From Selaginella moellendorffii (taxonomy: Eukaryota > Plantae > Lycopodiophyta): a DNA stretch of 64,000 nucleotides. The translations under genes were made by a program, and so were the position numbers. Positions 1-64,000 of this stretch are shown here, in pieces (position 1 is the first letter of the stretch; each line of letters starts with the position of its first letter). The stretch spans positions 496,130 to 560,129 of the forward strand of contig NW_003314279.1 of NCBI RefSeq assembly GCF_000143415.4. The letters are read 5' to 3'. The notes beneath the pieces were generated by a model. That model saw only the letters and a list, made by a program, of their open reading frames with translations, made no database searches and was not told the DNA's origin.

Positions 1-668
1 TGGAATGAAGATAAATAACATGGATTATGGAATGAGGATGAACATAACAAGTCCAAATAGAACATTTAACGCCAACATAGTAAGGCTAAATGAATGCAAT
101 AGTGAAATGATGCCAAAGTGAGAACAAGCATAAAGAGTCTGAACAAAGTTAGTGCTTCAAAACTTTTTATTCTTCGAGAAGAGGATAAAAAAGAGTGAAA
201 GACAAATGAAGTGAGTCCAATCTCTCATATGCTATGCTAAATAAAGACGAAGAAGTAAGCTTTATTTATGGTTATGAGTCTAAATTAACAGTGGTTTCAA
301 AATATTATCGGCAGGCAAATTTAAACATGGAATGTATCGTTTTATGGACCACATTGATTCTCAAAGTTCCTTGCTTTGGTTCAAAATTATGATTTCGAAG
401 TTAGTTTAAGCATTTAGCAACTACACATAAAGTTGCAATTAATTTATTTGAATTCTATAGTCAATTAATGTTTATGCCATGGCATTGGGTTTTGTTTCAA
501 TCATGGTTTTTATCAACTTTATTGGTAGTTTTATAGGAGCTTTAGATTTTTGTAGTAGTTTATAATTGCCTAGTAGAAGCTCTAGATGTTTCACTTGACT
601 TATTGCCATCACCTTTTTCATCTTTCGGAAAGGAAGATAGTGTAAAGTTTGTAAATATATATATATAT

Positions 669-698
669 CTGTGTGTGTGTGTCTGTGTGTCTGTGTGT
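669..698. repeat. (TG)n/(TA)n microsatellite
   Basis: ctgtgtgtgtgtgtctgtgtgtctgtgtg, preceded by an (AT)n run. Confidence 0.9.
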
Positions 699-1108
699 AT
701 TACCCTAGCTAGGTAATACATTAATTATAGTACTATAGTATATGGACCGTTTATTTGAGATTGAATTTAATCCATTCATTCTTATATATAAGTAAGGGTC
801 TAAACCACAAAATATACCTATTTTTATATTTTGATAATTCACATATCTTAATAAATAACAAATTAGTGTTGCTAAAAGAAAAATCATACTTTGTACAAGA
901 AAGATGTTTAGAATTTATAGATTTAAAATGATCTCTAATTATATTTATACATTTCTACAGTATATGAATAATAAAATATAATATTGAATTTATTTATGCT
1001 ATTTATTCTCTTATATGTACAAATGTCACAAATTAATAGAAACACTATTTCTAAGTATTTATTAAAATACAAAATAGCTTTATACATTTGTAGTTTTTCT
1101 TCTCAATA

Positions 1109-2002
1109 TTGAGTATGAATTTATTTATGTTTCTAATTTTATTATGCATAAAAACTAACAAAATTTTAAGCACTTATCAATATTATGGCCAAAATGCTAT
1201 GGAAATTGAAAGTGTTGATTTAGTTTTATATGCAATGCAGTTAATGATTAATAATATATCTTATGAACCCTTACCTAAAGGTCAAGGTATGCGATTTGAA
1301 TATCATATACAAGATAATACTCATGGTTCACTATCTATTGCAAATCAATTATGGGTTTATGATAGTAAAGGAAAAAAATATGATGCATGTGCTGCAAACC
1401 CAAGTGATTATGAACATGATCATGGAAAAAATGTTCAAAAACAGTTAAATTATATATTAGATTTATATCGTTATGATATAAAAAGATTACGTGCAAGTTA
1501 TTTTCGAGTTGTTATTGGTTTTTACTGTGTTGAATATCTTGTGAAGAACTTTAAACAAGATTTATTCTCTCAAGATGTCTATAAAATGAATAATGTGATT
1601 GATTGTGATATAAAAATAACCACATTAATTAGTAATATGCCAGCTAACTCTCTTAAACCATCCCAATTTTTAATGTCACCAAATAAAAAAGCTTTATTAT
1701 ACTTACATTTAAACTGTATTTTATCATTATATATACATAATGATTTAAAATGGTACAAAGGATTTCAGAGTTATCAAAATTGTTTATTTATTATAAAAGA
1801 AGATGGGCATATAGTATTATATTCTGAAAATAAAAATATAATTTGGTCCCCGAAAATTAATTTTGATAGATCACATAATTATTTTATAAGATTTATTTCA
1901 CTTCAGGATGATTGTAATTTAGTTCTTTATGAATCTCACCAGAAAGTTTTTTCAAAACATCCAATAGTTGAACCAAAATGGGCTTCACAAACATATTGCT
2001 AA
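1109..2002 (+). CDS. Intronless AT-rich ORF: unknown N-terminal domain plus C-terminal bulb-type (GNA/B-type) lectin domain
   Basis: 894-nt ORF intact in very AT-rich DNA. The C-terminus has B-lectin QxDxNxVxY-type repeats (LQDDCNLVLY; KEDGHIVLY..IIWS) and ends PKWASQT. True start uncertain. Confidence 0.65.
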   Translation: MSMNLFMFLILLCIKTNKILSTYQYYGQNAMEIESVDLVLYAMQLMINNISYEPLPKGQGMRFEYHIQDNTHGSLSIANQLWVYDSKGKKYDACAANPSDYEHDHGKNVQKQLNYILDLYRYDIKRLRASYFRVVIGFYCVEYLVKNFKQDLFSQDVYKMNNVIDCDIKITTLISNMPANSLKPSQFLMSPNKKALLYLHLNCILSLYIHNDLKWYKGFQSYQNCLFIIKEDGHIVLYSENKNIIWSPKINFDRSHNYFIRFISLQDDCNLVLYESHQKVFSKHPIVEPKWASQTYC

Positions 2003-3098
2003 TATATACTACTTTATATTATTACAGATATATATTAAAATAATAAATTAACAATAATGTCTATTATATTCTAACTATATCTACTGAATTCATGCCATAA
2101 CTCAGGTTATGGCATGCTAGTTACCACCTCTTGGCATGAAGGAATGATATGCTAGGCCATGGGCTATGGAAATGTGTTGGTAAACTAGGCTTTAATAATT
2201 AAATAATAAGAATAATAAATCACTTAGTTTTGTCCGGTAAAGTGTTGACCTAATTTTGTGTTAATCCCCAGGTAGGCTGTTTCGAAAAAGCCAGCTGATC
2301 AGCTGATCAACCTAGCTATGATCGTCTAGCTGCAGTGGATCTTGCAGTTCTGTATGTGTTCCACCCAAAAGCCCAGGCCTAGAAGAACCTGGCTTAAGAA
2401 GCATATACTCTGCCAGCTTTCTCATCTCATGCTGAAGCAATCAAGAATTAGTCCATCAGCACCTCTGCTACCACCATCTCGGCTTCCACAATGAACTGTA
2501 AGGGACGAGCAACCAAAACCAATATACCACACTAGTGATAGAACATGATCATCGTCCCCTCTACCAATCTGGATGTCAGTCTGCAAACGATGTGTCCCTG
2601 GTAAGCGGGGTTGTCGGGCATATAAAGTCCAGCGGATCGAACTGCGCTCTCTTTTTTACACCAAGTCCAATCTTTGTGGCATAGTTAGCTCGTGCAGGGA
2701 TGCGATACATGACCTTGCTTGCGATAACCCTAATAGTAAAGATTGATTAGTTCGTGCGTGTAGCAGACTTGTTCTTCACTTGTTTTTGTTTGCGTCATCA
2801 AGTTGAACTTGTTATAATCTCCTTTCCTCTCTCTTTCTCTCCCCTCACAGGATCTTAAGATCGATCGAATTTCTCTCCTAGGTGTCCCCTTTCTCTTTTG
2901 CTTTCCTCTCTTTCTTCGTTGAAAGTCGCTATCTTTGATCGTTTGGCTCACAGCTCGATCCTTCTATTCCTAAAGTCTCTTATAGAGTGATGTGTCTTTG
3001 AAAGGATCCAACGAACCGCCCATTCACTCCAGGCATTGTTCCTCCACAATTCTCCGGAATTCTTTCATTGTGATCAGGAAGAGAAGGAACAGAAATCG

Positions 3099-4623
3099 AT
3101 GGATCATCGGCCGGTGCTCGCGCGCGTGTTGATGGTGGCGATGGTGACCATCGCAGCGGCGCCGCCTCTGATCCACGCGCAGGATCGGCTCTCGAGCGAT
3201 TTCTACTCCGCCAGCTGCCCCAACGTCGAATCCATCGTCACCACCACCATGAACAGGCTCTCGTCGGAAAACAACGTCGTCCCCATCGGGATGCTCCGCC
3301 TCTTCGCGCACGATTGCTTCGTGGAGGTGACTCCCGATCGATCAATACAAATTCGAATTTTTCTTTGATCGAGCTCTCTTCTTTTGCGCAGGGATGCGAC
3401 GCCTCGATCCTTCTCACAGGCGCGTCAACGGAGAGAGCTGCGACGGACAACCTGGATTTCCCCCAGAATCCCTTCGACGCCATGGACGAGCTCAAGAAAA
3501 CAGTGGAGGAATCGTGCCCGGGAGTCGTCTCGTGTGCCGACATCCTCGCGATGGCCACCCGCGACGCGGTCACCTTTGTAAGTTCTATCTCCACCCAATC
3601 CATATCCTTGCGACGAGTTCTTCCACTCCTTTCTCTCCTATCTTCTCTCGGATCACCCCACACACATATGGATCACAAAAGCACACACGGATCGACTGCC
3701 ATGCATCCTCTGTCTGTGCTGTCGGTTGCTCCCGGATTTGGCGAGTTCGTTGCGTTGTTCGACTGGCACTCACCCGGACTGACGCTCGCAAAACTTGTTC
3801 TTTTGTTTCTTTCTTCAGAGTGGCGGACCAAGCTGGACAGTCCTCAAAGGACGGCTCGACGGGACCATCTCACGCGAATCCCGCGTCGCCGGGCACTTGC
3901 CCGGCGCCGACTTCGACGTGGAGGAGCTCGAGTCCAATTTCGGCGCCCTGGGACTCTCTCTCGAGGACATGGTCGTCCTCTCAGGTACTTAAATAGAAAC
4001 AAGCCTTCCCCCCTGTTTGCTCTCGATCCAATCCTCTCGTGGGCGATCGCAATTTCGCGAGAATTTTGCTCCTGCTGGAACCCAATACGATTCTCTAGCA
4101 GCCCACATTCGCGATTTCTCGCCATCGCGCGGCCGAGACATATGCCCGAGCAGGGCATTCCCTGTTTTCTTCGTTGCAAATTCCCGCTGTTCTGGCATTG
4201 ATCGTTTCTTTCTCGCGATCAGGGGCACACACGATTGGATTCTCTCACTGCCACCAATTCACCAGTCGCCTCTACGGCTCCTCCGGCAGCGATCCCTCGC
4301 TCAGCCCCAGCTTCGTCAGCACCCTCCAGAAGCAATGCCCGCAATTCGGCGGCAATCCCACCACCGTCCAGGCGTTTGATATCAGCACCCCCTTCGCCTT
4401 CGACAACTTGTACTACAAGCACCTCCTCACGGACGAGGGCCTCTTGGTCTCCGACTCGACGCTCACCACCAGGAACGACACGCTCCGCCTCGTCAATCTC
4501 TTTGCCAACAGCCAGGAAGCGTTCTTCTCTGCGTTTGCGCGGTCGATGGTCCGGCTGGGATCCGTGGGTGTCAAGACGAGGTCGGGTGGCGAGATCAGGA
4601 GAGTTTGCTCCAGAGTCAACTGA
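3099..4623 (+). CDS. Class III secretory plant peroxidase, 4 exons (3099-3326, 3392-3577, 3819-3984, 4223-4623)
   Basis: Signal peptide, FYSASCP, LRLFAHDCFVEGCDAS, CPGVVSCADILA, GRLDG, LSGAHTIGFSHC, FDNLYY, GEIRRVC. Canonical 3-intron structure with GT-AG junctions. Confidence 0.97.
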
Positions 4624-4846
4624 TTCCTCAGCACCAGCACCTCCATAGCTGTAAAGTCCAAATGGTTTTGTTTTCCTTCTTTTTTTTCTTCTTTTTTTTT
4701 CGATAAGCGGAACTAAGAGTTCCACCTGTATCAAAATGGTCAGAATAAACACGCAACAAGGGAGAAATAACTCACTTTGCAAGCTACTTGTTCTTCGCTT
4801 GTCTCTTCTCTGGGTTGTTCCCTTGAGTTGTTCTTCCTCGGCATAG

Positions 4847-7616
<2,770 letters not shown>

Positions 7617-9542
7617 AGAGGCCTGCTTCGTGAGAATTGGCGAAGACGAAGGCAGACGGAGCAGAAGGAGAACTCTTGGCAGCAGTCAAAGAAGCACATC
7701 TACGAGAAAAAGCTCATTTTATACCACGCCTTACATCCTCATACCCCACGTATTTTGTGTACAGATTCCTGGCACTCCATTGGTACCCGCTGCTGATTAC
7801 AGCAGAACAAAGGTTTTAGTAATCGTCACAGCGCGACTTTTCAATAAAGACAGCAGCCAGTTTCATCATAATACATATCCACTGCACATCCCCAGCGAAA
7901 ACACAACAACCAAAGTCCATGCAAGCTCACAGGCCAGTCAAAGCAAGATCTTAAACAAGCTTCTACTTGGCATCAAAACGCACCTGTACAGACATACGGC
8001 ATGTAGTCGAAGCATTATTGCGCTTTCGCAGTATGGGGAAAAAGGCTTGTAGTTGGCTTGGTCTCAAAAAGAGAAACAGGAAACGAGTGAGAAAGAACTC
8101 CGTCTGTACTCTTTCTCTCTCGATCTGCAGCTTGTTTACCTCCAGATCACGCACACAAGCAAACAGATAATGCAATGCAAGGGAAGAGCACGAGCAGGAC
8201 AGGCAGAACGAAAGTAACGGGAGCTGATTACAATGCAAGCTCTGCGCACCAAGAAGGACACCAGTGCTTAAGCCCAGCCCACATGAAACTTGAGGTAACT
8301 CACGCAGTGTACAAACAAAACTCGCCAGGAGGGGACGACGATGACACTAAGACTAGAGTATCCTGCGAGACTAGCGCTTTCAATCACTCTTCTTAGGCTC
8401 GAGAGTTTGGGATCCAGCTGTAGCTTACGAACTAGATATTAAATGGACTCACCAGGAAAAAAAAAAGTACCTCTGGATCGAGAATGAAGCGAGACGATTG
8501 CATGGATCAGGTTCCATGGGAAAAGCTGAATTCTCCATCAGGCAAGCAGTGTGAGCGACGAGGATGGTGTCAGGGAGCGGCTTTAGCCGTAGCCAAAAAA
8601 AACAAATTCACCGAGAGGAAGGACGGCCCTGGTCAATCAAAGAAAATCATGCGAAAGAATAAAGAGCTATAATTTAGTCACCTTGGTGAGAGGCAGTGGT
8701 GTGCAGAGGTGATTTCCTTTTTCCATCTTCGAGCACTCGTGAATGGCAAGAGTGGCCCAGCCTTGAACAGCTCCTCTAGCCCAGGAGAGCAGAGCCTTTG
8801 TTCATCCCGAGAAACTTTAGCTCTTGCAGCAGTGCTGCACAGGAATAAAGCAGAGTAAAAACTGGAAATCCACACTGGGAAGACAAAGGCACTCACTACT
8901 CAATTCACTGAGAAAATGGATCGCCTCTCTTCTCCGCGAATCTTATCGTACCTGGAAAAGAACGCGAAAAAGGGAGAAGGAAGGAAATGTAGGTACTTGC
9001 ATCGATCGATTAAGCGCCACATCGCTCGCGCAAAGCCTCCTCCGGTACTAAACCCTAAAATATCGCTTGCTCTGTTTTTTTAGGGTTCTTGGAAGTCAAA
9101 GTAACTTTAAACTTTTTGGAGTGGAAGAATTGGGCGAGGGCGGGCGCGGGATCGTCCTTTGCTTTTGCAAACCTGGAGAATCCTAGGTGTGACCACGAAC
9201 ACTGTGTGCAACGGTATGCTAGTTCCTCTAGAATATAGTCCTTGATCAAGCGATGGGACATTCTGATCGATCAAATGGAAGAAGAAGGTGTCAATGCGAG
9301 CCATGATTGTGGGAAATTGCGCTGCTAATCCAGCGCCGCGCTGTGCTTTGGTGCGTTGTTCTTCCCCTTCTTGGCTGGCGAATCATCGATTGAGCGACAT
9401 GGATCGAGCAGAGTGGTGGGTTTTCGAGTTTTTGGCCTTTATCTCCCGCGCACAGTGTGTGTGTGTCAGATTAGTTTAGAAAGAAGATAGCGCGTGTTTG
9501 TTTGGTTGTGTTCTTGAGCCCAAAGCAAGAGTTTCTCTAGCT

Positions 9543-10157
9543 ATGGCCGAGAGATATTCGCTTCTTTCTCCAAGGATCTCCTATGGCCGCGGGGTTTGGG
9601 CTCCCGCGCCGCTGGAAGCCGCGCATACATTCCACTCCAATCCCGCCAAATTGGATCCGGAAGACGATGCCTACTACAAGAAATTCATGTTCCGCAAGAC
9701 GATGGTGGTGGTGGCGTGCCTCCTCGCGGCGGTGGTGGTGGTGGCGCACTGGAGCACGGCTGTGAGGTTCCTCCTCTTCCTGCTACGCAGATCCAGGAGA
9801 TCCAGATCGTCAGCGAGGCGGGGAAGTGGCGGAGGGCAGGCGGCGGGGGAGGAGGAGGAGGAGCGCAATGAGGATCATGGAATGGTGGTGCTAGGGACAT
9901 TCAAAGCGCAGCAAGAGGACGCGGATTCGCGAGCGCTCCGCCCGATCCAGATGGTCCAATTCGGCAACATGGGCAGCAGCCGCGGCGGGAGTAGCGGCGA
10001 GTGTATGATTTGCTTGAGCGAATTCCACAGCAGCGAGAAGATTGGGATGCTCCCGGATTGCGGCCATGGATTCCACCGCCCCTGCATTGAAATGTGGCTC
10101 TTCACGCACTCCAATTGCCCGATCTGCCGCCATAGCCTCGTGGAAGAGCAAGCCTGA
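9543..10157 (+). CDS. ATL-family RING-H2 E3 ubiquitin ligase
   Basis: Hydrophobic TM segment, basic stretch, then CMICLSEF..LPDCGHGFHRPCIEMWLFTHSNCPICR; intronless. Confidence 0.93.
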   Translation: MAERYSLLSPRISYGRGVWAPAPLEAAHTFHSNPAKLDPEDDAYYKKFMFRKTMVVVACLLAAVVVVAHWSTAVRFLLFLLRRSRRSRSSARRGSGGGQAAGEEEEERNEDHGMVVLGTFKAQQEDADSRALRPIQMVQFGNMGSSRGGSSGECMICLSEFHSSEKIGMLPDCGHGFHRPCIEMWLFTHSNCPICRHSLVEEQA

Positions 10158-10370
10158 GAGAGAGAGAGAGAGATCACTCTTTGGGGAAACCAAAATCCCA
10201 CGATTGCATCGAATTGATGGGCTCTTGGGCAGCTCCAATTTCTCGGTTTTCTCTTGGATCGATCGAGCGACCGAAATGTCGTAACTAGAATCTGGCCGGA
10301 TCTGGTTTGTTTTTCCTGGCAGTGTGTCCAAGGGAATAAATGTATTGGAAAAAAAAAGAGGGGGATGGTT

Positions 10371-10401
10371 TAGGGTTTAAGGGGCCTGGATTTTAGGGTT
10401 T
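10371..10401. promoter_or_regulatory. Two telo-boxes (TAGGGTTT) immediately upstream of RRP5
   Basis: TAGGGTTT at 10371-10378 and 10394-10401. Telo-boxes are characteristic of plant ribosome-biogenesis gene promoters. Confidence 0.65.
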
Positions 10402-10413
10402 TTAGAGAGCGCG

Positions 10414-13400
10414 ATGGCAGGAGGAGGGAAGCGCAAATTGGAGCGCGCTGACGATGACGATGAGGAAGATTTCCCACGAGGTATGCCGGCTAGGGATTAG
10501 AATGTTCTTTCTCCTCGATTAAACACTTCTATGCGCAGGAGGTAAGCAGGCATTGTCTGCCGCCGAGATCCAAGAGGCTAGAGCCGAGGCGGAGGCGGAG
10601 TTTAATCGAGAAAATGAGAATTTGGGGAAGAAAACGAAGAAGAAGAAGAGGAAGGTGGAGGAGGATCCCGAGGAAGAAACTCTTTTGCTCTCTGGGAACG
10701 CTCGAAAATCAGTCGAGCTTTTGAAATTCAGGGTGAGAATCCATTTCTTCTTCTTTCTTCTAGCTAACTTCTCTTCTTCGTCAGAAATTATGTTCTGGAA
10801 TGCGACTCTGGGGCGCTGTTTCTGGCATCAATAAGACTGATCTTTCCATCAGCCTTCCAAATGGATTGCATGGATTTGTTAAAGTAGATGAGGCATTTCC
10901 CGAGTATACTCCAGATTTGAGCGACGATAAGGTATCTATTTTACACTCCCTTTTGATAGAGCTTGACATTTCTGTGCCAGGGAAAATGCCACCTTTTGTT
11001 GGAGGAATTATTCCATGTTGGACAGTACGTTTCCTGTACTCTCTTGAACCTGGAGGAGACGAAGGGTGATGGCCAGAAGAAGCAGCCCAGGAGAGCGGTT
11101 CTCTCGCTGCTTCCTCGACATTTTAATGAAGGAATGACGATGGACACGATCTACGTTGGACAGGTACGTAACTATCTGGATAGCAAACTCTCACACAATT
11201 TCTCTTATTTGCAGCTGATGATTTCTTCAGTGAAGAGTATCGAAGACCATGGGTATGTCTTGTCCTTCGGCTTGCCTGAGATGTCAGGTTTCCTGCTCCA
11301 CAAAGATCATCAAGGTGAGAAGAAAACATTATAACTCTACTGAAAAGCTTTCGTTTTAGGTGAGAAATTGCGTGTTGGTGAAATAATGCAAAGCTGTGTC
11401 TCTGCAATCGACAAGAAGCGTGGTGTAATCAACCTCACGACGATGCAACTATCGTCTGCTGTAAGTTTTTTCTTATGTCGGCTGTTGAGAACTTTTGTCA
11501 TCGCGAACAATGTTCAGATGAAAGAGCACGAGAACCTCTCGCTAGGAACTCTTGTTCCTGGCGCGTTGGTCAATGGATGCGTCCAAGCTGTTATGAGAAA
11601 TGGAGTACTTCTTTCCTTCCTTACATATTTTACGGGAATTGTAAGGATATTCATTCTTTAGATTTTTGAACCTTTTGACGTTGGCTTTTCAGGTGGACAT
11701 TTTTCATCTGCAGAGTGTTCTTTCGAGCAAGGACTGGGCACAAGATTATACTGAAGGAAAGCGGGTAAGATTATGCTATCACTAAAAGCTGAACTGGTTT
11801 TTTGTTTTGTCAGTTTAAGGCACGCATTATATTCATCGATGCCAGAACGAAACGCATTCGCTTGAGTTTGAGATCGCATTTAGTCGATGCCGAAATTGTC
11901 GTTCCAGTACGTTGCCTTGATGTTTAGATGATTAAGCAATAAACATGTTGGTAGTCTTTGAACAGGGGCGATGTTATTGAAGCTGCAAGAATCAAAAGGG
12001 TGGATCCAGCAATTGGTCTTCTTTTAGAGCTTCCTGCTACACCTCATGTGGCTGGTTATGTCAATGTGAGTAATTTTATTGGTCATGGGCGATGCTCAAC
12101 GTTCGTCTTTTTTTTGTAGCACGCAGATGTTTCTGACGTGAACGTCGACAAACTAGAGAAGAAGTTCAAGGACGGCCAGCGAGTTAAAGCCCGAATAATT
12201 GGGTTCAGGCTAATGGATGGAATGGCAACTCTGACTCTTAAGGTAGCGTTGTTCTTATGTTCTGTTCCTAATAGAACGTTTTGATTTCAGGAATCCATGG
12301 TGAAGGGCGTCGTCAACAAGCTAGATTTAAAGCCTGGCGCGCTTGTTCATGGCGTAATAACGAGAGTGGAAGCATGCGGGGCCCTTGTATCTCTCGGTGG
12401 AGTGAAGGGACTCTGTCCAGTTCAGCATATGTCCGAGTATAATCGTTTAAAACCATCATCGAAGTTTGAGGTGAGCATCTTCTCAGTCTGAAAAAAAACA
12501 AAAAATTGTGGGTTTTCAGGTTGGAAAAAAAATGAAGTTCCGGGTACTTCAGTATGACCATGAAAAGAAAAAACTCTCTCTAACTTTCAAAAAGAGTTTG
12601 GTATGCTTCGTATTGCTTCTTTCAAATACACTTACTCAAACCTGAGATTGCAGGTGTCATCGAAGCTGCCGCTAATAACAGCATATGAGGATGCTGTCGA
12701 CGGGCTTGTAACTCATGGATGGATCCAAGGAATCAGCAACATTGGATGCTTTATGGAGTTTTACAATCATGTGAAGGGTCTTGTACACAGGTAAACATGG
12801 GGATTGTTTCTCATTACAGTTTGATGACTTCTCCTTCAGGTCCGAGTTAGGAATTGGTCCTGACACACCAATTGAAGCTGCTTTTCACGTTGGGCAAGTT
12901 GTGAAGTGTAGAGTATTGGAGTCAGATTTAAGCAAAAGAAGACTTAGTTTGAGCTTTAACATGTCTTTAAGGTACAGTTGAACTTTCCTGGATGTTTGAT
13001 ATTCACCTTATTATTTACAGGCCAGGCGTCAAGCCTGGGAGCGTGGTTTCTGCTGTTATCACACAAATGGGCAGTTCGCAAATCGAGTTACAAGTTAACG
13101 ACGATATAGCCTCAACGATGTCTTATGAGCATTTAAGTGATACTCCGGGTATGTTTTCTTGTGTTTTCCCTGTTGTGAAAACGTTATCAACTTTGGTATG
13201 GTCTTGCAGTTCATGCGGAACAGATGAGATCGCTGTTGAAGCCTGGGTTTAAATTTGATCGACTGCTTGTTCTCGGTAAGACGCTTACTATATTTTTGAT
13301 ATGGAGCGTCATGTCTTACGAACAGGTTGGGAGCACTCGAAGCTGGTTTTGACGGCAAAGTACTCTCTTATTGACGCTGCTGAATCACTTCCATCATCCA

Positions 13401-16400
13401 TTCATCAGCTTTCTCCAATGGCAGTTTTACCGGTACAGTTATCCCAGTTTTTTTCTCTTCTTTCTGACTCAAAATGCTCAGGGCTATATTTCCGTCATAC
13501 ATGACAAATACTGCTTGGTTAGTTTTCTGGACGATGTCACAGGCCTTGTACCCATCGGTAACGTATGCTATCTTTTACTTTTGTATCGAGTTTACATTAT
13601 TTTTCACAGGCGTCCGATGGCTACTTGGAAGATCTTTCTCAAGTTTTCTTTGTTGGTCAATCCGTACGAGCTCAAGTTTTGGAGGTACGATGTTCTTTCC
13701 TTTTTCCCAGCACAATGTTTCCAGTAATTTTGATCGTTTGGCAGGTCGATTCTGAAAATGAGAAATTTGTTTTGAGCTTGAAACAGTCTGCATGCTTCTC
13801 TACGGATGTTTCACTTATACAAGGGTACTTTCTAGAAGAGGAATTGGTATGTACATGTGATAATTCGTGATGCCCATACTTATACTTTTCGGATGCAGAT
13901 AGCGAAGTTGAAGGAGAAAGAAGGTCTAGATTGGGGAAATAAATTGCAAATTGGAGAATTGGTCGAGGCTGATGTTCAAGAGGTCAAAGACTATGGCATC
14001 ATTCTTAATCTTAAGGACAATGCAGACGTCGTTGGCTTCGCCACACACTATCAATGTGGGTAACTCATTTCTTTTGCTGTGATTGTCTTTCTAAAGCGTT
14101 TCTTTCACAGCTGATAGTCCGGTAGAGGTTGGTGCAGCGGTGAAAGCGTGTATCCTTGATGTCGTTAAAACAGACGGCATTGTCGACCTTTCTCTGCAGA
14201 AGAAAATGTTGAAATTCAAGGTATGATCAGTAAAACGTGATTATATGATGGTAATGCTGCCTGACACTAACAAACTCTCTCTACTCGTACCTGTTTCTCA
14301 ACAGAAAACAAAGGCTGTTCTACAACTTCATCAGAGAGTAGAAGTTGTTGTGGAGCTCGTGAAGGACGAGTATCTGGTGTGTATGCTTTGTTTATCTTCT
14401 CTTGATGAGATTCTGTCCATGTGTATATTTCAGGTTTTATCACTGCCAAAATTTGGAAATTCTATTGGGTTTGCGTCGACTCGTGACTATAATATCAGAG
14501 TGCTGCGACCTCATGACCATTACAGCCCTGGACAAAAGTAAGAAGGTTTTTTTCTGTGGAAGTGACTAATTGGTAGTTATAGATTTTCGGCAACTATTTA
14601 TTCTTTCGGATCCGAGTCTGTAGGTGAAAGAACGCTTCTGCTGCTTGCGGATACAAAACCAACCTTTTTCACCTACGTGAAGAATGATATTGGCGCAATC
14701 ATCGAAGGCCAGGTTTGTTCAATTTATCTGGAAGCTTTATATTGATTCTTACCATTCTATATCAGATCCAAGAAATTTCGTCACTACATATGATCATTCA
14801 GGCCGGGATTAATTTACGTGGAAATGTACACATTACAGAGGTTTGTATTTGTGTGTTTCAGTCTGTCTTTAAATCCTCGATGGTCAGGTTGTCGATCATT
14901 ATGAAGAAGGGAACCCGTTAAGAAAGTACAATGCTGGGCAGACTGTTCGAGCTAAAATCCTTTCAAAACGCAAAACCAGCAGAAAGCACGGAAATGCTCC
15001 TACTTTGGATCTATCTCTACGTCCATCTGAGCTTACAGGTTTGTCTGGCGGCGGCCCCTTGGATTGGCTTACTTTATCATGACCTGCAGGAAACGACTCT
15101 GCACGCTCAGTCATCACTTTCGAGACCGTAACCATTGGCCAGACGGTTGTCGGATACGTCCAGGAAGTGAAAGAAAATTGGGCATGGTTAGTCTTGTCAC
15201 CCCATCTGAGGGGCCGCCTTTTTATCCTGGACTCTTCTGACGATCCCTCGGAGCTTGAGCGTTTCCAAGAGCGCTTCAAAGTCGGTGATGCCTTTCAGTG
15301 CCATATAAGAAGTGTTAACCACGAAAAGAAGCAAGTGGATTTGTCACTGCGCCCAAAAGACGAAGATTTCAAGAAGGGCGACCTGTTAGGCGGACGCATT
15401 ACACGAGTTCGTCCTGGTGATGGCGGGCTTACGGTGCAAGTCGGCTGGGAAACTTTCGGGAGAGTTCACGTAACGCACCTGGGTGATACGTGGATGGATG
15501 ACCCAGCCAGTCTATTCACAGAGGGAAAGTTCGTAAGGTGCAGGGTTTTGGATTTGAAGCCAACATTGAAGGGGACGAAGGCCTTGGAACTTTCATTGAG
15601 ACCATCGCTCGGTGGATATGGTGGTTTTGAGTCGCTTCCGAGCTATCAAACGCTTGAAAGGTAACCCGAGCTTTACATTTATCGTACTGCAACACTGGCT
15701 CTGACTTTGTATTTCAGAAAGTCCAACGCTTGCATTGTCAATTCCGTGTCGGAGCTTCAGCAAGATATGCAAGTGCAAGTAAGCCGCGTATGCATGCAGC
15801 GTGGTTGTGACCCATTTTTGTGTCGCAGGGTTTTGTCAAGGATGTGACGGAGAAAGGCTGCTTTGTGATCCTGTCACCTTCAGTCGACGCTAGGATTCTT
15901 TTGAAGAACTTATCGAGCTCGTTTGTCCAGAACCCCGCAGAAATGTTTCCCGCAGGCAAGCTGGTATCGGGAAGGTAAGAGCTATTCTCTTTATGAAAGT
16001 GGTTGCTGATGTCTCTTTTTCAGAATTCTAAGCGTTCGGCCCTTGTCTGGGCACGTTGAAATGTCATTGACAACATCACAAGAATCAAGTAGCTGGAAGA
16101 CTTTTTGCGCTGGTGATATCGTTAGTGGCCGCATACGCAGCATCGAAGCATTCGGGATGTTCGTCGCCCTTGCCGACAGCGATGTTGTAAGCTGCACAGT
16201 CGGTCTTTATCTTGCTGGCAAATTCTTAGTCTGAGTTTCAGGTTGGCTTGTGTCATGTCTCCGAAGTATCTGATGATTTTATTCAAGACTTGCCAACACT
16301 TTATAAAGTCGGCCAACGGGTACAAGTAAAAATCCTGAAGGTGAGCTAGAAGCTGTTAGTGAAACTACGGGTTTATGATATCTCTTTATCCAGGTTGACG

Positions 16401-17900
16401 CGGAAACCAAACGTATTTCCCTTGGAATGAAAGCGTCGTTTCTGACCCCTGACGATGGCCTCGAGACGATGGACGAAGAACCTGTAGCGGAAGAGCCTTC
16501 GACTGCGAACGTGCTTATGGAAACTGACGAAAAGGAGGAGGACTACTTGGATCTGGACACCGAGGCGACTCCTATGGCTACGGATGTCGATCCACTGGAA
16601 GTCAATCTCGAAGAAGACGTTGAGGACAAAGTGCCAGTAGAAGACGAGAAGCCTCCCACAGCGGAAGAGAGCAAGAAAAAGACCAAGAAGGAGAAGAAGC
16701 GCTTGAAAGAGCAGAGGTATGGTTTCTGGTTTGTATTTACTTGTCTCATGTGACTTTTTTAAACAGGGAGGCTGCCGTTCGAGCAGCAGAAGAGAAATTC
16801 TTACAGAAGGACCAGCCTCCAGAAACCGAAGACGACTTTGAAAGGCTTGTAGCAGCATCGCCAAACAGTAGCTACGTATGGATCAAATACATGGCTTACT
16901 GGTTGCGTCTCGCGGACCCGGACAAAGCGCGAGCAGTGGCTGACAGGTAACACTCGCGTTCGACTTCCTTCTTAGGTGCTACAACGCGAGCTGTTTCGTT
17001 TTTGTACAGGGCTTTGGAGACGATAAACTACCGAGAAGAGATGGAAAAGATGAACATATGGACGGCTTACATCAACCTGGAAAACTCGTATGCACCCTCT
17101 CCTCGGGTAATGTCACGGCTTCCATTCCAGAGATTGGAAAGACTAAGCAATTTTCCTCCAGGAGGCCGTGTCTGCACTTTTCGAAAGAGCGATGAAGTAC
17201 TGTGATCCCAAAAAGCTTCACTTGTCCCTGCTTGGCGTCTACGAGAGCACAAACCAGCACGAAATGACTGACGCGCTGATGAAATCGATGACACGCAAGT
17301 TTAAAACCTCTACCAAGGTTTGTGATGATCGTTTTGTTCTATCAACTTCTAGCTCTTACATTGTCTCTCCCAGGTGTGGCTGAGGCATGTAAGCAACTTG
17401 CTAGGCCGAGGGCTGAGCGACAAGGCACGCAAAGCCTTTGAGCAAGCATGCGTCGCTCTCCCTCGCCACAAGCACATCAAGTTCATCTCGCGAGCCGCCA
17501 TCCTCGAGTTCAAGTCGGGCTCGCCAGAGCGAGCGCGCGAGATCTTCGATGGCGTCCTTCGCAACTATCCCAAGAAGACAGACCTCTGGAGCGTATACTT
17601 GGACCAGGCAAGAACAATCACTTCCTCTCGCATGTATCCAACTCGTTTGTTTTCTTTCCAGGAAATTCGACTAGGAGACACTGCAATCGTCAGGAACTTG
17701 TTCGAGAGAGCTACGTGCCTGGATTTACCAGCAAAGAAGATGAAGGTAGAAAACAGCTTTTCATTCTCTCTAGCTCACACCTTGGCTTCCAGTTCCTCTT
17801 CAAAAAGTATCTAGACTTCGAGAAAGGCCAAGGCGACGAGACCCGGATCGAGCACGTAAAAACGAAAGCTATGGAGTTCGTAGAGGCTAAGGCCGGATAG
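10414..17900 (+). CDS. RRP5: rRNA biogenesis protein RRP5 (tandem S1 domains plus C-terminal HAT/TPR repeats), many short introns
   Basis: N-terminal DFPRG; repeated S1 motifs (VKSIEDHGY, VQEVKDYG, GFVKDVTEKGCFV); C-terminal DFERLVAASPNSSYVWIKYMA, ALETINYREEMEKMNIW, DLWSVYLDQE, KKMKFLFKKYLDFE. Confidence 0.96.
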
Positions 17901-18006
17901 TCAGAGTAGCAGTAAGTATCTATCTATTGATTGATCGATCCACACAGACTTCCTTCCAAGAAGAACGAGAAGCTTGGATGGAAGTTTTTGTAGCAATCAA
18001 CCGGCT

Positions 18007-18396
18007 CTAGTTCCCAGCTTTGCTCTTGCGCAGCCGCTCGTATTCTCTCTTCGTCTTGTCCACTGCCATGTACATTGCCGTGAACAGCTCGCGGTGCTGC
18101 TCGAACTCCACCCCGGCGATCTTCCCCTCTTGGGTCGCCATCGCCTCGCGAAGCCTGTCCGCCAGCGCCGCTCTCTCGGCCAGGAGCTTCTCCCTCTCGC
18201 GCCGCAGCTCCTCCACCTTCTCGCCGCTCCTCCTCGCTTCCATCTCCTTGATCTCCCGCTTGTACCGCTCCGCTCTCTCCTGGCGAGCGAGCACCTCTCG
18301 CTTCATGCGCACTAGCTCCAGCTTCACCCTGGCAATCTCATCTTCGACCTCGTCCTCGACGAGTGGCTTCCTGGCATACACCCTGGCCCTGCTCAT
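18007..18396 (-). CDS. Small orphan coiled-coil protein (129 aa)
   Basis: ATG-initiated, GC-rich, E/R/K-rich heptad pattern, in the gap between RRP5 and FAH. Confidence 0.55.
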   Translation of the reverse strand: MSRARVYARKPLVEDEVEDEIARVKLELVRMKREVLARQERAERYKREIKEMEARRSGEKVEELRREREKLLAERAALADRLREAMATQEGKIAGVEFEQHRELFTAMYMAVDKTKREYERLRKSKAGN

Positions 18397-18507
18397 TGTT
18401 CTTCTGGATCTTCTTGTCGCTTGGGCAAAGCCCAGAAAGCTTAGTGGAAGAGAAAGAGGAAAAACTCACCGCTAACTAAATGCTCTTTGCCCTTAATAAG
18501 TCGTGTT

Positions 18508-20540
18508 CTAACACGAGCATCTTGGGGGTTCTAACTTGCCGCTACACGTCCCAAAACCAACTAGATATCCATCGCCCTGTGAAGTGCTGTGTTAGTCATT
18601 GCAGTATCTGGAGTACGTCTTTTCTACCTTGCAGTGGCCGCTTATTACCACTTCATCCCCGTCTTCCAGAAACTTTCGGCTGCCACCATTCTCCAGCGCC
18701 ACTTGTTCGCGGCCGCCCCACGACTGTTCCAGGAGACAACCGAGGCTTCCTTGTTCCTGCCATTGGTTGATCAGTCTCTCCTCCGAATGACGCTAACTTC
18801 AGCAACTTTCATTACCGGACCACTTATAGTTCCTGACGCGAGGAGATCGCCCGGTCGGAGGTTGCAACCATTGACAGTGTGGTGAGCAAGTTGCTGCCCC
18901 AGCGTCCAGTACCTTCGGCAGCAAACTTGTGAGCTTTGATTGCAGTTTCTCGCACACTTACAGATGCTTGAAGTTGCTTCGGCAGATGGTTGATCCTTTC
19001 GGGTCCCCGTCCGGTTTTATGGTAACCTGGTATCATCAACTCGTCTTGCGCAGCTCACGCGAACTAATCAAGGTACCTCGAGTGCAATGTCATAGCTTTT
19101 TCCCTGAGGCTCTTTCAGATATGGCAATGGTGGAGGATCCTGTAATGGTGACAGTTACGATACATTACCGTGTAGAAGTACTGGATTACCTGTGCAGGTG
19201 GGTTGCAGATAAACGGCTCCAAAGCTTCCAAAGTTACAATCCATGGAGATATGGTTGTGGCTGGAAAGAGCTTTGTTACGTAAAGACAGAACCAGAAATT
19301 TATGGAAGTACCAAAGCTTTTCCCCAGAAACGGGCCAAGAGGTATCGCCTCCCACCTTTGTATATCTCTAGCTGTTCGATCGAAACTGTTAATTTGTTTG
19401 CAGGAAGATGAACTAAGGTTGTAGCATACTTACCACTCCAGTCGTTCATCAAAACCAGGCCAAAAATGTGATCGTAGGCGGATTCCACAGGAATTTGCGT
19501 TCCTAGTTCGTTTCCTGGGCCAACAAACATGGCCTGACAGACAGCCCGATTAACTAGAAAAATTCACTGTAAAGTTTCCTTTGACATACCATTTCGAGCT
19601 CAAAGTCGAGAAGACTAGAAGGCTTAAATGCCGGAGAGGACGATCCAGCTGCTGGAGCTACCTGGCCACTGCAAAACATAACTTCTATCAATTCCGTGTG
19701 CGATGAAACCGATCGAAAACTAATCTTAACCTCACCAGGGTCTAGTGATTGGGTGGCCAGAGGTCACTATCGACGAAGAACGTCCGTGATACGCAATTGG
19801 TACATGTAGCCTGCCAATGATACCTTTGCTTAGAAAAAATAAAACTGATGTGGACTCTAATCCTTTGCGAAAAGCGTACCAGTTGTCCTGAAGAGCATCC
19901 ACGCCCCGGAATATTTTGCCGCAATTGAGGGCGTGATGCTTCGAGGAGAAAAAGTCTGTGTAGTCACCAATTACCGCTGGCAACTCCATCTTCACTTCGT
20001 TCTGCCACAAAGGAAAGAATGTGACGAGCATGATTCATAAACAACGCAAGAAATTTTTCTATAGCTACCAATGGAAAGAATGCCTTCTTCCGTAGATCGG
20101 TGTTGTCTCGGAGAGCTGGCTCGTCCGCTAGACATACATAACAGTAGCAATCAATGCTCCATGAAAATCCTACCAAGATATTCGAGAGCTTACCGGATAA
20201 GAGCTTTTGGACGGTGCCCCGTGTTTCTTTCCAGGCCGCTCGTCCCATAGCCATAAAGCGATTGAGGGAAGTCTGGAAAACGAGCAAATCACCCGACGAT
20301 GCGAAAAATCTTTGGTAGTACCTGGTGGAAGCAATCCGAATCGCGCAGCAATGGCCCCGTGAACAATCCCGCCGCCGCGATAGCTCTCAGATCCAGCACC
20401 TGCTCGCCAATCGCGACTCCGGGCCTCGGCGTGGCATCCGATCGCGAGCTAAACACCCCATACGGCAGATTATGGATCGAGAAGTGGGAATCGGGGGCGA
20501 CCGGGACGAATGTGGCGATCGGCGATGGCGATGGCGCCAT
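18508..20540 (-). CDS. FAH: Fumarylacetoacetase, multi-exon
   Basis: [98 protein letters not shown]. Confidence 0.96.
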
Positions 20541-20818
20541 TTCTTCCTCCTCTTTCCTAGCTGGGAAGAGTGAAATATTTCTCTCGGTACCCTCGAGAAA
20601 ATATACCCAGGATCATACGACATGGGCCGTTCGATCTAAAATCACACACATTAAAGGGAAGTGGCCGAGATAGATTATCACGCGATCGCAAGTCGCAACG
20701 CTATATACATTCTACCAAAACTTTCTAGAACAATTTCAAAGAGGAAATAAAGAGACAAGCTTCGTGCGAGCGAGCGAGCGAGCAAGCGAGCGAGCAAGCG
20801 ATCGACGGATGGATGAAT

Positions 20819-21577
20819 TCAAAGATCCCACTTCTTCTCCAGCGCGTCCATCCTCGCGGCGAGATCCTTGCACGCCAGCTTGAGCGATTGAAACCTCTGG
20901 CGACGAGCTTGACCTTGGAGCTGGGCGATCGGTGGAGGCGGCGGCTCCATCACCTGGATAGGAGCTGGCATCAGCGGAGGCCGCCCGGGCTTGCGCTTGA
21001 GAGGCATGGGCAGATCACAATAATCCATCTCTCCGGGCTTGCGCATGGCCAGATAACGAAAATCCATCTCTGGAGCTTGCCTCGGAGGGCGACCAGGCTT
21101 GCGCTTGAGAGGCATGGCCTGATCACGAAAATCCATCTCTGGAGCTTGCCTGGGAGGGCGCCCGGGCTTGCGCTTGGCCTCGCGTGGAACCATCTCTGGA
21201 GCTGGATGCCTGCGAGGCCGCCCGCGCTTGCGCTTTGGAGGCGTGGTGGCCTCGAGAGAAACCATCTCTGGCATCGCCGCCGCGGGAGGATCGGGAGAGG
21301 GATCAGGACGCTTCCTCCGGGAGAATGCTTGCATTATCTTCGGCCTCGGCGCTGGGATCTCGGCCTGCGGTGCCGCCTCGGTCTGGAGCAGCATTTCCTG
21401 CCTTACCCGCTGGGCCGCCTGGGCGTGCCATTCCTCCAGCTCCGGCTTGGGGCTCGCGGAGGAAGATGGATCTTTCTTGAGCAGCGATGGCGCGCGATCG
21501 TGAATCGGGAAAGCCGGCAGCGCGATGATCGCTTTCCTGGCGGGAATCACTTGCGGCAGCGGAGAAGAGAGAGCCAT
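20819..21577 (-). CDS. Proline-rich protein with tandem AT-hook-like repeats
   Basis: KRKRGRPRR and three KRKPGRPP motifs within ~20-aa repeats (..APEMDF..); short C-terminal coiled coil. Confidence 0.7.
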   Translation of the reverse strand: MALSSPLPQVIPARKAIIALPAFPIHDRAPSLLKKDPSSSASPKPELEEWHAQAAQRVRQEMLLQTEAAPQAEIPAPRPKIMQAFSRRKRPDPSPDPPAAAMPEMVSLEATTPPKRKRGRPRRHPAPEMVPREAKRKPGRPPRQAPEMDFRDQAMPLKRKPGRPPRQAPEMDFRYLAMRKPGEMDYCDLPMPLKRKPGRPPLMPAPIQVMEPPPPPIAQLQGQARRQRFQSLKLACKDLAARMDALEKKWDL

Positions 21578-21822
21578 TTCTCCGCTTTGAAATAAAAACT
21601 TAAACCCTGGAGAACTTGACAGATTATTGGAAACCCAACGAACTTGACGGAATCTCCTCCTCAAAGTTGACAGAATACCCTAAGCTTACCGGAATGTCCT
21701 CCTTAAATCTGACAGAATATCCCCATTTCTGAACGAACTTGACGGAATGTCCTCCTTAAACTTGACAGATTTGGCCCTAGAACAATGGAGCACAGGACGA
21801 GCGCGCGTGCGAGAATGGGGGC

Positions 21823-23853
21823 GTGTTCTCTCCGGTGAGCTCGCATTTGCATGAAATCCCTGGAGCGATGGAGGATCTGGAGGACGAAATCACGGTGTTC
21901 AAGAGGCGAGAGATCCGATTCTACGAGTTCCCGGCCGCGCCGCCCAATGCTGCTCTCGGCGACTCCAAAATCTCGGTGCTGCTCGAGAATCTGGAGCTCC
22001 GCCGCTTCGTCCTGGCCCCGGTGCCCGCCCTGGACGAGGATCTTTGCACGCAGTTCATCAAGACGTTCGCGAGGAAGGCGTCGATCGACGGCGGCCACGG
22101 CATCGTCCGGGGCCGCAGCGTCGTCCTGTGCGCACACAGCGTCCAGCGACTCACCGGCCTGCCGATGGGAAGCTCCTCCTATGGCAAGCCCCTCGCGGCG
22201 CCGGAGAATGCCTCGATGCTGCGCGAGATGTTCCCGGGCATGAAGCATTCCGGGGAGAACTACTACTTGCCGCGGATGAGCCGCCGGGTGGACAACGCGG
22301 ACGAGTTCATCGCCATCGCCCGGATGCTCACGGAGAGGCTGCTGTGCCAGACCGATAGCCACAAGTACGCCGAGGCGGAGCTCCTGCTGGGGATGAGGTT
22401 CTCGCTGGCGGCCGGGGTCGTGATGCCGTGGGCGGTGTTCATGGCGCGGAGGATGCTCGAGGCGGTGGTGAGGAGCAAGGAGAGGAAGTCGGTGTTTCTC
22501 TTCGGGCAGTGGCTGTCCGGGCTCATTCGCAGCCAGCTCGAGAGCGCTCCAGGCGACGAGAGGAAGAGAAAGGAGCGAGGATCTTCCGCGGAGGACGATG
22601 AGATTGGCGTTGCTGCGAAAGGGAGCCGGATCAAGCAACGGAGGTACGTGAGTGCTGGACGCGGCGGCGGTTCCACGTCCGATGAGTCACCGCGCGAGAA
22701 AGGCCGCCGACGAAAGGAGTTTGGAGGATCTGAGGATTCAGGATCATCGCCGGAGAAGAAACGCGCGGTGGCTATGACGAGCATCATGGAACAAGAGCAA
22801 GGAGCTACGTCGACCCTCTCGGAACCGGATCGCCCACCGGAGAAAGAAAACGCAGAATTCCAAGCGGCTATCAAACATTCTCCATGCAAACTCGAGGCTC
22901 CGGTTAAACTCGAAGAAACACCACCGTCAACCCTCTCGTCAACCCTCTCGGAAGCGGATCGCCCACCGAAGAAAGAAAACGAAGAGTTCCAAGCGGCTAT
23001 CAAACTCGAGGCTCCGGTTAAACTCGAAGAAACACCGGGTCAGGACCAAGCAGCTGGAGAGACGACACCGTCACCGAACGAAAGCGAAGAGTTCCAAGCG
23101 GCTTCTCCATGCAAACTCGAAGAAACACCGGGTCGGGACCAAGCAGCTGGAGAGACGGCACCGTTACCGAACGAGAACGAAGACTTCCAAGCGGCTTCTC
23201 AAAGAAACGGGTCAGGACCAAGCAGCTGGAGAGGCAACACCGAAGAGTTCCAAGCGGCTTCTTCATGCAAACTCGAAAACACACCACCGTCGCTTGGTGA
23301 GGATCAAGCAGCTGGAGAACCGGACGAGAAACTTGGACCGAAAGGCTGCCAGGACCCCGTGGACGAAGACGAAGCAGTTCTATCCAAGGAACTAGACAAG
23401 GACCAAGCTGCTGTGTCCTCGAGCACGGATGTGGTGGAAGAACCCCGAGCTGTGGAGATCGAACAGGCAGAAGGTGGCATCGAAGTAACTGGAAATCCAG
23501 AAGATGAAACAGTCAAGCTAGAGGACCAGGCAGTTTCGAGAAAGAGCCAGCTTCTTTGCGAGCTCCTCATGCTGAGGGAGGAGGTCCTGGGAGCCGCGGA
23601 ACTGGATCAGGAGTTCGTAGACTTGGAGATTGTGGAGCGTCACCGGGAGCTCCAAGAGAGCGCGCAAGAGCTTGTCTCGCTCGATGAGGAGCTCGGGCAG
23701 CTGCGCCAAGAGGTGGACGACGCAAAGTTTGCCGTGGAGCTGGAGGAAAGCCGGAGGGCACCAAAGGAGTGCGTGAGAAAGATCCGGGACGAGTACATAA
23801 CTTATAAGAAGATGGTCAAGGAGTTCCTCCAGGTTTCTGAGCCTCCATCTTAG
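21823..23853 (+). CDS. 676-aa intronless protein: N-terminal plant transposon-ORF-like (PMD/Transposase_32-like) domain, acidic repeats, C-terminal coiled coil
   Basis: DLCTQF..VRGRSVVL..RLTGLPMG..MPWA motifs; EEFQAAS/CKLEETP/DQAAGET repeats; clear paralogy with 26497..27519. Family name is inference. Confidence 0.75.
   Translation: MFSPVSSHLHEIPGAMEDLEDEITVFKRREIRFYEFPAAPPNAALGDSKISVLLENLELRRFVLAPVPALDEDLCTQFIKTFARKASIDGGHGIVRGRSVVLCAHSVQRLTGLPMGSSSYGKPLAAPENASMLREMFPGMKHSGENYYLPRMSRRVDNADEFIAIARMLTERLLCQTDSHKYAEAELLLGMRFSLAAGVVMPWAVFMARRMLEAVVRSKERKSVFLFGQWLSGLIRSQLESAPGDERKRKERGSSAEDDEIGVAAKGSRIKQRRYVSAGRGGGSTSDESPREKGRRRKEFGGSEDSGSSPEKKRAVAMTSIMEQEQGATSTLSEPDRPPEKENAEFQAAIKHSPCKLEAPVKLEETPPSTLSSTLSEADRPPKKENEEFQAAIKLEAPVKLEETPGQDQAAGETTPSPNESEEFQAASPCKLEETPGRDQAAGETAPLPNENEDFQAASQRNGSGPSSWRGNTEEFQAASSCKLENTPPSLGEDQAAGEPDEKLGPKGCQDPVDEDEAVLSKELDKDQAAVSSSTDVVEEPRAVEIEQAEGGIEVTGNPEDETVKLEDQAVSRKSQLLCELLMLREEVLGAAELDQEFVDLEIVERHRELQESAQELVSLDEELGQLRQEVDDAKFAVELEESRRAPKECVRKIRDEYITYKKMVKEFLQVSEPPS
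22800..23320 (+). repeat. Imperfect coding tandem repeats (EEFQAASPCKLEETPGQDQAAGET)
   Basis: Repeated gaagagttccaagcggct / aaactcgaagaaacacc / caagcagctggaga units. Confidence 0.85.
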
Positions 23854-23971
23854 AAACTCTATTTAGCTTTGATGATCTCTTATGGTAGGAGATGATGGAA
23901 GGAGATCCGAGTTGTGGGGCTCCTCCATCGTAGCATACAGCTGACTAACTTATCTTTCGATTCTCGAGTTT

Positions 23972-25275
23972 TCAAGCCACGGTTTCGACTTGAGCAAGCT
24001 GAGGCTCGTAGGAATGCTGGAAGTGATTGGCAGTAAACCAGGGATGGAAGAAGAGCTGAGAAGCGGTGGGTCTGTGAGAAGGATCTCGCTGGAGGCAGAG
24101 TCGGAGAAAGTCTTTGGCTTGGTCCGAGAGGAAGTCGGGGACTCGGGGTGTTTCCAGAGTGGTGGCCAGTTTGTAGAGCACTGGAACCTGTGGAGACAAG
24201 AAAGAAGAACAGTGAGAACTTTGAGAACTTTGGAAAAGATTGCACGAACCGCTTCGTAGTCACTCCATGGTGGTCTTGCTTGTGCCATTTCGATCACCGT
24301 GCAGCCGAGGCTCCATATATCGACTGAGAGATCGTAGCCACTGCAGCGGCTCTTCAAAATCTGGAAGAAAGTTAGTGAGCGCTTGTTCTCGCTCGAAACT
24401 ATCAAACCTCTGGAGCCATCCAGTATGGAGAGCCTTTTAGCGAGCGTGCAAACGACTTGGCAGTAACCTGGATGGAAGCTAGAGCGCGATCTGAGAAAAT
24501 CACTGCGAGAGACTTACGTGTTTGGCCATTCCAAAGTCCGCGAGCTTTACATTTCCATCCGAGTCAATGAGGACGTTTGCCCCTTTGATATCCCTGTTGC
24601 AAAACCGGAAGCTTTAGGTAGGAGGAACTTTCACTGCTTTTGTTGTTACCTGTGCACGGTTTGTTTGCTGTGGAGGTACGCTAAGCCACACACGATTTGC
24701 CGTGCGTAACTTTTGATCACTGGCTCTTCGAAGGCGCCATACTCGTGGAGGAGCTTTTGGATGGAGCCACCTGATGCAAACTCCAAGTAGATATGGAGCC
24801 TATCCTTCATCTGGACAAAACAAAGGCATGTTTCGTCGATCCATCAAGCGACGAGAGAGCGAAGTACTGATTCGGAGCCGTAGTACTGGACGATGTTTGG
24901 ATGCCTCAGGCGGCTCAACATAGCAATCTCCTGCGAACGCGAGAGAAGAAACCATGTCAAAACAAACAAGAGGAGAACCACGAAAAAGAAAAGCTGGAAG
25001 AAGCCTACTTGTCTCAGCTGTTTGCAACATTCTTGAGACCTGTAGTCACTGCAGGAGATCATGGCCTCCTTGATGGCACAAAACCTTCCAATATAGCTGA
25101 AGAAGAAAAAAAAAAAGAGAGGAAGACTCAACAGGATCACCAAAGAAACCAAGGAGAGAAACCTGTCAAAGCCAACATAGACGTTTCCAAAGGATCCACT
25201 TCCGATCAGAGCTCCCTTCTTCCAGCAAGCTGGAACTCCGGGAGACTTCTGGAGAGGGATCTCCAATGTCTCCAT
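23972..25275 (-). CDS. MEKK-subfamily MAPKKK (YODA/MAPKKKalpha-like kinase domain), multi-exon
   Basis: [70 protein letters not shown]. Confidence 0.93.
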
Positions 25276-25709
25276 TCCAACTTAAGAAGGAACCTGGATA
25301 AAAAACCCCTTAGAACCCCAGTCGAATGGATCGAGAGATTTATACCAGGGGAAATGCAGCAACAGCAACAGTGGCGAGAGAAGCTGGATAACGACTGGCT
25401 CGCTTCCATCCTCCCTCCTCCTGAGAATGATCCGCATTGCGATGCCAAAGCATTCACGAGAAGAATATATGAGCAATAATGGCGGCGGACCAATCGGTCT
25501 CATTTGTTTTGACGACATAGCGCGCATCCCCTGGCCCGCGTGTCCCTCTCGCCCTAGCTCGAATCCCCCTTGTCCCTCGTGTTCCTCATGCCCTAGCTCG
25601 AATCCCCCTTGTCCAAAAAGCCCGGCAGCATGAAGAGCCCTAACTTTCAAATTATGGATATTCCATGTACTTTTTAGGGTTCTTGGGGCTGGGCGGGCGA
25701 GCTGCGGCG

Positions 25710-26395
25710 ATGGAGGGCTACCTCGACCATCTCAGATCGCTGCGCAGGCTCATGAATGGTACGCGAAATCTCTGTGCCTCTGGAAATCTGCGACGCGGCT
25801 GGTGGTGTTGGGGCAGACTATGAGGACAAGGCGGCGGTGGTGAGCGCCGAGCGGCACAAGCAAGAAGCTGTGATACGAACTCTTGAGAAGGATCTGGAAT
25901 GCGGTAAGCTATCGGTGATATCGAATCAGACGAAAGCGATTTGCGTGATGATTCTCAATCCTTTTCTTTTGTTGTTTCCACAGTGAATGCTGAGTCCCGG
26001 CGCTTGGATAGCGAGACTGATGGAATCTTGAAGCAAAGCGGCTTCGTTTCGGCTTCGATTCTCAGGAGCCAGAGGGAGCTTTCCAAGCTGGATAAAGACG
26101 CCGTTGCGCTCGCGGATGCTTTGGAGGTGCTGAAGAAAGACACAGTGGTGGAGGCCGAGTCTATCCACAGGAAAAAGTGAGCCTCTTTGATTCTCTTCCG
26201 CTTTTTCTCCAGCAAATCTCGTCTCGCCCCGCGTGCAGGGCGCACTTTGACGAGCTTTCCAGTGACTTCGCTGCAAAGTTTGAACTCTACAAGTCCAAGG
26301 TGATCTTCTTTTCTCGATGTCTTCAAGCTAAGCTTATGGCACCAAGTTTCCAGGCAAATCTCGCTCTATGCGTTCTGTGTGGTCGGCAGGAATAG
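25710..26395 (+). CDS. Spliced coiled-coil protein resembling plant synaptonemal central-element protein SCEP1 (3' end uncertain)
   Basis: Exons 25710-25758, 25817-25903, 25984-26176 and ~26239-26299 join in frame as MEGYLDHLRSLRRLMNDYEDKAAVVSAE..IRTLEKDLE..; homology is from recollection. Confidence 0.55.
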
Positions 26396-26496
26396 GTGGG
26401 CTCTCCTTGTGCTTTTATCTTATTTTCACTTCTTTCACTTTTGCTGATCATTCAGTGTCGTTATCTCTCGGGGAATTTAGAAACTAAATCGGAACA

Positions 26497-27519
26497 ATGC
26501 AGCGCTTTGGAAAAGTATACAGGATAGTTATAACGTTTTCGAGTCGTGGCGCCTTCACGGGGCCGAAGTTAGTCATTCAGCATAATAGGATAGCTACAGG
26601 GGAGGATTGTGGAGAGGTAACTGGAAAGGAGCGCTCCTTGTCGCAAGAGGAGTGCACCGCTATCAGGAGAAGTGACAGGCCAGTGGTGGCGGAGAACTTT
26701 AAGCGGAAGCCTGCCGAGTGTATGCTGGTGGAACAAGTGTACAAGAAAAAGGAGCTCTTGAGACCGTCGGGCATCACTTTCGAAACGTGTGAGAAGCCGA
26801 AGCGGACCAGGTTGCTGGAGCCGGCTGGACAGAAACTGCTGAATGACTTGGGCCTGGACTTGTTCTACTTCACGCCGGTCCCCAAGAGTGATCCCGACCT
26901 ATGTCAGGCCTTCATTTCTACGTATGCTCATCCTTTTCGATACGGGATGGTTGACGGGAAAGCAGTGCGGATCAACTACGAGGAAATCGCAAAGCTGACA
27001 GGTCTTCCAATTGGGAACTGGAAGTATAAGAAGTACGACCTTCGAGGCAAGCACCAGGCGATCCTGTATGGAATCCTGCGGACTTTCAAGCAGAAGAAGC
27101 CCGGCCTATTTTCTCTGGAGCATGTGAAGTTCGGGGACGGGCTTGAGGACAGCATAGCCTTCAGAGAAGTTGCCAGCCTACTTATGGAGAGGCTCATATG
27201 CAAGCCGCATCCTTCGGACAGCGTAATGCCGCAACTCATTCTGTCCATGCATGGATCTCTCCGGCGCAACCAGATCATGAAGTGGGCTCAGCTGTTGACA
27301 GTTCGGCTTTGCAAGTCGGTATTCTATACCCGACTAACAGGATCATTTCCGTTTTGCTACGCCGAGTGGCTGACGGGTCTCATTCGCCAGCAGATCGAAG
27401 GTGACGAAACCAGAGACCTTGAGTTGGAAACAAGCTTGAAGGCTCTGGCTAAGATGGAGATAGACAGGGCGGTTTTGGACTCTAGGATTCAATCTCTGGA
27501 GGCTCAGAAGCAGCAGTGA
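26497..27519 (+). CDS. 340-aa ORF, paralog of the 21823 transposon-ORF-like domain
   Basis: LLNDLGL..PVPKSDPDLCQAF..VDGKAVRI..KLTGLPIG..LMERLIC..MKWA..WLTGLIRQQIE aligns colinearly with the 676-aa protein; start uncertain. Confidence 0.75.
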   Translation: MQRFGKVYRIVITFSSRGAFTGPKLVIQHNRIATGEDCGEVTGKERSLSQEECTAIRRSDRPVVAENFKRKPAECMLVEQVYKKKELLRPSGITFETCEKPKRTRLLEPAGQKLLNDLGLDLFYFTPVPKSDPDLCQAFISTYAHPFRYGMVDGKAVRINYEEIAKLTGLPIGNWKYKKYDLRGKHQAILYGILRTFKQKKPGLFSLEHVKFGDGLEDSIAFREVASLLMERLICKPHPSDSVMPQLILSMHGSLRRNQIMKWAQLLTVRLCKSVFYTRLTGSFPFCYAEWLTGLIRQQIEGDETRDLELETSLKALAKMEIDRAVLDSRIQSLEAQKQQ

Positions 27520-29327
27520 TGTCAGTGGTAACAGCGGGAGGACTCGGAGAGCAGAAGTCGCAAGAGAAGATTGAAATCGAAAAGCTCGCAGCACAGCTGA
27601 GGAGAGCAGGCTCTTGTGAAGACATTGTCTTGGGCAGACGAGTTCACGCCAGGATTCTACAGAGCCGCTACCGAAACTACAGGTATTTGGCCAACCTGGT
27701 CGTGGAAATGTACGGTGACTGCCACAGCGTGAGTGAAGCTCGTGCTGTCTTCGACGGGATTGAAAAGCCAAACGTGTTCTCGTGGAACACCATGCTGGGG
27801 GCTTACGGGCAGAACGGGCAAGTGGAGGATGCAAAACAAATCTTCAACGCAGCACCGGAGAAGAACCTCCTTTTGTGGACTACTTTGATATCCGCATATG
27901 CAAGGAACGGGCATCTGGAGGAAGCCAAGAGTACCTTCGATGGATTGCCCGAGTCGGATGTGGTAACACAGACAACAATACTGCTGGCTTTTCTGGAGAC
28001 TGGGAACTTGGAAGCCGCGGAGTCCATCTACATAAGTATGCCCGTACTCGACACAATCGGCTGGACGATCATGCTAAAGGCATACGCAGAGAGAGGACAT
28101 CTCCAGAAGGCAAGGCGGTTTTTCGAGTTGATGCCAGAAATGGACGTTGTATCTGCGACTTCCATGGTGGTGGCCTATGCCGAGAACAGCGACCTTGAAG
28201 ATGCCAAGGCGGTCTTTGACAGCATGCCTCAGAGGAACATCGTCTCGTGGACAGCGATGGTGAAGGCGTACGCGTGTGAAGGGGATATCGGGAAAGCCAA
28301 GCCTCTGTTCGATAGAATGCCCGAGCACAACGTGATATCTTTCACGGCTATGCTGCAAGCGTACTTGGACAACGGGAAGCTCCAGCTTGCGAAGGCAATA
28401 TTCGACGCCATGCCCGAGCGGGACGTCATTGCGTGGAACTCCATGGTTCAAGGCTATGCGAAGATGGGATATCTGGAGGAGGCAAAGCTTCTGGTAGACA
28501 GAATGCCCAGGTGGAACACGGTGACTTGGACGGCCCTGGTTGAGGGGTATGCTCAAAGCGGGTATATGGATGAAGCGAGGTCAACGTTTGACAGGATGCC
28601 GGGTCGGGATATGATGGCCTGGAACAGCATGATCGGGACGTATGCTCAGCTCGGGTATATGCACGAGGCGAAGGAGATCTTCGCTATGCTTCCGGAGCGA
28701 GACGTTTTCTCGTGGACTGCCATGATCCCGGTTCACGCAAGAGGTGGCAGCGTTTACAAGGCGAAGATGGTGTTCGACACCATGCCTCAGCAGAACGTGG
28801 TGTCCTGGAATGCGATGGTTGCTTCGTATGCTCACTGCGGGCATGCGAAGTCCGCCGTGGAGCTCTTTAAGTTTATGGAACAGGAAGGACTTCGTCCAAA
28901 CGACATCTCCTTCGTGAGCCTTCTCACGGCATGCAGCAGGCTTGGCGCGCTGGACGAAGGCCACGGTTACTTCCTCCGGATGGTGCTCGACTACTGCGTT
29001 GCTCCACTCAAAGAACACTACAGCTCCATGTTGGATCTTCTTGGACGGGCTGGGCGCCTGCGCGATGCCGAGGAGCTGGTCAAGACGATGCCGTTTGTTC
29101 CCGACTCCGTGATGTGGGCGACACTGCTAGGTGCTTGCAAGCTCCACAAAGATACTGCGCGTGGACAACGAGCAGCGAAGCAGATCATCAACTTGGACAC
29201 GAAGAGCTGCCTGGCTTACGTGCTGCTGGGCAACATCTGCGTCGAGCGCTCCGAGCAACTTAAGCATCAAGTCTTGCTTCCTCAAGCTCGTCCAGCTCGA
29301 AGTCTTGTGGCTCCTCCGAGTGCTTGA
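27519..29327 (+). CDS. PLS-class PPR protein with long array of 31-aa short repeats and truncated E domain
   Basis: Tandem ..SWNTM..AY..NG..EEAK..FD.MP.. repeats, HYSSMLDLLGRAG, WATLLGACKLH; no DYW. Confidence 0.93.
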   Translation: MSVVTAGGLGEQKSQEKIEIEKLAAQLRRAGSCEDIVLGRRVHARILQSRYRNYRYLANLVVEMYGDCHSVSEARAVFDGIEKPNVFSWNTMLGAYGQNGQVEDAKQIFNAAPEKNLLLWTTLISAYARNGHLEEAKSTFDGLPESDVVTQTTILLAFLETGNLEAAESIYISMPVLDTIGWTIMLKAYAERGHLQKARRFFELMPEMDVVSATSMVVAYAENSDLEDAKAVFDSMPQRNIVSWTAMVKAYACEGDIGKAKPLFDRMPEHNVISFTAMLQAYLDNGKLQLAKAIFDAMPERDVIAWNSMVQGYAKMGYLEEAKLLVDRMPRWNTVTWTALVEGYAQSGYMDEARSTFDRMPGRDMMAWNSMIGTYAQLGYMHEAKEIFAMLPERDVFSWTAMIPVHARGGSVYKAKMVFDTMPQQNVVSWNAMVASYAHCGHAKSAVELFKFMEQEGLRPNDISFVSLLTACSRLGALDEGHGYFLRMVLDYCVAPLKEHYSSMLDLLGRAGRLRDAEELVKTMPFVPDSVMWATLLGACKLHKDTARGQRAAKQIINLDTKSCLAYVLLGNICVERSEQLKHQVLLPQARPARSLVAPPSA

Positions 29328-32300
29328 GCTGTCCAGCGTACATGTTGTAGAGCGTGACATACGTCGCGGAATCGGCAGAGTCGAGCTCCAGGAGCTCCTT
29401 GGCAACTCTGGCACCCCGAGCAACGTCGTTGTGGATCTTGCACGACATGAGCAGGTTCTTCCACACTGCTTCGTTGGGCTTGAACGGCATCTTTCTGATC
29501 ACGGCTTCGGCCTCCTCCAGCCAGCCGATTCTTCCCAGCAGGCCGACGATGCACGAGTAGCGCTCCCGCTTGGCCGTCACCCGGTACTCCGTTCCGAGCT
29601 GGAACAAGTAGTAGAAGGCTTCCTCGAGCAGGCCAACGTGCTGGCAGACGGAGGCGACGCTCATGAGCGCTACGTTGTCGGGCTTAAGTCCTTCCTGCTG
29701 CAGTCCACGAAACAGCTTGCGTGCCTCGGCAACCTCACCGTGCTGCGCCGCCACCGTGACTATCGAGTTCCAGGAAACGAGCGCCCGCTCGCGCATGGAG
29801 TCGAAGACTCTCCGTGCCTCTCTCGGGCTCCCGCACTTGCCATACATGTTGATGAGCGTGTTGTCGATGATCACGTCCGAGAGGAAACCGGACTCAGCTA
29901 TGCTCCTATGGATGATCCTGGCTTGGACGAGCCCGGCATGGCCAGCACAGGCGTCAAGGATGGCATTTACAGTTCCCCGGTTGAAGCTGACGCCTTCGAG
30001 GTCCATTCTCCTGAACAAAGCGATGGCCTTTCCCCCTCGGCCGTGTTTGGAATAGGCCGAGATCATGGAGTTGTAGAGCAGCACGTCCTTGGGCGCGGCT
30101 GTTTCGAAGGCTTCCGCTGCCTCCTCCAGAGAGAAGCACTCCGAGTACATCCCGATGAGAGCGGGCGAGACCGTGGTGCTCGAGTCGTATCCCGAGCCTT
30201 TCACTTGCTCGTGGATCATCCTCCCGCGGCTTAAAGACTTCAAGCTGCTGCACGCATCGAGAATTCCCGCAAAGGTGACGGTGTCGGGCTTGTCTCCATA
30301 CTGCTGCATCCAGTGCCACAGCTCGAAGGCCTCGTAGTGGCTGCCGTCTTCGACACAGGAGCACAGCATGGAAGTCCAGGAGACAACGTCCCGGTAGTCC
30401 TGGATGCTCTGGAAGACGACCTTGGCATCCTCCAGACTCTGGCACTTTCGGTACGCGTTGATGAGGCAGTTCGCCACCGCGACGTCCCGGAGCAGTCCTG
30501 CCGAACAGATCTGAGCGTGGAGCATCCGGACCTGACTTATGTCGGTGAAACACGCATCGAGGCTCGCGAAGAACGTCACTCTATCCGGCTTGGTGCCTTC
30601 GAGCTGCATCGAGGCGAGCAACTCCAACGCGGCGTCACCCTGAGCGTTCTGGACGTATGCCGACGCAAGAGCGTTCCAGGAGACGAGATTCTTCTCCTCC
30701 ATCCTGTCGAAGGCGGCCTTCGCTTGCTCGAGTCTCGAGCACCTCCCGTACATAGTGATCAAAGTGTTCCCGACAGAGACGGACTCCTCGACTCCACACT
30801 CGGCCGCACACTCGTGAGCTCGGACTCCCTGTTCCAAGTCCCCCAGGCTCGCGCAGCTATCGATGACGCTCACAAAAGTCTGCTCGCCTGCCTTGACGCC
30901 TTCCTGGTTCATCCGGTGGAACATCTCCACTGCCGCTTCGTCCGCCCCGCACTGAGCGTAAGCAGTCAGGAGCGTGTTCCAGGCGAAGAGATCCTTGTCC
31001 CGGACGCCATCAAACGTTCTCTTTGCGTCGGAGATGCTTGAGTTCCTGGCAAAAACTTGGAGCAGCGCCGTCTGGAGGAGCACGTCCGACCGAAGCCCCG
31101 CGGAGGTGACGAGCTCCTGGAGCAGCCTCACCTGGCGTAGGCTGGTGCAGACCTCGAGCACGGTGAGAAAGGTGACTTTGTCGGGCCGGACGCCTTCGTG
31201 CTGCATGGTCCGGAAGAGCTTGAAGGCCTCGCGCTCCAGCCCGTTGTGAGCGTAGGCGTCGACGATCGAGTTCCAGGACGAGACGCTCTGCAAGGCCATG
31301 GCATCGAAGAGCTGCTTGGCGTCGCGGACGCTGCCGCACTTGCCGTGCATGTGGACGAGCGAGTTCCCGACGAAGACGTTGGAGCTGTGGAAGCCATTCT
31401 CGGCGGCTCTGTCGTGGATCATCCTCAGCTCGCTGGCCTCCTCGGCGGCACCGAGAACACTCACGAAAGTCACCTCGTTTGGAGCCACGGAGCACTCGTG
31501 CTGCATCCTCCGGAACATCTCCAGCGCGCTCTTGCGGTGGCCGTGCTGCGAGTAGGCCCGGATGATGGCGTTCCAGGACACAACGTCGCGCTGCTCCATC
31601 CTCTCGAAGACGCGCCGGGCCTCCTCCACAGCGCTGCAGTCGCCATACATGCTCACCAGCGTGTTCGCGATGACCACATCCGACTCGAGCTCGTCCGCGA
31701 CGATCATGGCGTGGATCTCTCGGCCGTGCTCCAGGCTCTCCTCCACGCAGCAGCAGCCGAGCAAGCTCAAGTAAGTCACCCTGTCCGGCTTCACTCGCTC
31801 GTGGATCATCCGCTGGAAGAGCTCCAGCGCCCGCTCGCCATTGCCAGCCCGGGCCAGCACCGTGATCATCGTGTTCCAGGACACTACATCCTTGTGGGCG
31901 ATGCTCTCGAACACCAGCTCGGCCTCGTCCAGGCGCCCGGCTCGTCCATACAGGTTGGCGAGAGCGTTGCCGAGAAAGGTGACGGACTGGAGGCCTGCGG
32001 CAAGAATTAGCTCGTGAATCGTCCTCACTGATCTTGCCGATGGCGAGGAAGAGCACGACTCCAAGGCTGTGAGGAATCCTACCTTGTCCGGCTTGGCTCC
32101 CTCGAGCAGCATCGCGTGGAAGAGCTCCAGCGCCGCGGTGGTATGCCCGTTGTGGGCATACGCGGCCATGATCATCGTCCAGGAGAAGACGTTGCGGTGG
32201 AGGATCCTGTCGAAGACGCTGCGCGCGTCCTCCACTCGGCCGAGCTTCCCATACGACTGGACAAGGAGGTTGAGCAGCAGGCGATCGGTGGCGAGAGTGG

Positions 32301-32520
32301 CCGAGGAGAGGATGTGGCGGTGGATGCGCTTCGTCTGCCAGACGTGGATGCATCGCCGGATGAGCGAGGAGATGTGTGGAGCCGAGGTGGATTCGCCGTC
32401 GTCGCCATCGCTTCGATCCAGCCGGTCCAGCTCCCGGTCGAGAGTGAGATCGGCGCTGGAAGAACCAACACCGGCAGTAGAGAAGAAGTTTCTCCTGGAT
32501 CTCGAGCAGCGCAAGAGCAT
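29260..32520 (-). CDS. PLS-E class PPR protein (1086 aa)
   Basis: P-L-S triplets (MYGKCG..A..VF..DVVSWN), YSCIVGLLGRIG, WKNLLMSCKIH, ATYVTLYNMY; no DYW. Confidence 0.95.
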   Translation of the reverse strand: MLLRCSRSRRNFFSTAGVGSSSADLTLDRELDRLDRSDGDDGESTSAPHISSLIRRCIHVWQTKRIHRHILSSATLATDRLLLNLLVQSYGKLGRVEDARSVFDRILHRNVFSWTMIMAAYAHNGHTTAALELFHAMLLEGAKPDKVGFLTALESCSSSPSARSVRTIHELILAAGLQSVTFLGNALANLYGRAGRLDEAELVFESIAHKDVVSWNTMITVLARAGNGERALELFQRMIHERVKPDRVTYLSLLGCCCVEESLEHGREIHAMIVADELESDVVIANTLVSMYGDCSAVEEARRVFERMEQRDVVSWNAIIRAYSQHGHRKSALEMFRRMQHECSVAPNEVTFVSVLGAAEEASELRMIHDRAAENGFHSSNVFVGNSLVHMHGKCGSVRDAKQLFDAMALQSVSSWNSIVDAYAHNGLEREAFKLFRTMQHEGVRPDKVTFLTVLEVCTSLRQVRLLQELVTSAGLRSDVLLQTALLQVFARNSSISDAKRTFDGVRDKDLFAWNTLLTAYAQCGADEAAVEMFHRMNQEGVKAGEQTFVSVIDSCASLGDLEQGVRAHECAAECGVEESVSVGNTLITMYGRCSRLEQAKAAFDRMEEKNLVSWNALASAYVQNAQGDAALELLASMQLEGTKPDRVTFFASLDACFTDISQVRMLHAQICSAGLLRDVAVANCLINAYRKCQSLEDAKVVFQSIQDYRDVVSWTSMLCSCVEDGSHYEAFELWHWMQQYGDKPDTVTFAGILDACSSLKSLSRGRMIHEQVKGSGYDSSTTVSPALIGMYSECFSLEEAAEAFETAAPKDVLLYNSMISAYSKHGRGGKAIALFRRMDLEGVSFNRGTVNAILDACAGHAGLVQARIIHRSIAESGFLSDVIIDNTLINMYGKCGSPREARRVFDSMRERALVSWNSIVTVAAQHGEVAEARKLFRGLQQEGLKPDNVALMSVASVCQHVGLLEEAFYYLFQLGTEYRVTAKRERYSCIVGLLGRIGWLEEAEAVIRKMPFKPNEAVWKNLLMSCKIHNDVARGARVAKELLELDSADSATYVTLYNMYAGQLKHSEEPQDFELDELEEARLDA

Positions 32521-32545
32521 GGCGGTGGTGGGAGAGATCTAGGTG

Positions 32546-34522
32546 ATGGGCGATCGCATTCTTCGATGCTTGAGCCGGACTTCCATTGCTATGGCGGATG
32601 CTGGCCGGAGATCGAGAGGACCAGCAGCCCAGCTTCCGAGAAGAGCCCTAGACGAGGATCCAGTTGATGGGCTTGATAGATTCGGGAAATCCAGTCGAGC
32701 TCGTCTCATGGGGATCGCGGAGGAGATGGAAAGATTGCCGCTCGAGGAAGCCATCCACGGGCTGGAGATGCTGGGTTTCAGTCCAGGAGTGGAGCTCTAC
32801 GCGGCATTGCTGCGACGATGCGGCAGCCAAGGATCCCTGGCGGAGGGAATTCGCGTCCACGAGCACATTGCAAGGAGCAAGCTTGTGCGAGTGAGGTTCT
32901 TGGAGAACACGCTCATGGAGATGTATGGGAGGTGTGGTGGCGTGCAAGAGGCTACCGCGGTCTTCGAGAGAATGGAAGATTGGAACGTCTACTCGTGGAC
33001 GATCATCATCGCAGCAAATACCCAGAACGGCCATCCACTCGAGGCACTGCAACTCTTCTACCGGATGAACCAGGAAGGGACTGCTCCAAACAACCACACT
33101 CTAAGCATCGCCATCGCAGCGTGCTCGGCACTGGTGGATCTCTCGCGAGGGAGGAAGATCCATGCGAGCTTGGAAGGCTGTGGCTTCCAGGCCGACGATC
33201 ACGTCAAGAACACGCTCATGGACTTCTACACCAAGTGCGACAGCCTTGACGACGTGAAGAAGGTGTTTCGATCGATGGGAGGCGACGCCAAGGTGGTCAG
33301 CTGGACGTGCCTCATCGTTGGCTGCGTCCAGCTCGGGAGCTACAGGGAGGCCTTCCACTTCTTCAAGCTCATGGAGCTCCAGGGGATCCACGCTGACACC
33401 GTCACTTACGCCTCGCTGCTCGACGCCTGCTCCAACTTGGCGTCGCTCTCGCAGGGCCGGAAGCTCCACGCTCGCATCGCCGAGCTCGGGCTGCTCGAGG
33501 CCGACGTGGTGCTCCAGACTTCCATCCTCACCATGTACTCGAAGTGCGGAAGGCTGGGAGAAGCTCGCGGGATCTTCGACAGGATTGGCGAGAAGAACAT
33601 CGTGGCGTGGTCGGCGATCATCATCGCCTACGCGCAAAACGGCGACTGCTCCACCGCGTTGAAGCTCTTCTGGAAGATGGAGCAGGCGGGGCAGAAGGCG
33701 AGCGAGACGACGTTCGTGAGCGTCTTGTACGCTTGCAGCCATGCCGGCCTCGTCGACGATGCGTACTACTACTTCACCACCATGATGAGCGAGAGGAAGC
33801 TGGAGCCTTTGCCGGGACACTATGGTTGCATCGTGGATCTGCTGGGCCGAGCCGGGCGACTGGCCGATGCCGAGGAGCTCATACAGCGGATGAAGGCTCC
33901 ACATTCGGGGGTGCTCTGGACGACGCTTTTAGGAGCTTGCAAGACGCATGGAGATATGATGCTGGCGGAGCGAGCAGCGGAGAGGATCCGCGAGCTGGAT
34001 CCAGGCTCTGCGACACCGTACGTACTGCTTTCGAATGTCTACTCGGAAGCTGGACGATGGGACCTGGCAGCCAGCGTGAGGAAGCGCATGGACAACATGA
34101 AAGTGAAGAAACCAGCGGGGAAGAGCTGGGTGGAAGTGAGAGGCAAGCTGCACGAGTTTGTAGCGGGGGACCAGTCCCATCCGAAGATCGGGGAGATTGT
34201 TTTGGAGCTCAAGAGGCTGCTCGCGCTGATCAAGGAAGCCGGATACGCTGCGGACAAAAGTGCCACACTCCACAATGCGGAAGAGGAGGAGAAGGAAGGA
34301 CTCCTTTACTATCACAGTGAGAAGCTCGCGATCGTCATGGGGCTGCTTCACAGCCCCCGCGGAGAGCCCGTCCAAGTCGTGAAGAACTTGAGAGTTTGCT
34401 CCGACTGCCATGCTGCCGCCAAGTTCATCAGCAAGGTGGTGGACAGGCAGATTGTCCTGAGGGACACGAAGCAGTTCCACCACTTTGAGCACGGGCGCTG
34501 CTCGTGTGGAGACTACTGGTGA
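32546..34522 (+). CDS. PLS-DYW PPR protein (C-to-U RNA editing factor)
   Basis: PG-box KKPAGKSWVEV, HSEKLA, KNLRVCSDCH, ends CSCGDYW. Confidence 0.96.
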   Translation: MGDRILRCLSRTSIAMADAGRRSRGPAAQLPRRALDEDPVDGLDRFGKSSRARLMGIAEEMERLPLEEAIHGLEMLGFSPGVELYAALLRRCGSQGSLAEGIRVHEHIARSKLVRVRFLENTLMEMYGRCGGVQEATAVFERMEDWNVYSWTIIIAANTQNGHPLEALQLFYRMNQEGTAPNNHTLSIAIAACSALVDLSRGRKIHASLEGCGFQADDHVKNTLMDFYTKCDSLDDVKKVFRSMGGDAKVVSWTCLIVGCVQLGSYREAFHFFKLMELQGIHADTVTYASLLDACSNLASLSQGRKLHARIAELGLLEADVVLQTSILTMYSKCGRLGEARGIFDRIGEKNIVAWSAIIIAYAQNGDCSTALKLFWKMEQAGQKASETTFVSVLYACSHAGLVDDAYYYFTTMMSERKLEPLPGHYGCIVDLLGRAGRLADAEELIQRMKAPHSGVLWTTLLGACKTHGDMMLAERAAERIRELDPGSATPYVLLSNVYSEAGRWDLAASVRKRMDNMKVKKPAGKSWVEVRGKLHEFVAGDQSHPKIGEIVLELKRLLALIKEAGYAADKSATLHNAEEEEKEGLLYYHSEKLAIVMGLLHSPRGEPVQVVKNLRVCSDCHAAAKFISKVVDRQIVLRDTKQFHHFEHGRCSCGDYW

Positions 34523-34538
34523 TCGCAAACGAGCTCTT

Positions 34539-36458
34539 CTACCAATAGTCTCGGCAAGAACAATTTCCATCTTCCATGTGATGGAACAAGTTGATGTCGC
34601 GGATGACGATCTTCCTCTCGGTCACCTTGGATATCACCTTCGCGGCGGTGTGGCAGTCGGGACACACGCGGATATTCTTGACGATGCTGATGGTCGTCTT
34701 TGGAGGAGTTTTGATCAGCCCCAGCCCGATGGCCAGCTTCTCGCTATGGAAGTAGAGGATGTCCTCCTTCTCCTCCTCCTCGGCGTCATGCAGTACTTGC
34801 TTGGTATCGGGTACGTAGCCGTGTTCTTTCATGACTTTGCTCACTCTCTGAATCTCCTGGCAGATTTGGACGAGGTCCGGGTGCCAGGAATCGCCCACGA
34901 TGAACTCACTCGTCTTGCCGTTGATCTCGATCCAGCTCCTGCCGCCGGGCTTCTTTATTCCTCGGTCACGCATCAACTTCTGGACTTTGGCGGCCATGTC
35001 CCACTTCCCAGCGTCCGAGTAGATGTTGGAGAGGAGGCTGTAAGGCCCGGCGCGGTGCGGAGCCAGCCGGAAGACGTGCTCCGCGGCTCGAGCTCCAATC
35101 TCCACGTTGCGGTGGATCCGGCAGGCCTGCAGCAGCGACATCCACGACACCGAGTCGGGAGGGATCGGCATCCGGTTGAGGAACTTCTCGGCGTCGGCCA
35201 GCCAGCCAGCACGCGCGAGAAGATCGACCGCGCAGCCAAAGTGCTCGGCAACCAGCGGGATCCCCCGGTCGGGCTCGAGCGTGGTGAAGTAGTGCCAGGC
35301 CTGGTCGACGAAGCCGCCGTGGCTGCAAGCGTAGAGGACGTGCGTGAAGGTGACGCTGTCGGGCTTGTAGCCATCCTGCTCCATGCTCCAGAAGAGCTTC
35401 AAGGCGTCGCCGAAGTGGCCGTTTCGAGCGTAGGCCGCCACCATGCTGGAGAAGGTGATGTTGTTCGGCTCCAGCGTCTGGTCGAAGAGCTCGCGGGCCT
35501 CGTCAACTCGACCACACTTCGCATACATGTTGAGCAGCGCGGTATGCAGCACGACGTCGATGCAAACGCCCGAGGTGATGATCCGGTCGTGGAGGTGGCG
35601 GCCTTGGGCGATGGCGGACAGGTTCCCGCAAGCGTCCACCAGCGTCGCGAAGGTGAGGGCGCTGGTGATCCGGAAGCCGTCCTGGTCCATGACGCGCAGG
35701 AGCTCCAGCGCCGACGCCTCGCGGCCGCACTGGATCCTCCCGGCCAGCATCGTCGTCCACGACACCTCGTCGCGCGACGGCATCGCCCAGAAGGCGCGCT
35801 CGAAGTCGTCCATGCCGCCGCAGCGGCGGTACATGTTGAGCAGCGAGTTGGCCACCACGGGGTCGTGGAGCATGGCGGTGCTCGCGAGCGGCGCGGTGAT
35901 GGAGCGCCCGAGCTCCAAGTTGGCGGTGTCGGCCACCGCGCAGAAGATGGCGCTCACGACGTGGGCGTCGGGGTGGCAGCCGCGGAGCTGCATCGCGCGG
36001 TAGTGGCCGAGAGCCGCGCGGGGCCGCGCGTTGCGGAGGCAGGCCGAGATGAGCATCATCCAGGAGAAGACGTTGGGGTCGGGCTGGCGGGCGAAGACGG
36101 CGTGCGCGCTCTCCACGTCCCCGCACTGGCCATACGCCTGGACGAGCTTGTTGGAGAGGTAGCGGCTGCGCAGGGCGCCGGTGGCGAGCATGAGCGCGTG
36201 GAGCTGGTGGGCTTGTGGGAGAGCTCGCTCGGCGGCGCAGCGGTGGAGGAGGAGCTCCACCGCCTCGCGGACGAGGCCCGGGGGGTGTGGCTGCCGCTGG
36301 AGCGCCGCCAGGACGTCCTTGACTGGGAGGCGCTCCACGTCGTGCCTGGTGAGCAGCATCTGGGTCGACGATTCTGGGCTCTCTTGAGCTGCCAGCGCCG
36401 ATGCTCGGCGAATCCATGACCGCCCACGACGAGAACTCGTGCTCCTCCTCCACCACAT
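34539..36458 (-). CDS. PLS-DYW PPR protein (C-to-U RNA editing factor)
   Basis: KKPGGRSWIEI, HSEKLA, KNIRVCPDCH, ends CSCRDYW. Confidence 0.96.
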   Translation of the reverse strand: MWWRRSTSSRRGRSWIRRASALAAQESPESSTQMLLTRHDVERLPVKDVLAALQRQPHPPGLVREAVELLLHRCAAERALPQAHQLHALMLATGALRSRYLSNKLVQAYGQCGDVESAHAVFARQPDPNVFSWMMLISACLRNARPRAALGHYRAMQLRGCHPDAHVVSAIFCAVADTANLELGRSITAPLASTAMLHDPVVANSLLNMYRRCGGMDDFERAFWAMPSRDEVSWTTMLAGRIQCGREASALELLRVMDQDGFRITSALTFATLVDACGNLSAIAQGRHLHDRIITSGVCIDVVLHTALLNMYAKCGRVDEARELFDQTLEPNNITFSSMVAAYARNGHFGDALKLFWSMEQDGYKPDSVTFTHVLYACSHGGFVDQAWHYFTTLEPDRGIPLVAEHFGCAVDLLARAGWLADAEKFLNRMPIPPDSVSWMSLLQACRIHRNVEIGARAAEHVFRLAPHRAGPYSLLSNIYSDAGKWDMAAKVQKLMRDRGIKKPGGRSWIEINGKTSEFIVGDSWHPDLVQICQEIQRVSKVMKEHGYVPDTKQVLHDAEEEEKEDILYFHSEKLAIGLGLIKTPPKTTISIVKNIRVCPDCHTAAKVISKVTERKIVIRDINLFHHMEDGNCSCRDYW

Positions 36459-36629
36459 TTACGCAATGCCATTCATTCCCCAGGTACCTAAATGATCACC
36501 CTCCAAGATCTTTGGACTGAAACTCTTTCTCGCAGCTAGAGATACGTCCTCTTTCTCGACAAAAGAGAGATCTTTCATTTCAAGGGTGGAAGTATAGTAG
36601 CGCGTTAGAACGAGAAGGTCGTGGATCTC

Positions 36630-37369
36630 TCAGGTGGTGGGATCCAACCCACGCCATGGTAGCAAGCACTCACCCATCCTCACTTCACGTTTTCCACCAT
36701 CCAGACCTCGATCGCACGAACATAATCCATGACACCCTTCTCGCTGCCAAGGCCATCTTTGCTCGATGCAATCTCTTGCTTTGTTTGTAGGTAGCGTTTC
36801 TCCAGCTCCTTGGCCATCCCCACCACCTTGGCCATGGAAGGTTGTGGTTGTCAGCCAGGATGGAGACCATGTTGAGGTACTTCTCGCTCGTCCACTCCTT
36901 GAATGAGACCAAGTCGGTGTGGATCGCAATGTGGTGCGTTCCAATCTCGATCTTCCGGACGACTGCCAGCACGGATTTACTCAGCCCGAGTACATCCAGG
37001 AAATCGATCGCTGTGAAGCAGGGAGGCACCCCGCACGTAATCTCTCGCATCCAGAGGTACGTCTCCGGGTTTGGGACGATCTTCCGGCGGAGCCAGCTCG
37101 ATTCCACCTCGCTCATCTCCAGGCACTTGATCACGGAGTCCAAGAAGCGAGCTCTCTGGCGCTCCGTCCATCAAGGTCTCGCGGATGAGCCGGGCTTTGT
37201 GAGAGCCGGGCTGCAGAAACTCCATCCACCACTCGTCAACTTGATTGGTCGCCGTCCTGTGGGCTGGATTGAGTTCGAGCGTCTCTGCGGGGCTGAGAAG
37301 CGAATTCGCAGGGGGGATGTGGAAGGTGTCTTGGTGCTTGAAAGTGGAGAGGATGGACAAGGGTGTCAT
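36630..37369 (-). pseudogene. Microbial-type terpene synthase-like (MTPSL) pseudogene
   Basis: Three frames join as ..VDEWWMEF.. / QRARFLDSV..YLWMREITCGVPPC..HTDLVSFKE..LNMVSIL / DYVRAIEVWMVENVK*GWVSACYH. These are degenerate NSE/DTE and WxxxxxRY motifs; the DDxxD region is missing; frameshifts and a stop are present. Confidence 0.78.
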
Positions 37370-38121
37370 GGCGAAATCTTAGAAGATCTAAGTCAGATTG
37401 GTTTGCTTGGGGGTTAAGCACATGCTAATCAATAAGTACTTGCAAAGGAATCTGCGTAGCTTGAATCTGTCACAAACTTGTCACCGTATAGCCTAGTATG
37501 AAAGACTTGCAAATCACAAACAAAATACTTGCATTATGTTTTTTCTTTTTTGGAAAAATGCTAGTGCCATTCACTTATGTTGGAGACTAAGTAGTCTTAT
37601 TCCTCCAGCTAATAATAATAATAAAACATAGTTTTATTGTGTCGTACTGGAAGCATGAGACCACAAGCGAGGATTTGTAATTACCTTCCTACTCCTCACA
37701 ACTGGACCCAAAAGACACTGAAAACATGTCAAAACACCAGCTAAGGTGATGAGCTATTCCTTTTGTCCTCTTTTTTGGTAATATCATCTTTTGAAATACT
37801 CAGCTTAGCTTTGACCAACTGTAAACCTTCAAAGATAACAGATAACTTTGATATCGAGTATCTCCGACAAGCCATGCTTTGCCAAAATGAAAAATAAAAC
37901 CTGTCGCGATATTGTGAAGCACTTTGGTGTTTTAGAAACAATGAGACTGTTGCCCTCCAGAACTATCGAACGACGCTCTGCAACCATATGCCAAGATAGA
38001 TAAGTTATAAACATGACGAAATCAAGGACGAACCCTTCCGCCACAACCGCTTCCAGGAGGAATATAAACACAAGAAGTGTATATAAACACAAGTTTACCC
38101 AGCCATTTGTGCAGAAGCGCA

Positions 38122-40973
38122 ATGGGTCTCACGAAGAGCAGCCTCTGGTACACAATCGTAGCTTCCATTTTTGTTCTTACAGCGGCCGCTCCACACAAGA
38201 AAGTGAGTATAGAACTGAATGTTGGTTGTCGCCAAAGGTCATTTTCCACTCATCATCCCTGCACAGGCATACATCGTTTACATGGGTGAGAAATCGCACA
38301 AAGACCATAATGTCGTGCACGCACAAGTTCATTCCTTCCTGGCGGATACACTCGGAAGGTAAACAATTAGATGCTTTCTAAACATGCATACCCATACCTT
38401 TGGTTGAATTGTTGATACAGCCTTGAGGAAGCGCGGAGGAATATGATACACACCTACAAGCGCAGCTTCACTGGGTTTTCGGCCATGCTCACCGACGACC
38501 AAGCTGCACAGATAAAAAGTACGAGTTAATAAGGACAATATGTATATGCTTACCTTTGGTCGCAGGGAGAGAAGAGGTTGTTTCGATTTTCCCAAGCAAG
38601 AGTCACAAGCTCCACACAACCCATTCCTGGGACTTTTTGAATACCATCGACTCTTTCCCGGCTCAGAACAGCGATCCCAGTGGTTGTGAGGCTTCTGGCC
38701 AAGACATTATTGTTGGCGTCTTTGACTCTGGTACATAACGAGTTTATGAAGATGCACATACCAAACCATCAAGTTTTGCAGGTATCTGGCCGGAGTCCAA
38801 GAGCTTCAACGACGTAAGCATGCCACCGATACCAAGAAAATGGAAGGGAGCTTGCCAGGATGGAGAACAGTTCACTGCACGTAATTGCAACAAGTAAGAA
38901 GTCAAACTCCGAAACTATTGTTTTCAGACGATCTCACATGGATGCCAAAATGCCAGCAAGTTGATTGGAGCACGCTTTTACACAAACGGATACGATGCCA
39001 GCGACCCTGAGCTGCAAAAAACCTTCATCAAATCTGCACGGGATACGGACGGACACGGGACACATACCGCGTCAACTGCAGCGGGAAGGATTGTCAACGG
39101 CATAAGCTTCCCGGGAGGCCTTGGAGCTGGAGCTGCTAGGGGAGGAAGTCCAAACTCGAGAGTTGCCGCGTACAAAGTTTGCTGGGACGACTGCAAGGAC
39201 CCTGACATTCTAGCGGGCTTTGATGATGCCATAGCCGACGGCGTCGACATTATATCTGCGTCCATCGGCCCGGATCCTCCTCAGGCCAACTATTTCGAGG
39301 ATGCTATATCCATCGGAGCGTTCCATGCCCTGCAGAAAAACATCCTCGTGTCATGCTCTGCCGGAAACAGTGGAGACCCTTTCACGGCTACCAACCTTTC
39401 GCCATGGATACTGACGGTTGCAGCGAGCTCCATAGACAGGAGGTTTGAAGCCGATGTGGTCCTTGGAAACGGAAAAATACTTCAGGTAAGCTGTTGACAG
39501 TATCTGCAACGAGTTGAGCTTGACTTTGGAAACAGGGACTAGCTGTTAATCCATACGATTCTCAGTTCTTCCCGGTGGTTCTGGGAAAGGATCTTGCTGC
39601 CGCAGGAGTGACGCCTGCAAATGCAAGGTAATACAAGTCATCGAGGAAACTCAATGGTACCTAGTTGCTTTGTTGCGCAGTTTTTGCCATGCGGACTCCC
39701 TGGACGACGTGAAAACCAAGGGGAAAATAGTCGTTTGCCAGCATGAAATCCCGATCGAGTCGAGGGGAGCCAAGGCCGCCGAAGTGAGTCGAGCTGGTGG
39801 TGCTGGAATGATCGACATCAATCCTGAAGTTAAAGACCTGGCACAACCTTTCGTGGTCCCTGCATCACTGACCGACGAGGCCCAAGCGTCCATTCTCCGT
39901 GCATATCTAAATTCCACCAGGTGAGCAGCCAAAAGTATCTATCTACAGCCCCGTCTCTAACACCCCCTGGGAAAACCAACCAGCTCTCCCATGGCCAAGT
40001 TCCTCAAGACAAACGTCGTCCTCCACGACAAGCCGTCCCCAAAAGTGGCATTCTTCTCTTCGCGAGGTCCCAACACTGTTACTCCGGACATCATCAAGGT
40101 GAGTGGCAAAAGTTTCCTTGAGAGCTCGAGCACTCACATCCTGCTCTCCAGCCTGATATAACAGCACCAGGCCTCACAATCCTCGCAGCGTGGCCCCCTA
40201 TAGCAACCGCAGGAGCCGGCAACCGAAGTGTCGACTACAACTTCCTCTCGGGAACGTCCATGGCATGCCCGCATATCACTGGGGTGGCAGCTTTGCTCAA
40301 GGCCAGATTCCCATACTGGACAGCAGCTATGATCAAGTCGGCGATGATGACCACTGGTAAAGAACTTGTTCTTCCTTCTCACGGCTGTCCAAGTTCCTGA
40401 CCCAAATTCTTCGTTGGTTTCCTTCCAGCCACCCTCTCGGATAACACGAACAGCTTGATCAAGAACACTTTCACCAACACCCCTGCCACTCCTTTCGATT
40501 TTGGATCCGGGCATGTCAACCCAGTCGCGGCCCAGGATCCCGGACTCGTGTATGACATAAGCTTGGAGGAGTATACCAGCTTTGCCTGTGGCCTCGGCCC
40601 ATCCCCAGGAGCACTGAAGAACCTCACGATCACTGCCTGTCCACCCAATCCCATCGCTTCCTACAATCTAAACTATCCTTCCATCGGAGTAGCCGACCTG
40701 CGAGGCAGCCTCTCGGTCACCAGATCGCTAACCAACGTCGGGCCAGCGCAATCCCACTACAGGGCCAAGGTCTACTCACCTCCTGGCGTGATCGTGTCGG
40801 TGTACCCCTCGGAGCTCCAATTCACGCGGCCGCTCCAGAAGATCTCCTTCACCGTGAGCTTGAGCGTCCAGCAGCGATCCCAGGATTTCGTGTTTGGCGC
40901 CCTCGTCTGGAGCGACGGCAAGCATTTTGTGAGAAGCCCGATCGCCGTGAATGCTACAGCGATTGCGAGCTAG
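38122..40973 (+). CDS. Subtilisin-like serine protease (S8A subtilase), multi-exon
   Basis: Signal peptide, YIVYMG/I9 domain, [45 protein letters not shown]. Confidence 0.95.
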
Positions 40974-41680
40974 CTAGCTTGCTAGTAGAGAGAGGAGAGC
41001 GATGTAACAAAAAGGGGATAATCCGACACGAAAGAACGGAAAACCATCGCTGTCGCACAGGCAGCCGTGGAGATTCGACCTAATCGGAGAGAGAAAGAAG
41101 AAAATGCGCTGCCGGATCCGACAGCCATGAAGAAAGAGGGCGACGAGAGTGAAGAACCCTAAAATATGCTTTCTATACGGATTCCAAGGCCCTGCGCGCG
41201 TGGCCGTCGGATCCTCCAATCCCCACCGCCCAATGACATGACCATTCCAAAACGGAAGGCCCCTCCTCTCTTTTTTATGCCCTCGGTTTTTCTAATGAAA
41301 AGCGAAAGGCGGTAGCTCGCTGGGAGAGCGCAGGGGGAGGACTTGTTCGCTCGATGACGATCTCGCCACCGGAGGCGCCGGGAGCTGCCGCTTGATCCAG
41401 CGCAGCATCGCCAGCGGCAGGAGCAGCAGCCGCGAGGTCAGATTTCACGCGTCTCCTCCTCTCCTCTCGCCGCTGATCGCCACTCCTCCTCCCTCTCGAT
41501 CTCTGGTAGCTGGGAAGAGGCGCCATCGCCCCGGCGGATGAGGCGCCCGAGCGGTGTAGGGTTTGTGGCGATTTCTTAGAGACGAGGTTTTGCTCATGGT
41601 ACTCGGTGGAGGGAGATTATGTGCCGGGGCTCGTCGCACAGGGATTCGTCGCGTCGTGAGCCTCGCGCTGCTACAATGCA

Positions 41681-43572
41681 ATGAGCTGTAATCAGAAGAC
41701 CTCAACCATCCTGAAAGCGGCAACAGTGTATCTGGGTGGGCAGGGCAAGAAGAGCTTGGGCAGCCGGGCCTCGGCGATCTTCGCTGGGGAGGTCCCCGAC
41801 GACGACAGGGCCGATTCCTTTCTCGCCGAAAGGTCCTTCCTTCCGGTGGGTCGCGCCGCCGGGCTTTTCCCGTCGGAGCTAGCGGAGATAACTGACAGGA
41901 AGCCGCCGGTGGTGAAGAGGAGCGATCCTCCGGCTTTGGAGCAGCAGCAGCATGGGAAAAAGCAGCAGCCGGAGAGCAAGGACGATGTTCCGGTGGAGAT
42001 TTTAGGACTTCCAGAGGCCGAGGGGGTGAGGACCGATCGGGACGAGCAGGCTAGCGAGTGCTCGAGCTCGTTTGGATTCAGCGACGCCACTTCCGGGGAC
42101 GAGGCAAACACCAACAACGCCAGTGAAGTAGACTCCGCTGCGAGGGATGGCAATGGAGCGCTGGAGACTGACAGGTACGGAAGCCATAGACACTTCTTAT
42201 CTCTCTTTGTTTTTTTTTTTTCCTTTTCTTACCACTCTTCCTTGAACGCACTCAAACGAAACGTATGACAAACGTTTTTATATCAGGAGGAGGCCCCTGA
42301 ATATGGACTGGAAAAACTATAGACGTGGTATTGAGTGGAGATGTCGGTGGCTTGATATTCGTCTTATGGAGTTGCAGAGGCAGGCTACAAAGTATGACGA
42401 GGTTCTCTCGGGGATCCAGAAGGCCAAGCCATGGGACGGGAGGACGGAGCCCGACGGTGCAGCGAGAGCAGCGCCTGTGCGGGAAGAGCGGCCCGCGCAG
42501 CCGCTCCTCCATCGCCAAAGGCGCAGGAAGGTGGAGGAGACTGTGGATGTGGCCGACTACATGTCAAAGCATCCTTTATTTCAAAGATACGGTAAAGAAG
42601 TGAATTTTATTCGATTTTCTCTTACGTCTCATAATGTCGACCTTGCAGAGAAGAAGAAGCGAGAGTATGAGGGGGAACAACACAAGGAGCCAAACGATTG
42701 TACGCGTATGATCATGTTGTCGATCTCTTGACCGGTTATGGCTAATTCTCTGCAACCATATGTTTGTAGTGGCGGCAGAAGGCGCAATGGTGAGGCTAGA
42801 TCCGCCGCCTGCCGATGAAGCAAACGAAGACTCGGTAGAAAACATCATGCTCAAGGTGGAGACGTTGCAAGCACGGGTGGTCCGGCTGAGAAACCAGCTC
42901 CGGGGCTCGATGTCGCACAAACTGCCTGGCCAGGTAGCCAGAGCAGGCGGAGGTGGCGGCGGCGCAGCGCGAGCTCCAGCGGCCAAGGCGGCTGCCGTCA
43001 GCCGTCTGACGAAGGCTGCTCCGAGCGGCCATCCTGTATCGCCAGCCGCGGTGAAAGGCGGGCAGGCTGCCCGAAGGCGGGCCTCGGACTACGATATCAA
43101 CAACGTGGTGATGCCTGTCAGCGTGGGTGCCAAGTACGTGCAACATGTGAGACATGCCAACATCGAGACACCTCAGTGGCGGCTGGCCGAGAAGTCCGAA
43201 ATGTGTGAAGAAGATAACTCGGATGACGAGGTTGGTTGGTTTGCTCTCTTTTTCTTTTTCTGTTTTCCTAGTTTCTTTTCCTTTTACTCGGACGAGATCT
43301 CACACGGATGAATGTATTTCAGGATACCGATGATGAAACTTACAAGAGCCGTCACGCGCCTTTGGAAGCGCAGGAGAGGCTTCATCGCTACGGGCCACGG
43401 ACTAACAAAAGGCCCCCGGAAGGGGAGAAGTTGAGCGCCAGAGGTAGCGGGTAAGGTTTTCTCTTTTCTTGTTTCTCGGCTTGCTCAGTCCAGAAGCTGA
43501 TGAAGTCTCTTCCTTTGCAGCTCGCACCAGATGCCTCAGTGTAGCTTGTCAGCACAATTTAGCGAAGGGTGA
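41681..43572 (+). CDS. KANSL1/NSL1-like chromatin scaffold with C-terminal PEHE-like domain, multi-exon
   Basis: WRCRWLDIRLMELQRQ coiled coil, GAARAAP (WIN-like), RRRASDYDINNVVMPVSV..IETPQWR, EDTDDETYKSRHAPLEAQER. Confidence 0.7.
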
Positions 43573-43610
43573 ATGAAAATCGAGCAAGCAAGCAAGCGAT
43601 TGTACATTGC

Positions 43611-43611
<1 letters not shown>

Positions 43612-43642
<31 letters not shown>
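43612..43642. repeat. (AGC)n trinucleotide repeat
   Basis: agcagcagcagcagcagcagcagcagcagc. Confidence 0.9.
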
Positions 43643-43969
43643 CTAGAGAGAGTGGGAACGGATTGATTCCCTCCTGGTTGATGCTCGTCAGCAGCAAGCA
43701 GGTTAACCAGACAAAACTAATCTCCTCGATTCCAATTCAAGGCCTGCATTTTGTGTAGATGGTGCAGGAGGAAGGCAAAAGACAAAATTTATTCAAAATC
43801 AGAGAGACCAGAAGGAAAGCAGCTGATAAAAAACAGGTGTGACTCTTGGATGCGGCTCATAGGAGTTGTGTTTTGGTATAAATAAAATATGAGAGAGAAA
43901 AAAATCTCTTTTTTTGACCATTATGATCAATTTATATGAAAAGTTTCTCAATATCTTTGATAAACTAAT

Positions 43970-44870
43970 GAAGGCATGGCGCGCGGCTATCTGGCTGATC
44001 CGGAGGGTCATGGTACCTGTGTCCGTCAAGATCGCCAGCCCTCGCAACTGGATTTGGCCAGTGGCTGCTGCTCGGCATTTCCCGCTCTACGCTGCTGCTA
44101 GTGGGCCTCTACTTCGTAGTCGCCAAGAACGATTTTCTCGATGCCGTCGTGCCCAACCCGCTCACCGGCTACTTCATCTTCGTTGAATGATAGACTTGCA
44201 AGTGTTATTCCAGATACGTCCTCCTCATAAATGAACATCAGGCAATTTACGATCCATGGATAGTTTAATGCTTCAACGCCTGCCTCAGCTGCATAGTACG
44301 GTCCCGGGATAGTGGCGGTCTGGAGGTGGAGGCTCTGGGACAGGATGGAGATTTCCGGTGGAGTGCGAACTACTGAGGGACGCTGTCCCGGTCTACGATT
44401 CGAGGGTGGAATGCCGACGCTGAGCTTGTTCTTGAGCCGGGTAAGATCGAGAGTAGAGTTCTATCAGACCGAAGCTTGTTTGTTTTTTCCACACGAGTGT
44501 TGCGTGCCGGGCAGTGCAGCGTTACATCTGCTCTCTCACTCTTCCAGGAAAGCCGGACGTCATGGCCAGGCTGAGGTCCTTTCGTGTGGATAGTGATCTC
44601 TGCGGGAAATGCGAGAGCACGATCGTCACAACCTGGGAGGATCTGTCTAAGAGGAGCTTAAATCCGGCTCTTGCTGGCAGGAACTTCTTGTTTCATGCTT
44701 TTGTTCCACGCAGGAGAGCGATGCATATTGGCAAGCATCGGAGGTATGCCGAGGTATGCAGAGGCAGTGCGTACAAGTTCTTACATGCCTTAGACGTGGA
44801 GAGGATAGAATTCAACAGGACAGAAATAAAAGGAGGATTTTTTCAAGCCCTAGAGTGCTTGGATTTGCAA
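43970..44870 (+). pseudogene. Decayed copy of the F-box gene at 59610..60930
   Basis: Colinear nucleotide similarity (aaggcatggc.cgcggc; tcaagatcgcca; ggatagtgatctctgcggga; aggagagcgatgcat), frameshifts, remnants of both introns, F-box motif missing. Confidence 0.85.
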
Positions 44871-45879
44871 ATCTAACTTTTACATTGTTTAAATTTAGTT
44901 TTTTCCATTTCCTTTCTTTTGTTCTTTTCTTTTTGGATTTTGTTTTAGATTTAGCTTTTTCATTGTCTAAATCTTCCTTTCCTTCTAAGTTTTTTTTATT
45001 TATCTTCTTTTGCTCTTTTTCTTTCATTCATCTTTATAGTAAAGTAATAATTTTCTTCTCTGACTCTAGAGTAACAGTTGGTGCAATTGCTTAATGTTAT
45101 GTGATTGCAATTGAACAATTAAACTTAGTTGATGATGGTTTTCACAGCATGTAATATAACTCTTACTCTTGGTGCCAATCCTTGTGTTTGGCCGGAATTC
45201 TTTCAAGGGAATCCTGGGGATGATGTATATCATTAATTCAATCACTTCACAGTGATTGCCACATATCATTTTTGGGATGATGTTTGACATTTGAGTAAAT
45301 TTCCCATGTGTCTCCAAGGGATGGCACTGCAATAGTACAATAGTTTGAGCGTAACAACTCGTGGGGATTGGAGTATTCTCCCAGACGTCTTCAAAATGCA
45401 TTTAGACATGTTGACGATTGTGATGATGCCTTTTAACAATTGCATTGTCTTCGTCAAAGGCCATTTAAGTCGGTAATACAATTTTACATTCGTTTTTGAA
45501 ACCTCTTGCTTCGTGCAAAGCCAAATATTTCGGAGCAGATTAAGCTGGGAATGTTGTAGCCAACACTTTGTCAAAATTTTGTAAGACTTGTGCATGCATT
45601 TGCTCCAACCACCATTGACAATGCCCTTCACTTAACACAATGTTATGAAATGTCACTTTTTCCACTTCTCATTGCACATCCTTTATCTCTACTTCATATG
45701 GGAAATGGTCTTGTTCCAATAAAGGTTGATGCTGTTACTGCTCAAGTCCAAAGACAAAGGCGAGGACGTAGTCGTGGCTATGATGTTTGCTGCTAGGCAT
45801 GTGATGAAGTTGGTCACACTTATTGGTATTGTTGGCATTTTCTAAATTGGCAACTTCCATTTCCTAGGTGGAGACCTTG

Positions 45880-46350
45880 GCATCAACAACGTCCTATTGA
45901 TGCTACTGCAATGGAAAGTCTCATCAACAACGTCCTATTGGTGCTACTGCAGTGGAAAGTCTTGACATCATTTCATCATCTTCTCATTTCCTTGCTGGGA
46001 AATGAGGAGTTGCACGAGTAATAGAGGGACCTTGCGGGAATAAGTCAACGTACTACAATGGAAAGTCTCATCAACAACGTCCTATTGGTGCTACTGCAGT
46101 GGAAAGTCTCGACATCATTTCATCATCTTCTCATTTCCCACTGCAGTGGAAAGTCTCGACATCATTTCATCATCTTCTCATTTCCTTGCTGGGAAATGAG
46201 GAGTTGCACGAGTAATTGCTGGGAAATGAGGAGTTGCACGAGTAATAGAGGGACCTTGCGGGAATAAGTCAACGATGTAAGCTCCTGAGTTTGGATGAGT
46301 AATAGAAGGACCTTGCGGGAATAAGTCAACGATGTAAGCTCCTGAGTTTG
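45880..46350. repeat. Local tandem duplications inside the gypsy remnant
   Basis: Repeated catcaacaacgtcctattg, gctgggaaatgaggagttgcacgagtaat and ggaccttgcgggaataagtcaacg units. Confidence 0.9.
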
Positions 46351-46526
46351 GACTTCCCGGGAGGTCACCCAGCCCAGTACTATTCAAACCCAAGGACGCT
46401 TAACCCCAAATATCCCAAGACCTTTAACCGATTAGAAAAGGGGGTGCACTCTTATTCATGGGCCCTTTCCCTCTATATTTGAACCCCATGGACCGTCTCT
46501 CGAGTTGTTCTCTTTGGTTGTTTACA
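46333..46526 (-). mobile_element. Solo LTR (194 bp) of the Cassandra-like 5S-TRIM
   Basis: TG..CA ends; reverse complement of the LTRs at 52313 and 52674; flanks aacga/aatga (TSD, 1 mismatch); contains the 5S rRNA-like segment. Confidence 0.88.
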
Positions 46527-49500
46527 AATGACCCAAGAGTATTATTAAGGGGTTCACTTGGCACTAGTTCATCTAGTGTTTACTTTCCAAGCTCATTTGT
46601 ATAACAAGAGGTCTCCTATTATTCTTTCCATGTTGGTTGATATATCGAGTTTATCTTCTATTGCTCGATCTGTCACCACATATTGCCGTTTATATTTGCA
46701 TCGTGCGGTAGAGCTAGTTTTCATTCTTTATGGCAACAACCGTACACATGCAGGTGCACGGGATGGGTTGCAATCATTGTAGGTGGTGCTAAATCAAACT
46801 TTTGGCCTCATCCTTGGTATGGATTGGTTGCAGCACAATCATGCTAAATGTGATTTTGAGGCTTCTCTCCCTTGTCTCATACTTCCTTATATTTCATTCA
46901 TTCCTCTCACTTTCATACCTTTTCGTCCCTTCGTTTTTAACTCTGCTTCCATTGCTTTTGTCTCCTCATTATTTCCTATGTTTCCATCTTGCTCTGCTCT
47001 TCCCTTTTTTTGATCCCTTCGATGCTCTTTGTATTGCAGCGGTTGACCGGCTCACAAAAGAGTATGCTGATCTTTTTGAATTTGATCTATCGTCTGGGGT
47101 TAAGATTGCCATATGTCATTTAATTTCAATCAGGGATGCTTGTCTAATCAAGGTTCCTATTTGTCATTGGTCACCCAAAGAGATCAAACTTTTATGTGTA
47201 AACATTAAAGAGATGTTGGAAAAAGGTGTTATTCGAAAGTCGCAGAGTTCTTGGGTATGTGAACCTCATGTTGTAATAAATCTTAATGGGAATATTCATT
47301 TTTGCATTGATTATTGTCCGTTAAATGAAGTGATAATCTTTAATATATATACCTTCTTCCTCACATTACTGATCTCTTGAATTGTCTAAAGAGAAGTTGT
47401 TTGTTCATGAAGCTAAATCTTGCTTCTAGGTATTGGCAAATATCAATAACCAAAGAAGATATTCCTAAGATTACTTTTCATACACCATTTAATTTGTGCA
47501 AGTTCTTTGGTTTGAATAATGCTCTAGGAATTTTTTAATAAATGATGGATGAGGTTCTTTATGATATGCCAAAAGTGATTGTTAACTTCATTGATGATAT
47601 CTTAATGTACTCAGAGGGGACGTGGGAGGAACACGTCTGTGATGTTTGTAAAGTTTTGGATTGACTACGGGATGTTAATTTAAAGTTGAAACGGTCAAAG
47701 TGCGTGTTTGGTCCAAGAACATAATTTATCTTAGATACCATATTTCTCATGAGGGTTTGCAAATTAATCTTAACAGACTTATGGTTGTTTTAAATTTCTC
47801 TATTCCGAAGTGTATGAATGATGTGCAGCACTTTTTGGGCAAAATGCAATATCTCTATCTTTTTGTGGACCATCTTTCTGATCACAGTACACCATTGCGA
47901 GCATTGCTAAAGTCATTAATGTCATCTTTTATTTGGTCTGCAGACTGTGAGCGGGTGTTCATGGATCTTAAAGAGATATTAATGACCCCTCCAATTTTAG
48001 CATATCCTAACTATACTCAACATTTCATTTTGCACATAGATGCTTTTAATATTAATTTTGGAGGTATGTTGATGCAAAAGAACTCTAGTGTGTTTAGTCA
48101 GTGCCATCCTATTGTACACATTAGCCGTACATTACAACTAATAAAGATGAACTACTCCACAACAGAGAATGAGTGTTTATTAGCAATCTAGGGTTTTGAG
48201 AAACTTCATGCATATCTACATGGTTCTCATATATTACTAAAAAGTGATCATGCTGCTGTTACTTCATTATTGAAGCAGAAGAACTTGGTTGGTCATATTG
48301 CTTAGTGGGTTTTGAAGTTTTAGATATATAATTTTGATGTTGTTTATCGTTCAAAGAGTTTTATGGCTCATGCTAATGCCCTTTCTCAAGCTCCTCTTCC
48401 TTCTTCACTCTTTTCTCATGTTTGGGACAAATCTGTTGTTCTAGCATCTGTGAATTTTCTAGATGAGGATTTTGTGCCATTGGTGGTTGCTGTATTTGAC
48501 ATTTAATGTCCACAAGGTGCAGAGCATGATCTACCTTCTTTTGATAAAGTTCGCGAGGCTCAAAATATTGAGCCAAGCTTCAAGAAGGGTTTAAGAATTT
48601 TGTATCACTTACTGATGACTTATCATTCTAGCATTTACATTCTCAATATCACCTTGAAAACGGCCTTCTTTATTTTGTTGGGACGGATCCTGATGATCAT
48701 TTATAGCTATGGTGCCTTTAGTCTTTATTCCACGGTTTCTCCATACCTACTATGATTCTCCTATTCTAGGCGAGCATATGGGATATTGTTGTGTGACCGA
48801 GAAGCTGCACAAGTCTTTCTATTGGCCGGAGATGTAATGTGATGTTATTTAGTATGTGTATAATTGCATTTGGTGCCAAGCTCATAATACTCCCCCTCAT
48901 ATTGCGGAAAGACGGTTGGAGTCAATTGCAGTTTCCTATCCATTTGTGTTGGTAGTGTTTGATCTTATGGGATCTTTTCCATGATAAATTGTTGGCAATG
49001 ATTATATTATTATTGTTTCTGACTACTTGACTTGTTGGGTGGAAGTTGATGCTCTTGCTAGCACCTCTACAATTGTTGTTGGATACTTCCTCCTCAATCG
49101 AGTGGTGTTCTAGCATTTTTAACTAGAGTGGATTCTTTTGGATAATGATTCTATATTTATGGTTGAGGCATTTCATGTTTTAACATCTTGGTTGGGATAC
49201 ATGACACTTTTATGAGTGCTTATCATCCATAGTTAGACAGTTTAATGGAACACTTAAGCTGCATAGAAGTGGGACAACAATGGCACTACAACTCCCATCA
49301 TTGTCCATTTGTGAAGTGGATGATTTGGTGTTAATTTGTTTTCCTTATTTTATGGTATGTGGTTTATCTAAGGGACTCTTTGCTCAGTGGAAAGGACTAT
49401 ATTAGGTGTTGCGGCAAGTTGGACCTCAAATTTATAAGGTTCAACATGATATCTAGTAAGACGATCCTCCAGAAATTGTGAATGTGTAGTAGTTGAAACA

Positions 49501-51508
49501 CTTTGTACAAAGGGATTAGGAACAACTAATACCATCTACAAATCTGCTAATGCCTCCTTTTGATGTTCCACCAGATCCCGGCCCATCTATGAGAGAACCC
49601 TGATGGTCTTCTATTATTCTGAGAGGAGGGGATGATGTGAGGTCCAAGTATACAACTACGATGTTGTATGCTAATATTAGCATAGTGGGATTTTTGTAGC
49701 TGTTAGATTGGTTTTAATCTGGACCACTCACTCATGTATATGTTAGGGTTTTTGGGCTAATTGATATACATATTTTTTGTATTCCCTTTCCATATTCCAT
49801 GCATTCACATAAGTATATTAAATATTAAAAAGACATAATAATTAATACATATTCCCATGTCTTAACCACTCACATGAGTGTTGCTTATGACTTGTCACCA
49901 TGGATGGCCACTCCCTATGCAGTGAGTAAGTTAGTTGATCCACATTTGCTGTTTTGAGTAGAATATGATGATCTTGGACCCAAGCTATTAATTAATCTGC
50001 TCTAGCTTTCGTCCTCCCTAAAAGTCAAGGTTTTATTAACAATGTTTTGCTTTTTTATTTAGGATTGTGATTTTGTTTTTGTTCCATTTGTTCTACATTT
50101 CTATCTAGAGCTATTGTTATACATAAATCTGCTCCCTTCTTTTGCCATGTTATATTATTATTAATTGAGGTTTGAGGCTGTAGATGCTCTATTATTCTCA
50201 TCTTGCAACATTATTTATGCTATTATGTTACATGTGGATTGGAGATTTTGCTACTCCAATTCTTGGTGTGCTATTGGCTCTAGTTTATATGGGATGTGAT
50301 TACATGGTTGCTCCTACTCTTGGTGTCTTACGATTTGTTATTAATGTAGAATGTCATAATGATATGAATTAACAAATAATTTCTAGAGGATGTTTGAGGA
50401 TCAAGCTTATGAGAAGATGATGTTTACAAGTTTGATTATATTCTTGATAAATAAAGTATTCAAATGCTTTGAGGATAACTTTAAAGAAAAATTAAAAATT
50501 TCATAGGGTAGTCCATAAATCTACTATTTAGTCTTTACTTTCTGCTTCCTATTCTTTCTAAATCTTTTTACTTCTCTCAACTTAAGCTGTCTTCTTGTAT
50601 TTTTAGTATTCATCTTTCATCTACAGTCAATTTTTCTTCCAATTTTCTTGGCATATTGTTCCTTATGAATTTTTTTAACCTAATATCCTCCTATTTCTGA
50701 GAACCTAATTCTTAGTTCTTTTGTGGATTTTTTGTTTTCTTAAAGTCTTTATTCCATTTTTCCAAGGGTTAAATCACTTTTGCTAGAGTTTTAAAGTTGA
50801 ATACATTTTCCTTATTATAGTTATAATATACTATAGTGGCTCTTGAAATCTTTTAATTTCATTCACAATTGTAATTTTGCTGTTAGTTCAAATATTTAAT
50901 AGTTTCACATAAAGTTGCAATTTGTTCATTAGGATATCATAGTTGAATACTTGTATCATAGCTTTAGGTTCTATTTAGTTCATAGTTATCAATAACTATA
51001 TCAATGATTCTATGGAGTTTGAAGTTCTTGTGCCCATATAAAACTCTAATGTTCTATTAGTCACCACTTTTTCATAGATGATGGTATAATGTATTTGCAT
51101 ATATAACACTACAAGGTAAATATATTATTTATATTAACATAATATATAGAGCATCTGATTAGAATTACCCATTTATGTATACAAGCAATAGAGGCCTTAG
51201 CCCAATTAATTTATTTTTCAAGAAATAGTATTAAAGATATGATTTATTAGGCATTTTTATTTACATATATTATTAAGTATAGTGTAAATAATTTAGCCAA
51301 AGTATACTTATAAATAAAAATAAAAATTATACTAAATTTCAAAGATTAGAGATATGCTATTTTGTCCTACTGAATCTCAATACTAAAGACTTAATTTGAG
51401 GCTGAAACATCTATTGCACACCTCTAAACTACTATCCCAATTAAGTATAAAAACATGAAAGCATTCTTCCTTGATTCATCACTTTTTACTTGCTTCATCA
51501 CTTATAGC

Positions 51509-54500
51509 TGTAAGATATAAAACTGTGGAAATGGAGCCATATGGCAATGCCCAAGGTGGAAATCTAACGAATGTAACATATTTGGACTAAAAGCTCTAAC
51601 TTAGAAAGTCAAAAGTGAGAGTGGAACTTTTAAGGAAGTGCTTGAGAAATGAGTATGGAGCCATCAATAAATGAGTCTCTAGAAAGAGACAAAAGAATGA
51701 CTAACATACATTAGTGTCTTGACATGTGGAAGTGTTAAGATTGAGTTTGAGACCAAGTCTAAGACTAAGTCTGAAATCGAATCCGAAATCAAATCCAAGA
51801 GTGGGTGGCACTATCTACTTGGATACTTTACATGGCTTATTAGAACTTTGCTTTAGCCACATGGCTAGGGCATCTTGGTGGTGGAAAGTGGGGAGAGTAC
51901 CCATAAAGCTTATGTTGCATTGTAATATTTCGAAATGTCATTTCAAAGTCTCTAACTGTGGAAGGAAAGATGAGTGGCCCTTTTACTTATTAATCAAATA
52001 TATAATCATGTTGTGAGGAAGTCCCAAAGGTTAATAAGACTTAATGGATGGACTTTTAGGCCTTGATTCAATGGCAATATTGGCAAGCACTACTCTGGAC
52101 AAAAAAGAACTTCACAGAATTAAAGAGGATAATATTCCCCTATGTTTTAGGGCATCTTAAGGATGTTAAAAAGTGGTTATATAACAACTACGCATGAATG
52201 GAAGGTTTAATCTTCAAAAGACAAGACTATGGTATAAATTTTTTTCATTCTACTTTAGCCACTTAACCACACCTCTAACCACTTGGAGGAGTCTCATTCA
52301 CAACCTCCATAATGTAAACAACCAAAGAGAACAACTTAAGAGATGATCCATGAGGTTCAAATATAAAGGGAAAAGGCCCATGAACAAAAGTGCATCTTCT
52401 TTTCTAATTGGTTAAGGGTTTTGGGATATTTGGGGTTAAGCGTCCTTGGGTTTGAATAGTACTGGGTTAAGTGACCTCCCGGGAAGTCTAAATTTAGTCA
52501 CTTACATTTGGTATTAGAGGGGTCTCAGGTCCAACTCTATTGATTGGCTAGGGGAATCACACCATATGTTAATTGACATCTAGCAGGTCCAATTTGCTCC
52601 CGCCGGCTCAATTTGCTCCCGCCAGGCTCGACCCGAGCGGTAGCGTATGCACTTGCAGGAAAGTGTGGTAAATTGTAAACAACCAAAGAGAATGACTTAA
52701 GAGATGATCTATGGGTTAAATATAGAGGGAAAGGGCCCATGAACAAAAGTGCACCCCCATTTCCAATCGGTTATGGGTCTTAGAATATTTAGGGTTAAGC
52801 ATCCTTGGGTTTAAATAGTACTAGGTTGAGTGACTTCCCAGGAAGTCTAAATTCAAGAGCTCACACATAAGTCCATTTCAGGACTTGGGGCTTGCTAGCC
52901 CTGAAAATGGCATCTATGCCACTTAACCTTTGCACTTGGTCTAAGTGCTTCACATATCCGATCCCATGACCAACACTTAAGGGTACCACTAACATATCAA
53001 CCCATTACACTAAAGCCATGCCTATTCACCATTGTCACACTAGTGATTTAACACCACTTACATCACAGTCCCATCTCTCAAAGACTGGGCCATCTGTCTA
53101 GGAGTGGTCATCCCATATCCACTCCTTAGCATCCTTAGGATGCCCACAGACATGGGGAATAACCTTCCCCAATATCCCTTTTTCAGTCCCCACCAAGTCC
53201 TTTCCTGTGTCCATGTTCACCAACATTGCCACTAGATCAAAGCCCACCAAGCTCGACCACTAAGTCTTCTTATTCTCTGGGACTTCCTCACCATGTGACC
53301 GTATCTTTGGTCATTACACTATAGGATTGCTCCTCTTCCTTTCCATAGTCTAAGACTTTGGGACAACATTTTGGAACACCGTGGCTCTACACGAGCCTCA
53401 TAGGTACTCTCCCCACCTTCCACCTTTGGGTGCTCTAACCATGGGGCTAGAGCGAGGTTCCATTAAGCCACATTAAGTATCCAAGTAGGTAGTGCCACCC
53501 ATGCTTAGACTGGGAGCATCAACTATTTGATCTTTGCACTTGGTCCAAGTGTTCCACGTGTCCGATCCCATAATCAACACCCCAAGGTACCACCAACATA
53601 TCAACCCATTACGCTAGGCCATGCCCATTCACCTTGGTCACATCGGTGGTCCAACACCACCTGCATTGCAATCCCGTCTCTCCAAGACTGGGCCATCTGT
53701 TCATGAGTGGTGATCCCAGATCCACTCCTTAGCATCCTTAGAATGCCTATAGACATGGGGAATAGCCTTCTCCAATATTTCCTTCCCGGTCCTCACCAAG
53801 TCCCTTTCTGTTCATGGCCGTGCTCACCAGCATTGCCACTGGATCAAGGCCTATAGGCCCGACCACTAAGTCCTACGGTCCTTTGAGACTTCCTCACCGT
53901 GTGACTATGTCCTTGGTCATCACACTAAAGGGCTACTCTTCTTCCTTTCCATAGTCTAGGACTTTGGGACAACATTTTGGAACACCATGGCCCTACGCAA
54001 GCCTCATGGGTACTCTCCCCACCTTTTGCCTTTGGGTGCTTTAGCCATGGGCTTAAAGCAAGGTTCCGTTGAGCCACACCTGGTATCCAAGTAGGTAGTG
54101 CCACCCACACTTGGACTGGGAGCATTGACCATTCGATCTCCCGGGGGAACTAGAGCCGGCTCTTGAACACTTCACCAAGCTACCTCGCTTGTCGGTCCGT
54201 ATTCACTCTAGTCTTGGACTTCCCTATGGTCAACTCATCACCCAACACTGGGTATGGCCTTTCTAGGCCAAACTAGCTTCACTAGGCCACACTCTCCCTA
54301 CTATACTTTTGGAACCCCCCACAGCTCCCCCCCCCCGGGGGGACGATTGCTTTGGGCTTTCACCCAACTGCCTGTATTAATATTCAGACTCGAACTCGGA
54401 CTCGGACTCGGTCTCGGTCCCGGTCTCAGACTTAGACTTATACTCGAACTCGGTCTCAGTCTCGGTCCCGGTTCCATCTCGGACTCCATCTCGGGTCCAT

Positions 54501-55170
54501 CTCGAACTCCATCTCAAGTCCATCTTGGACTTCATCTCAAACTCCATCTCAGGTCCACCTTGGATGCCATCTTGAACTCCATCTTGGGTCCATCTCGGAC
54601 TCCATCTCAGGTCTATCTCGGACTCCATCTTGGATTCCTCCTTGGACTCCTTCTCGAACACTTCCACATCTCATGTGTTGGTCCTTTTGTGTCCCTTTTT
54701 TGAGACTCACTTATTGCTTGCATCGTGCTCATTCCTCAAGCACTTCATTGGGAGTTCCACTCCCGCTCTCACTTTTTCAAGTCAGAGCTTTTACTCCATA
54801 TGGGTTAATCTCATTTGGCTTCCACCTCAGCCACTACCATGTGGCACCCTTTCAGCTCCTCTTTGGGGCTTAGGGATTTTATGTCTTACACATGGTATAG
54901 ATGGCTTTAGACCATCAATAAAATAGTGAGGATGGATATGGCTTTAATGTAAAAGGTTGGTACTTTAGTAGTACCTTTGGGTGTTTAAAATGGAATTAAA
55001 CATGTGAAGCATTGGACTAAGTGCAAAGTTAACATAACTTTGAAATCACCTTTAAAGACTAACAAATACCCCAAGTTAGAATGAGGACTTATAGAGGTTG
55101 TGAATGAGACTTCTTCAAATGGTTTATAGCATGGTTAAATGACTAAATTAAATTGAACAATAGTGTTTAA
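51509..55170. mobile_element. Two nested, oppositely oriented copies of a long LTR-like repeat; inner copy 52233-54890 has a ~600-bp tandem duplication
   Basis: 51509-52230 and 54895-55170 are reverse-complement homologs of sequence inside 52233-54890; shared terminus tgtaagaYataaaa; units ~52925-53527 and ~53528-54137; hexamer-like repeats 54385-54660. Confidence 0.7.
52313..52865 (+). mobile_element. Intact Cassandra-like TRIM (553 bp) with 5S rRNA-derived segment in both LTRs
   Basis: LTR1 52313-52506 and LTR2 52674-52865 (TG..CA); PBS tggtattagag at 52509 (tRNA-Met-like); purine-rich tract before LTR2; perfect TSD CATAA (52308-52312, 52866-52870); no ORF. Confidence 0.92.
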
Positions 55171-58100
55171 TGTAATGTAGGACTCATTTTTATGAATATT
55201 GTCCACTTTTTCACATTGTTCCTAATGAAGTATATGAATTGGCAACATTCATAAACAATTATTTCTTATATATAAAGGAGTTTCTATCACCTTTTTTTCT
55301 TTATTTTTGAAAAATGAGCCACCATAAATATTGAGGAACAAACTTGTTTAAATATGGAGAGCACAAAGTAAAGCACTTTCTAATATCAAACTTAAAGTGG
55401 TTAATAATCCTTTAGTTCTTTCTTCTTCTCCTTTTTATATAACAAGCTCAATGTAGGTGGGTTGAAGAGTATTGGATTGATGGTTTTTATTTCCATTTGG
55501 TTGGCTCTATACTCTATACACACAATGGCTTCACAAAATTTACTGGAAGCTTTGACAAGTAATCTTTCCACAAATTCATTCAAACCATTAAATGTTGTAT
55601 CCTTAGGTATTACAACCAATATGTCAGTGTGGATAGACACATTTACTTGATCCTTGTGGATGAGCTTCTTCACAATCTTATACCTCATATCATCACTATT
55701 GTTGAAAATGCAAAACTCATGATTTATTTCCTCAAATAGCTGAAAGCTTGCTCAAACTCTCCAAGTCAGAAGGCAAAGCTCTAGTGTATGTGGAGAATCA
55801 CAGTTAGTTTTCTTTTCATTGGGGAAAAACTATTGCATAATCTCATGTTATAGTCCATATCTGGCGGGAAATCTCTCTTCCAAGCACTTATCATTGAGAA
55901 GAATGTGGAATACCTAGATGCTGGAAACTGTTTCCATGAAAGTATATATGTTTCATACTTTGGTTTTGATCTTTGTAGATGGCCAAGCTTCTCATTGCTT
56001 CTTTAGGCAGGTCACCATTCATGGGTAACGAGTTTGGCCATATAAAGATACTTTTCATTGTTCCTTAGTGGTCTTTAAGAAAAAGATTTTACACATGTGG
56101 AGAGCAAGCAATAACTTCTCATATGAGTTTACTTGTTAGAGATGATCCTTACTAGATGACAAATGGCACACAAAGTTTGACATTGTAAGTAGAGACAACA
56201 TCATTTCTCTCAAGACTCTTGTCTTATCAGCAATTGATGTAAGTGCCTATGGCAATTGAGCAGAAGTATTTAATTCTTAACGATGCACCAGCAACAAACT
56301 TGTAAGTTGATGATTCTGTTTCCTCCTCTTTTTTATGATTTTGGGTTTCTTAGGATCAATGTCTTTAGCACAAAATTGTTCCTCCACAATTGAGTGTAGG
56401 GGTTGTCGAGTGGAAGCTTTCATCTATCTCTCATGTAAGAATACTATAGGTTTATAGACTTGCAAAAGTCTGGGATGCCTCAGTTAGTGTGATGTAAAAA
56501 ATCTGGCAATTATGACAAAGCAATGACTTTTTGTTTTCTTAAATACTATGAACTCAATTTTGCATTAATGTCAAGTAAAAATTCATGCAACCTCAATTGA
56601 GGTTTATGAATTCAGTGAGTTCATGCATTGCATACCACCGTGTATTCATAACCAATCAAAAGCCTAGAAACTTATGTGGAAGCCACTTTTCATAGTATTT
56701 TAATATTTGTTAGATCAATATTTGTTATCTTTTCTTTATTAATAGTTCATTGATATATATAAAACCTAGACATGTTGCAATAGAAAATACTTCCTATGAT
56801 TTTAAAATTAAAATTCAGGATAGACATTTTGTTGTGTGGAATATAAACATATCTTATCTAAGGATAGGATTTCAACAAAATTTTTCTTCAACAATACAGG
56901 AAATTACAATATAGTAAAGGTTTTGTCACAGCTATTAGAGTTTTGTCATTTGCAAGAAATGCAAAGATCACGTGAGCAAGTTTTATATGAGAATGCACTA
57001 ATATATATAGTCCATTTGGTTGTTCCATCCAGAGGTGTTCTGGTAAACATAAGTATTGGTAGTGAATTTCTAATAACTTTTTGATCAATGTATTATTTCA
57101 AAAACTTTTATTCCAAATATTTTAGAATGAATTCATCCTCCTTTACTATGATCTTATTGTTTTTTATTTTTATTTTTATTTTTGTGCTTAGATTTAGCTT
57201 AAAAAAATTATATTAATCAATAAGAACTAAGACTTTATAACTAGAAGTCTCAAACTAAATAAACATATAATAATTTTAACAAAGATTGAAACTAAATCTC
57301 CTAGAGTTTTAAGTAACTTCTCTGTGTGTGTGTGTGTGTGTTTAAAGGCAAATATTTGTATTTATATATGACAGTGGTTTGATGCAATTTGTCCAGCCAG
57401 GACATACTGTGTAAAAGCTGTGTTGCAAGTGATTGTAACCTCTATTGTTATAGATTAGTGTTAAATCAGTATATCGACTAGATTGGAGTCTCACATGTAA
57501 TAAATCATTATCTAAATAAACATATCCTCCTTGACCAAAAGGAATTATACATTCATTCCATATAATACTAAATTCCTAAAACATCATATTTAAATTCACA
57601 AACATCTTCCTCATTATATATGGCATTAGTTCTAGAAATACAAGCTTTTAGAAATGGAGAGCTGGTTCCAGATATTTTATCATTTATTAAATGAACTATA
57701 ATTAAGAAAATCCTTTTTGCCATTCTTAAAATGTTATTATTAATATAAATGTTATATTTAACTTTGCTTAAATATAAGATAATCCTTGATAGAAGAAATT
57801 GATCATATAAAAAGTATATTCTTTTCTTTTAGACTATATAAGGAATTTTGATGATGTGGCAGCCAGACTGCAAGTATTATAAGAAAAAAAAATATTATTA
57901 AAATATTTTTCTTGCAACATGTGTCAATTTGTCTAAGTTTTATATTTATCAATAGACTGTAGCTTTTAAATTTTTAATAAATAATTATTAGAAAATAAAT
58001 CACACTTTTGCACAAAATAGACTGATCTTTAGTTGCAAATAAAGATTCAAATAATGGTAGAAATGTACCTCAATCGTAAAAGTCCTTGTAGCCCTAGGTA

Positions 58101-58699
58101 AAATCTGCCATCATGTAGCTAAAGACTTCAACAAATCCACCAACAGCCTTAATCTTCATTTTTCCCAAGCAATTCAATCCTAAATCTCAATTCTCATACC
58201 AACAATCAGGACCAAATGCTCTTCCGAATGCCTGTATTTTTGAGCATTTTGCCCTAAAATGGATCAATGTGCTTCTTGTAAGAGGATGCATCTTCATACT
58301 CAGCAATGAAGATTTATCCATTGGGAGATTTACACTTCTATAGCTAAACAGTATAAAGTGGATGTGCTAGACCTTATCATTACTTGTTGCAGGGGTGGCA
58401 CATGCTTAATTTCAAGGCAACAACTAAGCTCACCAAAATCTATAGCTACTCTAGAAATTGGTAAAAAACTAGAAACAATAGTAAAAAAAGGACATAAATG
58501 ATTTTTATACATGATGCAAACTAAGTTAATCCAAAAGTCTAAACTAAGCGTAAGTCCATACCAATCTTATATACAGATGTGAAGTCATCTCAAGTCCATT
58601 GCTAGAGTTTATCAAACAAAGATTGTTTACCTTCTAGGTAAATACCATTTGGAATTGAAGATGGGTGGTCTGCTGCTTTACTCTATGTTCAGAAACTAA

Positions 58700-59560
58700 A
58701 TTAGTAGTAGACCAAATTTACTTTATGTAAAGTTTATAAATTAAAAAAAAATTATAAACATAAATTATCTAATAAATATAAACCATTAGATTAAGAATAT
58801 GTTAGGATATGTTTTTGGTTTACTTAAGCAAACATGTGGATGGTAGTGAATATACTAAGTATATTCCTGGATATTCTAGAATAGTTTACCATTTAACATT
58901 GTTATTCATTTAGATGAATTGTTTATAATTTATAAACTTCCTAAACACTTTCTAGTATATTCTAGTTTATTCTACCATCTAATGGTTGATATTCAATAAG
59001 ATTAATCTTTTGTGTATATAAATTATAAACATGTTTATAATTAAAAACTTCCATTTGATCAATTAAATTAATAAATAAGAATAACACTATTATTAAGCAA
59101 ATCAAATTTTGATACATGTAATGCACAACAAATTTTTGGTTTGCTTAAGCAAACTATATGAGGACTATTTAAGCATATTCTAGGTATATTCATTACCATC
59201 CCATTCTAGGATATAATGGTTGTTATTCATTTAGATTAATCTTGTATTTATAATTTATTAACATGTTTATAATTTTTAAACTTTCTTAAACCCTTTCTAG
59301 TATATTCTTTTTATTCTATCATCTGGTTGATATGCAATAAGATTAATCTTGTGTTTATAAATTACAAACATGCTTATAATTATAAATTTTATTTGATCAA
59401 TTAAATTAATAAGTAAAAATAACACTACTATTAAGCAAACCAAATGTTACTACATGCAACACTAGCAATTTATTATAAATTACAGACATATTTATAATTT
59501 ATAAACGCAAGATTAATCTAAATAAAGATAAACCGTTAAATGGAAGAATATACTAAAATG
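58700..59560. repeat. AT-rich ~340-bp tandem repeat with inverted partial copies (MITE/Helitron-like)
   Basis: Duplicated caataagattaatctt, ttgatcaattaaatt and aataacacta..attaagcaa blocks. Confidence 0.7.
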
Positions 59561-59609
59561 TCCAGGCTTATTTCTTCTGGGTCGAAGGGTTGTTTTTTAA
59601 GGTTTAGCC

Positions 59610-60930
59610 ATGAAGCTTCAACACCCGGAAAATCGATCAAGATTTTTTATGAATGGCTCGATTGACGAGGAGGATGGCAGTGATGATCCAGTGCTACTTG
59701 ATCCAGCAGTGTGGGGTGCTCTCTCCAGTGACATCCTCGCCATGATCCTCGGCTGGCTGCCACTCCCGGCGCTATGCCGCTTCCGGTCAGTCTCCAAGGC
59801 ATGGCACGCGGCCATCGGGCGGATCCGAAAGGTCAGGCACGGCCCCTGGTACGTCTCATGCGCTGAGGGTGCCGTCAAGATCGCCAACCCTCGCGACTGG
59901 GAGCTTTTTGGCCGCCACTGGCGTAGCTTGCCGCAAATGCCCGGGCTCGGCATTTGCCGCCTCTGCGCTGCTGCTGGTGGGTTGTTTTACTTCGTCGTCG
60001 CCGGGGGCGATTTTCCCTACAAGGACGATGCTGTGGTGCTCAACCCGCTCACCGGCTACTGGAAGGAGCTGCCGAGAGTTCCCAGGATCGTGGAGTTGAG
60101 GATGGAGAGGATGTCGGTGTGGAGGGGGATGGAGGCTCTCGGGCAGGATGGAGATTTCCTCGTCGTCAACTTGGTGGAATGCGTTCCACGCTACGTTCGA
60201 CGAAGGGACATTGTCCAGGTCTACGACTCGAGGCAGCGGAGATGGAGCACCAACGCTGAGCTTGTTCTTGAGCCAGGTATGATCGACAGTACTTCTCCTC
60301 AGACCAAAGTTTTTTTTTTTCCAGGCGAGTTTTGCGCGCCGGGTAGTGCAGCGTTACACGGTTCGATCCTCTACTTTCTCACTTTTCCAGGGAACCCGGA
60401 CGCCACGGCCAGGCTGAGACCCTTTCGACTGGATAGTGATCTCTGCGGGAAGTGCGAGAGCACCATTGTTGCAACCTGGAAGGATCTGCCAAAGAGGAGC
60501 TTCTTAAGTCCGGGTCAAGCTGACAGGAATCCAAAGCTGTTCTTCTGGGGTAAGAAAGTGGCGTCCTCTCCTCTTCTTCATAGTTTTCTTCTTCGCAGGA
60601 GAGCGATGCATGTTGGCAAGCTTCGGTGAGGTACGCCCAGGCAGCGCGAACGAGACGATCTTCTTACACGCCTTGGACGCGGAGAGCAAGACATGGATAG
60701 AATTCGACCGCCTTCGGACTCCTGGAAAGAAAAGAGCATTCCAGGACTTGCGAGTGGCAGCAGATCCTCTGGAGCAAAGGCTTACCTTGTCCACGGCAGA
60801 GAATGGCTACGCTTACGACCTTTCCACAAAAGAGTGGTCTCGTCCATGGTCGTTCTCTCATTTCAGCCCATGCAGTGTTCCATTCTTTCCTTACACACCG
60901 TCCTTCTGCTTAAGTAGAAGCGACGTATAG
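59610..60930 (+). CDS. F-box protein, 3 exons (59610-60276, 60325-60549, 60599-60930)
   Basis: LDPAVWGALSSDILAMILGWLPLPALCRFRSVSKAW F-box; VLNPLTGYWKELP. The 49-nt intron joins the two ORFs in frame (FFWGERCMLASF). Confidence 0.9.
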
Positions 60931-60989
60931 ATCCATGAATGAATGGAAGCTAGAAGTTCGTCACGTAGCGCATTATGCTCGTGAAAGAC

Positions 60990-62654
60990 TTAAGACCACA
61001 GTGTTTCCAAGCCTTCGAGCTCCATTGCCTGGAAGAGCTCGGGAAGTTGATCTTCGCGGCCACCAGCGAGATAAGCCGACGCTAGAGTTGCCCACACGAA
61101 CCCCTCCTTGATCGCGAGCGCATCAAACGCGAGCTTGGCATTCTTCCAGTCGCCACAAAGAGCATACATGTTGAGGACGTCCCTGAGCGTGTTGGAGGTA
61201 AACGCGGAGGTTTTTGCGAGAGAGGAGGCCAGTTCCTTGCCACGAGCAAAGTTCTTCTCGTCGCAGCAGGCAGCGAAGACGCTGCTCAGGGTCTGCTCGT
61301 TTGGATCCATGCTCGCGCTCTTCATCGCGTCGAAGAGAGCTAGACACTCTCCAAACTCCCCATGCCGGACGTAAGCCTCGAGCATGGCGTTCCACACCAG
61401 TATCTCCTTTCCGGAAGAGCTCCTCTTGAACAAGAGCCTGGCATTCTCGAGGCTGCCACACTCGGAGTACATCCTGATGAGAGCGGCGACGAGCCGAGCG
61501 CTGTGCTTCACAGTCGTGGCCACCGCTCGCGCGTGGATCGCCTTGCCTTGCGAGAGATGCTCGGGGTGGCGGCACGATCCAAGCACGAGCACAAAACTCT
61601 CCGGATCTGGAGAAGTTGCTCGAGCTCGCATCACAGTGTAGAGCTCCAGTGCGTCCACAGAGAATCCACCGCGAGCACACACCTCAAAGCAGTAGTTCCA
61701 GCACGCTCCTGACATCCTGGCCGCGGCGGCTTTCACTCGATCAAACCGCCGGCACTGTGCGTAGATCTTCACCAGCGCGAGCTGGAGATCACTGCCGCAG
61801 ATCCGGTCCAGTCCCTCGCTCGCGATCCTCTCCACCACCCTGCTCCCCAGCTCCAATCTCCCCGCCGCCACGCAAATCTCTAGCACAGCCGCGTAGGTGG
61901 TGCTATCCGGCCTCTTCCCCTCCACCGCCATCGCCCAGTAGAACTCCAGCGCGCGATCGTGCTGCTTCCACCGCCACAAGGCCGCGATCACCGCGTTCCA
62001 CACCGGCGTCTCCTTGAACCTCACGTCGCCAAACACCTGGATGGCGGTGTCGAGCCGGCCACACTTGCCATACATGTAGATGATCGCACTCTGGAGCTTG
62101 TGATCCTGCCGGACGCGCCGATCGATGAGCAAGTTGTGGAACTCGGTGCCGGAGGAGAGATCGCGCAGCTGGCCGCACGCCCGGATGGCGAGCGCGAAGG
62201 AGACGGCGTCCGGAACGGCCCTCTGGAGGAGCATCCGCCGGAAGTTCCGGTAGACCATCTTGCCGGACCCATCGTTGCGCGCGAGCATCCCCAGGAAGGC
62301 GTTCCAGGACTGGACGGTCCTCTTGTCCATGGTCTCGAAAACCTGGCTGCCCCATTCCAGATTGCCGCACCGGGAGTACATCCGGATCAAGAGATTGGCC
62401 ATGGATGTGTCGTCCAGGTACTTGGTGGCGTCCATGTGGCGGTGGATGCGAACGCCGTAGGAGAATGCGTGCTCGCGGGCGCAGCGCCGGAGGAGGGAGG
62501 CGTACACGGAGGGATTCACCCGGTTTGGCGAGTAGGATTGCTCCAGCGAGTCGACGGCGTCGGCGAGGCCCTGGGACACCCATGGCTCGCGGGGGTACCT
62601 GATGCGCCGCCGCCGCTTGAAGCTCAGCTTCCTCCGCTGTAGCCCTCGCAGCAT
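60990..62654 (-). CDS. PLS-like PPR protein without E/DYW
   Basis: YASLLRRC, MYSRCG, MYGKCGRLDTA, VWNAMLEAY repeats. Confidence 0.9.
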   Translation of the reverse strand: MLRGLQRRKLSFKRRRRIRYPREPWVSQGLADAVDSLEQSYSPNRVNPSVYASLLRRCAREHAFSYGVRIHRHMDATKYLDDTSMANLLIRMYSRCGNLEWGSQVFETMDKRTVQSWNAFLGMLARNDGSGKMVYRNFRRMLLQRAVPDAVSFALAIRACGQLRDLSSGTEFHNLLIDRRVRQDHKLQSAIIYMYGKCGRLDTAIQVFGDVRFKETPVWNAVIAALWRWKQHDRALEFYWAMAVEGKRPDSTTYAAVLEICVAAGRLELGSRVVERIASEGLDRICGSDLQLALVKIYAQCRRFDRVKAAAARMSGACWNYCFEVCARGGFSVDALELYTVMRARATSPDPESFVLVLGSCRHPEHLSQGKAIHARAVATTVKHSARLVAALIRMYSECGSLENARLLFKRSSSGKEILVWNAMLEAYVRHGEFGECLALFDAMKSASMDPNEQTLSSVFAACCDEKNFARGKELASSLAKTSAFTSNTLRDVLNMYALCGDWKNAKLAFDALAIKEGFVWATLASAYLAGGREDQLPELFQAMELEGLETLWS

Positions 62655-63066
62655 TCCCAAGAGCCCTAAACCCCGTGAATATTCTGCGGAATATTCGATT
62701 TTTTGAGTTTAAACCAAAAAACGGCGGGGCTTCGCGGGAATTTCGCTCGCGCGGAGAAAGGGTTCCTCGTCTTCCAGAGGCAATCTAATTTGCTCGCATC
62801 CATAACTGTTGCAAGCGTCGAGTGATTCCACTGCCAAAAATTGGCATGGGCACAAGATTAAGCCCTTGGAGCGTGATGTTTGTCCACAACTATACAAAGC
62901 CCTAAATAATTGGAAATAGAAGTGAGAGAACACCTGGGAAGCGAAAAACAAAAGCAGAACTTGCTTTGTAAAAGGATCATCCCCGAGTAGACTCTAAAAG
63001 TCGATCATAACAGTTATAAGTTCGTTGACAAGGAAGAATGATTTAGAGCAAGCATCATAAAAGGTA

Positions 63067-64000
63067 CTACTCTGAAGTTAGCTCTGTTGCGCTCTTGGGA
63101 ATGTGAATGGTAAGCAAGCCATTCCGCAAAAATGCTCTAGCCTTCTTCAGGTCAGCAGTAGAGGGAAGGTTGAACTTCCTTTGCTTGAAGATGTTGGCGC
63201 TGGTCTTTACGGTGAGTTGATCCGGACCTGAACATACCACAATCACTTTCTCTCGTGACAAGCCTGCACAATTGCAAAACCAAAAGCTCTTGGGAAAGCG
63301 TGGAAGTCTTAAGAGACATACCTGGAACTTCGATATAAAGGGTGTGGTGATGCTCCTCATCTACAATAGTTGCCTCGAGACGTTTGTTCGTGGCTGTAGC
63401 AGAGAATAAAAAAAGGAAATTAGTGGAGGTAAAAAGAAAAACAGAAAAATACTCATGTCCAGCTCAGCCTCATCACGGTCCTCAATTGGCACTGTCGAAG
63501 CTGTCCGTTTGAGCGCAGCAGCCCCCTTGGGAAAGCGAATAGTGAGAATCTCATCCTGGAGATTCACTATTGCACCATCGACATTGGCGTGAGTAGGAAC
63601 CACAAGGTTCTCGGGGCGGAATACGTCCTTCTCCGTGGAAACATGCACGCCCTGTCCATCTTTTGCAACACGCACTTGATCCAGAGATGTGAGACCTGTA
63701 CAATAGTAGGCAAGAATAAGAAAATTTATTGAGATATGTCTGCAAATGACTTTACCGGGCACTTGCACATCGACAGTGTAGAACTGCTGGTTCTCGAATG
63801 ACGAGCACAAGAGCTTGCGCTTGTCATATCCTGCAAGCCACAGCAAGGAGAAATAAAAAACTCCAGGCAGGATCAAAGCCATACCTTTATTGTGCTTGAG
63901 GCAGTTTAGCAGTAGTTGGTGTGCATGTTTCTTCTCAAAGTTGTAGAGAGCAATGAGGCCTCCGTGCTGAGAGAACTGTGGGAGTCCCCCGGCATCAGCC
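63067..64000 (-). CDS. Alpha-crystallin/HSP20-domain protein with two ACD-like domains (5' end outside window)
   Basis: YTVDVQVPGL..VPTHANVDGAIVNLQDEILTIRFPK and FNLPSTADLKKARAFLRNGLLTIHIPK; GT-AG introns. Confidence 0.75.

Follow-up and report, generated by a model that had tools for sequence, protein, structure and literature searches.

A probable homologue of the NSL complex scaffold KANSL1 in the lycophyte Selaginella moellendorffii and other non-flowering green plants

KANSL1 (NSL1 in Drosophila), the defining subunit of the NSL complex, has been described as an unstructured scaffold that acts via short binding motifs (PMC4018492). The WIN motif, which binds WDR5, has been defined in the human protein with a peptide spanning residues 585-598, in which the role of R592 was characterized, and in fly NSL1 a Ser at the -1 position of this motif is tolerated (PMC4018492). 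The PEHE domain of a different scaffold, MSL1, binds both KAT8 and MSL3. A 2019 review of the NSL complex lists Arabidopsis homologues for KANSL2, KANSL3, MCRS1, WDR5, and HAM1 and marks KANSL1 and PHF20 alone as absent. An earlier note on the DNA analyzed here, made from its letters only, had remarked that the complex is generally treated as metazoan; this is only partly right, given the Arabidopsis homologues already listed in that review. According to one broad phylogeny, a distinct KAT8 arose in Holozoa and a distinct KAT5 in Opisthokonta, against the background of a KAT5/8 family that is ubiquitous, so that the enzyme partner of a plant scaffold would be of the HAM type rather than animal KAT8. 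Our search of the literature for a plant KANSL1 or a plant NSL complex found no description of either. A bare PEHE match in plants is not new, as a precomputed domain table lists PF15275.12 on the Selaginella protein discussed below and in UniProt a paralogue from Physcomitrium bears the name "PEHE domain-containing protein", further ones being entered as "Bromo domain-containing protein". Here we describe LOC9640435 of Selaginella moellendorffii, an intact gene whose largely disordered product is probably a streptophyte homologue of KANSL1/NSL1, the scaffold of the NSL complex.

The window analyzed is a stretch of 64,000 nucleotides of Selaginella DNA, in which positions 41681-43572 (+ strand) constitute the complete six-exon coding sequence of LOC9640435 (alias SELMODRAFT_412517), from ATG to TGA; the range singled out in the earlier note equals this coding sequence exactly. 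The product, XP_024532741.1 (isoform X1, 498 aa, named "uncharacterized", hereafter P0001), was found when the large exon (42772-43230) served as query against 1.84 billion representative proteins; across this exon the identity is 100%. The database protein was used for all full-length analyses, while exons were searched singly. P0001 could be placed without mismatch on six exons of the + strand. Exon 1 (41681-42174) contains the start codon and encodes an N-terminus of low conservation that is predicted to be disordered (AlphaFold2 pLDDT <50), within which a conservation map of 15 plant members marks two family-conserved blocks, ECSSSFG (42056-42076) and RDGNGA (42143-42160). Exon 2 (42287-42591), bounded by a canonical AG acceptor and GT donor, encodes a first helix, a WIN-like motif, a basic patch, and the sequence HPLFQRY. 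Exon 3 is a 57-nt mini-exon (EKKKREYEGEQHKEPNDCT; 42649-42705) that is present in P0001 and whose YEKKK continuation is kept in other plants. Exon 4 (42770-43230) encodes a second helix (42829-42900), a Gly/Ala-rich linker, a DINN box, and the start of the PEHE region, which continues into exon 5 (DTDDETYKSRHAPLEAQERLHRY..., 43323-43450). Exon 6 (43521-43572) adds a short unconserved tail and the TGA stop at 43570-43572. The four large exons have a GC content of 0.57-0.62 and canonical splice sites, and the three stretches between them, the middle one of which includes the mini-exon, have a GC content of 0.36-0.42; the introns are short, AT-richer, and of the GT-AG type. The copy on the second haplotype agrees with P0001 in 495 of 498 residues (99%), and both copies are intact. 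The upstream neighbor is a subtilase gene, separated from the ATG by 700 bp, and many PPR-DYW genes are found in the window, in keeping with Selaginella.

When AlphaFold2 was run with the family alignment, P0001 was predicted to be mostly disordered (mean pLDDT 53), with three confident helices at residues 171-211, 308-331, and 443-462, exactly at conserved blocks; the second of these corresponds to the helix encoded in exon 4. This predicted picture of a disordered chain with helices at conserved blocks matches KANSL1 as described in PMC4018492. The four motifs quoted in the earlier note are all present on the + strand and in the order given there: WRCRWLDIRLMELQRQ falls within 42309-42395, DGAARAAP(V) lies at 42453-42479, RRRASDYDINNVVMPVSV...IETPQWR lies at 43072-43182, and an acidic run precedes DTDDETYKSRHAPLEAQER. 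The acidic run closes exon 4 at 43230 and DTDDETYKSRHAPLEAQER begins the next exon at 43323, so the string quoted as "EDTDDE..." spans the GT-AG intron at 43231-43322. The animal motifs with which these had been compared proved correct when checked against real KANSL1 sequences, including that of Apteryx (P0216).

The strongest block in common with animal KANSL1 is the RRR-DYDINN-VMPVSV...IETPQWR box (43072-43182, + strand), which reads RRRR...ILTPSWR in the animal proteins. It runs into a match to the Pfam PEHE domain (PF15275) at residues 417-487 of P0001, which on the DNA runs from 43162 to 43536 (+ strand) and is spliced over the introns at 43231-43322 and 43451-43520. The match has an E-value of 5e-8 and a score of 33.9 bits, 0.1 bit below the curated cutoff of 34. 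The domain is named, as reported by Marin in 2003, after four conserved positions (Pro, Glu, His, Glu), and in the corresponding region of the 15 plant members P420 and E439 are invariant while H450 and E457 are nearly so; the predicted helix at residues 443-462 lies within the match. In 12 of these 15 members PEHE is matched at the same place with E <= 0.01, and all plant scores listed are below 34 bits. Searches with smaller pieces gave weaker results: in an exon-by-exon Pfam scan PEHE was matched by the fifth exon alone (E 0.017, 16 bits) and the other exons had no match, single-exon phmmer searches of the PDB sequences returned nothing relevant, and nothing usable came from exon 4 in a feature search of the ESM Atlas. 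A word-indexed search with the exon-4 ORF, which covered proteins of about 100-320 aa and so left out the full-length relatives, had no match. The same type of search with a gymnosperm-like member provided leads only, to a streptophyte cluster (0.93) and a chordate PEHE cluster (0.87).

Comparisons were also made at the level of the whole protein and of the family. Composition-adjusted BLASTP of P0001 against Apteryx KANSL1 yielded an E-value of 5e-12 over 117 residues, and hhalign comparison of a profile of 12 plant members with one of 14 animal KANSL1/NSL1 proteins yielded a probability of 98.4% and an E-value of 8.8e-15 over 80 columns. The latter alignment begins at the RRR-DYDINN box, upstream of the Pfam domain, which is common to the aligned KANSL1 proteins. 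Even exon 4 by itself, when used in a phmmer search of 1.84 billion proteins, retrieved an animal-type KANSL1-like fragment (P0033, a JGI entry; E 7.5e-4), and the plant profile retrieved a mite-like KANSL1 orthologue (P0084) from 5.8 billion proteins with E 5.7e-12. The reverse search from P0084 returned about 1,600 proteins; among the 120 listed, most of the entries that have a name are annotated as KAT8 regulatory NSL complex subunit 1 or as non-specific lethal 1. At the level of sequence, homology of the DINN/PEHE region to animal KANSL1 is therewith established. The protein is rich in Ala, Arg, and Glu and mostly disordered, and the exon-by-exon scans gave weak matches, from which one might suppose that low-complexity, charged sequence has produced a likeness to KANSL1 by chance; the Pfam, BLASTP, and hhalign E-values and the reciprocal retrieval of named KANSL1 proteins refute this idea, to which we assign practically no probability. 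The proposal in the earlier note that this plant locus encodes a KANSL1/NSL1-like protein whose scaffold motifs are colinear with the animal ones, for which it had named a profile match to PEHE or KANSL1 as the check, is thereby supported, both by these values and by the WIN match described below.

The extent of the PEHE match bears on whether it points to KANSL1 or to MSL1. It covers positions 1-72 of the 127 in the profile, and P0001 ends 11 residues later; matches of animal KANSL1 proteins are likewise confined to the first half (positions 1-64 and 1-68 of 127). In P0001 this half consists of TPxWR, the acidic run, and a DDExYxxRHxxxExxER helix. Work by Kadlec in 2011 is said to place the MSL3-binding (MRG) part in the second half of the MSL1 PEHE domain. 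When the plant profile was compared with the PDB, the top and only structural matches were MSL1 chains from MOF complexes (4dnc_D and 2y0m_B), with E-values of only 0.1-0.2; the alignment spans the whole crystallized MOF-binding peptide, and the PEHE segment is the part that binds the MOF HAT domain in MSL1. These matches would be consistent with an MSL1-type PEHE protein that scaffolds an MSL-like complex. A search with bird KANSL1, however, recovered no PDB chain of at least 20 residues at E <= 1e-3, so that there is no KANSL1-MOF template and MSL1 structures alone can appear among the matches. Since the plant match stops at position 72, as in animal KANSL1, with the second half unmatched, and since the DINN box, the WIN motif, and the HPxxS motif all align to KANSL1, we regard an MSL1-type protein as very improbable.

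We also compared the remainder of the plant and animal families. The helix and the DINN/PEHE region were removed from both families before the linker profiles were compared, as a guard against circularity. The best match in this comparison (P 0.0026) consists of the WIN motif together with the basic patch that follows it, with the plant consensus "e.sa--ARts.l" aligned to the animal consensus "d.sC.aaRtRPv.s.RKRkLvR". In P0001 the WIN-type motif is DGAARAAPV (42453-42479, + strand), with Arg225 at its center and in a segment predicted by AlphaFold2 to be disordered. In terms of the determinants given in PMC4018492, it agrees with human KANSL1 585-598 in four residues: the Arg in the center, the Ala just before it (-1), and, after it, Pro (+3) and Val (+4). 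Members from moss and clubmoss have Ser at the -1 position, as does fly NSL1. Of the 15 plant members, whose lineages extend from a zygnematophyte alga to what is probably a gymnosperm, 14 have the tripeptide [AS]-R-[TAF], which stands out as an island in a disordered linker that is elsewhere not conserved. The basic patch LHRQRRRKVE (42507-42536, + strand) was aligned jointly with the WIN motif and is conserved in plants; the animal proteins have KKRRLVR there. Taken together, these comparisons support the presence of a putative WIN motif in the plant family. The second match in the linker comparison, colinear with the first, pairs plant "srHPlFS" with animal "fHpVLS" (P 0.051). In Selaginella it corresponds to MSKHPLFQRY (42561-42590, + strand), a motif that the earlier note had not listed, whose His and Pro are invariant in plants and whose counterpart in animal KANSL1 is the invariant HP(V)LS.

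The evidence is weaker for the N-terminal helix. Helix 1 (WKNYRRGIEWRCRWLDIRLMELQRQATKY; 42309-42395, + strand) coincides with the predicted helix at residues 171-211 (pLDDT 90-96) and is nearly invariant in plants. It had been proposed as a W-x-W-L coiled coil equivalent to that of KANSL1. A helix is indeed predicted there, but the plant sequence reads W-x-x-x-W-L (EWRCRWL), and not W-x-W-L as in animals. The plant helix and the animal helix ("KWA...") align in one ungapped register with an hhalign P of 0.017-0.052, and the positions common to both are W, R, I, R, W-L, L/V, D/E-L, and R. In a null distribution obtained by column shuffling, 25 of 300 shuffles scored at least as high as the observed alignment. 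The register thus agrees with the proposed equivalence while the statistics are weak overall (P 0.017-0.08), and the identification of helix 1 as the counterpart of the KANSL1 helix is suggestive. Judged from sequence comparison, the resemblance to KANSL1 is far beyond chance in its DINN/PEHE and WIN parts and only suggestive in the helix. Between the WIN motif and HPVLS, the 14 animal sequences also have four invariant Cys residues, a putative zinc finger, for which no counterpart was found in any plant member aligned.

These differences leave room for a reading in which the plant protein and KANSL1 have only the C-terminal box in common by ancestry, the plant protein serving in a plant-specific, normally bromodomain-led complex unrelated to NSL, and the WIN-like motif, HPxxS, and the helix having arisen by chance or convergence. 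DINN/PEHE is the sole block with overwhelming significance, the helix does not stand out significantly from the column-shuffled null, HPxxS reaches a P of 0.05, and the fusion to a bromodomain and the missing zinc-finger-like Cys cluster amount to a different architecture; in addition, a distinct KAT8 is unreported outside Holozoa in the one broad phylogeny. Such a reading would nevertheless have to account for the WIN motif and basic patch coming out on top of an unbiased linker comparison with a colinear match next in rank, and for a WIN-like tripeptide that persists as a conserved island in almost all plant members across many lineages. Four blocks in one order in both kingdoms are unlikely by chance, and we consider restriction of the homology to the C-terminal box an unlikely explanation, albeit the likeliest of the alternatives.

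Homology to KANSL1 along the chain, our preferred reading, extends to a family with a wide distribution. In addition to Selaginella, members were found in the zygnematophyte alga Spirogloea, in the liverworts Riccia, Calypogeia, and Marchantia, in the mosses Physcomitrium, Ceratodon, and Sphagnum, in the lycophyte Diphasiastrum, in the ferns Adiantum and Ceratopteris, and in the gymnosperms Ginkgo and Taxus. The Marchantia orthologue has already been catalogued as MpBromo7. No named angiosperm protein was among the 34 representative matches or the 18 profile matches, and "plant" is used here in the sense of non-flowering streptophytes. Angiosperms do have genes annotated as KANSL2 and KANSL3. 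For two members, P0013 and P0077, the bromodomain, helix, WIN, DINN, and PEHE are all encoded in single ORFs on Logan contigs of about 2.9 kb. These contigs look like assembled mRNAs and would lend indirect support to an architecture carried on one transcript.

Most full-length plant members begin with an N-terminal bromodomain, which the Selaginella copy does not have, and with just 700 bp between the subtilase gene and the ATG there is no space for one upstream. The C-terminal IPKGKR block of its relatives is missing as well. Both losses could be taken as signs of a remnant in decay or of reduced function, which no longer does its ancestral job. The reading frame, however, runs unbroken through the six exons, the splice sites are canonical, all blocks conserved on the map of 15 plant members are retained, and the haplotypes differ at just 3 of 498 residues. 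Moreover, a second member, an intronless ORF on a Logan contig (P0010), likewise has no bromodomain. We therefore think it very improbable that the gene is a remnant.

The explanation that best fits these observations is that LOC9640435 encodes a KANSL1 homologue, in which an amphipathic helix with a suggestive resemblance to that of KANSL1, a putative WIN motif with basic patch, HP(L/V)(F/L)S, and a DINN box with first-half PEHE follow one another in the animal order. The KANSL1 subunit, missing from Arabidopsis according to the 2019 review, would accordingly exist in non-flowering green plants, and there are good grounds to infer that it works as an NSL-like scaffold. Like KANSL1, the Selaginella protein would be a flexible tether. 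With its PEHE segment it would grip a MYST acetyltransferase, in plants HAM (KAT5/8-type), by the HAT domain, and Arg225 of the WIN motif would enter the central pore of WDR5. Binding of HAM and WDR5 could then nucleate an NSL-like complex with the plant homologues of KANSL2, KANSL3, and MCRS1, and the N-terminal bromodomain of most plant relatives might act as a built-in reader of acetyl-lysine.

A homologue of KANSL1 in non-flowering plants would put the origin of the NSL scaffold at least as far back as the common ancestor of plants and animals and would make this protein a candidate organizer of promoter-linked H4 acetylation in plants. More tentatively, and with somewhat less than even confidence, we propose that an NSL-type scaffold far older than animals, KANSL1-like and usually fused to a bromodomain, joins a single KAT5/8-type MYST enzyme (HAM), WDR5, and homologues of KANSL2, KANSL3, and MCRS1 in streptophyte algae, bryophytes, lycophytes, ferns, and gymnosperms, and that flowering plants either lost it or have a version too diverged to be recognized. 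Such loss or divergence in angiosperms, if true, would explain why KANSL1 has never been seen in Arabidopsis. It would also follow that the ancestral MYST enzyme served both NuA4-type and NSL-type scaffolds before the split of KAT5 and KAT8. These ideas are directly testable in Marchantia, through MpBromo7, and in Physcomitrium, and concrete evolutionary questions arise from the fusion to a bromodomain and from the family's apparent loss in angiosperms.

Set against the known systems, the Selaginella protein is closest to animal KANSL1 and Drosophila NSL1, with which it has in common a mostly disordered chain, an identical order of blocks, and a PEHE match confined to the first half of the domain. 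The blocks concerned are the helix, whose equivalence is suggestive, the WIN motif ([AS]-R-T-x-P) with its basic patch, HP(V/L)(L/F)S, RRR-(F/Y)DINN-x-V/I-x-P, TPxWR, the acidic run, and D(D/S)ExYxxRHxxxExxER. At 498 aa it is under half the length of animal KANSL1 (about 1100), the helix and the WIN motif are separated by about 40 residues rather than about 130, the helix has WxxxWL in place of WxWL, and the Cys cluster is found in the animal proteins only. An N-terminal bromodomain is present in other plant relatives and was never seen in the animal KANSL1 proteins retrieved, and the likely enzyme partner would be a plant HAM (KAT5/8-type) MYST protein, as opposed to the dedicated KAT8 of animals. 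MSL1 (PDB 4DNC and 2Y0M) resembles the plant protein in its TPxWR-acidic-RHxxxE segment, which aligns over the whole MOF-binding fragment; the plant protein has no match to the second half of PEHE, and it possesses WIN, DINN, and HPxxS motifs of the KANSL1 type. With the WIN motifs of MLL/SET1 proteins and histone H3 (A-R-T/A/S) it has in common an A-R-A/T core with small residues around the central Arg in a disordered linker, although the putative plant WIN motif would sit in an acetyltransferase scaffold and not, as in MLL/SET1, in a SET-domain enzyme. BRPF1-3 and Epl1/EPC are also long flexible scaffolds of which a short segment wraps a MYST domain, and the BRPF scaffolds carry a bromodomain reader in the same chain; their MYST-binding segments, like those of Epl1, are of the EPcA type and not PEHE. 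Most members of the plant family resemble BRPF in holding a bromodomain within the scaffold chain, in proteins for which no sequence relationship to BRPF or Epl1 was seen.

The KANSL1-like gene LOC9640435 has as its immediate upstream neighbour a gene encoding a subtilisin-like protease (window about 38000-40973, + strand), the last exon of which (window 40455-40973) carries an fn3_6 domain (E 1.9e-31). Only about 700 bp separate the stop codon of the protease gene from the KANSL1-like ATG. Nine CAG repeats are located at window positions of about 43613-43641, about 40 bp past the KANSL1-like stop codon, and this run presumably lies within the 3' UTR of the gene.

A cluster of pentatricopeptide-repeat (PPR) genes is distributed over both strands of the window (27516-36458 and 60990-62660), a pattern typical of the PPR-DYW genes of Selaginella, which form a very large family. 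Complete E/DYW deaminase ends are encoded by the genes at 32543-34522 (+ strand) and 34539-36458 (- strand), and the gene at 29260-32520 (- strand) specifies a product of 1086 aa. At 59610-60629 on the + strand, a 339-aa ORF encodes an F-box domain (E 3.5e-7). The GC content falls to 0.26-0.34 at 1-2000, 50000-52000, and 56000-60000, and these AT-rich stretches, which break up an otherwise GC-rich and gene-dense window, are probably repeats or transposon remains.

Outside Selaginella, the KANSL1-like region is fused to an N-terminal bromodomain in most full-length plant relatives (P0074, P0006, P0004, P0022, and others), and the Marchantia member with this fusion is catalogued simply as MpBromo7. 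Physcomitrium encodes an additional short paralogue, P0007, corresponding to the C-terminal half only. Another homologue, P0010 (493 aa), is without a bromodomain, and the 18-kb Logan contig that encodes it also carries an adjacent PPR gene. Because its ORF is single and unbroken on that contig (L001:6001-7482), the gene in that plant appears to be intronless, whereas the Selaginella KANSL1-like gene contains five introns.
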